Source: Thermodesulfobacteriota bacterium
Lineage (GTDB): Bacteria; Desulfobacterota_D; UBA1144; Nemesobacterales; UBA2774
Direction of reading: 5' to 3'
Assembly: GCA_963422265.1 (NCBI GenBank)
Contig: OY729416.1
Location: forward strand, 992,001-1,056,000
DNA: 64,000 nucleotides
Numbering within the stretch: the stretch's first letter is position 1; every line of letters starts with the position of its first letter. Below, in pieces: positions 1-64,000 of the stretch. The notes beneath the pieces were generated by a model. That model saw nothing but the letters and a program-made list of their open reading frames with translations, had not been told where the DNA came from and did not search any database. The translations under genes and the position numbers were made by a program.

Positions 1-1355
1 TTGTCAAAATGCAGTCTCTCAACAATCGTTCCTTCTTCTCGTTGATTAAATACGTAGGCACTAACTTCTTCCTCTTCCAATTTCGTTAATTTGCTACCGT
101 GTTTGGTTGCCGTCAATTTTGAAGAGCGAACATGGTTCGCAAGTTGATCCAGAAAATAGTCGCTGTGCGTTGTTACCATAACCCGAACGCCTGCACGGAC
201 TAAACTAACAACGGTTCTCGCGATGCCTCTTTGGGCTTCAGGATGTAGGTGCGCTTCTGGTTCTTCAATAATCAGCAAATCCCCTTTCTTTACTTTGTAT
301 CTAAGAAAGAGAACAACGGGAGCTAGTTCTGAAACCATCGATGAGGAATGCACCAATGGAACTTTAAGTGTTTTCTGCTTATATGAAAATTGCGGATATT
401 GGGTCGCTTCTGAAACTTCTGTTTTAATGGAACCATGAAGTATTTTTTTTTCTATCTCGTCCGCCACTGCTGCCACATCGGGATCAAGAATGTGCGAAGT
501 ATCTATATGTATAATTTCTTCTAAAAAGTCAGATACAATCCCCCTCAAAGGAGGAGAAGTAAGTTGTGATGGGAGAGCAGTTTGTTTTATAAGCGTTCTG
601 GTTATAAACTGTTGGGTTTCCACAAGTCCGGTCCTTCCCGCTGGTAGGCAGAAAGGTTTTGCCTGAGTGATAGAACTAAAAATCTCTTCTGATATCTGTT
701 CAAGGAGCTGACATAGTTTTCTTTCAATTTCTCTTTCGGAACGCATGTCTCTCGGTAAATCTCTCAACCTTATTTCAGAGCTACTCAGATAGTTCTTGTT
801 CACATGGGGAGTTAAGTCATTTGAATTAAGCGTAAGCGTAAAACCTTGTTCATCGTTTTCCATCTCAAGGCTAAACTTATCACTCAAGAAATTAAGATTG
901 AATTTATCACTCAAGAGACTTTTCCCGTGATAAATGCCCATGCAACGAGAAATCTCTATGTGGAACTTATAATTTACTGCCATTTTTATCCCTTCCTTGG
1001 TCCAGCTTTTAATCCCTTCAGGCAAATCCGACAATTTGACGCTTTTTATATCTCCTTTTAACAACTTTATTAGCCAATTATCTATATTTTCGGGTGCAAT
1101 CCCAACTTCTGTTTCTATACTTATAGTTTCTACTAATCCTTCCCCTATTGGACTACAACCACATATAAATAAGGGGAGAAAATTGAGATTCTCAAAAGAA
1201 TGAAACAAAGAATAAATAAGCACTGCAAGATACGACTTGCCCGTATTGCTTGGACCAATAAAAACCGTCAGCGGACAAAGCTCAATATCTATTGCCTCCT
1301 TAATGGGTCCGTAATTCCTAACAGAAATTTTCACGTTGCTTTTTGGCGTTTCCAT
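1..1355 (-). CDS. AAA/ABC-type ATPase (AAA_15/AAA_21-like), 3' end runs off the window
   Basis: Manual translation from ATG at 1355: METPKSNVKISVRNYGPI...GPSNTGKS (Walker A), LLIIEEPEAHLHP (Walker B/D-loop), TTHSDY (H-loop). Absent from the ORF track because it is truncated. Confidence 0.85.
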   Translation of the reverse strand, partial: METPKSNVKISVRNYGPIKEAIDIELCPLTVFIGPSNTGKSYLAVLIYSLFHSFENLNFLPLFICGCSPIGEGLVETISIETEVGIAPENIDNWLIKLLKGDIKSVKLSDLPEGIKSWTKEGIKMAVNYKFHIEISRCMGIYHGKSLLSDKFNLNFLSDKFSLEMENDEQGFTLTLNSNDLTPHVNKNYLSSSEIRLRDLPRDMRSEREIERKLCQLLEQISEEIFSSITQAKPFCLPAGRTGLVETQQFITRTLIKQTALPSQLTSPPLRGIVSDFLEEIIHIDTSHILDPDVAAVADEIEKKILHGSIKTEVSEATQYPQFSYKQKTLKVPLVHSSSMVSELAPVVLFLRYKVKKGDLLIIEEPEAHLHPEAQRGIARTVVSLVRAGVRVMVTTHSDYFLDQLANHVRSSKLTATKHGSKLTKLEEEEVSAYVFNQREEGTIVERLHFD

Positions 1356-1398
1356 AATTCTATCTCTCCGACTACGTTACCTCAAACATACTCAAACT

Positions 1399-2121
1399 CT
1401 AGTGCATAGTAACGTATCTTTCAATGTTTTTTGCAATAGGATCCCTTGACGCAATGGAACTGACTTGAGACCCTCCAATATTTGCATCCATTAACCTGCT
1501 CAAGTGTCTAGGGGGAAGTTCTTCCTGGTCATTGAAAATAAGCAATATTGGTGTTTTACTATTATGAAGCAAAAGATGTTGTAAGGTTATAGTGACCAAT
1601 TTCGCTTTGTCCGCACCTAGAATGCCAAATAGAAACAGGAGTGTTTTCTCTTCGTTCTGTAATGAATAGTCAATAACGTAATTATCGGCGTTTTCTAAAT
1701 CCGGAACTACATAATCTTTTTCTAATTGGAGAATAGGGTGCTTACTGATAATTTGATTCAGTAATTCTTCCAAATCTTTGTAAAAAGTTACTTCGGGACG
1801 ATCTCTGTTGAGGTAGGACAAATCATAAACTTGGCTCAATGCTTGTCCTAAACGAAATATACCATCAGAAATTCTATCAACAGGGATTTCTACATAGAAG
1901 TTTCCATCTTCTTCTTGAATTTCATTTTCTCTTAGTATTTGCTCCATTAATTTTCCTTTATTGCCTTTGAAATACTTACTCACATCTGGAGTGTCATAGC
2001 TTAACCTCATAACAGTATTTGCTTCATCGCTAATGCGAATTTGTCCCTCGTCAACTTCCTTCAAATATATAGAGTAATGATCACCGTCCGGAGAAGAGAA
2101 CGGGGTCGAAATCATCAACAT
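1399..2121 (-). CDS. DUF1828/DUF1829-like protein
   Basis: ISTPF..PDGDHYSIYL...IRISD N-terminal pattern and nuclease-like C-terminal half. The frame stays open upstream to a TAG at 2200-2202, probably a lost TTG start. Confidence 0.7.
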   Translation of the reverse strand: MLMISTPFSSPDGDHYSIYLKEVDEGQIRISDEANTVMRLSYDTPDVSKYFKGNKGKLMEQILRENEIQEEDGNFYVEIPVDRISDGIFRLGQALSQVYDLSYLNRDRPEVTFYKDLEELLNQIISKHPILQLEKDYVVPDLENADNYVIDYSLQNEEKTLLFLFGILGADKAKLVTITLQHLLLHNSKTPILLIFNDQEELPPRHLSRLMDANIGGSQVSSIASRDPIAKNIERYVTMH

Positions 2122-2198
2122 GCCATTTTTGCGCTCTATCAGTTGAATATCGGTGCAGAGTTGTTGACGTAGTTCTTTCTGTAAGCTATCCTTGCTGA

Positions 2199-2681
2199 TC
2201 TAAGTATCGCCCCGCAAAGATCGCTTTGCGACCTGGTGTGCCATTTTATATTGTAGTCTTCAAATAGACACTTGAGTGCACCATTTACATCGGAATATCA
2301 GTCAGTAACCTGTGTGTTTTCATGTTCGGGACTTCTATCCCTTCTGTTTATGCTTTCAGAAGTTGCATGATGGATATGACATTCATAATGTGCTATTTTG
2401 TTTTCGTGATTGGGTCCGTTGTATCGAGACAGCCTTATGTTTTCCTTGTCCAGTATCATCACAATGCCGCATGAGAAGTTTTCTGGGTCTCTTTCGTTGA
2501 GCCGAGCAAAAACTTTCAGTAACAACTCCAAGAAAACTTCTTGCAAGAAATTTGCTTCCTTAAATTCAACATCAAAACTCCATTGCTTGCTCTGCTTTCG
2601 AATTTTAGGCGGCGTCTGTTTTATGTTTATGATTTTAGGAGTATCCTTTATCGAACCTAAAATTTTTTCTGACATCTCCAC
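2199..2681 (-). pseudogene. DUF1828 partner protein (RYNG..H..CHIH motif) with premature TGA at 2298-2300
   Basis: The frame continues after the stop as YSDVNGALKCLFEDYNI. It occupies the same position relative to DUF1828 as the gene at 44918-45364. Confidence 0.55.
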
Positions 2682-2683
2682 TA

Positions 2684-5600
2684 TTACACCTCCACCACCT
2701 TCAAACTCTCAATACCCCTATCATCTACTATTTTAACCGCGACTCTGCGGTTTTTGCCAAGCTCAAAAGGTAACGAGACTGTTCCCCTGTATGCCTCTAT
2801 CAATTCTTGGTCTATCTCGGCTTTCAGGTTTTTGGCAAGCCTTGTCCATCCACCTTTACTGTCCGCCATTGGAAAGAATACCTGACGTGGATAAAGACAT
2901 CTGCCATCATAGTCGGTGTCTAACATCCAGACTGCTATATTCTTTTCATCGCCGGATTCAAGTTTGCCGGTCTTGGTGTTGAAGTAGTCAAAGCCCCGGA
3001 TAGTGATTTGTGAATAGTTCTTAGTTGTCAGTTTTGAGTTTTGAGTCGGTAGTTTTAAGCCTTGAGCGATTTCTTCAAGCTGTAGAGTAACTTTGCTATC
3101 TCTTCGCAATTGCTCAGCAATTCCTTTAAGCTGGCTTCTCCCAGAAATCCCAAATTCCGAGAGATTATCAAAAAAGTCTCTAACTCGGCTAACGAACCCT
3201 GTGCTATCGAGAGAAATTGCAGAAATTCCTTTTTGCTTTGTCTCGCTTGTCCCTCCGCTATGTTTGCTGGGATAGAGGTTCCAGCCCTTCTCACTTGCGA
3301 GGTAATGCCATACTTCTCTTCCTTGGGAAAGGATGAGGTAGAGTAGTAAATCTTGTTGACTAAGCTGATTGACTTTCGCCAAACTATCAAGTCCCGATAA
3401 TTCCTTGAATACGTCATAACTTGCAATCTCCATATCACTAGAAACTAAAAACTCATAACTGCAGACTGCCACATCCGGTTGCCCGACCAGCCAGAAACTT
3501 TCATTGCTCGCGCGTTTTTTCTTCAGGTCATCGGTTTGCATATCGGCGTTCATTTGGACTTTGAGTAAAGTCATGCCAGTTTTTTCAGGCGACAACTCAT
3601 CAATGTCTTTTGCCGCTTCTGGATCAAATTGAAAGGCGGCAAAGATCAACATGCTCGGGCGCGGCATCAAAGTGCGCGCCTCTTCCCAGGCAAGCTCTAC
3701 CTGCCTCTGTTCAAGAGGGGCGTGTTCAGGACCGAATGAAATCACCGCGCGGTGCGGATTATACGCCGTTGCGGCTTCCTTGAATTCGTCCGATCCTGAA
3801 TCATCAGGTTTTGTTTCAGCTTCTGCGTGTAGCCAACGACAGGGGATGGGTTCGACGCGAGAGAAGGAAATATGCTGCCCGTTTTTGCCACGAATGCCGG
3901 TTTTCAGCAGTTCATCGCGCCATTCACTTTGGCGCAGGGTCTCGCCGGAGCGAGATAGAGAAGCGTCAGCTACTTCAACAGAAAGTCTTTCTCCCTCACC
4001 CTTAATCCCTCTCCCAGAAGGAGAGGGAAGCACATCGGAGATGGGTTGAACGGTTGGGGATGGAACAGCTTCTACGGTGAAAGGTCCGGTTACTCGGGCG
4101 CGTTTGTTGTCTTTCAGCGGCTGATCGTAAAGAGTTTCTGTTGCGGGAGGCTCATCATTGGCTATGGATTTCAAAGTAACGTGCGGAACTTTTTTATATT
4201 TAAAGCCACTGCCGACACCCTCATCAGGATACGCCAATTTGTAATAATCAAACGTAGCAGTCATCAACCTTTGCTTAGCGAGTGTAAGAGCCACGCGCGA
4301 GGTATCGCAGGTGATCCAGCGTCTGCCCCATTGCTCGGCAACGTAAGCAGTCGTGCCACTGCCACAGGTTGGGTCAAACACCAGATCGCCAGGGTCGGTG
4401 GTCATGAGGATGCAGCGTTCTATTACTTTAACTGCTGTTTGAACTACAAATATTTTTGTAGATTCGCCCCCTAACTTACTCCACATATTTGACAAAGGTG
4501 TTACTGGATAATCATCTAAGAAACGAACAAAACAAGGAAAAGATCCGCTTACTTCTATTCGGTTATGTTGCGTTAACCTGCTTAGCCCTTCAATGGTTGT
4601 TGTCCAATGAGTCCCTTTTCTGGGGTAATACTTTTTCCCTTCAAAACGAAAAACCTCTTCCTCTTTTCCAGATCCTTGACTACATATATCACTTAGCCTA
4701 TATAATCTTGAGCTTTCTGGGATAATACTAGGATTTTTTATTTCTTCCTTCGAGCATTTTCTACGTATGCCATCTGAATTTTCCAGTCGGTTGTACTGGT
4801 TAATACCAGCACCATGAGTTTTAGGCATAAACAATTGACGATATTTTCTTTTTGCGGACTTAATATCTTTTGAGTACCAAAGCAGAAAATCATAAATATT
4901 TCCGACAAAACTGGAAGCATCTTTTGCTGCTTGTGTAGTATATGTTATCTGTGCTACAAAATTCCTTACCCCAAACACCTCATCCATAATCTCCCGAATA
5001 TGATGCACGTTCTCGTCTGAAATCTGCACAAACACACTGCCGCTTTCCGTAAGCAATTCCCTTGCCAGCAGCAGACGGTCGCGCATATAGGAAAGGTAGG
5101 AGTGAATCCCCAGTTCCCAGGTATCACGGAATGCCTTGATAGTTTCAGGCTCTGTGGTCAAGTCTTCATCTTTACCGTCTTTGACATCACGCTTATTGAC
5201 AAATGGCTGAAAATTGCTGCCGTATTTGATGCCGTAGGGCGGGTCCATGTAAATGCACTGAACCCCCTGACTACCCCCCCCCCCCCCCCCCCCCCAATAT
5301 TTTCCTTTTGCAGCAGCGAGTTCATCACCAGTAGGGAGTCGCCCGCAACCAGTCGGTTTGTCCAGTTGTGGGAGTGTTGGTAAAACTCAATCTCCTGCCG
5401 AAGTGGAATTTCACGTTCTTGCTCAAAAAGAGGCAGTTGATTGCCGTCACCGTTTCCGTTGCGTTTTCTAACCGCTTCCACAATAGTGCGCGGGTCTATG
5501 CGGTCGTGGACGTGAAGCGATACGTTTGGCACTTCAAATGAAGTATGCTCGGCTTTCCCCGCCCATTGGAGTTGCGGGTCTAAGTGCGGATCGTAGGTAT

Positions 5601-5736
5601 AGGCCTTCTTGGCGCCCGTGTCGGGGTCAGTGTTTGGCGTTACAAGCCCTACCGGCGGGTTATTGACGCGCTGTTTGTCTCGATGTTCATAGGATTCAAT
5701 ATGTTGGCGTTTTGCCTTGGGCTTTTTCCGTGACAT
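2684..5736 (-). CDS. mod: Type III-like site-specific adenine DNA methyltransferase (Mod), frameshifted at a G22 tract
   Basis: 5' ORF (DPHLDPQLQWAGK, NRLVAGDSL) and 3' ORF (DPPY catalytic motif, DPTCGSGTT SAM motif, VKIVDDRGIESL C-terminus) join at the homopolymer. RBS GGAGGAG precedes ATG 5736. Confidence 0.9.
3001..3054. repeat. Heptamer repeat arm downstream of the four-helix-bundle gene
   Basis: Minus strand AACTACC GACTCAA AACTCAA AACTGAC AACTAAG AACTATT; complementary in pattern to the arm at 3436-3470. Confidence 0.75.
3055..3417 (-). CDS. Four-helix-bundle protein (23S rRNA IVS protein family) nested inside mod in another frame
   Basis: MTYSRNYRDLIVW...FPKEEKYGITSQVRRAGTSIPANIAEG...FLSIAQGSLAELET is a typical family sequence. 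GGAG lies about 10 nt upstream of ATG 3417. Confidence 0.92.
   Translation of the reverse strand: MTYSRNYRDLIVWRKSISLVNKIYYSTSSFPKEEKYGITSQVRRAGTSIPANIAEGQARQSKKEFLQFLSIAQGSLAELETFLIISRNLGFLGEASLKELLSNCEEIAKLLYSLKKSLKA
3436..3470. repeat. Heptamer repeat arm upstream of the four-helix-bundle gene
   Basis: Minus strand GGCAGTC TGCAGTT ATGAGTT TTTAGTT TCTAGTG; inverted relative to 3001-3054. Confidence 0.75.
3993..4028. repeat. Small palindromic CCCTCACCC..CTCTCCC..GGAGAGGG element, in frame in mod (PSPSGRGIKGEG)
   Basis: Related copies at about 5849-5870, 7168-7200, 42674-42708 and 43941-43974. Confidence 0.7.
5274..5295. repeat. C22 homopolymer (G22 on the mod coding strand)
   Basis: Counted directly. 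G20 or G23 would fuse ENIG(n) to SQGVQCIYMDPPY. Confidence 0.9.
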
Positions 5737-5758
5737 TAAGCTCCTCCTGCTAATCCTT
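5670..5758. repeat. 89-bp direct repeat (mod 5' end plus RBS), copy 1
   Basis: Identical to 7006-7094. Confidence 0.9.
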
Positions 5759-5896
5759 TATGAAAAAAGGGGATTTGGCGTTTCACATCTTGGGTTCTCA
5801 TTGATTAGTAATAGCTTGAGACTGCTATATAAAGACACACACTGCTGCTCTCTCCCAGAGGGGAGAGGGAGAAGGAAGTTGCAATTTTTACACGAT

Positions 5897-6058
5897 TCAC
5901 GGCTTTTTTGGTGGAGGCGTGTTAGTCCGCTTTTCTCCGCCGACTTCTATTTTGGGCTGGTACCCAATAAGTTGACCTTTTATGGGCTGGTACCCTTGGG
6001 TCCGGTACCCTGACTCGTGCCGTTTCTGCTGTTCATCCACAGACTTCTTCTTTATCAT
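5897..6058 (-). CDS. Small Lys/Pro-rich protein (53 aa) downstream of DUF6338
   Basis: AGGAG RBS; MIKKKSVDEQQKRHESGYRTQGYQPIKGQLIGYQPKIEVGGEKRTNTPPPKKP, with repeated GYQP. Confidence 0.55.
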   Translation of the reverse strand: MIKKKSVDEQQKRHESGYRTQGYQPIKGQLIGYQPKIEVGGEKRTNTPPPKKP

Positions 6059-6073
6059 TGTTTTTCTCCTTTG

Positions 6074-6664
6074 TTATTTACTAAATAGTTCTACTGAAAC
6101 CATCTCGCTTGACAATATAATTATACCCTTGGTTGAAGTTCTCACACGCTCGAATCCACCATCATCATTTAGCTTCCATGCTTCTTCTAAATACAACTGC
6201 TCATCGGCAGGGGCACTTGATGAAAAAGATTTTGAATCGTAGCTTCCCGCTATTTTCGTTCCATTCTTAAGCGTAACAATAATCCAATACGGTTCTCTTT
6301 TAGAGAATACATAATCCCAGGGTTTTTGGGTTGGATGTGGGACGCCTACGTTTTGAAAGAATCGGCTAGTTCTTATAGTTTTCCATAGAAAAACCCAAAT
6401 TACCGGCGCGATAAAAAGAACGAAAAGGCAAGTCAAGTAATATATAAATCCTTGTGAGCTTCTCAAATTATATGAGTTAAAGAAAACGACCAGCGGAGAC
6501 AGCAAAGCGTAGTTTATACAACTGTATGTTATAGCCTCAACAATTTGTTTTGATGACTCTGTTTTTTCAGATGGAAAAAACAACTCGTAGGCTCTCAAGC
6601 TTACGAAGCCTGGAATAACGAATGCTATAAAAAGTATTAGTTTATCTTGTTCCCATATATCCAT
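6074..6664 (-). CDS. DUF6338 family membrane protein
   Basis: FVIPGF N-terminus, about 3 TM segments, P..WDYVF...WIIVTLKNG..IAG motif. Confidence 0.75.
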   Translation of the reverse strand: MDIWEQDKLILFIAFVIPGFVSLRAYELFFPSEKTESSKQIVEAITYSCINYALLSPLVVFFNSYNLRSSQGFIYYLTCLFVLFIAPVIWVFLWKTIRTSRFFQNVGVPHPTQKPWDYVFSKREPYWIIVTLKNGTKIAGSYDSKSFSSSAPADEQLYLEEAWKLNDDGGFERVRTSTKGIIILSSEMVSVELFSK

Positions 6665-7005
6665 CTTCTTCCTCCCCGTTTACGCCCAATAAACTACAAG
6701 TAGGCACATTGCAATGTGCGCTTATTGAATTTTACTTCTTTTTGTAGTTATATAAATAGCAGAATAAGCAATACTCCCCAAGCAAGAAGGTGTAGGTTCA
6801 GCGCGTATATTAGATAAAAGAGAGTGGGAGAGAGAAAAAAGCGTTAATTGATTCCCCATAATTGCACGGCTATACCCGCATGTTTTCTTTGTCTTGATTC
6901 AATTACATTGTGCTCCCCATTCGAAATACTCACCTACGTTTTTGTTAATAGCGTAATTGGTGTGAGACAAGATCTCTTTTTTCTTCTCAAATGGCTGTTG
7001 ACCTA

Positions 7006-7094
7006 GCTGTTTGTCTCGATGTTCATAGGATTCAATATGTTGGCGTTTTGCCTTGGGCTTTTTCCGTGACATTAAGCTCCTCCTGCTAATCCTT
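7006..7094. repeat. 89-bp direct repeat (mod 5' end plus RBS), copy 2
   Basis: Identical to 5670-5758. Confidence 0.9.
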
Positions 7095-7198
7095 CTGTGA
7101 GAGATAATTTACACAATAAAAGCGTGTAATGGGTTATTTACATTTGTTAGAATTTGTTATAAGCATACCCTCACCCTTAATCCTTCTCCCAGAGGGAG

Positions 7199-7276
7199 AA
7201 AGAAAACGATCAGCGGAGACAACAACGCGTAGTTTATGCAATTGTATGTTATAGTCTCAACAATTTGTTTTGATGA
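7199..7276 (-). pseudogene. Diverged fragment of the DUF6338 gene
   Basis: Matches 6479-6556 with a few substitutions. Confidence 0.75.
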
Positions 7277-7279
7277 GAC

Positions 7280-7316
7280 AAAAAACCCGGGCTATCTATT
7301 AGCGGATAGCCCGGGT
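7280..7316 (-). terminator. Rho-independent terminator of the solute-binding protein gene
   Basis: ACCCGGGCTATC-loop-GATAGCCCGGGT followed by a T-run on the minus strand. Confidence 0.85.
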
Positions 7317-7385
7317 CTGAAAAATTTACAAATATAAATTCAGCAACCTCACCAACAATACTCGGCAGTTACTTCAAGGATGTTA

Positions 7386-8768
7386 TTATGGGTTTATTGG
7401 TGTTATTTCTCCGTCTTCAAGTTTAAATGTATCAGTTTTAACTTCCTCAGTATTCTGACCCTTCGTATAAACTTTGTAGAATCCATTGGTTATATCTCCA
7501 TTATCGTCAAAATCTATCGAACCTGAAATTCCATTGTAGTCAATGTCATCATTACTTTCATCACTATCAGTTAGAAAATCGACACACTCTTTGTATTCGG
7601 TACACTCTGTCCCATCCTTAGAAACCTTAATCATCTCAGAGACATATTCAGATGGATCCTTGCTACCTGCAGCTTTGGACGCCAAAGCCAAAAGCACTAC
7701 TGAATCATAAGTATGGGCAGCGTATTCAGTATTGTCTAATTTTTCTCCTAATTCGTTTTTCTTGTCTTCTAGACGTTTTCCAAATGCGCTTTTTTTCGCT
7801 GGATCACCAGTCCCTGTTAGAGATTTGAAACCAGTTTTAACTTCTTCTTCCTCACTCAGAAGATAACCATCGGCTGAATAGTATCTAGCTTGACCTAGAC
7901 TTGTTCCTGGATTTGGAATTCCACTTTCACTTTCCATAGCCTTTATGAGATTCTCTCCCTCATCAAAAACGAGAAGTATTATAGCGTCGGCGGCATTGAT
8001 GGTGTTGCCATTACTTCCGATATCCTTGATTTCTTCTATTACCGTGTCGAGCGTATCTTTATCGCTATCTTTTATCTTCCCATCTTCCCTGTTATCACCT
8101 TTCGCAGAATATGACGCACTCCCAATCAAAGTGAGTTTGTCATAACTAGCGATCTCTGTTTCTATCAATTTTGCCAACCCCGTACCCCATGCGTCATCAC
8201 GATAGACCATTGCTACTTTAACCTCGTTAACAGACCCAAAATCCTTTTTTATCTGTGTTATCATCATTGGCGCCATGTGAACATCTGATAAGGAAGTTCT
8301 GTAGTAATAAGGATATTCTCCAGTAATACCAAGATCACGATAATTTTTATTATAATCTGTGAACCTCGTCGCGGTATTTGAAGGCGATATCATAACGGTT
8401 TTACTCCTGACCACTGGGTCATACATAAGTGTAGAAACTCCAGAAGCGTAAGCTCCGAGGACAGCATGAACACCCATTTCCAAAAACTCATTAGCTGCTT
8501 TTTTACCCGTTTCGCTCTTTCCTTCACTATCCTTAAATAGGACCTTAATGTTTCCGCCAGCCTTATTAATATCGTCCTCCGCCAACAAAGCAGCTACCTT
8601 CATAGCACCAGAGGAACTTGAAGCTGCACCACTAATAGGTAAAACCGCTCCTATACAGAAAGCATCCCCACATGCAGATTCATCATCACTATCACAACCA
8701 AACATCAAAAAACCACTTAAAAGCAATACTGCAAACAAGAAACCCGAAAATAAACTTACCTTTCTCAT
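7386..8768 (-). CDS. ABC transporter substrate-binding lipoprotein (Leu/Ile/Val-binding type)
   Basis: Signal peptide with FGC lipobox; IGAVLPISG, DIN..GG, AAHTYD, GISGSIDFD motifs. Confidence 0.85.
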   Translation of the reverse strand: MRKVSLFSGFLFAVLLLSGFLMFGCDSDDESACGDAFCIGAVLPISGAASSSSGAMKVAALLAEDDINKAGGNIKVLFKDSEGKSETGKKAANEFLEMGVHAVLGAYASGVSTLMYDPVVRSKTVMISPSNTATRFTDYNKNYRDLGITGEYPYYYRTSLSDVHMAPMMITQIKKDFGSVNEVKVAMVYRDDAWGTGLAKLIETEIASYDKLTLIGSASYSAKGDNREDGKIKDSDKDTLDTVIEEIKDIGSNGNTINAADAIILLVFDEGENLIKAMESESGIPNPGTSLGQARYYSADGYLLSEEEEVKTGFKSLTGTGDPAKKSAFGKRLEDKKNELGEKLDNTEYAAHTYDSVVLLALASKAAGSKDPSEYVSEMIKVSKDGTECTEYKECVDFLTDSDESNDDIDYNGISGSIDFDDNGDITNGFYKVYTKGQNTEEVKTDTFKLEDGEITPINP

Positions 8769-8914
8769 CTAATTAAACCTCCTCTTGATCAGGTTAAAAC
8801 CTAATGGGTTATTATATCACACAATTTAACATCTGTAAAGAATATATATGATGGATTGTAGGAACAACCGGTTGTCCTTTATCTGACAAAGGGAGTACAG
8901 ATGGATTCCGAACC

Positions 8915-9607
8915 TTACAGCTTCAATTCAATAAAGGCTTCTGCATGCTTCATCTCTGTCAAGCCGTGCCTTTCATCAAAAACCGCTCTGTATCTGTTTA
9001 GCCCTAATATGCCATCGGTGTAGTTTTTATATTCAATCTGGCTCCTGTGCGTTTCTATAGCTCTAATCTTTAGATCAACGTATTGGGATATATCCTCTAT
9101 CCTGTTGTAGCTGTCAAAAGGAGTCCATACCTCGTAACACCAAATACCCAGAGTTGATAAATCTTTATTTGCTGATAATAAATCCTTCAACTCGCCCAGG
9201 GCGAGACGTGAAGCTATTCGATGGGTTGGATGTCTATCTGTTTCGGGGTGGGGCATATATATTTCCCTGGGCGTAAATTTTATAACCGCCTCTCTTAAAC
9301 CATTTCTGAAGCGGCGTTTATTCTCCTCACTTTTAAGATTGTGAAGCACTAAGGGGATCAGAAACTGAATGCCTAGCGTCAAGGCAGCTTTTCTAGCTTC
9401 TTGCAGTCTTGTTTCTGCTAATTCCTCTCTGCTGAGACCGCTAAGAGTAGTGCTTCCACTCCCGTCAGTGGCTACGAGCGACACTACTTCCACACCCCGT
9501 TCAATCAATTTAGCGACAGTGCCACCCATTCCTATTTCAAGATCATCAGGATGAGGAGATATAACAAGGACGCTATTGGTATCCATAGGTCTTTGATTCC
9601 TTGACAA
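8915..9607 (-). CDS. PIG-L/LmbE family deacetylase
   Basis: ISPHPDDLE, HP.H and H.SQ motifs. Confidence 0.9.
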   Translation of the reverse strand: MSRNQRPMDTNSVLVISPHPDDLEIGMGGTVAKLIERGVEVVSLVATDGSGSTTLSGLSREELAETRLQEARKAALTLGIQFLIPLVLHNLKSEENKRRFRNGLREAVIKFTPREIYMPHPETDRHPTHRIASRLALGELKDLLSANKDLSTLGIWCYEVWTPFDSYNRIEDISQYVDLKIRAIETHRSQIEYKNYTDGILGLNRYRAVFDERHGLTEMKHAEAFIELKL

Positions 9608-9657
9608 TTACACAGCATCAATCAGTGTATTAACTTAACTGAAAAGCGGCGTTTAGC

Positions 9658-11109
9658 ATGGAATACGAACCTGTAATAGGGCTTGAAGTTCACGCCCAGA
9701 TCAAGACTGCATCCAAGATTTTCTCACCCGCAGCCAGCGAGTTCGGCGGGTCGCCCAACTCATATGTAAATCCTATATGCCTCGGAATGCCGGGCACGTT
9801 GCCCATTCTCAACAAAAAGGCGCTAGAATATGCCGTAAGAGCCGCAATCGCACTGAATTGCGAGATACACACAACGTCGCGGTTCGCTCGTAAAAACTAT
9901 TTTTACCCCGATCTACCAAAAGGATACCAGATATCGCAATACGAAGAACCTTTCTCTTCAAAGGGGTGGCTCGATATCAGCGTCAACGGCTCGACAAAGA
10001 GAATACACATTACGAGAATACACATGGAAGAGGACGCCGGCAAACTCATCCACGATAACAAAGGGGCTTCAAGCTACGTGGATTTAAACAGGGCTGGCAC
10101 TCCGCTTATAGAAATAGTTAGCGAACCTGATATATCCAGTGCGCAAGAAGCCATTGAATACATTAGGAAGCTACGTTCAATTTTAAGGTATATAGGGGTT
10201 TGCGATGGAAACATGGAAGAAGGAAGCCTTAGGTGTGATGCAAACGTCTCAATCAGACCAAAGGGGTCTGAAGAGCTTGGGACAAAGGCTGAGATTAAAA
10301 ATGTGAACTCCTTTAAGTTTATTCAAAAAGCTATAGATTACGAAATAAGAAGACAAACAATGCTCGTAGAAACGGGAGAGCAGGTTGTTCAAGAAACAAG
10401 GCTGTTTGATTCCGTTAGTAGCGAGACATTCTCTATGAGGTCTAAGGAAGAGGCTCACGATTATAGATATTTTCCGGATCCCGATCTCCTCGCCGTTGTG
10501 ATAGAAAAAGAGAAAATTGAAGAGATTGGGTCTTGCCTACCTGAACTCCCAGACGCAAGGCTAAGTAGATTCAAACACGAATACGACTTGCCCGAATACG
10601 ATGCGAAAATCTTAACCGAATCAAAGGAAATAGCGGATTATTTTGAGGAATCCTTAAAACACCATAACAATCCCAAAACCACAAGCAACTGGATTATGAC
10701 TGAGGTTCTACGAGAGCTAAAAGAGGAAGGGATCTCGGACAATTCTAAGATGAGTTCAGAACGCCGTTTTCCAATCACCCCAAAACGCCTCGCCGAACTT
10801 ATAAGCCTAATAGACAAAGGCGCAATCAGCGGAAAGATAGCTAAAGACGTATTCGCCGACATGGTCGCTACGGGGAAAAGAGCACAAGAAATAGTGAAAG
10901 AAAAAGGTATGGAGCAGATCTCCGATCAATCAGAGATTGAGAAAATCGTCCTAGAGACGCTTAAGAAGCATCCCGATGAAATATCCAGATATAAAGCTGG
11001 AGACCAGAAGTTAATGGGATTCTTTGTAGGGCAGGTTATGAAAGCTACGCAAGGCAAAGCTAACCCGAGAATAGTAAACGAAACGCTGAGAAAAGTGCTA
11101 TCTAGCTGA
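9658..11109 (+). CDS. gatB: Asp/Glu-tRNA amidotransferase subunit B
   Basis: IGLEVHAQ, FARKNYFYPDLPKGYQISQ, RCDANVS, DYRYFPDPDL. Confidence 0.98.
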   Translation: MEYEPVIGLEVHAQIKTASKIFSPAASEFGGSPNSYVNPICLGMPGTLPILNKKALEYAVRAAIALNCEIHTTSRFARKNYFYPDLPKGYQISQYEEPFSSKGWLDISVNGSTKRIHITRIHMEEDAGKLIHDNKGASSYVDLNRAGTPLIEIVSEPDISSAQEAIEYIRKLRSILRYIGVCDGNMEEGSLRCDANVSIRPKGSEELGTKAEIKNVNSFKFIQKAIDYEIRRQTMLVETGEQVVQETRLFDSVSSETFSMRSKEEAHDYRYFPDPDLLAVVIEKEKIEEIGSCLPELPDARLSRFKHEYDLPEYDAKILTESKEIADYFEESLKHHNNPKTTSNWIMTEVLRELKEEGISDNSKMSSERRFPITPKRLAELISLIDKGAISGKIAKDVFADMVATGKRAQEIVKEKGMEQISDQSEIEKIVLETLKKHPDEISRYKAGDQKLMGFFVGQVMKATQGKANPRIVNETLRKVLSS

Positions 11110-11162
11110 CAAGCCTAAGTTTGACAGTAAAGTTTTAAGAATGTAACTTGCAGTCCGAATTT

Positions 11163-12287
11163 ATGAGCAGAGCATATCTTGTTTTAGAAGACGGCACGGT
11201 TTTTAATGGGCAGGGATTTGGGCATGCTGGCGAAGCCTATGGAGAGGTAGTGTTTAACACTTCAACTACCGGCTACCAGGAAATCCTATCGGACCCTTCA
11301 TACAACGGACAGATAATTACTATGACCTATCCAGAAATAGGAAACTACGGAGTCAACTGCGAAGACGTTGAATCAAAACGACCTTTCGTCAAAGCCTTCG
11401 TCGTAAAGGAATACTGGAAGACGCCTAGCAACTGGCGCTCACAGGGAGACTTAGAGTCTTACCTGACAAAATACGGAGTAGTAGGTATAGAAGGTATAGA
11501 TACTAGGGCTCTTACTAGAATAATACGTTCCAAGGGAGCTCAAAGGGGAATTGTTTCTACTACCGACTCGAACCTGGAAAGTCTACTAAGAAAGGTTAGA
11601 GACTCACAGGGGATTATTGGCGTTGACTTGGTAACCGAGGTAAGTTGTGAAAAAACATACGGTTGGACTACTGGATCAGGACGCTGGAGAACTGAGAGGG
11701 AGGAAGAGATTAAAGAAAGCCATAGATTTAAGGTAGTTGCTTATGACTTTGGACTAAAGCGCAATACACTAAGGAGGCTTATCGACAATCGATGTGAAGT
11801 CTCCGTAGTTCCATCAAGAACTCCACCTCACGAGGTTTTGTCAATGAACCCTGATGGAATCTTTCTGTCCAACGGGCCAGGGGACCCTGCAGCCGTCTCA
11901 TACGCGGTCGAAACAGTTAGGGTGCTTGTTGGGAGAAAACCAATCTTCGGTATATGCCTAGGACACCAGATACTAAGCCTCGCTCTTGGTGCTAAAACCT
12001 TTAAGCTAAAGTTCGGCCACAGGGGGGCGAACCAGCCTGTAAAAGACTTAAAAAGCGGTAAGGTGGACATTACATCCCAAAACCATGGATTCGCCGTAGA
12101 TGCGGATACCTTAACTAAAGATGCTGAGGTTACTCATATAAATTTGAACGACGGCACCGTAGAGGGCATAAGACACAAAAATTATCCTGCATTCTCAGTT
12201 CAGTATCATCCAGAAGCCTCTCCTGGTCCTCACGACGCATCTCATTTGTTCCACGAATTTGTAAATATGATGAAAGAAAACGCTTAA
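11163..12287 (+). CDS. carA: Carbamoyl-phosphate synthase small subunit
   Basis: [37 protein letters not shown] at 11163 preferred over TTG 11148. Confidence 0.97.
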
Positions 12288-12350
12288 AAGACGTGTTTGC
12301 TACTTACTAGCTTCAGCGATTTTTCTCCGACCTTTAAGACTTATACAGTA

Positions 12351-13073
12351 TTATTCAACGGCCGCGTTGCGCTTTTTTTTAAGCTCTGCCACGTATCTAT
12401 CCGCAAGCCTAGTTGGTTCGGGAATTCTATATCCTCTGGCGCATCTAACTATTATTTCAAGCGACGTTATGATATCTACTTTATGCCCTACGGATATAAA
12501 CACCGGCTTGGTTCCACGTTTAGTTCTTAAAACAGCACCAATTCTTCCCCCATCATTAGATAACAGATAACTCCAATCGCCTGCATTTTGTTCCGGGTCC
12601 TCGTATCTGCCATAAAGCCTCTTTTTAGCAACCCCAATTGAGGGAACGTCTAGTATAACGCCAACGTGGCAGGCTATACCGAAACCGCGTGGGTGCGCTA
12701 TACCCTGACCGTCCAGGACAAGAAGGTCGGGCTTAACGTCAAGTTTACGGTAAGCCTCGATAATAGCGGGAGCTTCTCTAAAAGCTAGTAGCCCGGGTAT
12801 GTAAGGGAAACTTTCTTCCGCTACGGCTGAGGACTTTTCTATTACCTCTAAAGCAGGGTAAGAGAAAACAACTATTCCGGCAATGAGTTTATTCTCGTCT
12901 TTGAGTATAGCTATATCAGCGCCCGCCAGAGTCTTTAAGTCTCCAAACGTAGATTTGTCCACAACCTTGTCTTTTAGCTTTGCCTGAATCGCTATTGCGT
13001 CCTCGTAGGACGGAGTCCACCCACCATATAGTCTTTCTTTTATCTCTTTTATCTCTTTTTTGATGGAATCCAT
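12351..13073 (-). CDS. nfi: Endonuclease V
   Basis: FPYIPGLLAFRE, DGQGIAHPRGFGIACHVG, PEPTRLAD. Confidence 0.96.
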   Translation of the reverse strand: MDSIKKEIKEIKERLYGGWTPSYEDAIAIQAKLKDKVVDKSTFGDLKTLAGADIAILKDENKLIAGIVVFSYPALEVIEKSSAVAEESFPYIPGLLAFREAPAIIEAYRKLDVKPDLLVLDGQGIAHPRGFGIACHVGVILDVPSIGVAKKRLYGRYEDPEQNAGDWSYLLSNDGGRIGAVLRTKRGTKPVFISVGHKVDIITSLEIIVRCARGYRIPEPTRLADRYVAELKKKRNAAVE

Positions 13074-13240
13074 ACGTTTTCCTCTAACGACTCGCTAATA
13101 ATACATTACTAGTTGACAGCTTTCAGCTAGTAGTTTGGCGTGCCCAAGCACCTTCACAAATATCTGCCCAAGTTACTTGTCCAGAAGAGTAAAATTCGGT
13201 AGAATCAACCATCAATCAGCAAGCTTAAAAAGGCTAGGTT

Positions 13241-14191
13241 ATGAAACTGAAAATGGCTTTCGTCATGGACCCAATAGAGTCTATTAACATTGAAAAAGAC
13301 ACAACCTTTGTTCTTATGCTCGAGGCTCAAAGGCGTGGACACCTAGTTTACTACCTGGAATTAAAAGACTTATTCGTAAAAGAAGCGAAAGCTTATGGAA
13401 ATGCAACGGAACTGGCTCTAAAAAGGGATCAAAGCTTCTACAGGCTGGGAAATTGCAAAACCGTCCCACTTGAGAGCTTTGATATAGTCTGGATGAGAAA
13501 AGACCCGCCCTTTAACCAAGATTATATTTACTCAACTTACTTGCTTAGTCTCATTGACGAGGAAAAGACCAAGGTGATAAACAAACCTTCGGGAATAAGG
13601 GAATCGAATGAAAAGCTTTACGCCCTTTACTTTCCTGAATGGATTCCTCCCTGCACCGTAACGAAGGATATAGAGGAACTTGAAAAATTTCTTTGCGAAG
13701 TCGGCGGAGAAATAGTGGTAAAACCTCTTGACGGCCACGGTGGAGAGGGAATTTTTTACGTCCGCGAGGGAGACAAGAATGCAAACGTTATTCTGGAAAC
13801 GATAACGAATTTGGGAACGGTTTACGTGATGGCTCAGAAGTTTTTAGAGGAAGTCGCCAAAGGCGACAAAAGAATCATTCTTTTGAATGGTGAACCCCTT
13901 GGAGCCGTGCTTAGGGTTGCCAAACCGGGAGGAGAATTCAGATCTAACTTTCATTCAGGCGGAAGCGCGTCGAAAACAGAGCTTACGGAAAGAGAAGTCG
14001 AAATATGCGCGACCCTGTCGCCGAGATTGAGACAGGATGGTCTTTATTTTGTGGGAATAGACGTAATAGGGGGCTACGTAACCGAGATAAACACAACAAG
14101 CCCTACGGGGATTCAGGAAATCAATAGTCTCAACGGCGTTAAACTTGAATCTAAGGTAATAGATTTCGCTGAGCGGTTACGCCTCAATTGA
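13241..14191 (+). CDS. gshB: Glutathione synthetase
   Basis: MDPIESINIEKDTT, MRKDPPF, GDKRI, EINTTSPTG. Confidence 0.95.
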   Translation: MKLKMAFVMDPIESINIEKDTTFVLMLEAQRRGHLVYYLELKDLFVKEAKAYGNATELALKRDQSFYRLGNCKTVPLESFDIVWMRKDPPFNQDYIYSTYLLSLIDEEKTKVINKPSGIRESNEKLYALYFPEWIPPCTVTKDIEELEKFLCEVGGEIVVKPLDGHGGEGIFYVREGDKNANVILETITNLGTVYVMAQKFLEEVAKGDKRIILLNGEPLGAVLRVAKPGGEFRSNFHSGGSASKTELTEREVEICATLSPRLRQDGLYFVGIDVIGGYVTEINTTSPTGIQEINSLNGVKLESKVIDFAERLRLN

Positions 14192-14224
14192 GGCGCGCTG
14201 ATTTAACCTTTTAAGGAGTGAAAA

Positions 14225-14515
14225 GTGAAAATTTCAAAGGACGACGCCCTGCACGTAGCGGAGTTGGCGAGACTGGAATTTAACGAGGACGAGCTTGAAA
14301 AACTCACTGGACAACTGGGTAATATTCTAGAATACATAGAAAAGCTCAAAGAGTTGGATACGACCAGCGTCAAACCTACATATCACATCTTATATCTATC
14401 CACACCGTTTAGAGATGATAAAGCAATGGAGTGGCTCACCCCTGACGATGTATTAGAGAACGCCCCTGAAAGACAAGACGAGTTTTTTACCGTGCCTAAA
14501 GTTATCGAGGGTTAA
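14225..14515 (+). CDS. gatC: Asp/Glu-tRNA amidotransferase subunit C
   Basis: HVAELARL ... FFTVPKVIE; directly upstream of gatA. Confidence 0.95.
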
Positions 14516-14526
14516 GGAGACGGAGC

Positions 14527-15990
14527 GTGACAGAGCTTCCATACCTAACAATAAGAGAAGCGTCTGAGCTAATAAAAAAGAAAGAGATATCGCCCGTTGA
14601 TATTACAAGATCGGTGCTTGAAAGAATTAGCGATATAGATAGAAAACTCAATTCTTATATAACTGTGATCGCCGATCAGTCTCTGGGAGCAGCTAAAAAT
14701 GCTGAAGAGGCTATAGCTAAAGGCTCTTATCTGGGACCGCTCCATGGAATTCCTCTAGCCTTAAAAGACATCTTCATAACAAGAGGGATTCCCACAACCT
14801 GCGGTTCTAAAATGCTCGAAAACTTTATTCCACCCTACGATGGGTCGGTAACTAAAAGGCTTGTTGACGCAGGGGCGGTAATTGTGGGGAAGAATAACAT
14901 GGATGAGTTTGCCATGGGATCATCCACTGAGACCTCCTATTTTGGTCCCGTCAAAAACCCTTGGGACCTAAATAGAGTCCCAGGTGGTTCAAGCGGAGGC
15001 TCGGCGACCGCGACGGCCGCTTCGCTCTGCCTCGGATCGGTGGGCACAGATACAGGAGGCTCTATAAGACAGCCCGCCTCGCTGTGCGGAGTCGTGGGAA
15101 TGAAACCCACTTATGGAAGGGTAAGCAGGTTTGGCATGATAGCTTTCGCGTCTTCGCTTGATCAAGCGGGTCCAATTACAAAAACAGTAGAAGACGCATC
15201 TATAATTTTAAGCGCTATATCGGGCTATGATCCTATGGACTCCACTTGCGTTGACAAGCCCGTACCCGATTATACTAAACACCTGGAAGATGACGTAGAA
15301 GGAATAAAAGTTGGGATACCTAAGGAATACTTCATTGACGGTATAGACAAAGAGGTAGAAGAAGCATCAAGAAAGGCTATTGAGCTTGTTAAAGACCTGG
15401 GCGGAGAGATAATTGAAATATCGTTGCCACATACTGAATACGCCGTATCTACCTACTATATAATTGCGCCGTCCGAAGCAAGTTCTAATCTTGCTAGATA
15501 TGACGGGGTGAAATACGGTTTCAGGGCGGAAGGCGCTAGATCCTTGGGAGAAATGTATCGCAAAACAAGAGCGGAGGGCTTCGGGGATGAGGTTAAGAGA
15601 AGGATAATGCTTGGGACATATGCCCTTTCCGCGGGCTATTACGATGCTTACTATCTAAAAGCTCAACGCGTAAGAACCCTAATTAAACAAGACTTTGAGA
15701 ACGCATTTAACAAGGTTGACGTCATTATGGCTCCTACTACTCCTGAGACGGCGTTTGAGATTGGGGAAAAAACCGAAGACCCGATAAAAATGTACCTCTC
15801 CGACGTCCTAACTATTCCTTGCAATATAGCAGGTCTTCCCGGGATTTCCGTTCCCTGCGGGTTTTCTTCGGGTGGGCTACCCATAGGAATACAGATAATC
15901 GGTAGGCCATTTGATGAAGAATCCGTTTTGCACGTAGCCCATGCTTATGAACAAGGTGCGAATTTGAGAGAAAGAAGACCGCCTATCTAA
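14527..15990 (+). CDS. gatA: Asp/Glu-tRNA amidotransferase subunit A
   Basis: [38 protein letters not shown]. Confidence 0.98.
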
Positions 15991-16024
15991 GATTGGGTAA
16001 ACTTAATAAACGGAGAAAATCTAT

Positions 16025-16237
16025 ATGACTAAAAAGAGGACTGCTACTAGATCAGTAGAGTCGAGGGTGTGCATGATCTGCGGGAAGCCTTCTGAAGGTT
16101 CTATTTGTGAACCCTGTAAGTCTAACGTTCAGGGCGAAGTCGCTCATAGAAAACAGGAAATGGAAAAACAGGTAAGGATTGGCTCAGAGATTGAGAAAAA
16201 CAAGGCAGTAAAAGAAAAACGTAAAGGTAGCAAATAA
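16025..16237 (+). CDS. Small zinc-ribbon protein
   Basis: CMICG...CEPC; GGAG RBS upstream. Confidence 0.65.
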   Translation: MTKKRTATRSVESRVCMICGKPSEGSICEPCKSNVQGEVAHRKQEMEKQVRIGSEIEKNKAVKEKRKGSK

Positions 16238-16251
16238 TGACGCAACTTGTT

Positions 16252-17085
16252 CTAGTCCCAGATTTTAAGCGCTCGTTTATAGATTTTACTTTTAGAAACC
16301 CCTGTCTCCCAAACAGCTTGTTCCACGGATTCCTTAAGACTTGCCCCTTTATCCCTTAGATCAGTCAGTAATTTCTCTATAGCACCAGAATCGCACTGGA
16401 TGTCATCTTGAGAGGCTCCGCGGACTATTATAGTTAATTCTCCTTTTATAACGCCGCGTTCGCTTAACGTCCTTATTAATTCAGATACCCTACCCCGAAT
16501 AATCTCTTCGTGCAGTTTCGTAATCTCGCGACTGACGGAAATCTCACGATCTCCCAAGGTCTCGTATATTGCCTCTAAAGTTCTTAAAATACGCTTAGGT
16601 GATTCATAAAGTATCAACGTTTCTGGATAACGTCGCACCCTTTGCATAAGCTCAATAATAAGCTTCTTAGATCTAGGAGGGAAACCCAAAAAAGTAAAAC
16701 CTGATGTCGAAAAACCCGAAACGCTAAGGGCGGCAACGGCGGCGGAAGGTCCAGGCACGGGGACAACCCTTATCCCTTCTTGTGAAGCCGATTGGACAAT
16801 CCTGTATCCGGGATCGGAAATTCCAGGCGTCCCGGCGTCCGAGACCAAGGCTACGTCTTTGCCCTGCTGCAAAATCCCCAGAAGCTCCTTGCCTCTACGC
16901 GATTCATTATGCTCATGGTAGCTCGTAAGGGGCGTGCTTAGCCCGTAGCGGGAAAGAAGCTTTTTGGTTATTCTCGTATCTTCGCAGGCTATTAGATCTA
17001 CCTCCCTTAAAACTTCTAGGGCGCGCAGACTAACGTCGCCTAGGTTGCCAATAGGGGTTGAGACTATGTAAAGTATGGAAGGCAC
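16252..17085 (-). CDS. rsmI: 16S rRNA (cytidine1402-2'-O)-methyltransferase
   Basis: LYIVSTPIGNL, CEDTR, SDAGTPGISDPG, YESP, REITKLHEE. Confidence 0.96.
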   Translation of the reverse strand: MPSILYIVSTPIGNLGDVSLRALEVLREVDLIACEDTRITKKLLSRYGLSTPLTSYHEHNESRRGKELLGILQQGKDVALVSDAGTPGISDPGYRIVQSASQEGIRVVPVPGPSAAVAALSVSGFSTSGFTFLGFPPRSKKLIIELMQRVRRYPETLILYESPKRILRTLEAIYETLGDREISVSREITKLHEEIIRGRVSELIRTLSERGVIKGELTIIVRGASQDDIQCDSGAIEKLLTDLRDKGASLKESVEQAVWETGVSKSKIYKRALKIWD

Positions 17086-17188
17086 CTGTGCTGAAAAACC
17101 CTAATCAAAAGCTGCAACTTAGAATACTATAGTTGTCGAAACAAGTATATAAGTCCCTAGATTGTCAAGGTATGAGCGAAACAAAGTG

Positions 17189-17271
17189 CGGAGGGCGAGG
17201 GATTTGAACCCACAAGTCCGTAAGGACGCCGGTTTTCAAGACCGGTGCATTAGCCGTTCTGCCAGCCCTCC
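17189..17271 (-). tRNA. tRNA-Ser(TGA)
   Basis: GGAGGGC/GCCCTCC acceptor stem, CCGGT-CTTGAAA-ACCGG anticodon arm, long variable arm, GGTTCAAATCC. CCA not encoded. Confidence 0.93.
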
Positions 17272-17302
17272 GAGCATGTTAATTGTAACTGACTGAAAAC
17301 AC

Positions 17303-17914
17303 CTAGCTAACGTAGCTTAACACTTTCTGCACATCTTCATCAGATAACTCTATAGGCTCTACGGTCTCATTTATGTTCTTCTTAAAATTACTGAGAGACA
17401 CTCCCTGCAGATAACAACTTAAGATTGATCTTATGTGTTTGTGCGTAATAACCAGCACCCTTTCACCAGGATATGAAAGCGCTATTTCCCCTATTGTCTG
17501 CACGACACGTTCCTGCACCTCTCGCATAGTTTCAGGAGCGTTAGGTATCGGTATTGAAGTATCACCGTCCATAAACCACTTTTTAAAGTCGCCGTCATTA
17601 TCGGCAAGAAGATCTTCATACCTCTGCCCGTTCCAGTCGCCATGGTCAAGCTCTCTAAGGTCTTGGTGAACGTGTAAAGGAACGCCCAGCTTATCCGCAT
17701 AAAATCTAGAGGTATCGTAAGCCCTTTTAAGAGGGCTAGTAACAATTCTGTCAAAATTGAGACTTTCGATTACAGGACAAGTTTTCTCAACCTCTAGCCA
17801 CCCTTCCTCGCAAAGAGGAAGATCAGTTCTACCTATAAGGCGATTTTCAAGGTTCCACGCCGTCTTGCAATGGCGACCAAGATATATCTTGGTCGCTTGA
17901 GGCAACTCGCTCAT
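17303..17914 (-). CDS. Histidine phosphatase family protein
   Basis: RHC variant of RHG, SPLKRA, E.DHG.W.G, LVITH. Confidence 0.85.
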   Translation of the reverse strand: MSELPQATKIYLGRHCKTAWNLENRLIGRTDLPLCEEGWLEVEKTCPVIESLNFDRIVTSPLKRAYDTSRFYADKLGVPLHVHQDLRELDHGDWNGQRYEDLLADNDGDFKKWFMDGDTSIPIPNAPETMREVQERVVQTIGEIALSYPGERVLVITHKHIRSILSCYLQGVSLSNFKKNINETVEPIELSDEDVQKVLSYVS

Positions 17915-18105
17915 TTAATTTTATTCCTTTGACCTTATTCCTTATTTACAAAATTTACAAAACTTCCAAAGCTCCAAATTCCACAGCCCCGATTGAAACA
18001 TGTTAAGCAGGATTAGGCAAAATATACAAAACGCGCAATGTTTTACAAGACCATTCTAGTAGATCAAATCCACCACTCTCTACCTCATCCCAGCGTAATT
18101 AAACT

Positions 18106-19800
18106 TCATCTCCCGATTGGGAGACTGCTTTCTTTCAAGCTCGGCAGATATGTGCCGCCCAGCTTGACGTGACCTTTATCTACGCCGTCACTAAGCCTAT
18201 TTACCAAATAGTCTCTATTTAGACCTATTATGTTGACACCGTGATCCGACTCAACCAAGCAGAGTAGCTTTATACTTCTAACATTCTTATCCGCAATCTC
18301 ATAAATCGCAGAATAGTTAAGTAGGGCAGCCTCAACCGTGCCACAGGGAAGCGATGGATTTCTAGCACCGGCGTAGTATTCTCCACTACCAAACCAGCTA
18401 GGATTAGGATAGCCGTGAAAATGTAGGATCGGTAAACCATCCTTGATCAGCTCAGGCGTATATAGAGCCGCCGCCATTGCCTGAGCCAGTATCACGTAAG
18501 TGTCAAAAGATGGTCTTATATCCTTCCTGTTCAGGTTCACGCCCCTAGGTGTTTCCAGGTGAAGCTTGCCTTTAATTACACCGATCCGAACTATATCGGT
18601 GGCAGGGTCAAGGTTAGTCTTATCGCTTCCTGAGCGCGACGTTGCAATCCATATATCCGGAACTTGCTGAAAAACTTCTTCTCCCCTGATTACACTTCTT
18701 ACGTGCCACCTACCCTCTTGATTTTCTCTAATAACGTCATCATCAAGGTCTTTAACCTTAGTCATTTTATTCCAAGCCGATTCCGGTACCGTGACGCGCC
18801 CTTCATATCTAGGGGCTTCCGCCAAAGCGATAAAACCATAGGACACCCCCGTCCTACCCTCGAGTATTTTTTCAACAACGTCTCTATGGGACAGCCTTGA
18901 TATCTTTTCACTGAGTTTCGACCCCGCCGGGAATAGCTCAGTCGGTTTCACTAATCTCCCGAGCTCAGCAAGCTGTTTGACGAAAGCTGAATCCGCAGGG
19001 TCATAAACGCCTTTGATAAATCGGTTGAGCACCGGTGGCTTAATAGGAGCGTAAATCTTTGGGATCAGCGAGGTCAACATAAAATCATCGAACTTTTCAC
19101 TGAGATAAATGGAATCAGACAGATTCATGTTAACAAGCGAGAACCTTTCAGGGGCAACCCCTATAACAATTTCAGACATAGTTGAAATAAGGTTATTTAG
19201 ACCTATGGCTATTTTTCGGTCATAGGTCGTATTTGTATCCGCAAACTCGGGATCAAGCGGCATAAGGGTAATTATCTGAGTATTGAACGGATCCTGAACG
19301 TAGCGTGCGGTAAAATCATCAGCCCATCCGCTAATTTTAAGAATCTCCATAACGGACCTATCCCGACCGCGAGTATAAGAGTAAATCTTTTCAGCTAAAC
19401 CACTAAAGAACCTTCTGACAAGAGAATATTCTCTTTTTACGTCAACCACGGCGTGTATGTTTCTCTTGACTTTCCTCGCGCGCAGTATTTTTGAAATTAA
19501 GTCACTCGGCGCCTCAGCCGCCCCGTCCCAGGGAATTACCTGAACGCCGCTCTCCCGTAGCTTTCTCTCCAGCTTTTCTCTAAATCTAATAACAAAGTGA
19601 TTCCCATAACCATTAGGCAATGGCCTGAACGTAACTCTTACTTTCTTTGCCATCTCTAAAGGCTCTCTTGGATTAACTAAGCCTTTTTGCTCTGGCATGC
19701 CAGTAAGGCTGATAATAGTTTTAAGTTCAATATCTGCAAATTGTTCACTAGGCATTATTTGTTTCCTTTTCCCTTTTATTATATATGAATAGCTTGTCAA
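18106..19800 (-). CDS. Hypothetical protein (about 550 aa); start may be ATG 19755
   Basis: Long ORF with genome-like composition. C-terminal HFHGYP, PCG and DHG motifs. Confidence 0.75.
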   Translation of the reverse strand: MTSYSYIIKGKRKQIMPSEQFADIELKTIISLTGMPEQKGLVNPREPLEMAKKVRVTFRPLPNGYGNHFVIRFREKLERKLRESGVQVIPWDGAAEAPSDLISKILRARKVKRNIHAVVDVKREYSLVRRFFSGLAEKIYSYTRGRDRSVMEILKISGWADDFTARYVQDPFNTQIITLMPLDPEFADTNTTYDRKIAIGLNNLISTMSEIVIGVAPERFSLVNMNLSDSIYLSEKFDDFMLTSLIPKIYAPIKPPVLNRFIKGVYDPADSAFVKQLAELGRLVKPTELFPAGSKLSEKISRLSHRDVVEKILEGRTGVSYGFIALAEAPRYEGRVTVPESAWNKMTKVKDLDDDVIRENQEGRWHVRSVIRGEEVFQQVPDIWIATSRSGSDKTNLDPATDIVRIGVIKGKLHLETPRGVNLNRKDIRPSFDTYVILAQAMAAALYTPELIKDGLPILHFHGYPNPSWFGSGEYYAGARNPSLPCGTVEAALLNYSAIYEIADKNVRSIKLLCLVESDHGVNIIGLNRDYLVNRLSDGVDKGHVKLGGTYLPSLKESSLPIGR

Positions 19801-19931
19801 TTCACAGGAAGAGAGAGATTTCGACGGGATTCGGAGCGTATAGAGCGCTAATTCAAACTCACCTCTGATTTCCTAATTCCCTTTCTCAAGGGCACATGCT
19901 TTGCTAAAGAAAGATACTTTATATGGCGCAA

Positions 19932-20654
19932 CTATGAGGCCTCAGAGCTTTCATACTCATCTAATACTCCTTGCATCTGGCTTCTCACCATGCTCATCAA
20001 TTCTTCTCTACCAATCCTCCCCGGAGGTAGATCATCTACTTTTATAGGCGGAAAAATTTTTACGCTCATATCGGTAGGATTGATCCATCTCGAGCCTTTG
20101 GAGCGTATTTCCCTTCCCCCAGTAATAACCATCGTAACTAGGGGAACCCTCGCAAGTAAGGCTATGAAAAACCCGCCTTTCTGAAATGGAAGCAATTTGC
20201 CATCGGGGCTTCTTGTCCCCTCAGGGGCAAGCACAACCGCAGGACCGGAGCGAAGATTTTTTACTATTTTCTTTACTTCTCTCGTATCGCCAGCCGACCC
20301 GTCCCTAGCTACTAAGTAGTGCCCGGAGAGCATAGAAACCCATCCGATAAAGGGCATTCTACCGACTTCTTTTTTCATAACGGCCCTCCAGTCAATCGGA
20401 AGAACCGCCATATAGGCAAGCACGTCAAAGATACTTTGATGATTAAACATTATGACGCAAGGCCCCTTAGGAACGTTTTCAATACCCTCAACGTTCACCT
20501 TAACGTCACAGGAAAGAAGCATGAGGCGCGCCCATGGTCTGACTACGTATGGAACTACCTTCTTGGGAGATATAAGCGATAGAGACGTACCGCAAATACC
20601 CGCTATTGTGGTAAGAATTAAAAATGCGATCCAACCTAACATTGTTCTTATCAT
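19932..20654 (-). CDS. plsC: 1-acyl-sn-glycerol-3-phosphate acyltransferase
   Basis: NHQS..D and PEGTRS motifs. Confidence 0.9.
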   Translation of the reverse strand: MIRTMLGWIAFLILTTIAGICGTSLSLISPKKVVPYVVRPWARLMLLSCDVKVNVEGIENVPKGPCVIMFNHQSIFDVLAYMAVLPIDWRAVMKKEVGRMPFIGWVSMLSGHYLVARDGSAGDTREVKKIVKNLRSGPAVVLAPEGTRSPDGKLLPFQKGGFFIALLARVPLVTMVITGGREIRSKGSRWINPTDMSVKIFPPIKVDDLPPGRIGREELMSMVRSQMQGVLDEYESSEAS

Positions 20655-21560
20655 TTAAGCTCTACCCACAGAAAGTATTTTTAGAGATTTAGGAATAACT
20701 TCAATCCTATACACTCCACGCTCCAGAAAAAACGACTCTCCATCCATGTGCGCAGGAACCGTTCGGCGCAGCGAAATCTCCATACTTGGTCCTCGCTTTA
20801 TTGCTACTTCACTCAACCTAGAATGCCCGCCCTTGAGCACCTTAGGAATTTTGGCGAGCCTACTCATTGATGACATATCAGTTATAGCGTGAAAATCAAG
20901 CTCGCCGTCGTCTATCTTAGCTTCAGGAGCGAGCTTGAACCCACCCTGAGAAAAACCGTTTGACGCTCCAGTGAGCAAGACAGAACCTTCGTAGCTCCAC
21001 TCACCTACGCTGATCTTGGCTTGAAAAGCCTTAAAAGCAAGAGCTTCCTGCACGGCGGCAAGCAGGTATCCGAATCGAAGCCTCATGCGTTTTAACCTCT
21101 TAAACCTATGAGACACCGCTCCGTCAAGACCTATTCCCAAGCCGTTTATGAAGTATTCATCCTCAAGCTTTCCGACGTCCACTAACCGCTCGTCACCTGA
21201 GAAAATGTTGCGCAAAGCAAGATCACCGTCGGAAGGAATACCCGCGGATTTTGGAAAATCGTTGCCGCTTCCTAAAGGCAAAACGCCTAAAACTGCTGAA
21301 GAACCGATTAAACCATTAACAATCTCGTGCGAAGTGCCGTCTCCACCTACGGATATGAAATGCGTAAACCCATTGCTCACGGACTCTCTGGCGATCTCTT
21401 CGCCGTCACCCTTTCTTGACGTGCTTATAATCTCATAAGAAACCTTCTTTGCCTTAGCCAAGGATTCAATCTTAGGTATAAAGCTTGCTGCCCTGCCCTT
21501 GCCCGCATGAAGATTGACAATAAAACAATACTTAACGTCTTTCAAATTTGAGCCCTTCAA
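20655..21560 (-). CDS. Diacylglycerol/lipid kinase family protein
   Basis: N..AG.G, GGDGT..E..NG, LPLGSGNDF, DGE. Confidence 0.9.
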   Translation of the reverse strand: MKGSNLKDVKYCFIVNLHAGKGRAASFIPKIESLAKAKKVSYEIISTSRKGDGEEIARESVSNGFTHFISVGGDGTSHEIVNGLIGSSAVLGVLPLGSGNDFPKSAGIPSDGDLALRNIFSGDERLVDVGKLEDEYFINGLGIGLDGAVSHRFKRLKRMRLRFGYLLAAVQEALAFKAFQAKISVGEWSYEGSVLLTGASNGFSQGGFKLAPEAKIDDGELDFHAITDMSSMSRLAKIPKVLKGGHSRLSEVAIKRGPSMEISLRRTVPAHMDGESFFLERGVYRIEVIPKSLKILSVGRA

Positions 21561-21706
21561 AGTAAAATCAAGATAGACTCAATATATCACTATTACACGT
21601 TTACGACAAAATTAAGAACTACAATTGAAAACCGACTTATTATATGTTATAAAATCCTGTTTAGTTGAAACGAAATTTGTAAGAAGCTAGGAGGTTATTT
21701 TACAAG

Positions 21707-22696
21707 ATGGCAGAAGAGACTCAAACGTCAGGGCAAGCTATGGACTCCGTGAGTATGAAACAACTGCTTGAGTCTGGAGTGCATTTTGGACACCAGGTAA
21801 GCCATTGGAACCCTAAAATGAAGGGTTTCATCTTTGGCAACAGAAATGGTATCCATATAATTGACCTTCAACAAACAGTTGGATTATTCAAAAAAGCTTA
21901 TGACTTTGCCAGAGACGTCGTAGGTAACGGAGGGGACTTATTATTTGTAGGAACTAAGAAACAAGCACGAAGCATAATAGATGAAGAAGCAACACGATGT
22001 GAAATGCCCTATGTGAATACGCGTTGGCTGGGCGGAACGATTACAAATTTTACGACCATTAGAGCCAGGGTGGATTACCTTCTTGAGTTAAAGAAACTTG
22101 AAGAAGAAGGGCAAATGGAGCGCCTGCCGAAAAAAGAAGCCAAAGGGTTAAAAAGAGAAATACAGAAGCTCGAATACCTACTTGGCGGAATTGTGCAAAT
22201 GAAGACTTTCCCTAAAGCCTTATACATTGTTGACACGAGGAAGGAGCATATAGCCGTGCATGAAGCTAGGAAATTCGGAATACCCATCATAGGCGTTATA
22301 GACACGAACTCTAATCCTGACCACGCGGATTATATAATCCCAAGCAATGATGACGCCATAAGAGCAATTAAACTTTTCACATCTCGCATCGCCGACGCTT
22401 GCATTGAAGGAAAGCATATATACGAGCAGAAATTACAAGCAGGAGAAGCAGTTGAAGAAAAACTCGGGAAGACCGCTGATTTGGTAGTGGAAAGAAAAGT
22501 GTTCGTATTTAAGGAATACGGAGAAGAATCAGAAAAAGAAAGCACAACCTCGGTCGCAGTATCCGAAGGGGGTGCTGAGGAAGTCAAAGCCCAGCCAACA
22601 TCCGATAAGGCATACGCCGAGGCAAGACCAGATGGTGAGGAAACAACTGCTAGCTCGAAGTCCGCAGACGGCACAGAAAATGCTCAAAGCAATTAG
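21707..22696 (+). CDS. rpsB: 30S ribosomal protein S2 with acidic C-terminal extension
   Basis: [28 protein letters not shown]. Confidence 0.98.
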
Positions 22697-22762
22697 TCGT
22701 CAGACAACGATTCTCTAAAGACTAGGGAATAGTCACACAGCATAAGGAGGAGTAAGTAAGAA

Positions 22763-23368
22763 ATGGCTGATATTACGGCTCAGATGGTTAAAGAAATAAG
22801 AGATAAAACCGGGGCGCCCTTTCTTGATTGCAAAAAAGCTCTCGAAGAAGTGGAAGGAGATTTTGATAAAGCTATTGATATACTCAAAATTAAAGGGGTT
22901 ACGAAAGCGTCTAAAAAAATCGGACGAGAAACCCCTGAGGGAACAATCTCTTCATATATACACGCAGGAGGAAAAATTGGGGTAATGGTCGAGGTCAACT
23001 GCGAGACCGACTTCGTAGCAAGAAATGAAGAATTCCAAAATTTTGTCAAAGAAATCGCAATGCAGATAGCCGCTGCAAATCCTTCGTATATAAGCAGAGA
23101 AGAGATACCAAAGCCGGAGCTTGAGAAGGAAAAGGAAGTGATGAGGGCTCAAGTAATTGAATCGGGGAAACCGGCGACCATCGCTGAAAAGATAGTTCAG
23201 GGGAAAATAGAAAAATACTTTGAGGAATCATGCCTGCTTGACCAAACGTATATAAGGGATTCTAAGCAAAAAATCAGCGACCTGTTACAAGCACTTATTG
23301 CAAAGACCGGAGAGAATATGAGAATAAGACGTTTCGCAAGGTTCCAGCTAGGCGAGCCTCTTGATTAA
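22763..23368 (+). CDS. tsf: Elongation factor Ts (short form)
   Basis: [15 protein letters not shown]; follows rpsB. Confidence 0.97.
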
Positions 23369-24125
23369 GAAAGTAGGCAATATGGGTTCTCCAAAAACTA
23401 CCGTAGCCAAATATCGTAAGATACTCCTAAAACTAAGTGGAGAAGCCCTGCAAGGACAGAAAGGTTATGGCATTAGCCCTAAGGTGCTTGAAACAATATC
23501 AGATGAAATTGTAGAAATACACGGCTTAGGAATTCAAATCGCGGTAGTTATCGGTGGAGGAAATATCTTTAGAGGGGTTGGAGGTGAAGATTCCACCGGG
23601 GTTGACAGAACTACCGGAGACTATATGGGGATGCTCGCAACTGTAATCAACGCGCTTGCCCTTCAAGATTCTCTTGAGAAAAAGAAAATTCATACGAGAG
23701 TTTTAACCGCTCTTGAAATAAAACAGGTCGCCGAACCTTATATAAGGAGGCGAGCCATAAGGCACCTTGAGAAGGGGCGCGTAGTTATTTGCGCCGCAGG
23801 AACTGGGAATCCCTTCTTCACAACCGATACGGCGGCTACGCTCAGAGCACTTGAAATAGGTGCAGATCTTATACTCAAAGCCACTAAAGTTGACGGTGTC
23901 TATGACAAAGACCCTTTGAAACATAAGGACGCCGTCAAATTCAAAGAACTAAATTACATGGAAGTGCTTAAGCAAGAGTTAAAGATAATGGACGCCACCG
24001 CAATATCCTTATGCATGCAGGGTAATATTCCAATCATAGTTTTTAATTTATTTCAAAGTGGCAATATAAAGAAGGTAGTCATGGGGGAAGAGATAGGAAC
24101 CATAGTGAAGGAGAGTTTAATATGA
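23361..24125 (+). CDS. pyrH: UMP kinase
   Basis: [25 protein letters not shown]. Start may be ATG 23381. Confidence 0.97.
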
Positions 24126-24694
24126 GTGAGGATAAAGAATTAGAGGGCATTATTCAACGGGCGGATGAAAGGATGAAGAAGTCTTTGAACACCTTTGACT
24201 CTGAGCTTTCAAGGATCAGAACTGGAAGAGCCTCTTCTGCGTTGGTTGAACATATAATGGTGGATTACTACGGAGTCAAGACGCCCTTAAACCAGATGGC
24301 TACTATTTCGACTCCGGAGGCAAGAACGATCCTGATCCAGCCCTGGGATATGAACGCGGTAAGCGAGATTGAAAAAGCGATTATGACGTCTGAGCTTGGA
24401 ATAAATCCCTCTAACGACGGCAAGATTATAAGGCTCGTAATCCCCGTGCTCACCGAAGAACGCAGAAAGGAGCTGGTTAAATTCGTAAGCAAGGTCGGAG
24501 AGGACTACAAAGTCTCGATTAGACAGATAAGAAAAGATACTAACCACACGCTAAAAGAAGTCGAGAAAGAGGATAATATATCGGAGGATGAAGTTAAAAA
24601 GCAGCTTAATAAGGTGCAAGCTATGACCGACAAACACATAAAGGAAGTTGGCGAGATACTAGAAAAAAAAGAAAAGGAAATTCTGGAGATATAA
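24122..24694 (+). CDS. frr: Ribosome recycling factor
   Basis: [22 protein letters not shown]. Confidence 0.97.
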
Positions 24695-24763
24695 AAAGGC
24701 GAGAATCTCAAATGAGTTCAGAACAACTACAATACACCAAACTAAATTAACGTAAAGGGAACA

Positions 24764-25546
24764 ATGTCAGTAAGGATTCTAGTATCAAATGACGACGGTA
24801 TAAACTCGGTAGGAATCCATAAGCTCGTTGAGTTCCTGAAAAGCCTCGGAGAAGTATTCGTAGTAGCTCCTGACAGGGATCAGAGCGCGTCAAGTCATTC
24901 TCTAAGTCTATACAGACCGCTCAGAATTGAAAAAATCGGGGATAGCGTTTACTGCGTCGATGGTACCCCCACTGATTGCGTTAACATTGCCGTAAATGGC
25001 ATTTTGAAAGATAGAAAACCCGACTTAATAGTATCGGGTATTAACAAAGGCGAGAACCTAGGTGACGATATAACCTATTCTGGAACGGTAAGCGCAGCTA
25101 TAGAAGGCGTGCTACTTGGGATACCTTCTATCGCCATATCGCTTGCGAGTAGGGAAAGCATTAATTTTGAAACCGCAGCCCTGCACGCGCAAACAATCGC
25201 CAAATACGTTTTGAATAAATCACTTCCTCAATATACCCTTCTAAATGTGAACGTCCCCGATCTCAGCTTTAAGGAAATAAAAGGAAGGATGGTTACAAGG
25301 CAAGGGAAACGCATATATGGTGATCCTATAGTAGAGAAAATAGACCCCAGGGGCAAGAAATACTACTGGATAGGCGGTGATGAGCTTAGATACGATCATA
25401 TAGAAAAATCAGATATTGCCGCCGTTAGAGAAGGATACGTCTCCATCACCCCTGTAAGCCTCGATTGGACAAAGCACGATTTCCTGGATACACTAGAATC
25501 TCATACCCAGTCATGGCCTAGCGTATATCCGCCACACGATGCTTAA
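24764..25546 (+). CDS. surE: 5'/3'-nucleotidase SurE
   Basis: ILVSNDDG, GTPTDCV, SGIN.GENLG, YSGTV. Confidence 0.96.
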   Translation: MSVRILVSNDDGINSVGIHKLVEFLKSLGEVFVVAPDRDQSASSHSLSLYRPLRIEKIGDSVYCVDGTPTDCVNIAVNGILKDRKPDLIVSGINKGENLGDDITYSGTVSAAIEGVLLGIPSIAISLASRESINFETAALHAQTIAKYVLNKSLPQYTLLNVNVPDLSFKEIKGRMVTRQGKRIYGDPIVEKIDPRGKKYYWIGGDELRYDHIEKSDIAAVREGYVSITPVSLDWTKHDFLDTLESHTQSWPSVYPPHDA

Positions 25547-26126
25547 GAGACTTTACAACTGGGTGCTTAGCTGGGCTGATACCAAATACGGCACCCCAGC
25601 TTTAGCCTCCGTTTCCTTTGTAGAATCCTCTTTCTTCCCACTACCCCCCGACCCATTTCTTATGGCTCTTTGTCTTGGAAAACCCAGAAAATCCTTTTGG
25701 TATGCCTTCATTTGCTCAGTAAGTTCTGTGCTTGGTGGTTTAGCTGGTTACCTAATTGGTTGGGCGCTTTGGGAGATTGTAGGCGATTTCTTTTTAACAA
25801 ACGTTTTCGGTCAGGAAGCGTTTTCATACGTTAGCAAAAGATATGAAGAAAATGCCTTTCTTGCTATACTGGGCGCAGCCTTCACGCCGATTCCATATAA
25901 AGTATTCACGGTTACGGCAGGCGTCTTCCAAATAAACGTTTTGACGTTGATAATAGCATCATCTATAGGACGCTCGGCTAGATTTTTTCTTGAGGCAGGG
26001 TTAATCTTTTTCTTTGGCGAGAAAGTAAAATCCTTTATAGATAGATACTTTAATACGATCGCGTCTCTCTTTTTTACAGCCCTTGTTTTCGGATTCGTTA
26101 TAGTCAAACTCGTATTCAAGAATTAG
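25539..26126 (+). CDS. YqaA/DedA family membrane protein
   Basis: ESSFFPLPPD, TPIPYKVFT, GRSARF. Confidence 0.9.
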   Translation: MLKRLYNWVLSWADTKYGTPALASVSFVESSFFPLPPDPFLMALCLGKPRKSFWYAFICSVSSVLGGLAGYLIGWALWEIVGDFFLTNVFGQEAFSYVSKRYEENAFLAILGAAFTPIPYKVFTVTAGVFQINVLTLIIASSIGRSARFFLEAGLIFFFGEKVKSFIDRYFNTIASLFFTALVFGFVIVKLVFKN

Positions 26127-26169
26127 AACCCATTAAGCAATGGATTTATAACAATACGGAGGTGTATTT

Positions 26170-27375
26170 ATGGGCGATTTCCATCAAACTGAAACAATTT
26201 CTACGCTGCACAGACTAAATAGAACGAACGCAGAACAACTAGAAGAGCAGCTTAACGTATATTGTAAAGATCGCCCTATAGCCCTTGTGCTACCCTGCCT
26301 CTATTCAGAGCTAAAAAGAGAAGCTCTAAAAGACATCATATCTGAACTAAAAGACGTTACTTACCTTAACGAAATTGTAATAACGCTCGGCAGAGCTAAT
26401 AAAGATGAGTTCAAACACGCTCAGGAGTTCTTCTCTATTCTTCCAAACTACAAACTGATATGGGATGACTCAGAGAGTATCATATCCCTTTTCAACCTGT
26501 TAAAGGAAAACGGGCTTGACGCAGGAGAAAGGGGTAAAGGAAGAGCCGCCTGGATAGCATATGGTTACATCTTGGCACGAGGGTCTAGCGAAGTTATAGC
26601 GCTTCATGATTGTGATATTCTAACTTACGGTAGGGAGTTATTAGCAAGATTGTGCTACCCTCTGGCAAACCCCAACATGGATTATGAGTTTTGTAAGGGA
26701 TATTACCCAAGAGTAACTGACAGATTATATGGTAGAGTGACAAGGCTATTTATCTCGCCTGTAATCAGGGCGCTGAAAAACATCTGTGGATACCTGCCCT
26801 TTTTAGTTTATCTAGATGGCTTTAGGTATCCGCTCGCCGGGGAGTTTTCGATGAAGACTGATCTTGTCAGAATAAACCGTATCCCTGCAGACTGGGGACT
26901 CGAAGTAGGATCCCTCGCTGAGGTGTTTCGTAACGTATCTATGAAAAGAATATGTCAAGTTGACCTTGCCGATAATTATGATCACAAGCATCAGGAAGTA
27001 TCTCACGACGCTCCATCGGGAGGTCTTCTTAAGATGTGCGTAGATATTTCAAAATCGCTTTTCAGAATTCTTTCATCAGAGGGGGTTAGGTTTTCGGAAA
27101 GCCTCTTTAGAACCCTAATAGTTACTTACCTAAAAATAGCCCAAGACACTATCAAAATGTATGACGACGACGCTGCGATCAACGGACTGTTTTTTGACAG
27201 ACACGCCGAGGGTCTCGCCGTCGAGACGTTCGTTCAAGGCTTGTCGCTGGCAAGTAAGGGTTTTCTTGAAGACCCTCTCAGTGCTCAACTTATACCTAAT
27301 TGGAGCAGAGTAACCTCTGCAATTCCCGATTTTCTCGACCAGTTAGAACAAGTAGTAGAAGAGCATAATGCCTAA
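26170..27375 (+). CDS. Glucosyl/mannosyl-3-phosphoglycerate synthase-like glycosyltransferase
   Basis: GKGR, HDCD, GRVTRL, YPLAGEF, WGLE; paired with the HAD phosphatase. Confidence 0.8.
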   Translation: MGDFHQTETISTLHRLNRTNAEQLEEQLNVYCKDRPIALVLPCLYSELKREALKDIISELKDVTYLNEIVITLGRANKDEFKHAQEFFSILPNYKLIWDDSESIISLFNLLKENGLDAGERGKGRAAWIAYGYILARGSSEVIALHDCDILTYGRELLARLCYPLANPNMDYEFCKGYYPRVTDRLYGRVTRLFISPVIRALKNICGYLPFLVYLDGFRYPLAGEFSMKTDLVRINRIPADWGLEVGSLAEVFRNVSMKRICQVDLADNYDHKHQEVSHDAPSGGLLKMCVDISKSLFRILSSEGVRFSESLFRTLIVTYLKIAQDTIKMYDDDAAINGLFFDRHAEGLAVETFVQGLSLASKGFLEDPLSAQLIPNWSRVTSAIPDFLDQLEQVVEEHNA

Positions 27376-28186
27376 TAAACTAGTAATCATCTCTGATCTT
27401 GACGGCACTCTCTTGGATCATCAAACGTACTCCTTCAGTGCGGCGCTGCCAGCGCTGGAGTTAATAAAATCAAAAGGCGTGCCCCTTATTATATGCACAA
27501 GCAAAACACGCGGAGAGATAGAGACCTATAGAAAATTGTTAGATAATAACTTCCCCTTTATATCAGAAAATGGAGGGGGAATATTTATCCCCAATGGGTT
27601 TTTAAAGCACGAATTCAAATATGATAAATCTACGAACGGGTATAGGGTTATAGAGCTTGGAACCAGGCGAGAGCTATTGATAGAAGTGCTTAAGTGCACT
27701 GCGAAAGACGCAGAGATTCAGATAAAGGGTTTCTCAGACATGAAAATTTCTGAAATAGCGGAATTAACCGGGCTAGACGAGAAAGACGCCAAGCTCGCCA
27801 GTGAACGCGACTATAGCGAGCCATTCTTAATTTATGGTAATGGAGATAATGCCAACTCTATAAAACATAATATCCACCTAAAAGCATATCGTCATACTCA
27901 GGGAGGCAGATTCCACCACATTCTGGGGAACAATGATAAAGGTAAGGCTGTAAAAACTCTTTGCAAGCTGTTTGTAAACGAATACGGGGAGCATATCAAG
28001 ACCATAGGCTTAGGGGACAGCTTGAACGATTTGTCCATGCTTGAGGTAGTAGATGTTCCAATACTGGTTCAGAAGCCTAACGGGGAATATGATGATAGAA
28101 TCAAACTCAAAAATCTGATTCCTGCAGATGGTAAAGGCCCTCAAGGTTGGAACTCTGCAATCTTAAAACTACTCGCGAAACACTAA
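27368..28186 (+). CDS. Mannosyl/glucosyl-3-phosphoglycerate phosphatase (HAD IIB)
   Basis: DLDGTLLD, TSKT, ENGG, GDSLND. Confidence 0.88.
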   Translation: MPNKLVIISDLDGTLLDHQTYSFSAALPALELIKSKGVPLIICTSKTRGEIETYRKLLDNNFPFISENGGGIFIPNGFLKHEFKYDKSTNGYRVIELGTRRELLIEVLKCTAKDAEIQIKGFSDMKISEIAELTGLDEKDAKLASERDYSEPFLIYGNGDNANSIKHNIHLKAYRHTQGGRFHHILGNNDKGKAVKTLCKLFVNEYGEHIKTIGLGDSLNDLSMLEVVDVPILVQKPNGEYDDRIKLKNLIPADGKGPQGWNSAILKLLAKH

Positions 28187-28239
28187 CAAGAAGAGCTTAT
28201 AACTAACCAAGGCTGATGCGCAACAGTTTTATTAGGTAA

Positions 28240-29202
28240 GTGAACAACGTGCATATATTACGAAAGACAAGATCCCGTGGAAACAGAATGGCTCCGTTCA
28301 TTGTAGGTGCTATAATAATCCATCTACTGATCTTATTTTTAGCATTTATATATCAAACCGTCATCTTTGAAGACAAGAAAGCTAAAAAAGAAGAGAGAAA
28401 ACCGGATTTTATAGAAATTACCGAACTCATTGTGCCAAAGGAGAAAGAAACGCCGCCCCCTGAAGAGCCTAAACGGCTCGCCGAGAGGTCTCATAAGGCT
28501 CAGGAAGAAAAATCAAAGGACGATTGGACTAAGCGCTCCGCAGCCGTGCCCCGCCAGCCGAAACCCGCTCCAGGTCAAAAAGCTAAGCCTAAACCTCTCA
28601 AAAAGGAAATTAAGAAAGCCGAGGATAAACGGAAAAAAGCCCAAAGACAGGCGTCAAAGACTGATCTGCCAGTCGATAAACAACTGGCTTCTTTGCCTAA
28701 AGATAAACCAAAGGACGAGGTGCAAGAATCGCTAGTTCCTAAAATCCAAACGCAAAAGGACAATTACGAAATAGTGGAGGAAGTCCCCTTTAGTGCCTCG
28801 CGGAACACCCCTACTAGAGACCCGCAACGCCAGCAAGACTTAATGGGATCGCGCGACGTTGAGAAAAAAGAAGAAACGGTAGATTTAAGCACGACGGAGT
28901 TTAAATACCTCTCCTACTTCATAAAGCTAAAAAGACAAATAGAAGGGGTTTGGAATTATCCAGAAGAATCCCGAATTCGGGGAGAGCAGGGAAAACTTTT
29001 TCTAGTGTTTAGTATCAACAGAGATGGAACACTCGCAGGCGTAGAACTTCTAACCTCGTCAGGTTACGCTAGGTTGGACGACGAAGCAATGAGATCCATA
29101 CGCGTCGCATCACCCTTTCCCCCATTCCCCAAAAGCTGGGACGGATTAGAAAGACTAAACGTTAGAGCCACATTTGAATACGGCTATGGAAGAATCTTTT
29201 AG
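28240..29202 (+). CDS. TonB family protein
   Basis: N-terminal TM helix with His, Pro/Lys-rich linker, WNYP...SSG...LD..A TonB C-terminal domain. Start may be ATG 28288. Confidence 0.85.
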   Translation: MNNVHILRKTRSRGNRMAPFIVGAIIIHLLILFLAFIYQTVIFEDKKAKKEERKPDFIEITELIVPKEKETPPPEEPKRLAERSHKAQEEKSKDDWTKRSAAVPRQPKPAPGQKAKPKPLKKEIKKAEDKRKKAQRQASKTDLPVDKQLASLPKDKPKDEVQESLVPKIQTQKDNYEIVEEVPFSASRNTPTRDPQRQQDLMGSRDVEKKEETVDLSTTEFKYLSYFIKLKRQIEGVWNYPEESRIRGEQGKLFLVFSINRDGTLAGVELLTSSGYARLDDEAMRSIRVASPFPPFPKSWDGLERLNVRATFEYGYGRIF

Positions 29203-29223
29203 TTTTGCAAGAGAAGATTAAGC

Positions 29224-30267
29224 CTACAAAATAGCTATACTCGGACCCTGCTTCCTTCTCTTATTAACCTCGCCAATCAAATATGCTTTTTCATTTAATA
29301 TGCTCAGACTCCTTAATATAGAGTCGGCGTCATCCCTCTTAACGATTAAAACCATACCGATTCCACAGTTGAAGGTTCTTAGCATCTCTTGCTTGCTCAC
29401 TTGACCAACTTCACTTATAAGCCTCATTATAGGGGGCATTTCCCATAAAGAGGAATCCAGATAAACGGCGCAACTTTGGGGCACCGACCTTGGCACGTTC
29501 TCGGTTAAGCCTCCACCCGTTATATGTGCCAGAGCCTTAATTTGGAACTCTTCTTTGAGCCTTAGAATAGTTTTTACATAGATTCTGGTCGGTTCAAGAA
29601 GCTCCTCGGCTAATGTTCTTTTGACAAGGGGATAGGGTGAGTCTCTGAGATCAAGCTTGTTTTGCTGTAGAAGCACTAGCCTAGCAAGTGAATAGCCATT
29701 TGAATGAAGCCCACTAGACTCAATACCTATTACGGCGTCCCCCACGTTAACCTGAGAGCCGTCAATAACCTCGTCTCTATTCACGGCACCCACGACAAAG
29801 CCTGCAAGATCAAATTCATCCTCCTTGTAAAAGCCGGGCATCTCAGCGGTCTCTCCACCGAGAAGCACGCAACCCGCTTGCTTGCAACCCTTTGCTATGC
29901 CTTTTACTATTTCGGTGCATGATTTGGGATCGAGATCAGAGGTAGCAAGATAATCAAGGAAGAATAAAGGCTCGGCGCCACAAGTAATGACGTCATTCAC
30001 ATTCATTGCCACAAGATCAACGCCTATGGTATCGAGTTTGCCCGTCATGAAAGCAACCTTGAGCTTGGTGCCTACGCCATCAGCAGCAGCTACGAGTATA
30101 GGGGACTTAAACTTATCTAAAGGAAGGGCATACGCGCCTGAAAAACCACCCAACTTCCCAACCACGTTATTATTAGTTGTCGATTCAGCGATAGGTTTTA
30201 TAAGCTTGACAAACATATTCCCAGCGTCTATGTCAACGCCTGAGCTTTTATAGGTAGTCTTGGACAT
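29224..30267 (-). CDS. purM: Phosphoribosylformylglycinamidine cyclo-ligase
   Basis: SGVDI, DGVGTK, GGETAEMPG, SSGLHSNGYSL, TFNCGIG. Confidence 0.98.
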   Translation of the reverse strand: MSKTTYKSSGVDIDAGNMFVKLIKPIAESTTNNNVVGKLGGFSGAYALPLDKFKSPILVAAADGVGTKLKVAFMTGKLDTIGVDLVAMNVNDVITCGAEPLFFLDYLATSDLDPKSCTEIVKGIAKGCKQAGCVLLGGETAEMPGFYKEDEFDLAGFVVGAVNRDEVIDGSQVNVGDAVIGIESSGLHSNGYSLARLVLLQQNKLDLRDSPYPLVKRTLAEELLEPTRIYVKTILRLKEEFQIKALAHITGGGLTENVPRSVPQSCAVYLDSSLWEMPPIMRLISEVGQVSKQEMLRTFNCGIGMVLIVKRDDADSILRSLSILNEKAYLIGEVNKRRKQGPSIAIL

Positions 30268-30441
30268 TACAAGTTCAAAAGATACCGCCTTCCCTCCGTT
30301 AAGACAACCTAGCGGCTAGGCATCCACTTATCAGATAATTAGCAATTTACCCAACCTATGAAATCTATTTGACACTTCAGCGCAAGTTTAGTAGGATGTT
30401 TTTTAAGAAATCTAACGCCAGTATAAGGTAGATAGTTAGAA

Positions 30442-30654
30442 GTGAGTAATGCAACCAAGTGGAAATTTGTCGCCGTGGCGGTATTCATCCTAGCAGCAAT
30501 ATCCTTTACCCCTTTGGTAATCCCCTACGGAATAGCTGAACCATACGTTTTGGGACTACCAAGAACTCTGTGGGCTGGGCTGGTGATATCACTTTCCATA
30601 TACGCCCTGCTTGTTTTGGCGATGTTGACGTCGTGCGGCGAGAACGATAAGTAG
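30442..30654 (+). CDS. Small 2-TM protein accompanying the symporter
   Basis: Two hydrophobic helices with a P..LGLP motif; sits upstream of an SSS gene. Confidence 0.7.
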   Translation: MSNATKWKFVAVAVFILAAISFTPLVIPYGIAEPYVLGLPRTLWAGLVISLSIYALLVLAMLTSCGENDK

Positions 30655-30684
30655 CCCGTTAGTGAGAAGGGGGAAGATCTATAT

Positions 30685-32109
30685 ATGAGCAGAGGAATAA
30701 CGTTTATTGCGGTTGCGCTAGTATATCTTGCCGTGCTGATAACCCTTGCCGTCATAGGAAACAGGAAAAACAAGGGCGATGAGCATCAGTTTTTTCTCGC
30801 TGGCGGCAACCTTGGGACAATAATAGGCTTTCTAACCTTCTTCGCCACTTTATACAGCACTTTTATTTTAATAGGTATGCCTAACTTTTTCCGCGTTCAT
30901 GGGGTGGGAACGTGGATATTCCTCGGCGTAACGGACATGGTTCTAGCGGTCTTCACGCTTTGGCTCTCCCTTAAGCTACGAGAAAGGATCGCTTCTAGAG
31001 AGTTTCGCAGCATAACGGACCTGTTGAGGGAAACCTATGGCTCTTACGGGCTTTTAGTTTACGTTACGGGGTTGGTTATATTCCTTGTTCCTTACATTGC
31101 TATTCAGATCAAGGGAGCCTCCGGACTTCTAGCAAACGTGGTTCCATACGACGTTCCACAGTGGACGTGGGCAGTAATTATCCTTATGCTCATGTATGTC
31201 TATTCCTCAATAGGTGGACTCAGAGGTATTATGTATTGCGACGCTCTTCAGGGAATCATGCTGTTTACGGTTATTTGGATAATGGCAGCGATCATTCTGG
31301 TAAACTTTGGCGGCATTGGTAAGCTAATCCAATCCGTGCAGGCAACGGAACCCGCTCTGCTGTCCACCCCGGGACCCAAGGGATTATTGTCTGTTCAGTG
31401 GCTCCTTGTGGGATTTATATCCATCGTCTTGCTACCCGTGTCGCAACCTCAGCTAACCTCAAGGCTTAGCATACTTAAGGGCTTAAACGAGAGGCGCAAG
31501 GTGCCTGTGCTGCACGCTTCATTCACCTTTCTACTCCTGATAGCAGGGCTCATAATAGGTCTTTATGGTGCCGTCGCCATACCTGCCACAACGGCTCCAG
31601 AGTTCATCGGCAAGTTGATATTGGAACAGAACGCCGCCATTGGCGCCATTGCCCTTATAGGCATTCTAGCGGCAGCTATGTCAACGTCCGACTCCCAGTT
31701 TTTTGCGCTTGGATGCGAGATCAACAACGCTTTCGCAAAGTTCAGCAGTAAGCTAAAAGTGTCCCCTATAGTATTTGTGAAGATAATCATACTGGTATTC
31801 TGCGTCGCCTCTTTCATCGTCGCTATCAAAAGCTCTCAGGGACTTATATCGCTTGCCGTGTCAGGATTTATGGGAACCGCTCTTATGGCACCGATGGTCC
31901 TCGTTTCAATTTTGTTCAAGAGAAGAAGTTTCGGCGTCTTAATCCCGATTGTTACCGTATTCAGTCTAGTCATATTTCTGACGTCCCTTTTCGGTCTAGC
32001 TCCAAAGACGTTAGGAGGGATACGCACGGACCTGATCCTGCTTGCCGTGAATACTTTAATTACTACTCTAGCGGTTTTAACGAAGCCAAAGATAAAGGGG
32101 GAGCGTTAG
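30685..32109 (+). CDS. Sodium:solute symporter family protein
   Basis: FFLAG, GGLRG...DALQG, AAAMSTSDSQ; about 13 TM segments. Confidence 0.9.
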   Translation: MSRGITFIAVALVYLAVLITLAVIGNRKNKGDEHQFFLAGGNLGTIIGFLTFFATLYSTFILIGMPNFFRVHGVGTWIFLGVTDMVLAVFTLWLSLKLRERIASREFRSITDLLRETYGSYGLLVYVTGLVIFLVPYIAIQIKGASGLLANVVPYDVPQWTWAVIILMLMYVYSSIGGLRGIMYCDALQGIMLFTVIWIMAAIILVNFGGIGKLIQSVQATEPALLSTPGPKGLLSVQWLLVGFISIVLLPVSQPQLTSRLSILKGLNERRKVPVLHASFTFLLLIAGLIIGLYGAVAIPATTAPEFIGKLILEQNAAIGAIALIGILAAAMSTSDSQFFALGCEINNAFAKFSSKLKVSPIVFVKIIILVFCVASFIVAIKSSQGLISLAVSGFMGTALMAPMVLVSILFKRRSFGVLIPIVTVFSLVIFLTSLFGLAPKTLGGIRTDLILLAVNTLITTLAVLTKPKIKGER

Positions 32110-32122
32110 AGCGTTAGCCAAT

Positions 32123-33427
32123 ATGGACGCTAAATACCTTTATTTAGAGACTTACGGCTGTCAGATGAACGAATATGATTCTGACAGGATAATAAACGCC
32201 CTTAACGCCGAGAGAACCGACAATCCTAAGGATGCCGATATTATCATCATAAACACTTGCGCAATAAGGGACAAAGCCGATCAGAAAGCCTTCAGTAGTC
32301 TTGGGAAATACAAGCGCCTCAAAGCCAGAAACCCTGATAAGATAGTTGGGATAGCAGGGTGCGTCGCCCAGCTTTACGGAGATGAACTACTCAAGAAAAT
32401 GCCTTATCTGGACTTTGTACTCGGACCCAGATCCATACCGAAGCTGCCTGAACTTATTTCTCGTATAGAAAAAGAAAAGCTAAGAGTCATTGAAACTTCC
32501 TACGACGTTGAAGAATTATTTGAAGTAGAACCTTACCACGCGCAAGGAAAGGTTACCGCCTTCGTCTCTGTGCAGCAGGGGTGCAATAAAAGATGCTCCT
32601 ACTGTATTGTCCCTTACGTTAGGGGCAAGGAGGTAAACAGACCATTAAAGGACATACTAAGCGAAACAAGTAGCCTGGTTGGTAAGGGGGTAAGGGAGAT
32701 AACCTTTATAGGTCAAACGGTTAATTCGTGGAAGGAAAATGGATACAAATTTGGAGATTTACTAAGAGCTGCGGCGGATATTGACAATCTTGAACGCATA
32801 CGCTTTACGACATCCTATCCACGCGACGTAACAAAAAGAATGATAGACGCAATGAAAGACGTGCCTCAAATATGCCGACATATACACCTACCCGTGCAGT
32901 CTGGATCGGATAGGGTGTTAAGTATGATGAAGAGAACATATACGAGGGACTGGTACATGGGCAGCGTCCAAAGACTAAGGGACGGGATTCCCGACGTTGC
33001 GCTTTCTACCGATATAATCGTAGGATTCCCCGGTGAGACCGAAAGCGATTTTAATCATACTATGTCTCTAATAGATGAGGTTCAATTCGATACTGCTTTC
33101 TCGTTTAAGTTCTCTCCTCGACCCGGAACGCCTGCAGCGGAGTCCCCCAAAGAACAGCTAATAGATAATGAAATTGCAGGGGAAAGACTAGCGGCTCTTC
33201 AATCGGCTCAAAAAAACATATCGTTAAAAAAGAACCTTAGCAGGGTAGGTCAAATTGAAGAGGTGCTGGTAGAAGGTGAAAGTAGAAATAATCCGAGAGT
33301 TGTCTCCGGAAGGACTAGCCAAAATAGAATCGCTAACTTTGAGGGTGGTAAAGAGCTTTATGGACAAATCGTTAAGGTGAAAATCACAGAAGGTCTATCA
33401 AACTCTCTGAGAGGAGAGTTATGCTAA
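32123..33427 (+). CDS. miaB: tRNA-2-methylthio-N6-dimethylallyladenosine synthase
   Basis: TYGCQMNEYDS, NTCAIR, GC...C.YCIVPYVRG, TRAM domain. Confidence 0.96.
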   Translation: MDAKYLYLETYGCQMNEYDSDRIINALNAERTDNPKDADIIIINTCAIRDKADQKAFSSLGKYKRLKARNPDKIVGIAGCVAQLYGDELLKKMPYLDFVLGPRSIPKLPELISRIEKEKLRVIETSYDVEELFEVEPYHAQGKVTAFVSVQQGCNKRCSYCIVPYVRGKEVNRPLKDILSETSSLVGKGVREITFIGQTVNSWKENGYKFGDLLRAAADIDNLERIRFTTSYPRDVTKRMIDAMKDVPQICRHIHLPVQSGSDRVLSMMKRTYTRDWYMGSVQRLRDGIPDVALSTDIIVGFPGETESDFNHTMSLIDEVQFDTAFSFKFSPRPGTPAAESPKEQLIDNEIAGERLAALQSAQKNISLKKNLSRVGQIEEVLVEGESRNNPRVVSGRTSQNRIANFEGGKELYGQIVKVKITEGLSNSLRGELC

Positions 33428-33449
33428 ACGCTGCGGGAGGTAACCTAGG

Positions 33450-33923
33450 TTGTTGCAAATGACCGTAACCGGCATAGCATTGGATCCTTTTGCCAACACG
33501 CCCATAGTCATACTGAAAGATTTAGACAATGATAAGACGCTTCCTATATGGGTCGGCTTTATGGAGGCAAGCTCAATCGCAATGGAGCTTGAACACACCC
33601 CACGAACAAGACCCATTACACATGATTTTATTAAAAACCTATTAGAAAAGCTAAAGTTCAAGGTAACGAAGATTGAGATTACAGACTTAAAGGATGATAT
33701 ATTTTACGCAAAAATTTATCTCAAAAGGGATAATGAAGAACACTCTGTTGATGCTAGACCGAGCGACGCAATAGCTATTGCACTGAGAACGGACTCTCCC
33801 ATAATGGTAAATGAGGAGATAATCGAGCGCTCAAGGGACATAGGAATAGACGAGGATAAGGATAGGATTAAAGAGTTTCTAGAAAGTATGCCCGAATCAG
33901 GTTTTGGGAAATACAAAATGTAG
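33450..33923 (+). CDS. Bifunctional nuclease family protein (DUF151)
   Basis: LPIWVG..EA, RPITHD, DARPSDAIAIALR. Confidence 0.92.
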   Translation: MLQMTVTGIALDPFANTPIVILKDLDNDKTLPIWVGFMEASSIAMELEHTPRTRPITHDFIKNLLEKLKFKVTKIEITDLKDDIFYAKIYLKRDNEEHSVDARPSDAIAIALRTDSPIMVNEEIIERSRDIGIDEDKDRIKEFLESMPESGFGKYKM

Positions 33924-34042
33924 CGTATAGGCTAGACAAACCTGTCTTAGCTAGAGGAACAACCCCTATTCCATTACCCCTGATCCTAAAATAAATTCAG
34001 AATAACGCTTGATGAAGATATACAGAGGAAACCCAGTTAGTA

Positions 34043-34071
34043 TTGACAGTTAAGTCTAATTGATCTAGATT
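34043..34071 (+). promoter_or_regulatory. Putative sigma70 promoter for the MerR gene and tRNA-Pro
   Basis: TTGACA-N17-TAGATT. Confidence 0.5.
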
Positions 34072-34094
34072 TTAGAATTGGTGTTCAGGAAAAG

Positions 34095-34424
34095 TTGGGG
34101 ATGAAACTACCTGAGAAAATGTATTTCCGTATAGGAGAGGTAAGTGATTTTACCGGTATTAAACCATACGTTTTAAGGTATTGGGAAAGTGAGTTTGACG
34201 AGATAAAACCGATAAGAAGAAAGTCGCAAAGGCTCTATGACAGAGGCGCTATATACACTATAGTTAAGATTAAGAATCTGCTGTATAAAGAGAATTTCAC
34301 TATAGCTGGAGCGAAAAAGAAGATAAAAGAAGAGGTTCGCAACAAGTATTCAGGCACAGATGTCAACGTTCTGTTACACGAAATACTGGGCGAGCTAAGA
34401 TCAATTGAGCAAAAAACTAGATAG
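34095..34424 (+). CDS. MerR family regulator
   Basis: YFRIGEVS...YVLRYWESEF; upstream of tRNA-Pro(GGG). Confidence 0.9.
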   Translation: MGMKLPEKMYFRIGEVSDFTGIKPYVLRYWESEFDEIKPIRRKSQRLYDRGAIYTIVKIKNLLYKENFTIAGAKKKIKEEVRNKYSGTDVNVLLHEILGELRSIEQKTR

Positions 34425-34429
34425 AAAGT

Positions 34430-34506
34430 CGGGGTGTGGCGCAGACTGGTAGCGCATCGGTCTGGGGGACCGGGGGTCGCCGGTTCAAGTCCGGCCACCC
34501 CGACCA
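34430..34506 (+). tRNA. tRNA-Pro(GGG)
   Basis: CGGGGTG/CACCCCG acceptor stem, TCGGT-CTGGGGG-ACCGG anticodon arm, GGTTCAAGTCC, 3' ACCA. Confidence 0.96.
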
Positions 34507-34543
34507 TTTAAGAAAGAACTGCTTACGCTCAACTAGTTTTAAG

Positions 34544-34975
34544 CTAAGGGCAAGCGTCATAAGTCAGCAGATGTTCGTGGCGCTTATTCTGATAAATACT
34601 GCCACCGCTAACAACTTCCTTGAAGTCTTTATGTAATGCCTTATCGCTAAAGCACAACAGCTTCGTGTCGGATGCTTTAGCTAAACCAAGGATGTGTTCA
34701 TCATTTGACTGCAATTTTAGATCATGGCATTCCCTAATCTCTTTTATCGCTCTTTCCACAGTATCTTTCTCAATAGATCTCGCCATACCACTTTGTTTTC
34801 TGCTGACAAAAAATCTTTTCATTTCTTTATTTGAATTGAGCTCTCTATCTATTTCTTCGTAAGTAGAATAAACAAGCTTGCCATTCTTTTTCTCTAGCCA
34901 CTTATGAATTGGGATCATATCCTCCGTTCTCTTCAGAAAATCTCCATACATATTCGCATCCAGAATCATACACAT
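34544..34975 (-). CDS. PIN-like protein, partner of the AAA ATPase
   Basis: ILDAN N-terminal strand, E, ND.HI..LA, and C.SD acidic PIN-type pattern. Confidence 0.6.
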   Translation of the reverse strand: MCMILDANMYGDFLKRTEDMIPIHKWLEKKNGKLVYSTYEEIDRELNSNKEMKRFFVSRKQSGMARSIEKDTVERAIKEIRECHDLKLQSNDEHILGLAKASDTKLLCFSDKALHKDFKEVVSGGSIYQNKRHEHLLTYDACP

Positions 34976-34978
34976 AGT

Positions 34979-36295
34979 CTAATCCTCAAACCCTAGTAGA
35001 CGATCATCTTCTTTCAGGAAAAAGTCCCTATATCCATCGGGAGCATTCAATAGGTTGCCTTGATTATCAAAAGATAGGTTATGCACTTCTACTCTATCAC
35101 TCACAGGTTTAAGGTATATCAAGGATACCTCGTCAGGGGAAATGTTTCCCCTACGAATCTCTATGCTTGCCCTGTTAACCATATAATCACTGTGCGTTTC
35201 AATTAGGAAAGAGTTATTTGTAGTTTTTGCGCTTTCAATTAAAAGGGAGGAAAGTTCAGCCTGCGCCCTCGGGTGAAGATGAACCTCGGGCTGCTGCAAT
35301 AGGAAACTGTTGCCGCCAGAAGAAAGAAACATCCGCACCAGCAGAGGCAATATCTGACTCACTCCATACCCCGTATCCATAATATTAGACTTAGCTCCCC
35401 TTACCTTAAACTGCAATTGGAAAGGGTCCCCCATTGATTCTCCGAAGTTTCTTACCTCTATATCAGTGAACAATCCGGAGGATTTACCAAAACGCACTAA
35501 TTTGTTACGAATTGGTTTCCATCTCTCTTCCCCCTCTCTGTGCAGACGCATCAAGGCTATAGGAACATCACTCCCCTCTGGATCTAGAATCTCCCGAATA
35601 GGATCGTATGTGCGTTGCGGCTTTGAACGGATAGGGGCTAGGCTCACTACTTTTGAGGTAACGCCGTAGGCACGATGCAACTCTGAGACCACGTCCCTTA
35701 ATACATCTTTATGATCTTTAGGCAGTTCTTCTTCCAGCATAAGAAACAGTGGAAAATGTAGGATAGACTCGGTATCACGTAATGACTTAGGCAGTTCAAT
35801 CTCAAGGGGATCATTATCATTACCCGCTCTGTTTTTCAGTGACACTATACAAGAAGGTTTTCCACCTGTAATACCTGAATCAATAGAGATAAAAAAATTT
35901 GGAGAATCAATTTTCGTATGGCTAACAACCGGCTCAGATCCTTTATCCCTCCCCACAAAACGCACGGTGTACTTAGTTTTCGGCGTATCCCAGTCAAGAC
36001 CCAGTTCAAACTCAGTCTTTTTCCCCTTGTTGTTACCACTTCCGTTATTTCTTCTAACAATATCATCGAACGACCCTAGCCTATAGGGTTCTATATTGAA
36101 GTCCGGAACATTCAACCTAGCAAAAGAAATACTATCAATTACATGAAAACACCCTAGAGCAGTAGTTTTCCCCGTGCTGTTCTCTCCTATTAAAAAGGTC
36201 AAAGGACGGATTTCAAATGTCTGCCTGCCATCAAAACAGCGCACGTTCTCAATCGTGAATTTTTTCTTACTACTTATGCGGTTGTTTTTTGCCAT
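34979..36295 (-). CDS. AAA ATPase (DUF3696-like C-terminus)
   Basis: GENSTGKT, GYGVSQILP signature, QQPEVHLHP, ETHSDY. Confidence 0.88.
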   Translation of the reverse strand: MAKNNRISSKKKFTIENVRCFDGRQTFEIRPLTFLIGENSTGKTTALGCFHVIDSISFARLNVPDFNIEPYRLGSFDDIVRRNNGSGNNKGKKTEFELGLDWDTPKTKYTVRFVGRDKGSEPVVSHTKIDSPNFFISIDSGITGGKPSCIVSLKNRAGNDNDPLEIELPKSLRDTESILHFPLFLMLEEELPKDHKDVLRDVVSELHRAYGVTSKVVSLAPIRSKPQRTYDPIREILDPEGSDVPIALMRLHREGEERWKPIRNKLVRFGKSSGLFTDIEVRNFGESMGDPFQLQFKVRGAKSNIMDTGYGVSQILPLLVRMFLSSGGNSFLLQQPEVHLHPRAQAELSSLLIESAKTTNNSFLIETHSDYMVNRASIEIRRGNISPDEVSLIYLKPVSDRVEVHNLSFDNQGNLLNAPDGYRDFFLKEDDRLLGFED

Positions 36296-36422
36296 GAGCC
36301 TGAATTTTACTCACAAATACTACTAAAACTAAATGCTATTCAGTGCTTCTTCAACAGGTGATGCCCCGCATTATTGAATGTATCACCACTCTTCACTAAT
36401 GCTATAACCTAATAAACAGAGA

Positions 36423-39400
36423 TTAAGAACTCCACTCCTCAGCGAAAAGTTCCGCTTGTTTTAAGATGTTGTCCGTTGCTAGCTTTTGCTCGTCTGGTGG
36501 GTAACCGTATCGGCGTAAAACCTTTTTGACAATCAAACGAAGATTTGCCTGAACGCTCTCCTTTATCGTCCAATCAATTGACGCTTCGGCTTTTACTCTT
36601 TGCGCCAACTCTTGGGCGAGCTTGCGCAACGTTTTGTCTCCCATTACCTCCCTAGCACTGTCGTTCATAGATAAGGCGTCGTAAAAAGCTATCTCATCCT
36701 CGCTCAGACCAAAACCTTTAACTCGTTCATCAGAAGCCTTAATCTCTTTGGCGATTTCTATCAATTCTTCTATGATCTGCGCCGTCGTGAGCAGGTTGCT
36801 TTGATATTTTCTTATCGCGGCGTCTAGCATTTCCGATAATCTTTTGCCCTTGATGAAATTCTTCTTCATTCTGGTTTTGACCTCATCACTCAGAATTTTC
36901 CTTAGTAACTCTAAGGCGAGGTTCTTGCGCTCCATACCGCGCACCTCATCTAAAAACTCATCCGAAAGAACGGAAATATCCGGCTTTTTAATCCCAGCCG
37001 CGTCAAAGACGTCAATTACGCCTTCAACGACAAGCGCTTTATCAATAATCTGCCTTATCGCAGTTTCTACTTCGGCGTCGCTCTTGCCACCCCCCACAGG
37101 CTCAAACTTAGTCAGTCGAGCCTTTACCGCCTGAAAAAACCCAACTTCCTCCTTTAATTCCATCGCCTCGCGGCTTGGGACGGAAAGCGCAAAAGCCTTT
37201 GATAGCAGACTGACTTGCTTTGTAAACCTATTTTTGCCATCTTCTAAAGCCAGAATATGCTCTTGCGCTTGTAAAATAATCGTCATTTTTCCCCTTGCGT
37301 CCACCGAGAAGTATGGCTTATAATCAAAACCATTAAACATCTGAGCAACAACCTCACCCTTCTCCATCATCACATCAATCGCCTGCGATTGCTTAAAGGT
37401 AGGAGAGCCTTTACCACTGCTTTTGGTGTAATCGGCTAACGCCCGCTTTAAGTCTGAAGCTATGCCTATATAATCAACGATGAGTCCACCGGGCTTGTCT
37501 TTATAAACCCTGTTGACGCGGGCGATTGCCTGCATAAGATTATGCCCCCGCATCGGTTTATCAATATACATAGTATGCAGGCACGGGGCGTCAAATCCCG
37601 TAAGCCACATATCCCTTACTATTACTAGCTTTAGCGCATCACTAGGATCCTTAAACCTATTAGCAAACCATCTTCTATCTTGCCTTTTAGTATTATGTCC
37701 TTGCCAGCTTTGAGGATCGCTTGAGCTAGAAGTCATCACAACTTTTATAGATCCCTTGTCTTTATCGGCATGGCGCCAATCGGGGCGGAGCTTAACTATT
37801 TCTTCATACAGTTCAACGGCTATGCGCCTACTCATGGCGACTATCATCCCTTTACCCTCAAAGACTTCCCGTCTCGCTTCGAAATGCTCAATAACGTCTT
37901 GGGCAACGGTTTTCAATCTATCTCTATGTCCGACTATTGCCTCTACACGTGCCCATTTAGCCTTTGTTTTCTCCGTGGCAGTGAACTCCTGACCCTCGAT
38001 TATCCGATCAACCTCCTCATCTAGCTTATCCCTTTCCTCGTCTCTCAAATGCACCTGAGCAAGTCGTGATTCATAATAGATGGCGACGGTCGCCCCATCC
38101 TCCACAGCTTGCTGCATATCGTAAACGTCAATGTAGTTTCCAAAAACCGCCGGAGTAGAAGCATCCTCTTTCGCAATTGGCGTTGCGGTAAAACCAACAA
38201 AGGAAGCATTTGGCAACGCGTCCCTTACATACTTGGCAAAGCCATATTTCGTAAATGCCCCGTCCTCTCTCTCTAGGGTCCTAGCCTTAAAACCATACTG
38301 ACTGCGGTGTGCTTCGTCAGCGATAACGACAATATTCTTCCGCCCTGAAAGAAGTTCAAACTTTTCCTTACACCTCTCAGGGGAGAATTTTTGAATAGTG
38401 GTAAACACTATTCCACCCCCCGCCGTCTTTAGAAGGTTCTTCAAATGAGCGCGGCTGTCAGCCTGCGAAGGCTCTTGCCTTAATAATTGCTTGCCGCTGG
38501 CAAAAGTACCAAATAGCTGATCGTCAAGGTCGTTGCGGTCCGTAATAACCACTATGGTAGGATTCCCCATACGCGAATCTACAATGAGCTTTCCTGCGTA
38601 GAACAACATAGAGAGAGATTTTCCACTCCCTTGCGTGTGCCACATAATGCCGGCTTTACGATCTCCCATTGGTTGCGCGTCAATCGTAGGCAGTCCATAG
38701 GCGGCAGGGTCCTCCCTAACCGCCCCTGAATTGTCAGATGAAGCCCTGATAGTTGACTCTACCGCCTTGTTCACAGCGTGATATTGATGATAGGCTGCGA
38801 TTTTTTTGATAGTAACGACTCTCTTTATGCCACCCGCCCCGCTATCTCCGTCGGGTGAGGAGATCAACCCTTCAGTGAGCTCAGAAGACCCTTTCATTGA
38901 TTTCTCAAACACCGTAAAGTGCCTAATTAAATCCAAAATCACGTCTGGGCGGAGCATTCCCTTTACAAGCGTTTCTATTTGCGGTGTAGTTCCAGCGTCC
39001 TCCTTTACGCCATCAACCGCTCTCCATTCCACAAAACGTGACCATCTAGCAGTCAGAGAACCAACTTTGGCGTCAAGACCATCAGAAGTTACCAAAACGC
39101 CGTTGTAGCAAAACAGGCTAGGAATAGCATTTTTATAGTTTTGAAGCTGGTTAAATGCTTTTTGAACGGTTGCCTTTTCATCCACTGGATTCTTTAACTC
39201 AATCACCGCCAACGGCAAGCCATTCACAAATAGGACAACGTCTGGACGCCTAGTAACGTTACCGTCAACAACGGTTCGGCTTTGCTCAGCAGCTACGGTA
39301 AATTGATTGCAAAAGACAAGATCGTTGTTTAGAGGATTGTCAAAATCAATAAGCCAAGCGTTATCGCCGACGGCGTCTTCTCCTTTCTGGTACTCAACGC

Positions 39401-39680
39401 TAACCCCGTCAGTCAACATCTGATGAAACGCCTCGTTGCTTTCCACTAGACTTTGACTTGGCAAGTTTAATACCTCATGCAAAATCTGCACCCGCGCGTC
39501 TTGTGGAATAAGCGGATTGAGCTTATCAATCGCTGCTTCCAGGCGTGCGCGCAGGACGACGTCGGACAAGCTGACCCGTTCGCGCTCCTGCTCTTCTGGT
39601 GAAAGGTATGAGTAACCCTGATTTTGTAGAAGTTCTATGACGAAGTTTTCAACGTCGGATTCATATATAGTGGTGCTCAT
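36423..39680 (-). CDS. hsdR: Type I restriction endonuclease subunit R
   Basis: [46 protein letters not shown]. Confidence 0.97.
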
Positions 39681-40260
39681 GAACTTTCAGTTATTGCCCC
39701 GCTGGAATCCTCTATTAGGTTTTTGAGGCTCTTAAGGAACACATTATAGCTCTTGCTTCTGTTCTGAGACGAAAGATGAGTACCTATCGCTCGCGAACCT
39801 GAGATCTTTTGGTATTTACCTTTAGTTATTCTCTCTAGTTCAAGAGAGGGTTTGTCTATGTCATCGGGTATGCGGTATTTGCTTTTGTTTGTATGGCTAG
39901 CCAGCTTAGGACAATCATCAAGAGCCTCCTCAACGGCTTTAATGTCTCCAAAATACCAACTTTCCAGCTCCCGGCAGGCGATCCTAACAATGGTCTCGGA
40001 CTTGCCCGCTCTTCTGCATATATCAACTATCCGCCTCTTGACTTCCTTACACTCGCTACGGTCTTGGTCCAGCAGAACAATAAACCTACTGTTTGGGGCG
40101 TTATCCATCTCTTTAGACGTTTGGGCAGTTCCTTTTGAAGGTCTTGCTTGCCTTCAAACACGATATAGTGGGGGATAATGGAGTCCGGTAAAAGACCCGC
40201 AAGCAATCCCTCGAGCATTTTCTGTGCGGACCTTTCCTCCAGAAAAAAGACCAGATTCAC
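39677..40260 (-). pseudogene. DUF4276 family protein, frameshifted near 40095
   Basis: MNLVFFLEERSA...FEGKQDL in one frame continues as PNSRFIVLLDQD...ELESWYFGD in another. Confidence 0.8.
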
Positions 40261-41453
40261 GAAGGATCCGCTCCATCAAAAAAACCCTGTCTCCATAGGT
40301 AACCCATCTGATCGCCATCCTCCATGTAAGCCCGAACCTGCTCATCATCCTTAGCCCGATGGACGATCGCGTAACCGTTTTCTTTCTGAAGCCAGAAGAC
40401 TTCATCCAATTTGGCGGCGTTCAAGAAATCCGGGGAATGTGTAGATACAAAGACTTGCCCCCCGCGGTTGGCATACATACGAAACTCCTCCGCCAATTCA
40501 GACAGTAAGGACAGATACAATTGATTCTCTGGCTCTTCAACACAAAGCAAAGGGTGAGGATCGGGATCGTAAAGCAAAGTCGGGTAAGCGAGCATTTTTA
40601 TAGTCCCATCCGACACGTAACGCGCCAGAAAAGGATCCTCAAAAGTGCCATCACTAAACTTTAATAGAATTCGCCCTTCTTCAGTCTGCTTTGACTCAAC
40701 ACCCGATATTCCTGGCACCCGCTCTTTCAGTTTATTCACTATCTCCTTAAAGATAGCTAGATGGTTGTTGTGCAGGTATTCAATAACTAGAGACAAATTA
40801 TCTCTCTCAGTGGAAAGATGCTCGGCATAACCGGCCTCCTGCTCTGGTCGCGCCTGATTAACGTGAAAATCGGAGACGTGCCAACGCTCAATGAGGTTGC
40901 CCAGTGCAACCGCGGCGGGGAAACGTTCAAACTGGGCAAGCCCTTTAATCGCTAGCAAACCCTGAGACTTGAGCGTCTGCTTTTCGCGTTGCAGCTTTCT
41001 CACGTCAGTAACCTCTTCAAGCTCATTGGTTACGGCTTCTCCCTTGCCGTTTTTAAAATCCAGAAAACGCCAAGGCCGTCCCTTACGACCCCGACGATAT
41101 TTAAGAACTTCTCTTTTCACAGTTGGACGAGGACGACTCCCCTCTAATTCGTCAATCTCAAGCAGGTAAGTTATCAATCGCCCCCTAGTGGTTTGTCTAA
41201 ACTTGATTTCAATCTCTATTGGACCTTCAGAATTCCTACTTCTCACTTCATTAAAGCCCCTGCTTCCGCCAAGTTTGGCAAGGGCGGTTTTCACATTGGA
41301 AGTCATTGCGTTGCGGAGAAAACCGAACACGGAGAATAAAGTGGACTTACCAGCCCCATTAGCGCCAACGAATACCGCAAAACTGGGAATCTCCCGCATT
41401 TCTACTTCACGAAAGGCGCGAAAGTTTTTCAACCGTAGGTATTCAATTCGCAT
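40257..41453 (-). CDS. AAA ATPase (AAA_21-like), partner of DUF4276
   Basis: GANGAGKS, SDGT, VEEPENQL, STHSP. Confidence 0.9.
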   Translation of the reverse strand: MRIEYLRLKNFRAFREVEMREIPSFAVFVGANGAGKSTLFSVFGFLRNAMTSNVKTALAKLGGSRGFNEVRSRNSEGPIEIEIKFRQTTRGRLITYLLEIDELEGSRPRPTVKREVLKYRRGRKGRPWRFLDFKNGKGEAVTNELEEVTDVRKLQREKQTLKSQGLLAIKGLAQFERFPAAVALGNLIERWHVSDFHVNQARPEQEAGYAEHLSTERDNLSLVIEYLHNNHLAIFKEIVNKLKERVPGISGVESKQTEEGRILLKFSDGTFEDPFLARYVSDGTIKMLAYPTLLYDPDPHPLLCVEEPENQLYLSLLSELAEEFRMYANRGGQVFVSTHSPDFLNAAKLDEVFWLQKENGYAIVHRAKDDEQVRAYMEDGDQMGYLWRQGFFDGADPS

Positions 41454-41588
41454 AGCCTGCTCCTTGCTTAAAAATTATCCATTTTATTCCGATTTGTCAT
41501 ATAGCGCATGGAGCAATACATCACGTTGTCTCACGCAGAGGTTATACCACGACCAATTGTCAGTCCTTCAACCAGCCCAGAATACCAT

Positions 41589-42485
41589 TTAGGGCTTGGA
41601 GCCGTATTCATAATCGCGTCCGATTTTCCAAACCTCTTTTTCTCTAAATGCCTGTATAGTCTGACGACGGGCGGCGTTGGTAACGGCTGGAGCCGAAAGT
41701 CCGTTCTGTTTGATATAATCCGACAGTCGTATAATGCTCTTTCCTTTTAAGTAGGTTATCCGCTTGTGCAACGATTCCAGCAAAGCCAAAGCTAAAATTC
41801 TTTCCATTATTTTCGCCTGCTTCTTCTCGCGGTAATCCCCAAAGGCTTCATAGTATATGCTCTTTTCCTTGTTGCGAATTATGACGCGTGGAAATCCTAA
41901 CTCTAACAACTGAAAGTTAATAATCACTCGCCCTATACGACCATTGCCGTCGCAAAACGGATGGACGGTCTCAAAGTCCAAATGGAACTTGGCGATTTTA
42001 TCTAAAAAATAACCGTCTAGGTCGTTTGAATAGGTAAATAGAACGTTACCGATCATTCGCTCAACATGCTCCGGTGGAGGGGCTATATGAGCACCAACCC
42101 GCACGTATTCACCCTTTTGTCGAAATCGCCCGGCAATAGAGTCGTCAATACCACCCATAAGCATTTTGTGTAAAAGAAGGATGAGTTCCTCGGTCAGACT
42201 TTCTCTTTTAACCTTGCTACGCTTATAATCAATTACCCGAGCTAAGTTTCTCGCCTCAAACACTTCCCGGACAGAGACGTTACGGGATAATTCCATCTCT
42301 AATAAAATTTTCTCCGTCTCTTTAAGCGTTAAAGTGGAGTTTTCTATGGCATTTGAGTTATAGATGCTCTCCGGTGCTTCCGCCTCGTCAATCAAGGCTA
42401 AAAGAGACTCCTTGCCGCTTGCTAAGGAAGCATATTCTTCCCGCAATGCGCTAATTCTTTTTCTAATAGATTGCCGAGTAGCCAC
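41589..42485 (-). CDS. Fic family protein
   Basis: HPFCDGNGRIGR; SNAIEN motif. Confidence 0.93.
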   Translation of the reverse strand: MATRQSIRKRISALREEYASLASGKESLLALIDEAEAPESIYNSNAIENSTLTLKETEKILLEMELSRNVSVREVFEARNLARVIDYKRSKVKRESLTEELILLLHKMLMGGIDDSIAGRFRQKGEYVRVGAHIAPPPEHVERMIGNVLFTYSNDLDGYFLDKIAKFHLDFETVHPFCDGNGRIGRVIINFQLLELGFPRVIIRNKEKSIYYEAFGDYREKKQAKIMERILALALLESLHKRITYLKGKSIIRLSDYIKQNGLSAPAVTNAARRQTIQAFREKEVWKIGRDYEYGSKP

Positions 42486-42555
42486 AATGAACAGTTAAAA
42501 GATAGTTTTAAGTTTACAGTTTTGAGTTGACAGCTAACTAACAACTATCCACTTG

Positions 42556-42583
42556 ATTATATAAATTCACTTGAATATGTCAA
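42556..42583 (-). promoter_or_regulatory. Consensus sigma70 promoter upstream of fic
   Basis: TTGACA-N16-TATAAT; duplicated at 43821-43848. Confidence 0.75.
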
Positions 42584-42810
42584 TAAAGCGTGAAGAGAAG
42601 TGTTAAAGAGGGGTATATTCACGGGGTTTTTGTCTGAACTATGAGAAGGGGAATGACGATGGAGACAAAAGAAGCCCTCACCCTGTCCCTCTCCCAGAGG
42701 GGAGGGGTCTAAACTGTGATTGGTAGGATTAAAGGACGGACTTTGGCAACTAATCACTGATCACTGTCAATTATCAAACTAAACTTCATAGTATTCCCAA
42801 AATCATTAAA

Positions 42811-42885
42811 ATCACAGTTCAGATACTCTCACTTCCCTATTCATCAGATTCGGTAACAGAGCATCCCGCGGGCTTTCAAGAGTGC
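42811..42885 (-). pseudogene. hsdS 3'-end remnant E
   Basis: Translates TLESPRDALLPNLMNREVRVSEL*. Confidence 0.8.
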
Positions 42886-42895
42886 TCAATACAAA

Positions 42896-43045
42896 TCATT
42901 TTTTCTTAACGGGTGGAGATGGTTCTTGATCTTGAGGTCGAGAAACCAAAGGTAACGGAGGTGGTATTCTTGATGGTCTCGGAGGGGGTGGAGATAATAT
43001 TGTTCTTTTATACGCTTTAACTTCTTCTATTTTTTTATTGCTCAT
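42896..43045 (-). CDS. Small Pro-rich protein (49 aa) downstream of DUF6338
   Basis: MSNKKIEEVKAYKRTILSPPPPRPSRIPPPLPLVSRPQDQEPSPPVKKK; GAGAGG upstream. Confidence 0.5.
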   Translation of the reverse strand: MSNKKIEEVKAYKRTILSPPPPRPSRIPPPLPLVSRPQDQEPSPPVKKK

Positions 43046-43069
43046 TTTACCCATCCTCTCAAGCTTATT

Positions 43070-43651
43070 CTACAATATTTGTTCAATAGCTGCAATATCT
43101 GATAACCGAATAAGTAGATGTCCTCTTGCAAACACTTCTTTATTTGCACCCTCTGATAAGTATTGTGGATCGGTGATAATCACAAAATCATCATCTTTTA
43201 TATTATCCGTAAATTCTTGAACATACCCAGATAAACAGACTCCATTCTTAAGATAAATTATATAATATGATTTCGCAGTTACAGCAAAATACGAATGTAA
43301 AACTGTAGGAAATGAAGTTTTCCGCGTAACCCTAAATCTTCGCAGAATTTGAAACAATCTATCTTCATTGGCTAACTGGGAAGATACAAAACCTATAAAA
43401 ACAGGAAGTAGTAATTTCCCAACAAACAGTCCAAATTCAGGTGAGGACATTACGTTTCCCATTCCCTCTACGTTAAAGAAAACAAGCACTTTTTCTACAA
43501 AAAGAACACAACTTTTGTTAATTACAGTAAAAATCACGACATAAATAACCCCTTCAAACCTCTGAGGTTTTACATAACTGGTTAGCAAATAAAACACAGC
43601 TAACGATACAAACCCAGGCGTTAGTAGGTCAATTAAATTTATAACTTGCAA
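43070..43651 (-). CDS. DUF6338 family membrane protein
   Basis: LLTPGF, TM segments, YYIIYLKNG..LSG; divergent paralog of 6074-6664. Confidence 0.7.
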   Translation of the reverse strand: MQVINLIDLLTPGFVSLAVFYLLTSYVKPQRFEGVIYVVIFTVINKSCVLFVEKVLVFFNVEGMGNVMSSPEFGLFVGKLLLPVFIGFVSSQLANEDRLFQILRRFRVTRKTSFPTVLHSYFAVTAKSYYIIYLKNGVCLSGYVQEFTDNIKDDDFVIITDPQYLSEGANKEVFARGHLLIRLSDIAAIEQIL

Positions 43652-43688
43652 AATTGAATTTTTCTCCTTGGTGGTTAACCCTTAATCA

Positions 43689-44123
43689 AAGGAAGCATAT
43701 TGTTCCCGCAATGCGCCAATTCTTTTTCTAATAGATTGCCGAGTAGCCACAATGAACAGTTAAAAGATAGTTTTAAGTTTACAGTTTTGAGTTGACAGCT
43801 AACTAACAACTATCCACTTGATTATATCAATTCACTTGTATATGTCAATAAAGCGTGAAGAGAAGTGTTAAAGAGGGGTGTATTCACGGGTATTTTGTCT
43901 GAACTTATGAGAAGGGGAATGACGATGGAGACAAAAGAAGCCCTCACCCTGTCCCTCTCCCAGAGGGAGAGGGGAAAAGAAAGTCTAAACTGTGATTGGT
44001 AGAATTAAAGGATAGACTTTGACGACTAACCGCTGACCACTGTCACTTATTCAAATTAACCTTCATAGTATTCTAATAATCATTACTTCCCCACTCATCA
44101 GCTTAGGCAATAAGGTATCCCGA
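43689..44123. repeat. Direct repeat unit, copy 2, ending in hsdS 3'-end remnant D (RDTLLPKLMSGEV, about 44085-44123)
   Basis: Offset 1265 bp from copy 1 at its left end. Confidence 0.85.
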
Positions 44124-44156
44124 ACGATTGGAAGTATTAGCTTTTTACCGCTTAAA

Positions 44157-44921
44157 CTATGAGGCGAGCTCATTTTTAGATCGCTCTCTATCACTCCATA
44201 GAACAGGTTTGATTTCGTAGTTTTTTAGCGCATCTAATGCATTACTTGATATGTCTCGCCCACTGTCATTGATGAACGCATACGCCTTCGAATCTTCAGG
44301 ACGAACATCTTTTGTATCAACCCAATCCACTATAATTGAATCCACGCTATTACGCGTGGGATTATTGATTGTTTTAATAATTCTCTCTGGAGACTCAAAC
44401 GACTTTGTAATCAGAAAATCAAACTTTCTCGGATAGCCAGATTTTCCAATAAATGAAATGTGCGTGGAATAACGAATTTGAGAAATGTCAAGCCAGCCTC
44501 TAACATCCTCAAAGAACAAGTTAGTTACGTGCGGTTGCGCTAAGTAAAACATATCGCTTATAGCTAAAATGGATTGTATTAGGAAATGCTTTCTTATGGC
44601 GAAGTTATCTGATGTGGCATTAACTTGTAAACAATCTCCCTCTTTTGCAACTCCATATCCTGCAAGGGTTAAGTTTAGCAATTTTTGCCTTTGTGGGCTA
44701 TCCAAGGAACACCCTTCCTGCAAAAGACCTGTGATTGTGCTTCCACCATCCGTTAATAGATAACCTTGATCCGTTTTCTCAAGATATATTTGGATATAAT
44801 CGTTGTTTCTATCCAGATAAGGTGCTGTAATCTCTACCCATTTATTGCCTACGGACTTCCAAGCGGTTTTGTCTCTTAACCAACCGTAATACTGATCAAT
44901 AAGTAAATTCATATCGCTCAT
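44157..44921 (-). CDS. DUF1828/DUF1829 protein
   Basis: ITAPYLDRNNDYIQIY..LTDGG, F.GKSG...FDF.I, W.D, YAFIND. Confidence 0.85.
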   Translation of the reverse strand: MSDMNLLIDQYYGWLRDKTAWKSVGNKWVEITAPYLDRNNDYIQIYLEKTDQGYLLTDGGSTITGLLQEGCSLDSPQRQKLLNLTLAGYGVAKEGDCLQVNATSDNFAIRKHFLIQSILAISDMFYLAQPHVTNLFFEDVRGWLDISQIRYSTHISFIGKSGYPRKFDFLITKSFESPERIIKTINNPTRNSVDSIIVDWVDTKDVRPEDSKAYAFINDSGRDISSNALDALKNYEIKPVLWSDRERSKNELAS

Positions 44922-45364
44922 GTGAATAACCCTTTTCTAATAACAGGAATTGAAATGACATTACAATAAGTCATAAAATCATTGAGCGTCTGAATTTTAT
45001 CTTCTAAATTTGAAAATTTATCAGAAGGAATTTCAAATGCCCATTTTAGACCATAATTTTCTCGATAAAGATGTAAATGTCTTGCCCCGATTTCTTCTCC
45101 GTCAGGATTTATATGGGGTGGACCATCCAAGTCTAGGCGTGCCAACCCAATAACTTGCCTTGCTCTAAGGTGATGATTGCGTTTTGATAAGTTAATTGAA
45201 TACTACGTGTAATTTAGAATAAACTCTTCTTTTTTATCCTCTGACTGCAGTAGAATATGCAATTTGCCTCCCATAACAGGCATGTCTAATTCTTTACTAC
45301 TTGCAATTTTACCCATGGCAAGCAGCGCATCTCCCTCAGATTGAGTTAAAAATATGTCCGCCAT
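44918..45364 (-). pseudogene. DUF6978-like protein with in-frame TAG at 45203-45205
   Basis: MADIFLTQSEGDALL...LNYT*YSINLSK...LARLDLDGPPHINPDGE...HLHLYRE.YG.KWA. Confidence 0.75.
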
Positions 45365-45400
45365 TAAGTTGCCCTCACCTCCCTACTCATCAACTATGGA
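45364..45400 (-). pseudogene. hsdS 3'-end remnant C
   Basis: P*LMSREVRAT*; its TAA overlaps the ATG of the DUF6978-like gene. Confidence 0.6.
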
Positions 45401-45527
45401 ATTCACCAATCATAGTAATTTTGTCTGAACTATGACTCTTAGGATGAAATGATGGACTTTGACGACTAACCGCTGACCACTGTCACTTATTCAAATTAAC
45501 CTTCATAGTATTCTAATAATCATTAAA

Positions 45528-45597
45528 ATTACAGTTCAGATACTATCACTTCCCCATTCATCAGTTTTGGCAACAACGTATCGCGCAGGCTTTCAAA
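45528..45597 (-). pseudogene. hsdS 3'-end remnant B
   Basis: ESLRDTLLPKLMNGEVIVSEL*. Confidence 0.8.
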
Positions 45598-45727
45598 TAG
45601 AAGAATAGTAATTCAAGAACTATTAACGTTACTCTTAGGATGAAATATGAAAAAGCCTGCTTTTAGATCAGCCTTATAGCGAAGTTCTCAATATCAGATC
45701 ATAACTATCGCTCATTATTACTAGATA

Positions 45728-47242
45728 TTAATAAATATGTTTGAATAGTTCCACTTCTTCTTTAGAAATAACAAATGGCATTATTTTAATCTCTTCCTTG
45801 TCGATTATGTCTGCGTTACTTATTACTTCTTTTAAATCCTTTTTAAGCCAATCTGAACACCATAAATCAACTTTATTATCTAACACCTTTTTACATAGTT
45901 TCTCATCATACTTTTTAGAATCATCCACTTTTAAGGTTATCCTTTGCAACCATATTTGGAGATGACCTATGTTCGGTAGTCTTTCAAACTTTGTTACTAT
46001 TTTGTCAATTATTAATTTTATATCCTTTTGTTCTAATGAATCTACTTGTTTTAATGAACGTATGAACTTACTAAGAATGGCTATTGAGATTGGGTAAGTT
46101 TTTGGGTTCTTCATCGCAATGTCTGTCATAATACTTATAAGGACTTTTAGATTTTTACTATTTTTCACCACTATATTACTGTAAAATTTGTGTAATTCCT
46201 TGGTGACAGTCCCAGAATTCGGATACTTGTCCGCAACATCACTAATAATGTATAACTTCTCTTGTAGAGTCTTTTTCAATCCTGTTTTATTCGTTGTTAT
46301 CCAGTAAAGTTTGTCAGGTTTGATTGAAGCTTTTACCACATTGTTTGACCTTATTGCCTTGCCTTCATTGAGGTTAAATCCCAATTCCGCAAGAACTTCA
46401 GTTAGATTTTTTATTATCTTCCCTGCCGTTTGTGGATTATTAACGAATATTCTGTAATCATCTCGATATCTCAATATCTGAAAATCTTTATCTTGATCTT
46501 GTTCAGAGTTAATTTTCTCCCGTAACTTTAAGTCCGCGTACCCTAATACAATCTCAGCAACAAAATCCATCAATACGCTTCCCTGCGGTATGCCGTTTGT
46601 CTGCCCGTAAGACATTGACTGTATGGATTTATCAATCTGATTTCCAAGTAGTTTCGAATCCGTGCGTTTCTCTTTCGCACATTCTTTTCCGTGAATTGCC
46701 CATGAGATAGAATGCGTGTAAATGGAACCGTAGCAATCGGTTATATCTGTTGTGTATAAGTACTCGTAATCTAAAGCTAACTCAATTGATTTCTGTTCCA
46801 CTTCGTCAAACCAATGCGTGATTTGCTCTGCCTTGTCTGTTTGTTCACTTTCGGATACAACAGGTAAACTGAAGCATTTAATTTTTTCATTTTCTCTAAA
46901 CTTCTCAAAACGGCCTTTTAGTGTTTTCCAATTAGTTTGTTCCGTAATCTTATGGACTAAAGCAACATACAATACTGGATGGATTAGTTGAATGGGCCGC
47001 CAAGCATACTGACCACTCTTGTTGGTCAATAGCTTATGATTAACCTTTTCATAATTGCTTGGTTTACTACCATTTGATGAGTAAAAATCTTTTAAAGGTT
47101 TACCATCCAACTCTTTTGAAATATCTTTTAACAATTCGGAAAATGTAAAATATGGTGGCAAATCAAGAGTGCAGTAACTTTCCTTTTTTAAAAGAAACTC
47201 ACGCGCCTCACTTTCTAATAAATCCAGAATGCTTTTTCCCAT
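45728..47242 (-). CDS. Stand-alone defence-type reverse transcriptase (Abi/UG-DRT-like)
   Basis: DITDCYGSIYTHSI.WA, GIPQGS, YRDD catalytic motif, helical C-terminal extension. Subtype unconfirmed. Confidence 0.85.
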   Translation of the reverse strand: MGKSILDLLESEAREFLLKKESYCTLDLPPYFTFSELLKDISKELDGKPLKDFYSSNGSKPSNYEKVNHKLLTNKSGQYAWRPIQLIHPVLYVALVHKITEQTNWKTLKGRFEKFRENEKIKCFSLPVVSESEQTDKAEQITHWFDEVEQKSIELALDYEYLYTTDITDCYGSIYTHSISWAIHGKECAKEKRTDSKLLGNQIDKSIQSMSYGQTNGIPQGSVLMDFVAEIVLGYADLKLREKINSEQDQDKDFQILRYRDDYRIFVNNPQTAGKIIKNLTEVLAELGFNLNEGKAIRSNNVVKASIKPDKLYWITTNKTGLKKTLQEKLYIISDVADKYPNSGTVTKELHKFYSNIVVKNSKNLKVLISIMTDIAMKNPKTYPISIAILSKFIRSLKQVDSLEQKDIKLIIDKIVTKFERLPNIGHLQIWLQRITLKVDDSKKYDEKLCKKVLDNKVDLWCSDWLKKDLKEVISNADIIDKEEIKIMPFVISKEEVELFKHIY

Positions 47243-47246
47243 ATTG

Positions 47247-47362
47247 GCTAATTAAATCCTATCTTCACTTCCCCACTCATCAGCTTCGGTAATAGGGCAT
47301 CTCGAAGACTTTCTAGGGTGCAGATTTGGGATTAGTTATTTTCAACCTTTGAGAATATATCC
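47247..47362 (-). pseudogene. hsdS 3'-end remnant A
   Basis: IFSKVENN*SQICTLESLRDALLPKLMSGEVKIGFN*; near-identical to 56315-56390; ends just before the RT start. Confidence 0.85.
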
Positions 47363-47417
47363 AGTGCTCTCTATAGGCAAATTCAATTCTCTTATCATCC
47401 TTGAGTTCAGTCATTAC

Positions 47418-48113
47418 TTAGAATACTTTAAAATATCTTTCAAAAACTTCCCTAGTTTCCTCTGAGGTTCGTGATTTTCGAGCAGTATAAAGCTTAAGAA
47501 AAAACTCTCTGACATCTTCATCTTCTGCTATCCATATAATCTGACTGTTCTCAGTAGAAGCTTCGATCAAATCCTCTATTTGCTTATCCAAAAAATATTT
47601 CACATAATCTCTTATTTTATCAATATAACAATGCGTTGATGCAAACGAATCAGAAATAACCAGAGATTGAATTCCTCTTGCAAAATCAAAATCAGTGAAA
47701 TCGTTTATTTCCCTGGACGCAAAATCTACTTCTACAAAGGATGTTTTGTGTTCACAAGAAATCTCTATAACCCAGTTTTCTTCAATGTTTAACCAAATGT
47801 TCTTAATACAATCGCGAGAAATGTTTTCCGCAACCTCTTGCTTTAATTTACTTATGAAATATTTTTCTTTGAAATAAGTGGTAGTATGTTTTTCAAATTC
47901 CTCAAAATCTTTTACAACTCGCACCCTGTCTTGTTTGGCAAAAGCTTCCCTAAGCCTGTGACCTTTTGTCCAAAAGAACATAGTCTCATCGCCGCAGTTT
48001 TTTATGTATTCCAGAACTGTGAAATAAATATAGGCATCTTTGAATCCCTTGTCTGATACTTTGTCAAAAGGCGGTAAATGGTTCAAAGCCAACTCTTTCA
48101 TTTTTCCTATAAC
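47418..48113 (-). pseudogene. C-terminal part of a PIN-domain protein
   Basis: PPF...DKGFKDAYI motif. Lacks a native N-terminus, which lies at 55975-56295. Confidence 0.7.
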
Positions 48114-48120
48114 AGTAAAG

Positions 48121-48270
48121 TTACCCCCCCCCGCTAAGCCCACTGGTCTCAAGGCGGTGGCGGGCGACGGCCAGGTGACGCTAAGCTGGAATAATCCGAA
48201 TGGCACTACCATCTGGCAGTATCAGATCAAGCAGTGGACTGGGAATAGCGAGGCCGGGAGTTGGACTTAA
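48121..48270 (+). pseudogene. Fibronectin type III domain fragment
   Basis: PAKPTGLKAVAGDGQVTLSW.NP....I..YQ...W; no start codon; higher GC than the flank. Confidence 0.7.
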
Positions 48271-48275
48271 TGACG

Positions 48276-48304
48276 TTGACATGCGTATTAAGACTTGTTA
48301 AGAT
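48276..48304 (+). promoter_or_regulatory. sigma70 promoter of the adhesin gene
   Basis: TTGACA-N17-TAAGAT with extended TG; GGAGGG RBS at 48333-48338. Confidence 0.7.
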
Positions 48305-48343
48305 GAATATGCCATATAGTGAACAATCTCACGGAGGGATGTA

Positions 48344-54938
<6,595 letters not shown>

Positions 54939-55413
54939 GGGGGAGATGTGCTATGATTAAAAGAATTAAAGATTAAATCCCCTGCTATATCCCCCTTTTA
55001 CAAAAGGGGGGGCATTGTGTAGGGAATGAACTCTCGTCCCCCTATGCTCTATCTGGATTCCTAGTTGAGCTGGTAATGACGTGAGGGAGTGGGGTTCTAT
55101 TGACGGGGTGTTAAAAGCTGTTAGAACTAGCTATTATCTTTCATTTTCCATCTTTTTTCTGTTACTTTCTCGGCACTTTTCTTTAACTTTTCTATTCATT
55201 TTCTATCCTTTTTATCTCTTTTCTTTAACCTGGTAACCACGTCTCTATGAGGCAGGTCCTCATAATAATTTAAGCTCTCTTGGTGGTAAATATGACGTCG
55301 CTAATTGAGGTCTAATTGGAGTTTAACAGGAGATTAAAAGCATCTTCGGCAGACTTTCTGTATATACGCAAGTAATTAAAACGCCTTATCAAGTGTTTAG
55401 TGATACGGGATAT

Positions 55414-55614
55414 GGAATAAAAATGACCGGGATGCCAGCTTTCGGGATTGATCACAGCGACGAAGACATCTGGGCAATCGTAGCATTCCTCAAACGCCTG
55501 CCCGATTTAAGTCCTGAAGAATATCAGCTTATGAAAAATAGCAACATGCTATCGGGTATGGAGGGAAAGTCGGACGTGGATGATTTTGAGCATGATGAGC
55601 ATTATGGGCATTGA
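55414..55614 (+). pseudogene. Cytochrome c gene, C-terminal half (inverted)
   Basis: GIKMTGMPAFG..HSDEDIWAIVAFLKRLP. Confidence 0.75.
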
Positions 55615-55653
55615 TTGTCCGGAGAAAAGCTTGGTTAGTAATAAGCGGTCACA

Positions 55654-55974
55654 GTTCTTGGTTATCCAGAAAAGCTCTGAAGAGCTTAGCTCCTCAGCCT
55701 CTTTTGCAAGTCTGGGGGGGCTTGGATTAAACCCTTTTGCAGGTTCTGCGTTGGGGGAACCATGGCACCCTATGCACATATTCTCGTAATGGTGAAATCC
55801 GATTTCTACAAGCTCACCGTCATTGAGCCTCGGTCTCTCAATCCCATATGAGTGTTTTTTTATCGAGCGATGCTTGGCAAAGTCAAGGGTCCACTTTACC
55901 ACTATAGAATCAGGGCTAGTCGCAGCGACGTCGTAATTACCCGAATATATATATGCGGTTATACCCGCTACAAT
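55654..55974 (-). pseudogene. Cytochrome c gene, N-terminal half
   Basis: YSGNYDVAAT...CIGCH (CxxCH)...ELFWITKN. Confidence 0.75.
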
Positions 55975-56295
55975 AGAGTCTGCGTCTTCCAATTTAATTA
56001 CACTAAATGTAAAGTTCTCGTTATTTAGTAGATCAGAAATAAAACCCTCAATGTCAAATTTTTTGGTCTGATATTCGTTGACCTGCATTAAAGAACGAAA
56101 AATGTTTGATAAAAAAGAATCTCGCTGTAATGTGAGACTTTTCCTTTTGCAAATCTTTATTTCCTCAATTACCATTTCTGGAATAATAATATCCGCCACC
56201 TGTGCAAAACTTTGCAGTTCTGTTCTCCCTCCCAGAAAGTTTTGGACATCTTTGTTATTTGCAATACTTGTATCAACAATTACTTTGAAATCCAT
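55975..56295 (-). pseudogene. N-terminal part of the PIN-domain protein
   Basis: VIVDTS and IIIPEMVIEEI PIN motifs; starts just after the hsdS stop and is fused in frame to cytochrome sequence. Confidence 0.7.
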
Positions 56296-56302
56296 ATTAC
56301 TC

Positions 56303-57745
56303 TTAGCTCTCTATTATCACATCCCCACTCATCAGCTTCGGTAATAGGGTATCTCGCAGACTCTCTAGGGTGCGGATTTGGGATTGGTTAGTTTGGGATT
56401 TGTGAAATATAGGATTCACCACGCTATTGAATCTAACTAAAGTGTTTATATCAGGTTTAGGTACTTTGATTTCCATTATACTACCATTATTAACATCTGG
56501 TTGGACTGTCCCACTTATTAAACTATCTTTGACGTTCTGAAAATCCTGACTATAGACAAAACACCAAATATAATAATGGCTCTCTTCCGTTGTTTTTAAT
56601 CCCGCAAAGCCCGTTGATAAAACCGTATCGGCAACTGATTGTTTTGAAAATGCGTCAAACATCAAAACTTTCCTGACCCCTCCTTTTTTGGCAAACCACA
56701 CTGAATAATCTACTGGTTGCATATTTGCTCTAGAGGGTCTGCTACCATATGTTATCTTAGTACCCATACCTTGGATTTTCCCTCCCTGCACATCAGCGGT
56801 TGCAATATATGTTTTCTCTCCTTCAAATTTATGTATTCCACTACTCATTATTTTTGATAACTCAGAGTTGCCGAGAGATACTTCCTCCCACCCTTCATCT
56901 CTATCCTCCACAAAGTACTTTCTGAACAGGGTTTGTGCCATGTTTTCTAGTGTTTTGTTTTGGCGGTAGAGAAGTTCTATTGTGTCGTCAAGACTGGATA
57001 ATACTTCGGCAATCGCCTTTTGTTTGGGAAGTGGGGGGAGAAAAACTTCCAAATTTTCAATATCAGACTTACTGATTGATGAAAAAATACTTCCAGATGA
57101 ACTGCTGTTAAATTGATTTGCAGAAAATTTGAGCAAATAAAAAAGAAAATCTCGCTCACCACTTCTCATTCTCAGTCCAGCATTTCCCCGACCAATAGAG
57201 CATTTCTGCCTCGTGAAATTGACATCACCAACTGGTGCTCGCACGCTTAGCAAAAGGTAGTTGGGCTCTATAACCTTCTTGGGACTAGAACAATAGACTC
57301 TTGGGGTAACGTATCTATAACCAAAATCAACTACACCTTGATAAAATGGTAATCCTTCTCCATTTTCATTATAAGTTTCGGATTTTGGAGACTGCCCCAT
57401 AATTACATCCACAACCTCCCCCAACCTCACTTCTCGCCAACCTTTCCTATAAATAGTAATTCCATATCTATCAATGTGCTTCTTCACTTCAGGGCTGGTT
57501 ATGCTCTCATAAGAAACAAAGTCAAAGAAGAAAAGCAAATTGGTATCTTCCTCAAAACAAGTTTTGAGTTTTGCTGCAAGTGAGTAGTCTGCTTCTTTTT
57601 CTTTGATAGCAATATCCACATCAGAGGCTTCCTTAAATGTATCCATAGCTCTTGACCCAAAGAGTACCGCTTCATCAATTTTTTTGTATGTAGAAATGAT
57701 TTTGATAATTTCGTTCAGTTGAGATTCTGAAAGCCCATATTTCAT
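56303..57745 (-). CDS. hsdS: Type I specificity subunit with N-terminal minimal nucleotidyltransferase domain
   Basis: Residues 1-100 contain LFGSRA...SDVDIAI; then W....LG TRD1, PPLPKQKAIA..L..LD conserved helix, TRD2, LRDTLLPKLMSG. Confidence 0.92.
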   Translation of the reverse strand: MKYGLSESQLNEIIKIISTYKKIDEAVLFGSRAMDTFKEASDVDIAIKEKEADYSLAAKLKTCFEEDTNLLFFFDFVSYESITSPEVKKHIDRYGITIYRKGWREVRLGEVVDVIMGQSPKSETYNENGEGLPFYQGVVDFGYRYVTPRVYCSSPKKVIEPNYLLLSVRAPVGDVNFTRQKCSIGRGNAGLRMRSGERDFLFYLLKFSANQFNSSSSGSIFSSISKSDIENLEVFLPPLPKQKAIAEVLSSLDDTIELLYRQNKTLENMAQTLFRKYFVEDRDEGWEEVSLGNSELSKIMSSGIHKFEGEKTYIATADVQGGKIQGMGTKITYGSRPSRANMQPVDYSVWFAKKGGVRKVLMFDAFSKQSVADTVLSTGFAGLKTTEESHYYIWCFVYSQDFQNVKDSLISGTVQPDVNNGSIMEIKVPKPDINTLVRFNSVVNPIFHKSQTNQSQIRTLESLRDTLLPKLMSGDVIIES

Positions 57746-58149
57746 AATTCTTTTTTTAGATAGTGATATAAATCTCTGACAATGGCAAAATAGGTTGCGT
57801 TAATAAAAGTGAGCACCTCTTTTAAGATTTCAGGATGATAAATATGACTAGTCTTATTGCGTTTATTTAGAGCTTCTAACCACTCTTCAGCATTGCTGAT
57901 GATTTCTGCCTGAAAAGCTTGTCGTAGGACTTTTTTGGGAGTTCCCAGTTGGCTATAGCCAGAATTTTCCAAATAGTCCTTGAGTGTTTTCCATGAAAGC
58001 TCTATCAATATCTTATAGCTTTGAACAAGAGACATTTGATAAGCTTCATTGTCTTGATTCTGCTCATACTCTTCCTGTCTTCGACAAAAGACTTTAAAAG
58101 ATTTTTCAAAGTTCTGAAACCTCTGTTTCCATCTGTCTTCGTTGTTCAT
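57742..58149 (-). CDS. HEPN protein (HI0074 nucleotidyltransferase substrate-binding family)
   Basis: RWKQRF.NF, ELSWKTLKDYLE, RNKTSH (Rx4H); ATAA/ATG overlap with hsdS. Confidence 0.9.
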   Translation of the reverse strand: MNNEDRWKQRFQNFEKSFKVFCRRQEEYEQNQDNEAYQMSLVQSYKILIELSWKTLKDYLENSGYSQLGTPKKVLRQAFQAEIISNAEEWLEALNKRNKTSHIYHPEILKEVLTFINATYFAIVRDLYHYLKKEL

Positions 58150-58328
58150 CTCTGTCCTCTTTTGTAAGCTTCATTAGGATAACCAGAAATTATATTATTA
58201 AACGGAAGCAGTTCCTGCATAAGAACCCTTTGCGCTTTCGTGTTTTTAGCAATATACGCTGGCTGATAGACTTAACAGCCACTTATCCAAACCTTACATC
58301 TCGACAGCCTTTTGGTCGTGCTTGCGTA

Positions 58329-59504
58329 TTACTCATCCTGATCCTGTTCATACCTCTTAAAGTCGCACCCTACAATATTCATATAGGGAAAGAATAAGAA
58401 TAAACGGTTGCGACGGTTATTAGTCAGCTCTCTGAGAAGGTTTAACCGACAAAGATCATTGAGCATTTTCGCTACGGTTGGCGAAGAAAGATTGAGTTTG
58501 CGTTTTACGTGTGAAGCATTAACGATTGGCGTCTGAAAAAGCTCTTCTAAAAGTCTTAAATTATTACTCGCCCGTCCCCCTGTCCCACTCCTTATTGTTT
58601 CTTCCGTGTTTTCTTTGAGCTTGAGCGATTCTTGCAGAAGGTAAATGCTAAATTTTGCGGTTTTTTCAATACCTTCTAGGAAGAAAAGAAGCCATCCTGC
58701 TAAATTATTTTGTTGTCTGACCGCATCAAGTTTGTCGTAATATACTTGTCTATAAGATTCAAAAAATACGGAAGTGTAGAGTAAAGGCTTACTTAAAATC
58801 TTCTTCTCAACCAGAAAAAGGGGGATAATCATTCGTCCTACCCTTCCATTACCATCCAAAAAAGGATGAATTGTTTCAAATTGATAATGAGCAATACCAA
58901 TGCGGATCAAATCCGGAACCTTGAGCTTATCGTTGTTGAGAAATTTCTCTAAATCCGTCATTAAACCTGGCACTAGATTTTGATGAGGAGGGATAAAATG
59001 AGCCGTCTGTATAGAGCTTCCACCTATCCAATTTTGTGACGTTCGGAATTCTCCCGGTTTTTTCTCTCTGCCACGTCCTTTAGAAAGCAATATCCCGTGT
59101 AATTCTCTCATAAAACGGCTAGAGATAGGCAGTTGTTTTAGTTGTTCTAAACCATGCTTTATTGCTTTATTATACAATTGAACTTCAAGCCAATCATCCC
59201 GTTCTTCTAGGGATATATCTCTTTCTTCTTTGAAAGCGTCTTCAAAGCTTGTTCGCGTTCCTTCTATCTTACTTGAATAAGTAGCTTCCCCGCTGACAAA
59301 ACTAGAAATAAACAAGTCTATATTGGGAACAAGCTTCCCCATAGCGTTGAGTTCTCCAACAAATCGCGAAGATTTCTCAAGTTGCTGAGTCAAGGTTAAA
59401 TTGTCTATCTCTAATTCTTGATTGATGAAACTAGGAGAAAAAAAGTGGTATTTATAAGCTCCTATTTGACTGTAATTGCCGGAAATAAACGCTGATAATT
59501 TCAT
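58329..59504 (-). CDS. Fic family protein with C-terminal HTH
   Basis: SSKIEGT, HPFLDGNGRVGR, RNR.F tail. Confidence 0.93.
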   Translation of the reverse strand: MKLSAFISGNYSQIGAYKYHFFSPSFINQELEIDNLTLTQQLEKSSRFVGELNAMGKLVPNIDLFISSFVSGEATYSSKIEGTRTSFEDAFKEERDISLEERDDWLEVQLYNKAIKHGLEQLKQLPISSRFMRELHGILLSKGRGREKKPGEFRTSQNWIGGSSIQTAHFIPPHQNLVPGLMTDLEKFLNNDKLKVPDLIRIGIAHYQFETIHPFLDGNGRVGRMIIPLFLVEKKILSKPLLYTSVFFESYRQVYYDKLDAVRQQNNLAGWLLFFLEGIEKTAKFSIYLLQESLKLKENTEETIRSGTGGRASNNLRLLEELFQTPIVNASHVKRKLNLSSPTVAKMLNDLCRLNLLRELTNNRRNRLFLFFPYMNIVGCDFKRYEQDQDE

Positions 59505-59612
59505 TATTTTTACTTTAACAAGAAAAAGTTAAATATAAAATTCTTTATTTTACTTTTTTGCACAAAAGTTAAATAAGGAACTGTTTATTTCATCTTTTAG
59601 AGTAAAAATGAA

Positions 59613-61133
59613 TTATAGATTTGACTTTATATTGTTTAAATTCTCCAAAATCCGCCTGTTAAGCTCCGCCTCTTCTTTAAGCTGCCCCTCAAACTCCGCC
59701 TTTAACTCCGCAAACCTCTCGCCAAAATCAAAGTCATCTTCCGTCTCCACCAAGCCCACGTAGCGACCTGGACTCAGCACGTAATCAAGCTCCCGAACCT
59801 TATCTATCGCAACGGAAGCGCAGAAGCCCGGAACGTCCTTGTATCCTCCCCCATCCTTCCGCCACTGATGGTAAGTATCGGCGATTTTCGCAATATCCTC
59901 ATCTGAAAATTCCCTTGTGCGCCTATTGATTAAATGCCCTAGATGCTGAGCGTCAATGAAAAGAATCTCTCCCAACCGATTTCTGTCGCCGTTAAAGCTG
60001 TGTCGCTTGTTGGAAAGAAACCACAGACAAGCCGGTATTTGGGTATTGAGAAATAGCTTCGTTGGCAAGTTGACGATACAATCAACAAGTCCTGCGTCCA
60101 CGAGATTCTTACGAATTACGTCCTCACCAGAAATTTTAGAAGTGAGTGAGCCCTTGGAAAGCACAAAGCCAGCAACCCCTTTTGGCGACAGGTGATGCAC
60201 GAAATGCTGCACCCAAGCGAAGTTTGCGTTTCCAGCCGGGGGCTTGCCATATTTCCATCTCCCGTCGTTTTGTAGCATCTCGCCGCTCCAGTCGCTATCG
60301 TTAAATGGTGGATTGGCGAGAATAAAATCCGCTCTTAGGTCGGGATGAACGTCTTTCAAGAACGATCCCTCGCCGTTCCATTTCACCTGCGAGCCGTCAA
60401 TTCTGCGAATGGCAAGATTCATTCGGCAAAGGCGGTAAGTAGTTTGATTGCTTTCCTGTCCAAAAATGGAAATATCGTTAAGCCGACCTTGGTGTTCACT
60501 TACAAACTTTTCGCTCATTATGAACATTCCACCACTGCCACAGCACGGGTCATACACGCGCCCCTTATACGGCTGGATCATTTCAACAAGCAACTGAACA
60601 ATTGACTTTGGCGTATAAAACTGCCCACCCTTCTTGCCTTCCGCTAAAGCGAATTCGCCCAAGAAGTATTCATAGACCCTGCCGAGAACATCCCTTGATT
60701 TCGCCGCTTCATCACCGAGCGCAATATCGCCAATAAGGTCAATCAACCCGCCAAGCGAATCCTTAGCGAGATTTTGCTTTGCATAAACAATGGGCAAAAT
60801 ACCCTTGAGAGTAAGATTCTCCTTTGCGATCGCATCCATAGCGCCATCTAAGTCCTTACCTATAGTCGGCAGTTTTGAGCGCGAGCGCAAATACGACCAG
60901 CGAGCTTCCTTAGGAACCCAGAATACGTTTTTTGCGGCGTATTCGTCCTTATCTTCTGGATCAGAATATTCATGCTCGCCCTTGCGTTCCTCTAGGCTAG
61001 CGTAAAGCTCTTCAAAAGAATCAGAGATGTATTTGAGGAATATCAAACCCAACACGATGTGCTTGTATTCCGCAGCGTCAACGTTCTTGCGCAGTTTGTC
61101 CGCCGCTTTGAAAAGCTGAGACTCAAAACTCAT
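59613..61133 (-). CDS. hsdM: Type I methyltransferase subunit M
   Basis: [27 protein letters not shown]. Confidence 0.97.
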
Positions 61134-61243
61134 GGCTACTCCGCCCTAAATTTATGTTATAAAATTTTCTCATAGCTGTTAAGAAGTATCGTTAATTTGG
61201 GGTAAGAAGGGAAGAAATAAGTTCAGGGTGACGGGCGGCGGCG

Positions 61244-62527
61244 TTACGGAGAGATTATGCGCACCCCGTTCATATAGGGAATCAGTACCTCTGGAATTTT
61301 AACCGTTCCATCCTTTTCCTGATAATTTTCTAAAATCGCTATTACCGTCCTCCCAACGGCGAGACCCGAGCCGTTTAGCGTATGGATGAACCTAGGCTTG
61401 CCCCCGCCCTTAGGTCTATACCTTATAGACGCCCTTCTTGCCTGAAAATCCTCAAAGTTGCTACAGGAAGAGATTTCCCTATACGTGTTTTCACTTGGAA
61501 TCCATACCTCTATATCATAAGTCTTAGCAGAAGAAAACCCCATATCACCAGCGCAAAGAAGAACAACGCGGTATGGCAATCCAAGAAGCTCAAGCACGCA
61601 AACGGCATCTTTAGTAAGAGACTCATGCTCGTCATAAGAGACTTCAGGACTAGAGAATTTAACAAGCTCAACTTTGTTGAACTGATGCTGCCTTATAATG
61701 CCCCGAACGTCTTTGCCATAAGAACCAGCCTCACTCCTGAAGCATGGAGTGTAGGCTACGTATTTTACTGGCAGCTCAGCTTCATTTAGAATCTCATCCC
61801 TGTGAATATTAGTTACGGGAACTTCAGCAGTCGGCACGAGGTAAAAGTCCGTTCCCGCAATCTTAAACAGGTCCTCCTCAAACTTGGGCAAATTACCGGT
61901 TCCTATAAAACTCGCTTTATTAGCCATAAACGGCGGGAGAATCTCTGTGTAGCCGTGCTCGCCGACATGTATATCTATCATAAAATTGATAAGAGCCCTC
62001 TCGAGCCTCGCCCCAAGCCCTTTGTAAAGCGCAAATCGCGCCCCTGCTATCTTGGACGCCGTATCAAGGTCAAGAATATCAAGCGCCTTCCCAATCTCGA
62101 CGTGATCCCTAGGCTCAAAGTCAAACCCCCTCTTCTCACCCCACCTCTTCACTTCTACGTTGTCAACGTCCGAGCTTCCGACTGGCACCGTATCGTGCGG
62201 AACGTTAGGAACGGTAAGTAGAAAATCTCTAAACTTTTCTTCAGACCTAGCCCTTTCCTCTCCAAGCTCCTTTATCCTATCTGACAAAACCTTAAGCTCC
62301 GCCTGAAGAGCCTGAGCCTCTTGATTTCTTGCCCCTCTCCTGAGCGCTCCCACCTTTTTTGAGCCAACGTTTCTTTTATGCTCAAGATCTTCTACTTCCT
62401 TAATGATCCGCCTACGCCCCTCGTTCAGTGAGATAACAATATCCAAGTTGACTTGCGCCCCGCGATATTTAAGCCTCTTCTTTACCGTATCAAGATTTTC
62501 TTCTATGAATTTCGCGTCCAGCATCAT
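61244..62527 (-). CDS. serS: Seryl-tRNA synthetase
   Basis: [38 protein letters not shown]. Confidence 0.98.
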
Positions 62528-62657
62528 ATATCCTTTTGTCGAGGAATCTCACCACCTGATCCTCATGTTAAATATATACGCAGATTATAAGAATTAACAC
62601 AGCGTTTAACATGTTGTATGATTAAGTATAGACAGGTAAAATAGCCGTTTTATACTA

Positions 62658-63404
62658 TTGCATTTATCATATAGGAGAGGACAATTGAAAAAATTAGGTA
62701 AAGATATAGACATAACTTATATGGGACATGCCACCTTTATAATTAAATCCGTCGCGGGAAAAATGCTTTTGATAGACCCTTGGGTAGATGGAAACCCATC
62801 CTGCCCGGACGAGCTCAAAAAGATTGAGCATTTAGACTTAGTAGCCGTAACCCACGCTCATTTTGACCACTTAGGGGACGGCGTCCAAATATGCACAGAG
62901 CATCAGCCCAAGATAGTAGGAATAATTGAGACGTGCCAGTGGCTCAACTCCAAGGGCGTTGAAAACACACTTCCAATGAACAAGGGCGGTACTCAAGAAG
63001 TAGAAGGCATTAAGTTTACAATGGTTAACGCAGTCCACAGCGGGGGAATACAGGAAGAGGATGGAACTATAATATATGGCGGCGATCCATCGGGGCTCGT
63101 AATAGAGTTTGAGAATGGATTTAAGGTATATCACGCTGGGGATACGGCAGTCTTCGGAGATATGAAGCTAATCGCCGACATCTATAAACCCGAACTCGCA
63201 ATCCTGCCCATCGGAGATTTATTCACTATGTCGCCCCTTGAGGCAGCTTATGCTTGTAAGCTCTTATTGCCCAAATACGTGATACCTATGCATTACGGAA
63301 CCTTCCCGGGTCTAACAGGAACCCCGTCAAGATTTAGAGAGCTCGCCGAGGGTATTGACGGACTAGAAATTATAGAGATGAACCCGGGTGAAACGCTAAC
63401 CTAA
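62658..63404 (+). CDS. Metal-dependent hydrolase (UPF0173, beta-lactamase fold)
   Basis: GHA, IDPW, THAHFDH, YHAGDT, PMHY. Real start is probably TTG near 62685, after GAGAGG. Confidence 0.9.
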   Translation: MHLSYRRGQLKKLGKDIDITYMGHATFIIKSVAGKMLLIDPWVDGNPSCPDELKKIEHLDLVAVTHAHFDHLGDGVQICTEHQPKIVGIIETCQWLNSKGVENTLPMNKGGTQEVEGIKFTMVNAVHSGGIQEEDGTIIYGGDPSGLVIEFENGFKVYHAGDTAVFGDMKLIADIYKPELAILPIGDLFTMSPLEAAYACKLLLPKYVIPMHYGTFPGLTGTPSRFRELAEGIDGLEIIEMNPGETLT

Positions 63405-63427
63405 GACGCATATAGCCAAGCAAAACC

Positions 63428-64000
63428 ATGTTTGAAGGAATATCGGAAAAACTCAACGTTACCTTAAAGAAGGTCAGGGGCTACGGCAAGCTTAGTGAAA
63501 AGAATATTCAGGAGACCTTAAAAGAGGTGCGCCTTAGCCTACTTGAGGCTGACGTTAACTTTAAGGTCGTAAGAGAATTCGTTAGCTCGGTAAAAGACCG
63601 CTCTTTGGGGCAAGAGGTAATGCAGAGCCTCACGCCGGGACAGCAATTCGTTAAAATCGTGCACGAGGAGCTTATTAAGGTCTTAGGAAACGAGAACTCG
63701 GAACTTGATCTAAGAACCACACCCCCAGTCGGGATAATGCTAGTGGGGCTTCAAGGTTCTGGTAAGACCACAACCGCATCGAAACTCGCAAAACATCTAA
63801 AAGAGAAATTGGGTAGAAATCCTTATCTCGTCCCGGCTGACGTTTATAGGCCGGCAGCCGTAGAACAGTTAAAGATTCTTTCAAGACAGGTTGGGGTTGA
63901 CGTCTTTGACACGCACCCGGGATCAAAGCCTGCTGATATTTGTTCGGAGGCTATGGAATTGGCGCGCCGGAGCGCCTATGACGTTGTGATCTTTGACACC
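63428..64000 (+). CDS. ffh: Signal recognition particle protein (partial, runs off the window)
   Basis: MFEGISEKL...LLEADVNFKVV...LTPGQQF..IV.EEL...GLQGSGKTT..KLA...DVYRPAA. Confidence 0.95.
   Translation, partial: MFEGISEKLNVTLKKVRGYGKLSEKNIQETLKEVRLSLLEADVNFKVVREFVSSVKDRSLGQEVMQSLTPGQQFVKIVHEELIKVLGNENSELDLRTTPPVGIMLVGLQGSGKTTTASKLAKHLKEKLGRNPYLVPADVYRPAAVEQLKILSRQVGVDVFDTHPGSKPADICSEAMELARRSAYDVVIFDT

Follow-up and report, generated by a model that had tools for sequence, protein, structure and literature searches.

In this study we analysed a 64,000-nucleotide window of contig OY729416.1 from a Thermodesulfobacteriota bacterium and describe a short gene that lies entirely within a longer one, on the same strand (Table 1). 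The host gene, mod, encodes a type III-like Mod DNA methyltransferase. PF01555 is the only domain that an HMM search finds in its main ORF, and homology searching returns thousands of Mod homologues. Of 6 related loci examined, 4 have ResIII genes downstream of mod; no res gene was found in this position within the window, which ends at an AAA_15 ATPase gene. The mod gene is itself split by a long homopolymer. By arithmetic from the coordinates, 20 or 23 bases in place of the (C)22 run would restore its frame; if the assembly of this run is right, the open frame of the window mod is currently without selection. A second palindromic footprint in mod, unrelated to the element described below, marks a site at which some Mod homologues carry an in-frame DUF559 endonuclease domain.

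The nested gene encodes a four-helix-bundle (4HB) protein of the S23p / 23S rRNA intervening sequence (IVS) protein family. It runs from an ATG at 3417 to a stop codon at 3057-3055, and an alternative GTG at 3438 would give 127 aa. The protein exceeds the cut-offs of PF05635 (138.7 bits against 33.8, E 1e-40), TIGR02436 (134.5 against 24) and NF008911 (148.6 against 137). Its AlphaFold2 model consists of four long helices (pLDDT 94.9) with TM scores of 0.88-0.97 to 2GSC (XCC0516) and 0.74-0.88 to 2RLD (BT_0352), and this agreement in fold stands alongside a sequence match at E 2.3e-23. A homopentameric ring is reported for XCC0516 in PMC4990558. Motifs similar to the Shine-Dalgarno-like GGAG of the window precede the gene in 31 of 53 open-frame relatives and in 14 of 22 free-standing relatives. 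A promoter scan found no sigma-70-like site upstream of the 4HB gene, which suggests that the gene relies on the mod transcript. The first-pass annotation of this DNA had described an intact 120-aa 4HB gene with its own ribosome-binding site, a mod frame that stays open across it and inverted heptamer arms able to pair around it, and all three descriptions hold.

Table 1. Features of the mod locus, with positions counted from the first base of the window
Feature	Position	Strand	Remarks
mod main ORF	2684..5248	minus	854 aa; N6/N4 DNA methylase, type III-like Mod; PF01555 E 4.6e-30
mod N-terminal piece	5158..5736	minus	192 aa, other frame; aligns with N-termini of full-length homologues
(C)22 run	5274..5295		G22 in mod sense; frameshifts mod and separates the N-terminal piece from the main ORF
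Second, unrelated in-frame palindromic footprint in mod	4007..4027		CCCTCTCCC-N4-GGAGAGGG, peptide PSPSGRGIKGEGE
Host-frame read-through segment	2996..3469	minus	158 codons, stop-free; between GQPDV (3484-3470) and GFDYF (2995-2981)
Whole inserted element, arm to arm	3008..3473	minus	about 466 nt; heptamer arms; borders from P0008/L035 comparison
5' arm	3437..3473	minus	five tandem heptamers NNNNAGT/AGTTNNN; mod frame peptide (V)AVCSYEFLVSS
3' arm	3008..3057	minus	six or seven heptamers NNNAACT; begins inside the 4HB stop codon; mod frame peptide LKLPTQNSKLTTKNYSQ
4HB gene (S23p / 23S rRNA IVS protein family)	3055..3417	minus	120 aa + TAA; frame +1 relative to mod
GGAG, Shine-Dalgarno-like	3428..3431	minus	10 nt 5' of the 4HB ATG

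Heptamer arms and the open host frame

The two arms are inverted with respect to each other, with 73-80% complementarity over 25-30 nt. They pair with each other in the minimum-free-energy fold, and their duplex is predicted at -43 kcal/mol (z -3.4 against shuffles). The folding that had been proposed as a check thus gave a divided answer, since the arms do pair but the whole 501-nt region is as stable as its shuffles (z -0.56), and total stability is no evidence. Rfam searching of positions 2400-6000 (E <= 1) placed no family on the arms and returned no rRNA and no intron family. A weak match to whalefall-1 in the same search falls on a hairpin other than the arms.

Strict period-7 arrays are present on both sides in 32 of 75 intact elements. 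For 21 of these 32, the left consensus heptamer and the reverse complement of the right one differ by at most one base, compared with 114 of 992 pairings in the cross-element control. Complementarity is kept despite changes of the heptamer itself, which can be ACAGATG, CCGTTTT, AAATGGT, ACGGGAG, AGTGGGG or AGTTTTT. We used this heptamer-consensus test because the corresponding RNAduplex control (own arms -47.3, arm of a foreign element -39.6 kcal/mol) separates poorly, many elements sharing the AGTGG heptamer class. One locus (L079) has arms of GACAGAT, as in the published Coxiella IVS. Heptamer number also varies: one element (P0013) has three additional heptamers, 21 nt, in frame, and another (L048) is shorter by exactly 14 nt, or two heptamers, than L065 and L044. 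The maintained complementarity of the arms would be superfluous for simple read-through and points to a role for the stem in RNA or in single-stranded DNA.

The open mod frame across the insert does not look like an accident. A rough estimate in the first-pass annotation had put the chance of a stop-free alternative frame below 1%, and a permutation test agrees with it: when the synonymous codons of the 4HB gene were shuffled in 500 trials, the mod frame stayed open in 0.2% of them, and the expected number of stops was 4.1. The probability of an open frame is 0.002 for the window element and has a median of 0.038 over 53 elements. We compared 86 close 4HB copies (80 genome loci plus window). 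Frame +2 of the 4HB gene is stop-free in 59 of these 86, and in 49 of the 86 the host frame stays open for 60 codons or more on each side. These 49 lie within long host ORFs, for the most part those of Mod homologues with the insertion where the window Mod has it. Among free-standing intact copies, by contrast, all 22 have between 1 and 13 stops in the frame that nested copies keep open, and frame +1 of the 4HB gene is always closed (minimum 4 stops). The concern that comparable insertions might usually stop the host frame is therefore not borne out, and the suggestion of a tolerated in-frame insertion of roughly 150 aa with dual coding gains from these counts.

The two overlapping frames are under different constraints. 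At equal 4HB divergence, nucleotide identity is highest at the second codon position of the 4HB frame, equal or slightly lower at the first and far lower at the third, in nested and free copies alike. Host-frame peptides share 0.27 identity between nested pairs, against 0.22 for the virtual frame of free-standing copies. By these codon-position patterns, purifying selection on sequence acts on the 4HB frame, and the host frame is held stop-free and nothing more. The two genes also decay independently of each other. Two loci have a truncated 4HB gene and a host frame that is still open (L038 and L077), and two others have an intact 4HB gene in a host that is frameshifted at or right beside the arms (L001 and L048); the host frameshifts of L019 and L034 likewise lie at or right beside the arms. 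AlphaFold2 models the insert within Mod as a helical excursion flanked by two long strands, with a pLDDT of 80-92 across two helical blocks of the out-of-frame peptide. A peptide modelled with such confidence could perhaps be more than a passive passenger. A Foldseek search of the PDB with the C-terminal Mod model including the insert gave nothing at E <= 0.001.

Presence, exchange and hosts of the element

Among 146 Mod homologues the insertion site is filled in 88 and empty in 58. The empty site was to be defined by such an alignment, and relative to an empty hairpin of 19 aa the filled state has a net gain of 139 codons, or 417 nt. It had also been considered that Mods without the nested gene might hold the same residues here; they carry an unrelated hairpin of 15-46 aa, which is 19-20 aa long in 51 of the 58. 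A tree of the 146 homologues requires at least 13 changes between filled and empty, of which at least 8 are forced by well-supported branches, and the window Mod itself belongs, with at least 95% support, to a clade of 34 empty and 3 filled members. Mods with flanks 90-93% identical can have cassettes that are only 35-37% identical, and the window cassette is 70-74% identical to cassettes from Mods of 60-62% identity. By these comparisons the element is gained or lost at exactly this site of Mod and exchanged between Mod homologues, as expected of the stealth mobile element, concealed in an open host frame, that the first-pass annotation had put forward.

The nested arrangement is found in many bacterial phyla and in several other hosts. 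These include MmeI-like enzymes, a Ser/Thr kinase with the insert between HRDLKPxN and DFG, histidine kinases with the insert within HATPase_c, an ABC ATPase and a 3414-aa surface protein. The MmeI-like hosts include that of locus L072 from Stieleria tagensis TO1_6, a cultured bacterium. One well-supported planctomycete 4HB clade brings together MmeI, histidine-kinase and kinase hosts, and related copies also occupy intergenic DNA. At E <= 1e-3 a profile of the read-through peptide matches 739 cluster representatives, of which 348 also pass E <= 1e-10. Within the best 149 census matches, 58 contain a Pfam domain; DNA methyltransferases or restriction-modification (RM) proteins make up 46 of these 58, a bias for which the choice of query may in part account. 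Searching with a planctomycete read-through peptide against longer proteins gave 1210 candidates, which are unscored and count as weak evidence only.

A tblastn search with the 4HB protein found 25 plasmid records, mostly cyanobacterial, with 22 matches annotated as four-helix-bundle or S23 proteins and the others comprising one 'hypothetical protein', one match without a feature and one unannotated record. No annotated host gene covers the match in any of the 25, and no nested copy was found among them. Rfam searches of 12 free-standing loci returned no rRNA or other family, and no copy there lies within a 23S gene.

Explanations for a gene within an open frame

We consider it probable (about 0.7) that the insert is an ORF-compatible selfish element of the 23S rRNA IVS type which is translated straight through inside mod. 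The element consists of complementary tandem-heptamer arms around a 4HB gene (S23p/PF05635) with its own ribosome-binding site, and its place of insertion is the tip of the 19-aa beta-hairpin in the C-terminal part of the type III-like Mod. It is ORF-compatible in that its length is divisible by three and that no stop interrupts the frame which begins one base before that of the 4HB gene, so that ribosomes translating mod should continue through. The arms would then be read as two long strands, the 4HB region, out of frame, as a helical or disordered excursion of about 140 aa, and a separate 4HB protein would be made from the internal start. Spread among Mod sites might proceed by recombination through the conserved flanks, in a homing-like manner, and jumps into new genes might depend on a putative trans-acting activity. 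The heptamer arrays may also slip by 7 nt and thereby break or restore the host frame. In the literature we found no description of such an element read through inside a protein-coding gene.

A broader joint reading is doubtful when taken as a whole. It holds that IVS-type elements are widespread gene-carrying mobile DNA with niches in rRNA, between genes and inside protein-coding genes. In the last of these niches they would have evolved a fully dual-coding body, without stops in frame -1 and with a length in multiples of three. Their arms would encode a beta-ribbon stalk that permits translation through and, by slipping 7 nt at a time, would also switch the host gene. The elements would home to fixed sites in RM methyltransferases across phyla, and an Avd-like protein would support RNA-mediated spread, either by retro-homing or linked to RNase III.

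The pairing of the arms raises the question whether the element is mainly removed from the RNA. RNase III would then cut the paired arms, free the 4HB mRNA and destroy or strongly down-regulate the mod mRNA, with read-through as a minor outcome. The architecture equals that of IVS elements excised by RNase III (PMC4990558). Arm complementarity survives changes in heptamer sequence, the arms pair in minimum-free-energy and duplex predictions, and the 4HB gene, lacking a promoter-like site, would depend on the mod transcript. However, constant cutting would leave both the stop-free frame and the length divisible by three unselected, and the frame is open in 59 of 86 close copies and in 0 of 22 intact free-standing ones. 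The whole-region fold, moreover, is not unusually stable (z -0.56), and coupled translation should impede the pairing of arms 380 nt apart, which also counts against removal. That the host frame has persistently been selected to stay open speaks against removal as the principal fate, which we regard as improbable; RNase III cleavage of the arm stem is possible. Translational bypass is not needed, since the host frame is open.

Somewhat less probable still is a domesticated module, in which heptamer slippage, a frameshift at 7 nt, would phase-vary Mod and other hosts and the 4HB protein, the inserted domain or both would regulate the methyltransferase. This would agree with the host frameshifts at or beside the arms in four loci (L001, L019, L034 and L048, the last with its missing 14 nt), with the 21 nt of extra in-frame heptamers in P0013 and with the differing heptamer numbers of Coxiella strains mentioned in PMC4990558. 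The 46 DNA methyltransferase or RM proteins among 58 annotated carriers and the confidently modelled insert peptide point the same way. Yet the element also lies between genes and within unrelated ones, its presence is patchy even in close Mods, and its host-frame peptide is scarcely more conserved than the virtual frame of free-standing copies. In metagenome-assembled genomes, moreover, such frameshifts may be assembly errors or plain decay. That the insert is an ordinary lineage-specific Mod domain, with the 4HB ORF arising by overprinting or by chance, might be thought because the insert occupies a shared position in many Mod homologues and its model is folded. We reject this as very improbable: structures have been solved for members of the large independent family to which the 4HB protein belongs, codon-position conservation tracks the 4HB frame, the same cassette is found in unrelated hosts and free-standing between genes, and near-identical Mods swap cassettes.

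If the read-through element is indeed what lies in mod, the 23S rRNA IVS and its S23p/four-helix-bundle protein would have a second habitat, and one that can be tested. The element would be a naturally occurring example of two frames that share one strand completely, over about 360 nt, and whose dual coding is retained across phyla. Selection acts on the sequence of one frame and, in the other, against stops alone, which would make the element a clean system for the study of constraints on overlapping genes. Gene callers report the host as one long protein and miss the nested gene, so these elements are systematically hidden. Their mostly RM methyltransferase hosts and their frame-breaking arms suggest that they may affect the switching or tolerance of defence systems. 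That Mod, kinases and HATPase domains accept insertions of 140 aa at the tips of beta-hairpins could furthermore be useful in protein engineering.

Comparison with known systems

Phasevarions, which depend on phase-variable type III mod genes, have short simple tandem tracts near the 5' end of mod whose copy number shifts the frame. The window mod resembles them in containing repeats that can shift its frame, namely the heptamer arms and, separately, the G22 run. Unlike those tracts, the heptamer repeats are the arms of a putative mobile element, and switching is here only a possibility. The Avd protein of diversity-generating retroelements (DGRs) is related in fold to the nested protein, with TM scores of 0.79-0.87 to 4DWL and to DGR ribonucleoprotein structures. 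The matches to Avd families are weak and below their cut-offs (NF033474 23.7 against 80 bits; PF22296 32.7 against 40). No reverse transcriptase was found among the ORFs neighbouring the 4HB gene, and the only RVT_1 ORF of the window (45731-47242) lies 42 kb away.

Inteins and self-splicing introns with homing endonuclease genes are like the mod element in their patchy presence at a fixed conserved site, in their horizontal exchange and in sparing the host. The mod element differs in that it has no splicing domain, intron RNA family or encoded endonuclease and would be harmless through its open alternative frame. The Rickettsia palindromic elements, according to PMC10969869, lie in frame within many unrelated protein genes and are read as an extra peptide. 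They and in-frame MITEs share with the mod element the state of palindromic selfish DNA kept in frame in unrelated ORFs. But the Rickettsia elements are about 150 bp long, in-frame MITEs of this type about 100-150 bp, and they have no gene of their own, whereas the mod element, at about 466 nt, carries a conserved 120-aa gene, codes twice over about 360 nt and spans many phyla.

The nearest relatives are the 23S rRNA IVSs with an S23p ORF, known from Coxiella, Leptospira and others. The Coxiella IVS is described in PMC4990558 as 428 nt long, with a terminal stem of 28 bp and an S23p ORF whose start codon is preceded by 2-3 GACAGAT heptamers, in a number that varies between strains. The mod element agrees in protein family, in a size of about 430 nt and, on the same source, in a terminal inverted-repeat stem and tandem heptamers just 5' of the ORF. 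These published repeats and this stem recur in the mod element, which ties it to the 23S IVS more firmly than was known to the first-pass annotation. The same text presents the function and mobility of IVS and S23p as unexplained since the early 1990s. What sets the mod element apart is its place in a protein-coding gene, with no rRNA match in positions 2400-6000, and a stop-free host frame of a length that is a multiple of three, so that translation, rather than RNase III excision, could accommodate it.

The nested gene and the state of mod in the window

The first-pass annotation had placed an intact four-helix-bundle (4HB) gene inside the open frame of mod, and our searches confirm this arrangement (see table). 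The nested protein scores 138.7 bits against PF05635 (S23p; cut-off 33.8) and 134.5 against TIGR02436 (cut-off 24), and its sequence matches XCC0516 (2GSC; E 2.3e-23). Modelled with 40 aligned relatives, it is predicted to form four long helices (pLDDT 94.9), with TM-scores of 0.88-0.97 against 2GSC, 0.74-0.88 against 2RLD and 0.79-0.87 against the DGR protein Avd; it falls short of the Avd-specific models. GGAG lies 10 nt upstream of its ATG, and a promoter scan found no promoter-like site upstream of the gene.

Synonymous permutation of the 4HB codons kept the mod frame free of stops in 0.2% of 500 trials (expected number of stops 4.1), so the open frame is real and no accident, in agreement with the small chance first estimated. 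The arms, heptamer arrays that had been thought able to pair, are indeed inverted and 80% complementary over 25 nt; they pair in the minimum-free-energy fold, with a duplex of -43 kcal/mol (z -3.4). The whole 501-nt fold is of ordinary stability (z -0.56). No Rfam family was found over the window arms.

Positions of features in the window
Feature	Position	Strand	Remarks
mod main ORF, 854 aa, N6/N4 DNA methylase	2684..5248	minus	PF01555, E 4.6e-30
Nested 4HB ORF, 120 aa	ATG 3417 to TAA 3057-3055	minus	one base out of frame (+1) in mod; PF05635, TIGR02436
Host-frame read-through, 158 codons	3469..2996	minus	stop-free, GQPDV to GFDYF
5' arm	3473-3437	minus	five heptamers
3' arm	3057-3008	minus	six or seven heptamers; begins inside 4HB stop codon
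GC-rich palindrome	4007-4027		also 43953-43973
(C)22 run	5274-5295		divides mod main ORF from 192-aa N-terminal piece
Perfect 89-nt direct repeat	5670-5758 and 7006-7094		first mod codons and upstream region
DUF6338 gene	6074-6664		
Second defence island	35000-61200		type I RM genes
hsdR	36426-39680		
Direct duplication	42424-42640 and 43689-43905		spacing 1265 bp; 217 nt at 97%, more matching blocks
Reverse transcriptase ORF	45731-47242		
(C)56 run	48423-48478		
Ig-repeat ORF, 2112 aa	48600-54935		285-bp tandem repeats
hsdS fused to nucleotidyltransferase	56306-57745		
hsdM	59616-61133		

Mod would be in frame if its (C)22 run had 20 or 23 bases. The second homopolymer, (C)56, is followed by a GC-rich segment (0.54-0.62; surroundings about 0.35-0.47), which makes a sequencing or assembly artefact a real possibility; run and segment may be artefactual or chimeric, or else foreign DNA in which the tracts are real. 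This segment contains the Ig-repeat ORF. If the (C)22 tract is real, mod is now off or phase-variable. ResIII genes lie downstream of mod in four of six related loci examined, and we therefore regard the host family as type III-like; in the window, mod is followed up to the window edge by a 127-aa ORF, a DUF1828 protein and an AAA_15/21 ATPase.

Other insertions were also seen. Mod reads the palindrome CCCTCTCCC-N4-GGAGAGGG, which overlaps a weak whalefall-1 Rfam match (E 0.14), in frame as PSPSGRGIKGEGE. At the equivalent site six Mod homologues (P0027, P0053, P0054, P0062, P0066 and P0071) have an entire DUF559+MTES_1575 endonuclease domain inserted in frame between peptides resembling PSPSGRGIKGEGE, a second kind of read-through insertion. 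The 89-nt repeats bracket the DUF6338 gene, suggesting that the start of mod has undergone an insertion or a duplication. The direct duplication holds a one-sided heptamer array (AGTTTTA AGTTTAC AGTTTTG AGTTGAC) with no complementary arm or 4HB gene nearby. Between the RM genes of the second defence island lie AAA_15/21 ATPases, two Fic proteins, a DUF1828/DUF1829 protein and the only reverse transcriptase ORF of the window, 42 kb from the 4HB element.

Relatives in other genomes and their hosts

A genome scan with the 120-aa protein, one genome per species, gave at least 488 confirmed relatives. The best 80 loci were kept (49-71% identity), and span Chloroflexota, Planctomycetota, Nitrospirota, Bacteroidota, Cyanobacteriota, Pseudomonadota, Acidobacteriota and others. 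Their 85 matches and the window gave 86 copies for comparison. The host frame (+2 of the 4HB gene) is stop-free over the entire gene in 59 of these and contains stops in 27; at least 60 open codons are found on each of the two sides in 49 of the 59. The survey thus found further nested cases, and the arrangement is general and not limited to the window.

Mod homologues are the host of 48 of the 59 open-frame copies, with the C-terminal match beginning at GFDYF every time; the C-terminal domains of these subfamilies share either about 75-85% or about 34% identity with that of the window Mod. The other hosts are four MmeI-like type IIL enzymes, a Ser/Thr kinase with the element between HRDLKPANILL and KISDFG, two hybrid histidine kinases with the element inside HATPase_c directly ahead of the DTGVGI box, one ABC ATPase, a 3414-aa surface protein, and the hosts at L008 (without a Pfam domain) and L070. 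A profile of 44 read-through peptides, the host-frame translations across the element, was run against 1.84 billion cluster representatives and matched 739 proteins at E <= 1e-3 and 348 at E <= 1e-10. Among the best 149 matches, the window's own excluded, 91 have no Pfam annotation; the others carry Eco57I / MmeI / N6_Mtase (29), PF01555 (13), DUF1156 (4), histidine kinase (3), protein kinase, nSTAND1 and PF05635 (2 each), and DUF559, Polysacc_synt and DUF3516 (1 each). DNA methyltransferases or restriction-modification proteins make up 46 of these 58 annotated carriers, a bias that may be partly circular because the profile was built mainly from such hosts.

At several loci two 4HB genes lie close together (L046 6737-7300; L072 4367-4729; L052 4869-5210; L067), either a nested one plus a free-standing neighbour of the host gene or a free-standing pair separated by 3.6 kb; those of L067 are at 3195-3563 and 6868-7236. 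The 4HB genes and arms of L023 and L025 are identical, and their genomes bear the labels Anaerolineae and Acidobacteriota, reflecting either a very recent transfer or a binning error.

Constraint on the two frames and exchange at one site

Frame +1 of the 4HB gene is open in none of the copies (minimum 4 stops). The host frame is interrupted by 1-13 stops in every one of the 22 intact copies that stand free, and under codon permutation openness has a median probability of 0.038 over the 53 intact copies with an open frame. Among pairs matched at 50-60% 4HB protein identity, nucleotide identity at 4HB codon positions 1, 2 and 3 is 0.62, 0.67 and 0.39 in nested pairs (n=623) and 0.58, 0.67 and 0.35 in free-standing pairs (n=90), with host-frame peptide identities of 0.27 and 0.22. 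These values make the 4HB frame the primary coding frame everywhere. The host frame is constrained against stops and little else. T at the 4HB wobble position before AA, AG or GA occurs at 0 of 1520 positions in the 53 open-frame genes, which is true by class definition; its share is 18.8% in the rest of these genes, and free-standing genes have it at 12.5% of such positions.

The two genes decay independently. The host frame is intact and the 4HB gene truncated in L038 and L077, and the host mod is frameshifted at the arms or directly adjoining them in L001, L019, L034 and L048, with an intact 4HB gene in L001 and L048. At about 5944-5976, L048 is shorter than L065 and L044 by exactly 14 nt, or two heptamers, and the homologue P0013 has three additional heptamers (21 nt) with the frame kept. 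Additional heptamers are also seen in the 3' arm of L019.

The empty site was sought by aligning Mod homologues, and it was found. The best 120 of 8000 scored homologues were kept, and the alignment has 146 rows: 119 database proteins (the window's own excluded), 26 Mod ORFs from genome loci and the window. Between both anchors, 88 rows are filled (150-219 residues) and 58 empty (15-46 residues; 19-20 aa in 51); the database proteins alone divide into 61 and 58. In its empty form the site has a 19-aa hairpin with the pattern xVExIxKGExxGKWxVEVx, which is not related to the insert. On a FastTree phylogeny with the insert columns left out, the state changes at least 13 times, at least 8 of them forced by branches with at least 95% support. 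The window Mod belongs to a well-supported clade in which 34 of the 37 rows are empty and 3 filled, and it lies beside its closest relatives among the 146, P0002 and P0007 (73% identity), both of them empty.

Flank and insert identity correlate weakly over 3828 filled pairs (Spearman 0.18). P0004, P0005, P0006 and P0008 are 90-93% identical to the L035 Mod in the flanks and 35-37% in the insert. The window insert shares 70-74% identity with the inserts of P0010, P0006, P0008, P0004 and P0005, with flanks at just 60-62%. In the P0008/L035 alignment, identity drops directly past GQPDV and resumes at YSQVTIHGFDYY. Such mismatches are the signature of horizontal replacement at one fixed site. At a coarser level element clades track Mod subfamilies, which is compatible with spread by recombination through homologous flanks.

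In an AlphaFold2 model of Mod residues 480-854 (88 aligned sequences; mean pLDDT 76.8; segment numbering +479 gives ORF numbering) the arms are predicted as long strands (segment 112-124 and 261-278) and helices are predicted at 132-173 and 210-251 (pLDDT about 80-92), with low confidence for 182-207. Foldseek found no PDB match for the segment. Together with the kinase and HATPase_c cases, the model suggests that the element is seated at hairpin tips, both ends emerging side by side. Six empty Mods (P0100, P0095, P0104, P0108, P0091, P0119) have other small in-frame inserts at the 19-aa hairpin tip (PSPQPSPTGRGSKGEG; ...IASPxVRND...), the site corresponding to window 2996-3469, and this loop may be a general landing place for palindromic repeats.

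Nature of the element and comparable systems

Tandem heptamers upstream and their complement downstream are found in nearly every copy, nested or free, and the heptamer varies between elements. Under a strict period-7 criterion, arrays flank 32 of 75 intact elements on both sides; in 21 of the 32 the left consensus is within one base of the reverse complement of the right one, against 114 of 992 cross-element comparisons. Complementarity that survives sequence change argues for selection on pairing (in RNA or single-stranded DNA) or for a mechanism making inverted copies. No transposase or endonuclease is encoded by the element.

The best supported reading is an ORF-compatible element of the type found as intervening sequences (IVS) in 23S rRNA genes, selfish and tolerated by being translated through. 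Ribosomes would translate the host frame straight across it, and the 4HB protein would be made separately from its own start; 31 of the 53 open-frame copies have a Shine-Dalgarno-like motif, as do 14 of the 22 free-standing ones. RNase III may cut the arm stem and lower Mod expression, but this is not the sole fate, since the open frame would otherwise not be maintained. The patchy presence, the cassette exchange and the proportion of open frames support the original idea of a mobile element tolerated in an open host frame. We conclude that this element is of IVS type, occupies a new habitat and is fully dual-coding, and that such nested elements are widespread and hidden from standard annotation.

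A full-text search found no report of 4HB/IVS elements inside protein-coding genes; subscription journals were outside its coverage, so that 'not found' differs from 'not published'. No rRNA gene surrounds the free-standing copies in 12 loci scanned. Among the analogues, a MITE review describes Rickettsia palindromic elements inserted in frame (PMC10969869), a study of the TAACTGA heptamer repeats of Beggiatoaceae and cyanobacteria leaves a 4HB gene unmentioned in the text examined (PMC4679880), and a DGR paper states that PF05635 resembles Avd (PMC10053308). The closest analogues found include the Coxiella IVS, which is described as 428 nt long, with an S23p ORF, a 28-bp terminal stem inside which RNase III cuts, and two or three GACAGAT heptamers ahead of the start codon, their number variable between strains (PMC4990558). 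GACAGAT is also the arm heptamer of L079, one of the loci in our scan. By that description, the Coxiella IVS and the 4HB elements share the same build of S23p ORF, heptamers and terminal stem.

Follow-up and report, generated by a model that had tools for sequence, protein, structure and literature searches.

The interval between hsdS and hsdR of a type I restriction-modification (R-M) operon in a Thermodesulfobacteriota genome (G000) contains five orphan copies of the hsdS 3′ end, termed S1 to S5, which separate PADLOC-type defence cargo comprising a PIN gene, an AbiP2 reverse transcriptase (RT), PDC-M24, DUF6338, Fic and HEC-01. The operon was detected in a window of 64,000 nucleotides, the whole stretch of DNA that was analysed. 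Five such ends had been claimed in an initial annotation made from the sequence alone; all were confirmed between hsdS and hsdR, and all lie on the hsdS strand (minus) (Table 1).

Table 1. Features of the hsdM-to-hsdR region, in window positions
Feature	Position	Strand	Evidence or remarks
hsdM	59613-61133	−	Pfam N6_Mtase 1.2e-104, HsdM_N
SoFic-like Fic gene, embedded between hsdM and hsdS	58329-59504	−	PADLOC SoFic 5.8e-112; Pfam Fic_N, Fic
HEPN-like nucleotidyltransferase substrate-binding protein	57742-58149	−	Pfam NTase_sub_bind 1.8e-29
hsdS, 480 aa, N-terminal MNT-type nucleotidyltransferase domain	56303-57745	−	Pfam Methylase_S, Polbeta; PADLOC Specificity_I 7e-74
S0, conserved 3′ end of working hsdS	56303-56394	−	repeat families D14, D17; alignment
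PIN gene 5′ third, codons 1-102	55990-56295	−	54% identity to residues 1-103 of 335-aa homologue P0003
7.9-kb insert splitting PIN gene	48117-55989	+	75-88% nt identity to at least 4 other G000 loci
PIN gene 3′ two thirds	47418-48116	−	57% identity to P0003 residues 107-335
S1, orphan hsdS end, tail EVKIGFN-stop, in-frame stop upstream	47248-47358	−	
AbiP2-type defence RT	45728-47242	−	PADLOC AbiP2 8.5e-200
S2, orphan hsdS end, tail EVIVSEL-stop	45529-45648	−	tblastn E 4.7e-7; alignment
D12, spacer module copy, follows S2, S4, S5	45423-45525	−	91% to 43983-44085
S3, last 9 hsdS codons, LMSREVRAT-stop only, contains motif GGAGGTGA	45364-45393	−	sequence
DUF6978 gene, two ORFs (broken)	44918-45364	−	Pfam DUF6978 positions 1-49, 72-133 in separate ORFs
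DUF1828/DUF1829 gene (PDC-M24B)	44157-44921	−	PADLOC PDC-M24B 5.9e-96
S4, orphan hsdS end, tail minus ~23 nt (deletion)	44085-44125	−	tblastn; alignment
Unit-4 module copy	43689-44085	−	91.7% over 397 nt to 42424-42808
DUF6338 gene (43070-43651) and 52-aa proline-rich ORF (42896-43054)	42896-43651	−	DUF6338, Pfam 6e-6, slightly below cut-off; no Pfam family for the 52-aa ORF
S5, orphan hsdS end, tail EVRVSEL-stop, most decayed (SPRDALLPNLMNREVRVSEL-stop)	42830-42889	−	tblastn; alignment
Unit-5 module copy, promoter 42583-42556 ahead of Fic	42424-42808	−	
Fic gene (PDC-S04-like)	41589-42485	−	PADLOC PDC-S04 2.9e-36
HEC-01 pair: AAA_21 ATPase (40257-41453), N-terminally short DUF4276 (39677-40108)	39677-41453	−	PADLOC HEC-01 models 3.7e-195, 2.4e-46
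hsdR	36423-39680	−	Pfam HSDR_N, SWI2_SNF2, T1RH-like_C

Orphan hsdS ends and the genes between them

The working hsdS terminates in LRDTLLPKLMSGDVIIES followed by the stop codon. S1 is 91.9% identical to S0 over 74 nt (blastn E value, 2.5e-22) and 93% identical in a 45-nt core; the codon differences of S5 are 3 synonymous versus 6 non-synonymous. A tblastn search of the whole 1.78-Mb genome with the last 50 HsdS residues returned S1 to S5 as the best matches (E values, 8e-9 to 0.04), with the first match outside the locus at an E value of 0.11, and no resemblance to S1 to S5 was detected elsewhere in this genome. A degenerate 24-nt DNA pattern for D-[TA]-L-L-P-K-L-M (one mismatch at most) had five matches in G000, all at this locus and on a single strand. 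The same pattern had 0 or 1 match in each of the other 119 genomes of the phylum set, with any match at all in 17 of 120.

The gene order from hsdS to hsdR given by the initial annotation was correct, the additions being that the PIN gene is split by the 7.9-kb insert and that DUF6978 is broken. HMM searches matched the cargo to the PADLOC models HEC-01, PDC-M24, PDC-S04, PDC-S34, AbiP2 and SoFic. PIN homologues are ~338 aa in length, and the 5′ PIN ORF extends into foreign sequence up to 55549. The insert holds 285-nt tandem repeats and a 2112-aa Ig-like repeat ORF (48600-54938) on the strand opposite to PIN, with a GC content of 50-64%. A flanking duplication was looked for around the insert and none was found. 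This insert, a giant-gene paralog, is non-defence DNA that the hsdS-hsdR interval acquired without any repeat, indicating that not every insertion in this interval uses the hsdS end.

Coupling of cargo starts to hsdS stops

Three cargo genes had been noticed to start within a few nucleotides of an hsdS end, and the distances were found to be 8 nt for PIN (following S0), 5 nt for the RT (whose ATG follows S1) and −1 nt for DUF6978, whose start overlaps the S3 stop (TAATG). At this locus and other loci, cargo ATGs were located 0-9 nt from an hsdS-type stop and, hence, each relic carries the translation start region of its gene. The RT and PDC-S54 genes of locus L061 both start at an hsdS-type stop, while L115 and L119 exhibit ATGA overlaps, the 9-codon relic of L115 retaining AGGAGG, and the RT start of L169 is overlapped by a full hsdS. 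The hsdS-end copies are cassette borders, as had been proposed, and the tail after SGE[VD] travels with the downstream cargo.

Origin of the relics and duplication within the locus

Codon differences in 12 pairs of resident and orphan ends (S0/S′) were synonymous in 51 cases versus 25 that were not, indicating that the relics stem from other functional hsdS alleles in line with the proposal that units came from other type I loci. In L061, the TRD2 end found in both relics (Sa and Sb) is that of another allele, which is present in G308 too.

S2, S4 and S5 have the ~100-nt downstream module D12 in common. The duplication in units 4 and 5 aligns over 397 nt, or up to ~460 nt with the S copies; the unit-4 module contains D12, a REP-like hairpin, a promoter (43848-43821) matching the consensus at 12/12 positions and Fic codons 1-22. 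The serial capture of units envisaged by the initial annotation was, therefore, upheld as to borders and foreign relics but not as five independent captures, since S2, S4 and S5 belong to one locally duplicated module. The single local tandem duplication named there as a refutation applies to this shared module but not to S0, S1 and S3, which are distinct.

Gain or loss of cassettes between strains

Cassette gain or loss with breakpoints at the repeats, a check proposed at the outset, was seen between G500 and G565 and was indicated between the window strain and sequencing run X1. G500 and G565 are close relatives (92.7% identity for hsdR and 95% for hsdM). A block of RT and PDC-S54 is present in G500 and absent from G565. 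This block lies between copies of a 59-nt repeat (96.6% identity; the last 11 hsdS codons plus a REP element), with further REP copies at its flanks, and copies of a 199-nt repeat (92.5%) border the RT itself.

Strain runs were compared using assembled contigs of four runs. Run X1, from a sister strain (93-95% identical), has a different array: a contig with the RT and S1 continues for 60 kb in sequence unlike the PIN part, in another, the region ahead of DUF6978 holds an S copy longer than S3 plus a 5′ fragment of Fic, and a loose end at S4 has the full tail plus the beginning of D12. S3 looks like a deletion derivative of the longer copy seen in X1. Contigs of X2 and X5, possibly from the same sample as the genome assembly, were without differences from the window over S5-DUF6338 (39000-43457) and DUF1829-S3-S2-RT-S1-PIN (44450-48235). 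The assembled contigs of the four runs showed no circle, junction read or other recombination intermediate.

Recurrence in other genomes

Among 401 Pseudomonadota genomes that were sampled, at least 8 showed the pattern. The survey pattern covers a single hsdS tail family and overlooks diverged relics, such as that of L062, which was found by a sensitive scan. Two same-strand matches <2 kb apart were present in 6 of the 401 genomes, and all six loci had the order hsdM-hsdS-cargo-S′-cargo-hsdR. Orphans were detected at 2 of 31 further hsdS loci, compared to 0 of 31 for the controls (opposite strand and reversed query). AbiP2-type RTs with an hsdS-end relic directly upstream were found in two other phyla (L061, 47% identical; L017, 57% identical).

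The pattern also occurs in another hsdS family. Loci L178, L179 and L180 have the same layout, with hsdM, the RT and, in L178 and L180, hsdR in matching order and with matching ORF sizes. Pfam names hsdS and TIR in L179, where 31 of 36 nt ahead of the RT repeat the 3′ end of this other-family hsdS; a weaker repeat (score, 35) precedes the RT of L178, and a search for a repeat before the RT of L180 gave none above threshold. The expectation that cargo homologues would lie behind an hsdS with the same tail was not borne out for most RT homologues: this tail preceded the RT at 1 of 43 loci from genomes and at 0 of 75 from metagenomes.

Explanations of the array

The explanation that we favour, with somewhat better than even confidence, is an 'insertion with long target duplication' that is aided by homology in the conserved hsdS end and needs no dedicated recombinase. 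The hsdS-hsdR stretch of the type I operon would be a cargo bay that is filled stepwise. Genes embedded behind hsdS are translationally coupled to it, the last hsdS codons holding the Shine-Dalgarno sequence and the stop abutting or overlapping the ATG, and the last 7 to ~35 hsdS codons would be kept when such a gene is moved or when DNA is inserted between it and hsdS. The orphan copies are, therefore, relics of other functional hsdS alleles. Homology may be provided by the 60-75-nt conserved hsdS end, the sole part of the gene that is alike at the DNA level between alleles, and at this locus also by the spacer module, the REP-like element, the promoter and the Fic 5′ end. Recombination of one type I locus with another, carried on incoming DNA or a sister copy, could then add, duplicate or delete units, with selection retaining only those products that have a whole hsdS and the start region of the displaced gene. 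The repeats, the coupling, the foreign source of the relics, the recurrence elsewhere and the gain or loss at the repeats are observed, whereas we infer by which pathway recombination proceeded (RecA-type or homology-facilitated) and in which direction each event went. Against this explanation, the first cargo-S′ unit would still have to arise by illegitimate joining, a stretch of 60-75 nt with 70-93% identity offers little length for RecA-dependent exchange, the short and similar length of the relics could reflect selection or trimming rather than homology, and most AbiP2 homologues are not behind the hsdS end of this family.

Random illegitimate insertion followed by selection is a possible but unlikely alternative. 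Here, DNA would enter at any point of the operon by non-homologous joining with a long target duplication, only products with an intact hsdS and an intact start region of the displaced gene would survive, later deletions would trim the relic, and the hsdS end would have no role in recombination. Duplications reach far beyond the hsdS end, as seen for the promoter and Fic codons of units 4 and 5 and for L061 (199-260 nt), the giant-gene insert demonstrates that such joining happens here, and relic length is variable (7 to ~35 codons), the shortest relics coinciding with the Shine-Dalgarno region. All examined relics, spacer and strain-level differences included, however, amount to less than ~60 codons of a ~400-codon gene, the synonymous excess indicates that many are not local duplicates, and new cargo lies at the native coupled junction behind a working hsdS, as predicted by a crossover in the conserved end. 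An improbable reading is that the orphans are functional per se, either as regulatory elements or as micro-ORFs for a C-terminal HsdS helix modulating enzyme assembly, rather than scars. The synonymous excess would be consistent with function, as would the orphans of L065 and L066, which are ATG-started ORFs of 34-35 codons with an intact, conserved peptide in loci only 65-70% identical, and the higher S0/S′ identity within a locus (85-90%) than between genomes (75-79%). S1 and S2, however, lack a usable start codon downstream of an in-frame stop, disabling changes are present in S5 and the L062 relic, an in-frame stop included, L017 is frameshifted, and S3 and the L115 relic consist of just 9 codons.

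Slightly more doubtful still is a site-specific system, in which a recombinase encoded elsewhere (Xer-type or HUH Y1) would recognise the conserved hsdS end as its att site and insert circular cassettes there, in the manner of integrons or dif modules. Such a system would fit the repetition at the borders and the promoter-less cargo beside a fixed platform gene, two Xer-like recombinases are present in the genome, and Y1_Tnp-like genes adjoin an orphan or sit between hsdS and hsdR in L061, L066, L077 and L119. The absence of a recombinase from the window, as initially annotated, held in a PF00589 search without match and among 30 predicted proteins scanned with Pfam (27 between 26170 and 64000; three are short ORFs); the three tyrosine recombinases of the genome lie outside the window, and no Y1 transposase was detected in the whole of G000 despite its having the largest array. 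No constant crossover point was apparent among the relics, duplications run into unrelated flanks, and none of six single-strand folds of S copies formed a hairpin (z-scores, −0.5 to +0.4). With variable left borders and no hairpin, the repeat is unlike an attC or att site, and the integron-like capture initially suggested was not supported. An artefact or trivial local event, whether an assembly that merges strain variants or a single tandem duplication that then decayed, is highly improbable. Strain variants do carry other arrays and one module is shared, but the genome is a single 1.78-Mb contig, X2 and X5 contigs are identical to the window over the two segments given above, the repeats enclose unrelated genes, and S0, S1, S3 and the S2/S4/S5 class can be told apart by their tails and synonymous differences.

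Comparison with known systems

Nobusato et al. (2000) reportedly described R-M genes inserted with long target duplication. According to Furuta et al. (2010; PMC2853133), the repeats of this class frequently extend across a start or stop codon, and the class is found mostly in naturally competent species. The likenesses are that direct repeats of >30 bp flank inserted genes, that there is no mobility gene, that there is a link to R-M and that a related genome has an empty site (here, G565 versus G500). The differences are that the inserted DNA here is accessory defence cargo in a type I operon rather than an R-M system, that the conserved hsdS end has been reused repeatedly, in several lineages, building arrays, and that part of the repeats are foreign (other hsdS alleles) rather than a local target copy. 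This class is a closer known match than att-type capture. Integrons (intI, attI, attC and Pc) similarly have serial, mostly promoter-less cassettes beside a fixed platform gene, a repeated element at each border and a cassette content that varies between relatives; here, in contrast, there is no integrase or hairpin, duplications enter neighbouring sequence, and the border is a coding 3′-end relic of variable length on the 5′ side of each cargo.

Target-recognition domains (TRDs) of hsdS reassort by recombination in conserved regions, and phase-variable hsdS inverton loci exist. Conserved hsdS segments serve as recombination substrates in these cases too, but those systems switch specificity and possess silent hsdS copies with TRDs, inverted repeats and, in most cases, a recombinase, whereas the copies here are direct, lack TRDs and lie between unrelated genes. 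Genomic islands and phages integrate in the 3′ end of tRNA or protein genes and supply a replacement end. The analogy to islands at tRNA ends drawn initially stands insofar as the target gene is intact and a partial 3′ end remains at the far side of the insert, but such elements encode an integrase and have a fixed crossover core, neither of which was found here.

Type I R-M, BREX and Hma loci can harbour embedded defence genes. The HEC and PDC genes are said to have been put forward by Payne and colleagues as 'embedded' defence candidates. An excerpt of PMC11411939 refers to this origin for the PADLOC HEC/PDC models and reports TgvAB in VPI-2; PrrC is another embedded defence gene (PMC12707154, in excerpt). 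The cargo here resembles these genes in its PADLOC matches, while the excerpts of both papers report embedding without mention of hsdS-end relics or an acquisition route. No prior description of such hsdS-end-bordered cassette arrays was found in the literature. That unrelated bacteria share this pattern suggests that embedded anti-phage defence genes may be acquired in this manner generally.

Results

A single type I R-M operon, with hsdR, hsdM and hsdS all in one locus (Pfam, PADLOC), was present in the window between serS and tRNA-Pro, with the named genes on the minus strand (see the table). Along this strand, hsdM was followed by a SoFic-like Fic gene, a HEPN-like gene, an hsdS-MNT fusion, ~16.6 kb of accessory (cargo) genes and hsdR, while an ATPase gene (AAA_15/21, 438 aa) and a PIN gene (143 aa) were located past hsdR, beside tRNA-Pro. 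The cargo identified with PADLOC and Pfam consisted of a PIN gene, an AbiP2-type reverse transcriptase (RT), DUF6978 plus DUF1828/1829 (PDC-M24B), DUF6338, a second Fic gene (PDC-S04-like) and a HEC-01 pair (AAA_21 ATPase plus DUF4276). The RT matched the PADLOC AbiP2 model at 8.5e-200 across residues 3-502 and RVT_1 at 7e-11, identifying it as AbiP2 of the DRT group. Both HEC-01 components were detected with PADLOC (ATPase, 3.7e-195; DUF4276, 2.4e-46, with the ORF spanning only profile positions 53-175 of 192). The hsdS gene carried an in-frame N-terminal MNT-type nucleotidyltransferase domain and was preceded by an NTase_sub_bind gene, the HEPN-like gene; a similar HEPN-like gene was located upstream of a long hsdS (488 aa) in locus L066 of another genome. 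Some cargo was damaged: DUF6978 was broken into two ORFs, DUF4276 was without its N-terminal part and a further 392 nt was absent from a sister strain (run X1). The PIN gene was split, with codons 1-102 corresponding to residues 1-103 of a 335-aa homologue and the second ORF, from codon 33 on, to residues 107-335. The intervening 7.9-kb insert (50-64% GC) contained a plus-strand ORF for a 2112-aa repeat protein with 285-nt tandem Ig-like repeats, 75-88% identical in nucleotides to at least four other giant repeat-gene loci of this genome; no target duplication was found flanking the insert.

Features of the type I locus and of related loci in other genomes
Sequence	Positions	Strand	Feature
Window	61244-62527	minus	serS
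Window	56303-58149	minus	HEPN-like NTase_sub_bind gene and hsdS
Window	56303-57745	minus	hsdS-MNT fusion
Window	56303-56400	minus	S0, conserved 3' end of resident hsdS
Window	55990-56295	minus	PIN, codons 1-102
Window	48117-55989		giant-gene insert (ORF on plus strand)
Window	47418-48212	minus	PIN, second ORF
Window	about 47247-47362	minus	S1, orphan hsdS end
Window	about 45528-45597	minus	S2, orphan hsdS end
Window	about 45364-45400	minus	S3, orphan hsdS end
Window	44918-45364	minus	DUF6978
Window	about 44085-44123	minus	S4, orphan hsdS end
Window	43689-44085		unit 4 of duplicated module
Window	43930-43985		REP-like hairpin
Window	43848-43821	minus	sigma-70 promoter
Window	about 42811-42885	minus	S5, orphan hsdS end
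Window	42424-42808		unit 5 of duplicated module
Window	42650-42720		REP-like hairpin
Window	42583-42556	minus	sigma-70 promoter
Window	39745-40138		segment absent from X1
Window	39677-40108	minus	DUF4276 of HEC-01
Window	36423-39680	minus	hsdR
Window	34430-36295		region with ATPase and PIN beside tRNA-Pro
Window	34430-34506	minus	tRNA-Pro
L061	5947-6408		Y1_Tnp (IS200/RAYT-like) gene or fragment
L077	6626-7087		Y1_Tnp (IS200/RAYT-like) gene or fragment
L066	5508-6113		Y1_Tnp (IS200/RAYT-like) gene or fragment
L119	4994-5554		Y1_Tnp (IS200/RAYT-like) gene or fragment
L064	7281-8975		hsdS frame with extension
L065	8266-8343		ATG-started orphan
L066	5390-5480		ATG-started orphan
L066	6110-9679		hsdR as three ORFs
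L078	G504:C13:36764-38041		array of 74-nt element
L096	2513-2542		lone orphan-like hsdS end

The initial annotation had reported five diverged copies of the hsdS 3' end between hsdS and hsdR. All five (S1 to S5) were present in the hsdS orientation. With the last 50 HsdS residues as a tblastn query against the whole 1.78-Mb genome, S1, S2, S4 and S5 were the best four matches after hsdS itself (E values of 8e-9 to 0.04); the next match had an E value of 0.11, and S3, with nine codons, was unmatched. The core motif, searched as a degenerate 24-nt pattern, had five matches in this genome, all within the locus, and 0 or 1 match in each of the remaining 119 genomes of the phylum. The tails beyond ...SGE[VD] differed, in agreement with the annotation, and cargo starts abutted hsdS-type stops at distances of 8 nt (PIN), 5 nt (RT) and −1 nt (DUF6978). 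These analyses indicated that the hsdS-end copies were real cassette borders. Over a 45-nt core, S0 and S1 were 93% identical and every other pair 69-80%. S3 extended for only nine codons, yet it held GGAGGTGA correctly spaced from the DUF6978 start; S4 was missing ~23 nt of the tail. The PIN gene was flanked by a direct repeat of 74 nt at 91.9%.

While the copies were real, they did not represent five equal captures: one common ~100-nt spacer was located directly after each of S2, S4 and S5, and units 4 and 5, the two copies of a duplicated module, were 91.7% identical over 397 nt. This repeat included a REP-like hairpin, a consensus sigma-70 promoter and Fic codons 1-22. The promoters, one per module copy, matched the consensus at 12 of 12 positions, and no other such match was detected in 41500-48300. 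The DUF6338 unit was enclosed by a direct repeat of ~460 nt, counting the S copies; as each module copy contained a promoter, the duplication had supplied this unit with one. The GC-rich hairpin (~40-70 nt), a component of the duplicated modules, was dispersed through the genome.

A pattern search of 401 sampled Pseudomonadota genomes gave matches in 97, six of which had two same-strand matches less than 2 kb apart. All six were type I loci ordered hsdM-hsdS-cargo-orphan-cargo-hsdR. Between hsdS and hsdR, L061 contained two orphans around an AbiP2 RT (47% identical to the window RT) and then PDC-S54; L062, a UvrD/GajB-like helicase and then an orphan; L063, DUF4917 (PDC-S21) and then an orphan; L064, a 199-aa gene, an orphan and RhuM; L065, PDDEXK_3, an orphan and RhuM; and L066, PDDEXK_3 and then an orphan. 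Homology between the resident end and orphan extended for 54-89 nt at 71-90% identity, beginning at Q-I-[RN]-T-L codons in four loci (L061, L062, L065 and L066) and ~6-8 codons later in L063 and L064; in all six the right end was at or just before the stop. A further 40 single-match loci comprised 32 true hsdS ends, 7 sites that were not hsdS and 1 isolated orphan-like match. Extra orphans were detected in 2 of 31 full-frame hsdS loci (L115 and L119), as compared with 0 of 31 in opposite-strand and reversed-query controls. Of the three L119 units (genes of 435 aa and 276 aa and a Y1_Tnp-like gene of 186 aa), two began in overlap (ATGA) with the hsdS-type stop before them and the third 4 nt past such a stop, while the L115 orphan consisted of the last nine codons only, with AGGAGG and an ATGA overlap. 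Overall, hsdS-end relics recurred across phyla.

Four loci with hsdR 51-66% identical had one hsdS each and no orphans by the strict motif; the S0 region matched only 2 of 5426 complete E. coli genomes, once each, and that of L066 had no match in plasmids. One candidate array (L079, genome G308) was rejected as a decayed type I locus. Within 13 kb of the lone orphan-like hsdS end in L096 (FLRDTLLPKLISDKLRV...), no type I gene was detected. The hsdS frame of L064 continued 212 codons beyond the usual stop, and the middle of the three hsdR ORFs of L066 contained a DUF559 domain.

The initial annotation had proposed testing whether the closest homologues of each cargo gene lie directly behind an hsdS with the same tail. 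For the RT, the gene tested, the counts argued against a strict link: a tail of this family was found upstream at 1 of 43 genome loci (44 in the set, 43 examinable) and 0 of 75 metagenome loci (of 80, those assessed for the tail). No RT in the genome set was closer to that of the window than the single case, L017 from an Atribacterota MAG (57% identical), in which a decayed TLLPKLMKG relic was located ~60 nt upstream of the RT. Any type I gene was found near the RT in 13 of the 80 metagenome loci; as the metagenome RTs were all ≤58% identical, no strain variants of the window locus were among them. The RT start was overlapped by a full hsdS in L169. L178, L179 and L180 had a common order and common ORF sizes (hsdM, cargo ORFs, a 366-374-aa ORF, a 257-aa ORF and the RT), with hsdR after the RT in L178 and L180. 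Pfam names apply to the L179 ORFs only: TIR for the 257-aa ORF and, for the 366-aa ORF, hsdS from a different family. Directly before the L179 RT, 36 nt (31 identical) repeated the end of this other-family hsdS; the repeat was weaker in L178 (score of 35), and none was over the threshold in L180.

Comparison of hsdS-hsdR intervals in relatives detected a block difference bordered by hsdS-end repeats, as the capture model had envisaged. Genomes G565 (locus L077) and G500 (L061) are close relatives (hsdR, 92.7%; hsdM, 95% identical). In G565, a REP array and then a RAYT-like gene followed hsdS (tail EVRVKY*); beyond them were an orphan accompanied by a 203-aa gene and, last, hsdR. G500 contained a block, absent from G565, of [flank plus orphan]-RT and [flank plus orphan]-PDC-S54, located between the hsdS end and a third orphan (11 codons; same tail and same REP start). 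The block was flanked by a 59-nt repeat at 96.6% and ~180-236 nt of REP copies, and the RT alone by a 199-nt repeat at 92.5%. The two inner orphans bore the end of a different TRD2 (YKNINPSGL), also found in the decayed G308 locus. Each genome held a unit absent from the other, and the difference represents gain or loss. A family-level search around genome G387 found no close relative suitable for an empty-site comparison.

Assembled contigs of four sequencing runs, among them X1, X2 and X5, were aligned to the window. X2 and X5 contigs had zero differences over 39000-43457 and 44450-48235, although X2 to X5 may derive from the source sample of the genome. X1, from another study, represented a strain 93-95% identical to the window. 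A 62-kb X1 contig spanned 45520-47342 (spacer start, RT and S1) and then continued for 60.5 kb unlike 47343-48550; as it departed beyond S1, the RT of this strain was behind an S copy and not behind the PIN 3' part of the window. A 3.1-kb contig opened with a complete S tail and spacer start joined to 44085, included DUF1829 and DUF6978, and continued, after three letters, into a 43-49-nt S core, which ten letters separated from the Fic 5' part running back from 42254. In a third contig, 45544-45396 was linked to 42651-42438 via 482 other letters. Depth was doubled across 42190-42508. From these contig pieces, rather than from reads, we infer that in X1 the PDC-M24 unit is preceded by a truncated, 77-codon copy of Fic and by a longer S copy, which would make the window S3 a deletion derivative. 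X1 contigs did not cover 43147-43784 (DUF6338) or 47613-47931 (PIN 3' part), missing cover that alone is not evidence, and none of the contigs listed gave a clean join across the DUF6338 unit. For the window array itself, X1 points only indirectly to an empty site.

In 12 resident-end/orphan pairs of 15 codons each, 51 codon differences were synonymous and 25 were not; this count is rough, and pairs sharing a locus are interdependent. A local copy decaying neutrally should gain mostly non-synonymous changes, whereas an excess of synonymous changes was observed; most relics, therefore, diverged inside working hsdS genes. Most relics being ends of other hsdS alleles was consistent with the proposal that units were derived from other type I loci. 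Decay was evident in S5 and the L062 relic. For L065 and L066, the resident end and orphan were 85-90% identical, as compared with 75-79% between genomes at these sites and 65-70% for whole loci; this within-locus likeness could be due to gene conversion between copies or to selection. The orphan of each locus was an ORF with an ATG start, 34-35 codons long, in which the C-terminal HsdS helix was intact; conserved between the two loci, it may encode a peptide.

Discussion

The initial annotation had likened the array to an integron without a recombinase, using the hsdS 3' end as an attachment or homology site. The window was indeed free of tyrosine recombinases (three PF00589 matches in the genome, none in the window), cargo ORFs had no transposase or integrase domain, and no Y1 transposase/RAYT was detected in this genome. 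A site-specific array of the integron type was rejected: there was no intI beside the array, relic length varied, and single-strand folds, used in place of an attC model, gave no attC-type palindromes (z-scores of −0.5 to +0.4 versus shuffles for the six S copies). A fixed att-like site of any kind was disfavoured by relics ranging from 7 to ~35 codons, by duplications that enter unrelated flanks and by the absence of an S-copy fold. Repeated hsdS sequence might suggest a phase-variable inverton or shufflon, but the copies were direct, shorter than ~35 codons and without TRDs, and neither a long inverted repeat nor a recombinase was present. An island targeting a tRNA or gene 3' end would account for duplicated ends; no integrase was found, and no part of tRNA-Pro, which borders the island directly, was repeated in the window (best local score of 20). 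Rfam gave no match in 36000-62000 at E values up to 0.1. In four of the other type I loci (L061, L066, L077 and L119), Y1_Tnp genes or fragments were located between hsdS and hsdR, beside an orphan end or REP array; the RAYT-like Y1 gene was outside the G500 block. L078 contained ~ten copies of a 74-nt element, spaced at 131-136 nt beside a RAYT-like gene, and this element was also present upstream of the L061 orphans.

Purely random joins were also disfavoured, since every relic plus spacer was less than ~60 codons of a ~400-codon gene, the relic start coincided with the start of inter-allele DNA conservation in four of six paired loci and S1, and new cargo was at a native coupled junction behind a working hsdS. 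The notion of the hsdS end as an attachment or homology site thus survives in its second half: homology-assisted insertion with long duplication is favoured, an att-like site is not. As in published insertions with long target duplication (PMC2853133), direct repeats of more than 30 bp flanked cargo in the window and L061, G565 provided an empty site relative to G500, the flanks being 92.7-95% identical, and the cargo had no mobility gene. Homology-guided recombination at the hsdS end, through a putative pathway, is the most economical reading. The conserved hsdS end, along with further flanks in common, would guide recombination, and products would be filtered by having to retain a whole hsdS and, for the displaced gene, its start region. 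Two crossovers in a single target could then bring a unit with an S copy on either side into a naive hsdS end, and unequal exchange between S copies would gain or lose units. The array is, therefore, best seen as homology-assisted insertion with long duplication plus the baggage of translational coupling. A wider proposal, which we regard as possible but rather doubtful, is that the hsdS 3' end is a portable homology arm and type I operons are recombinase-free defence-gene 'integrons' across phyla, any [hsdS end-cargo-hsdS end] unit entering any same-family locus by host recombination alone, with growth at hsdS, shrinkage by repeat-mediated deletion and relics usable as an attC-like search handle.

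Many recently found anti-phage genes are embedded in type I R-M, BREX and similar operons, and cargo here matched PADLOC HEC and PDC models, for which embedding is known. Defence genes embedded in type I operons include TgvAB (PMC11411939) and PrrC (PMC12707154). The nearest published process is the insertion of R-M genes with long target duplication; its repeats frequently include a start or stop codon, and most cases come from naturally competent species (PMC2853133). No paper in the full-text literature searched (mostly non-subscription, without supplements) described embedded cargo bordered by orphan 3' ends of hsdS, and the entry route of embedded defence genes was unexplained there.

The Shine-Dalgarno sequence and stop/start junction held by the relics suggest that embedded genes are co-expressed with hsdS. 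If hsdS-end relics border each acquired unit, they would record the history of acquisition and indicate a mechanism needing no mobile-element enzyme. Such borders would also be of practical use in genomes and metagenomes, marking the limits of unknown cargo genes such as DUF6338, the 925-aa gene of L063 and the L119 genes of 435 and 276 aa.
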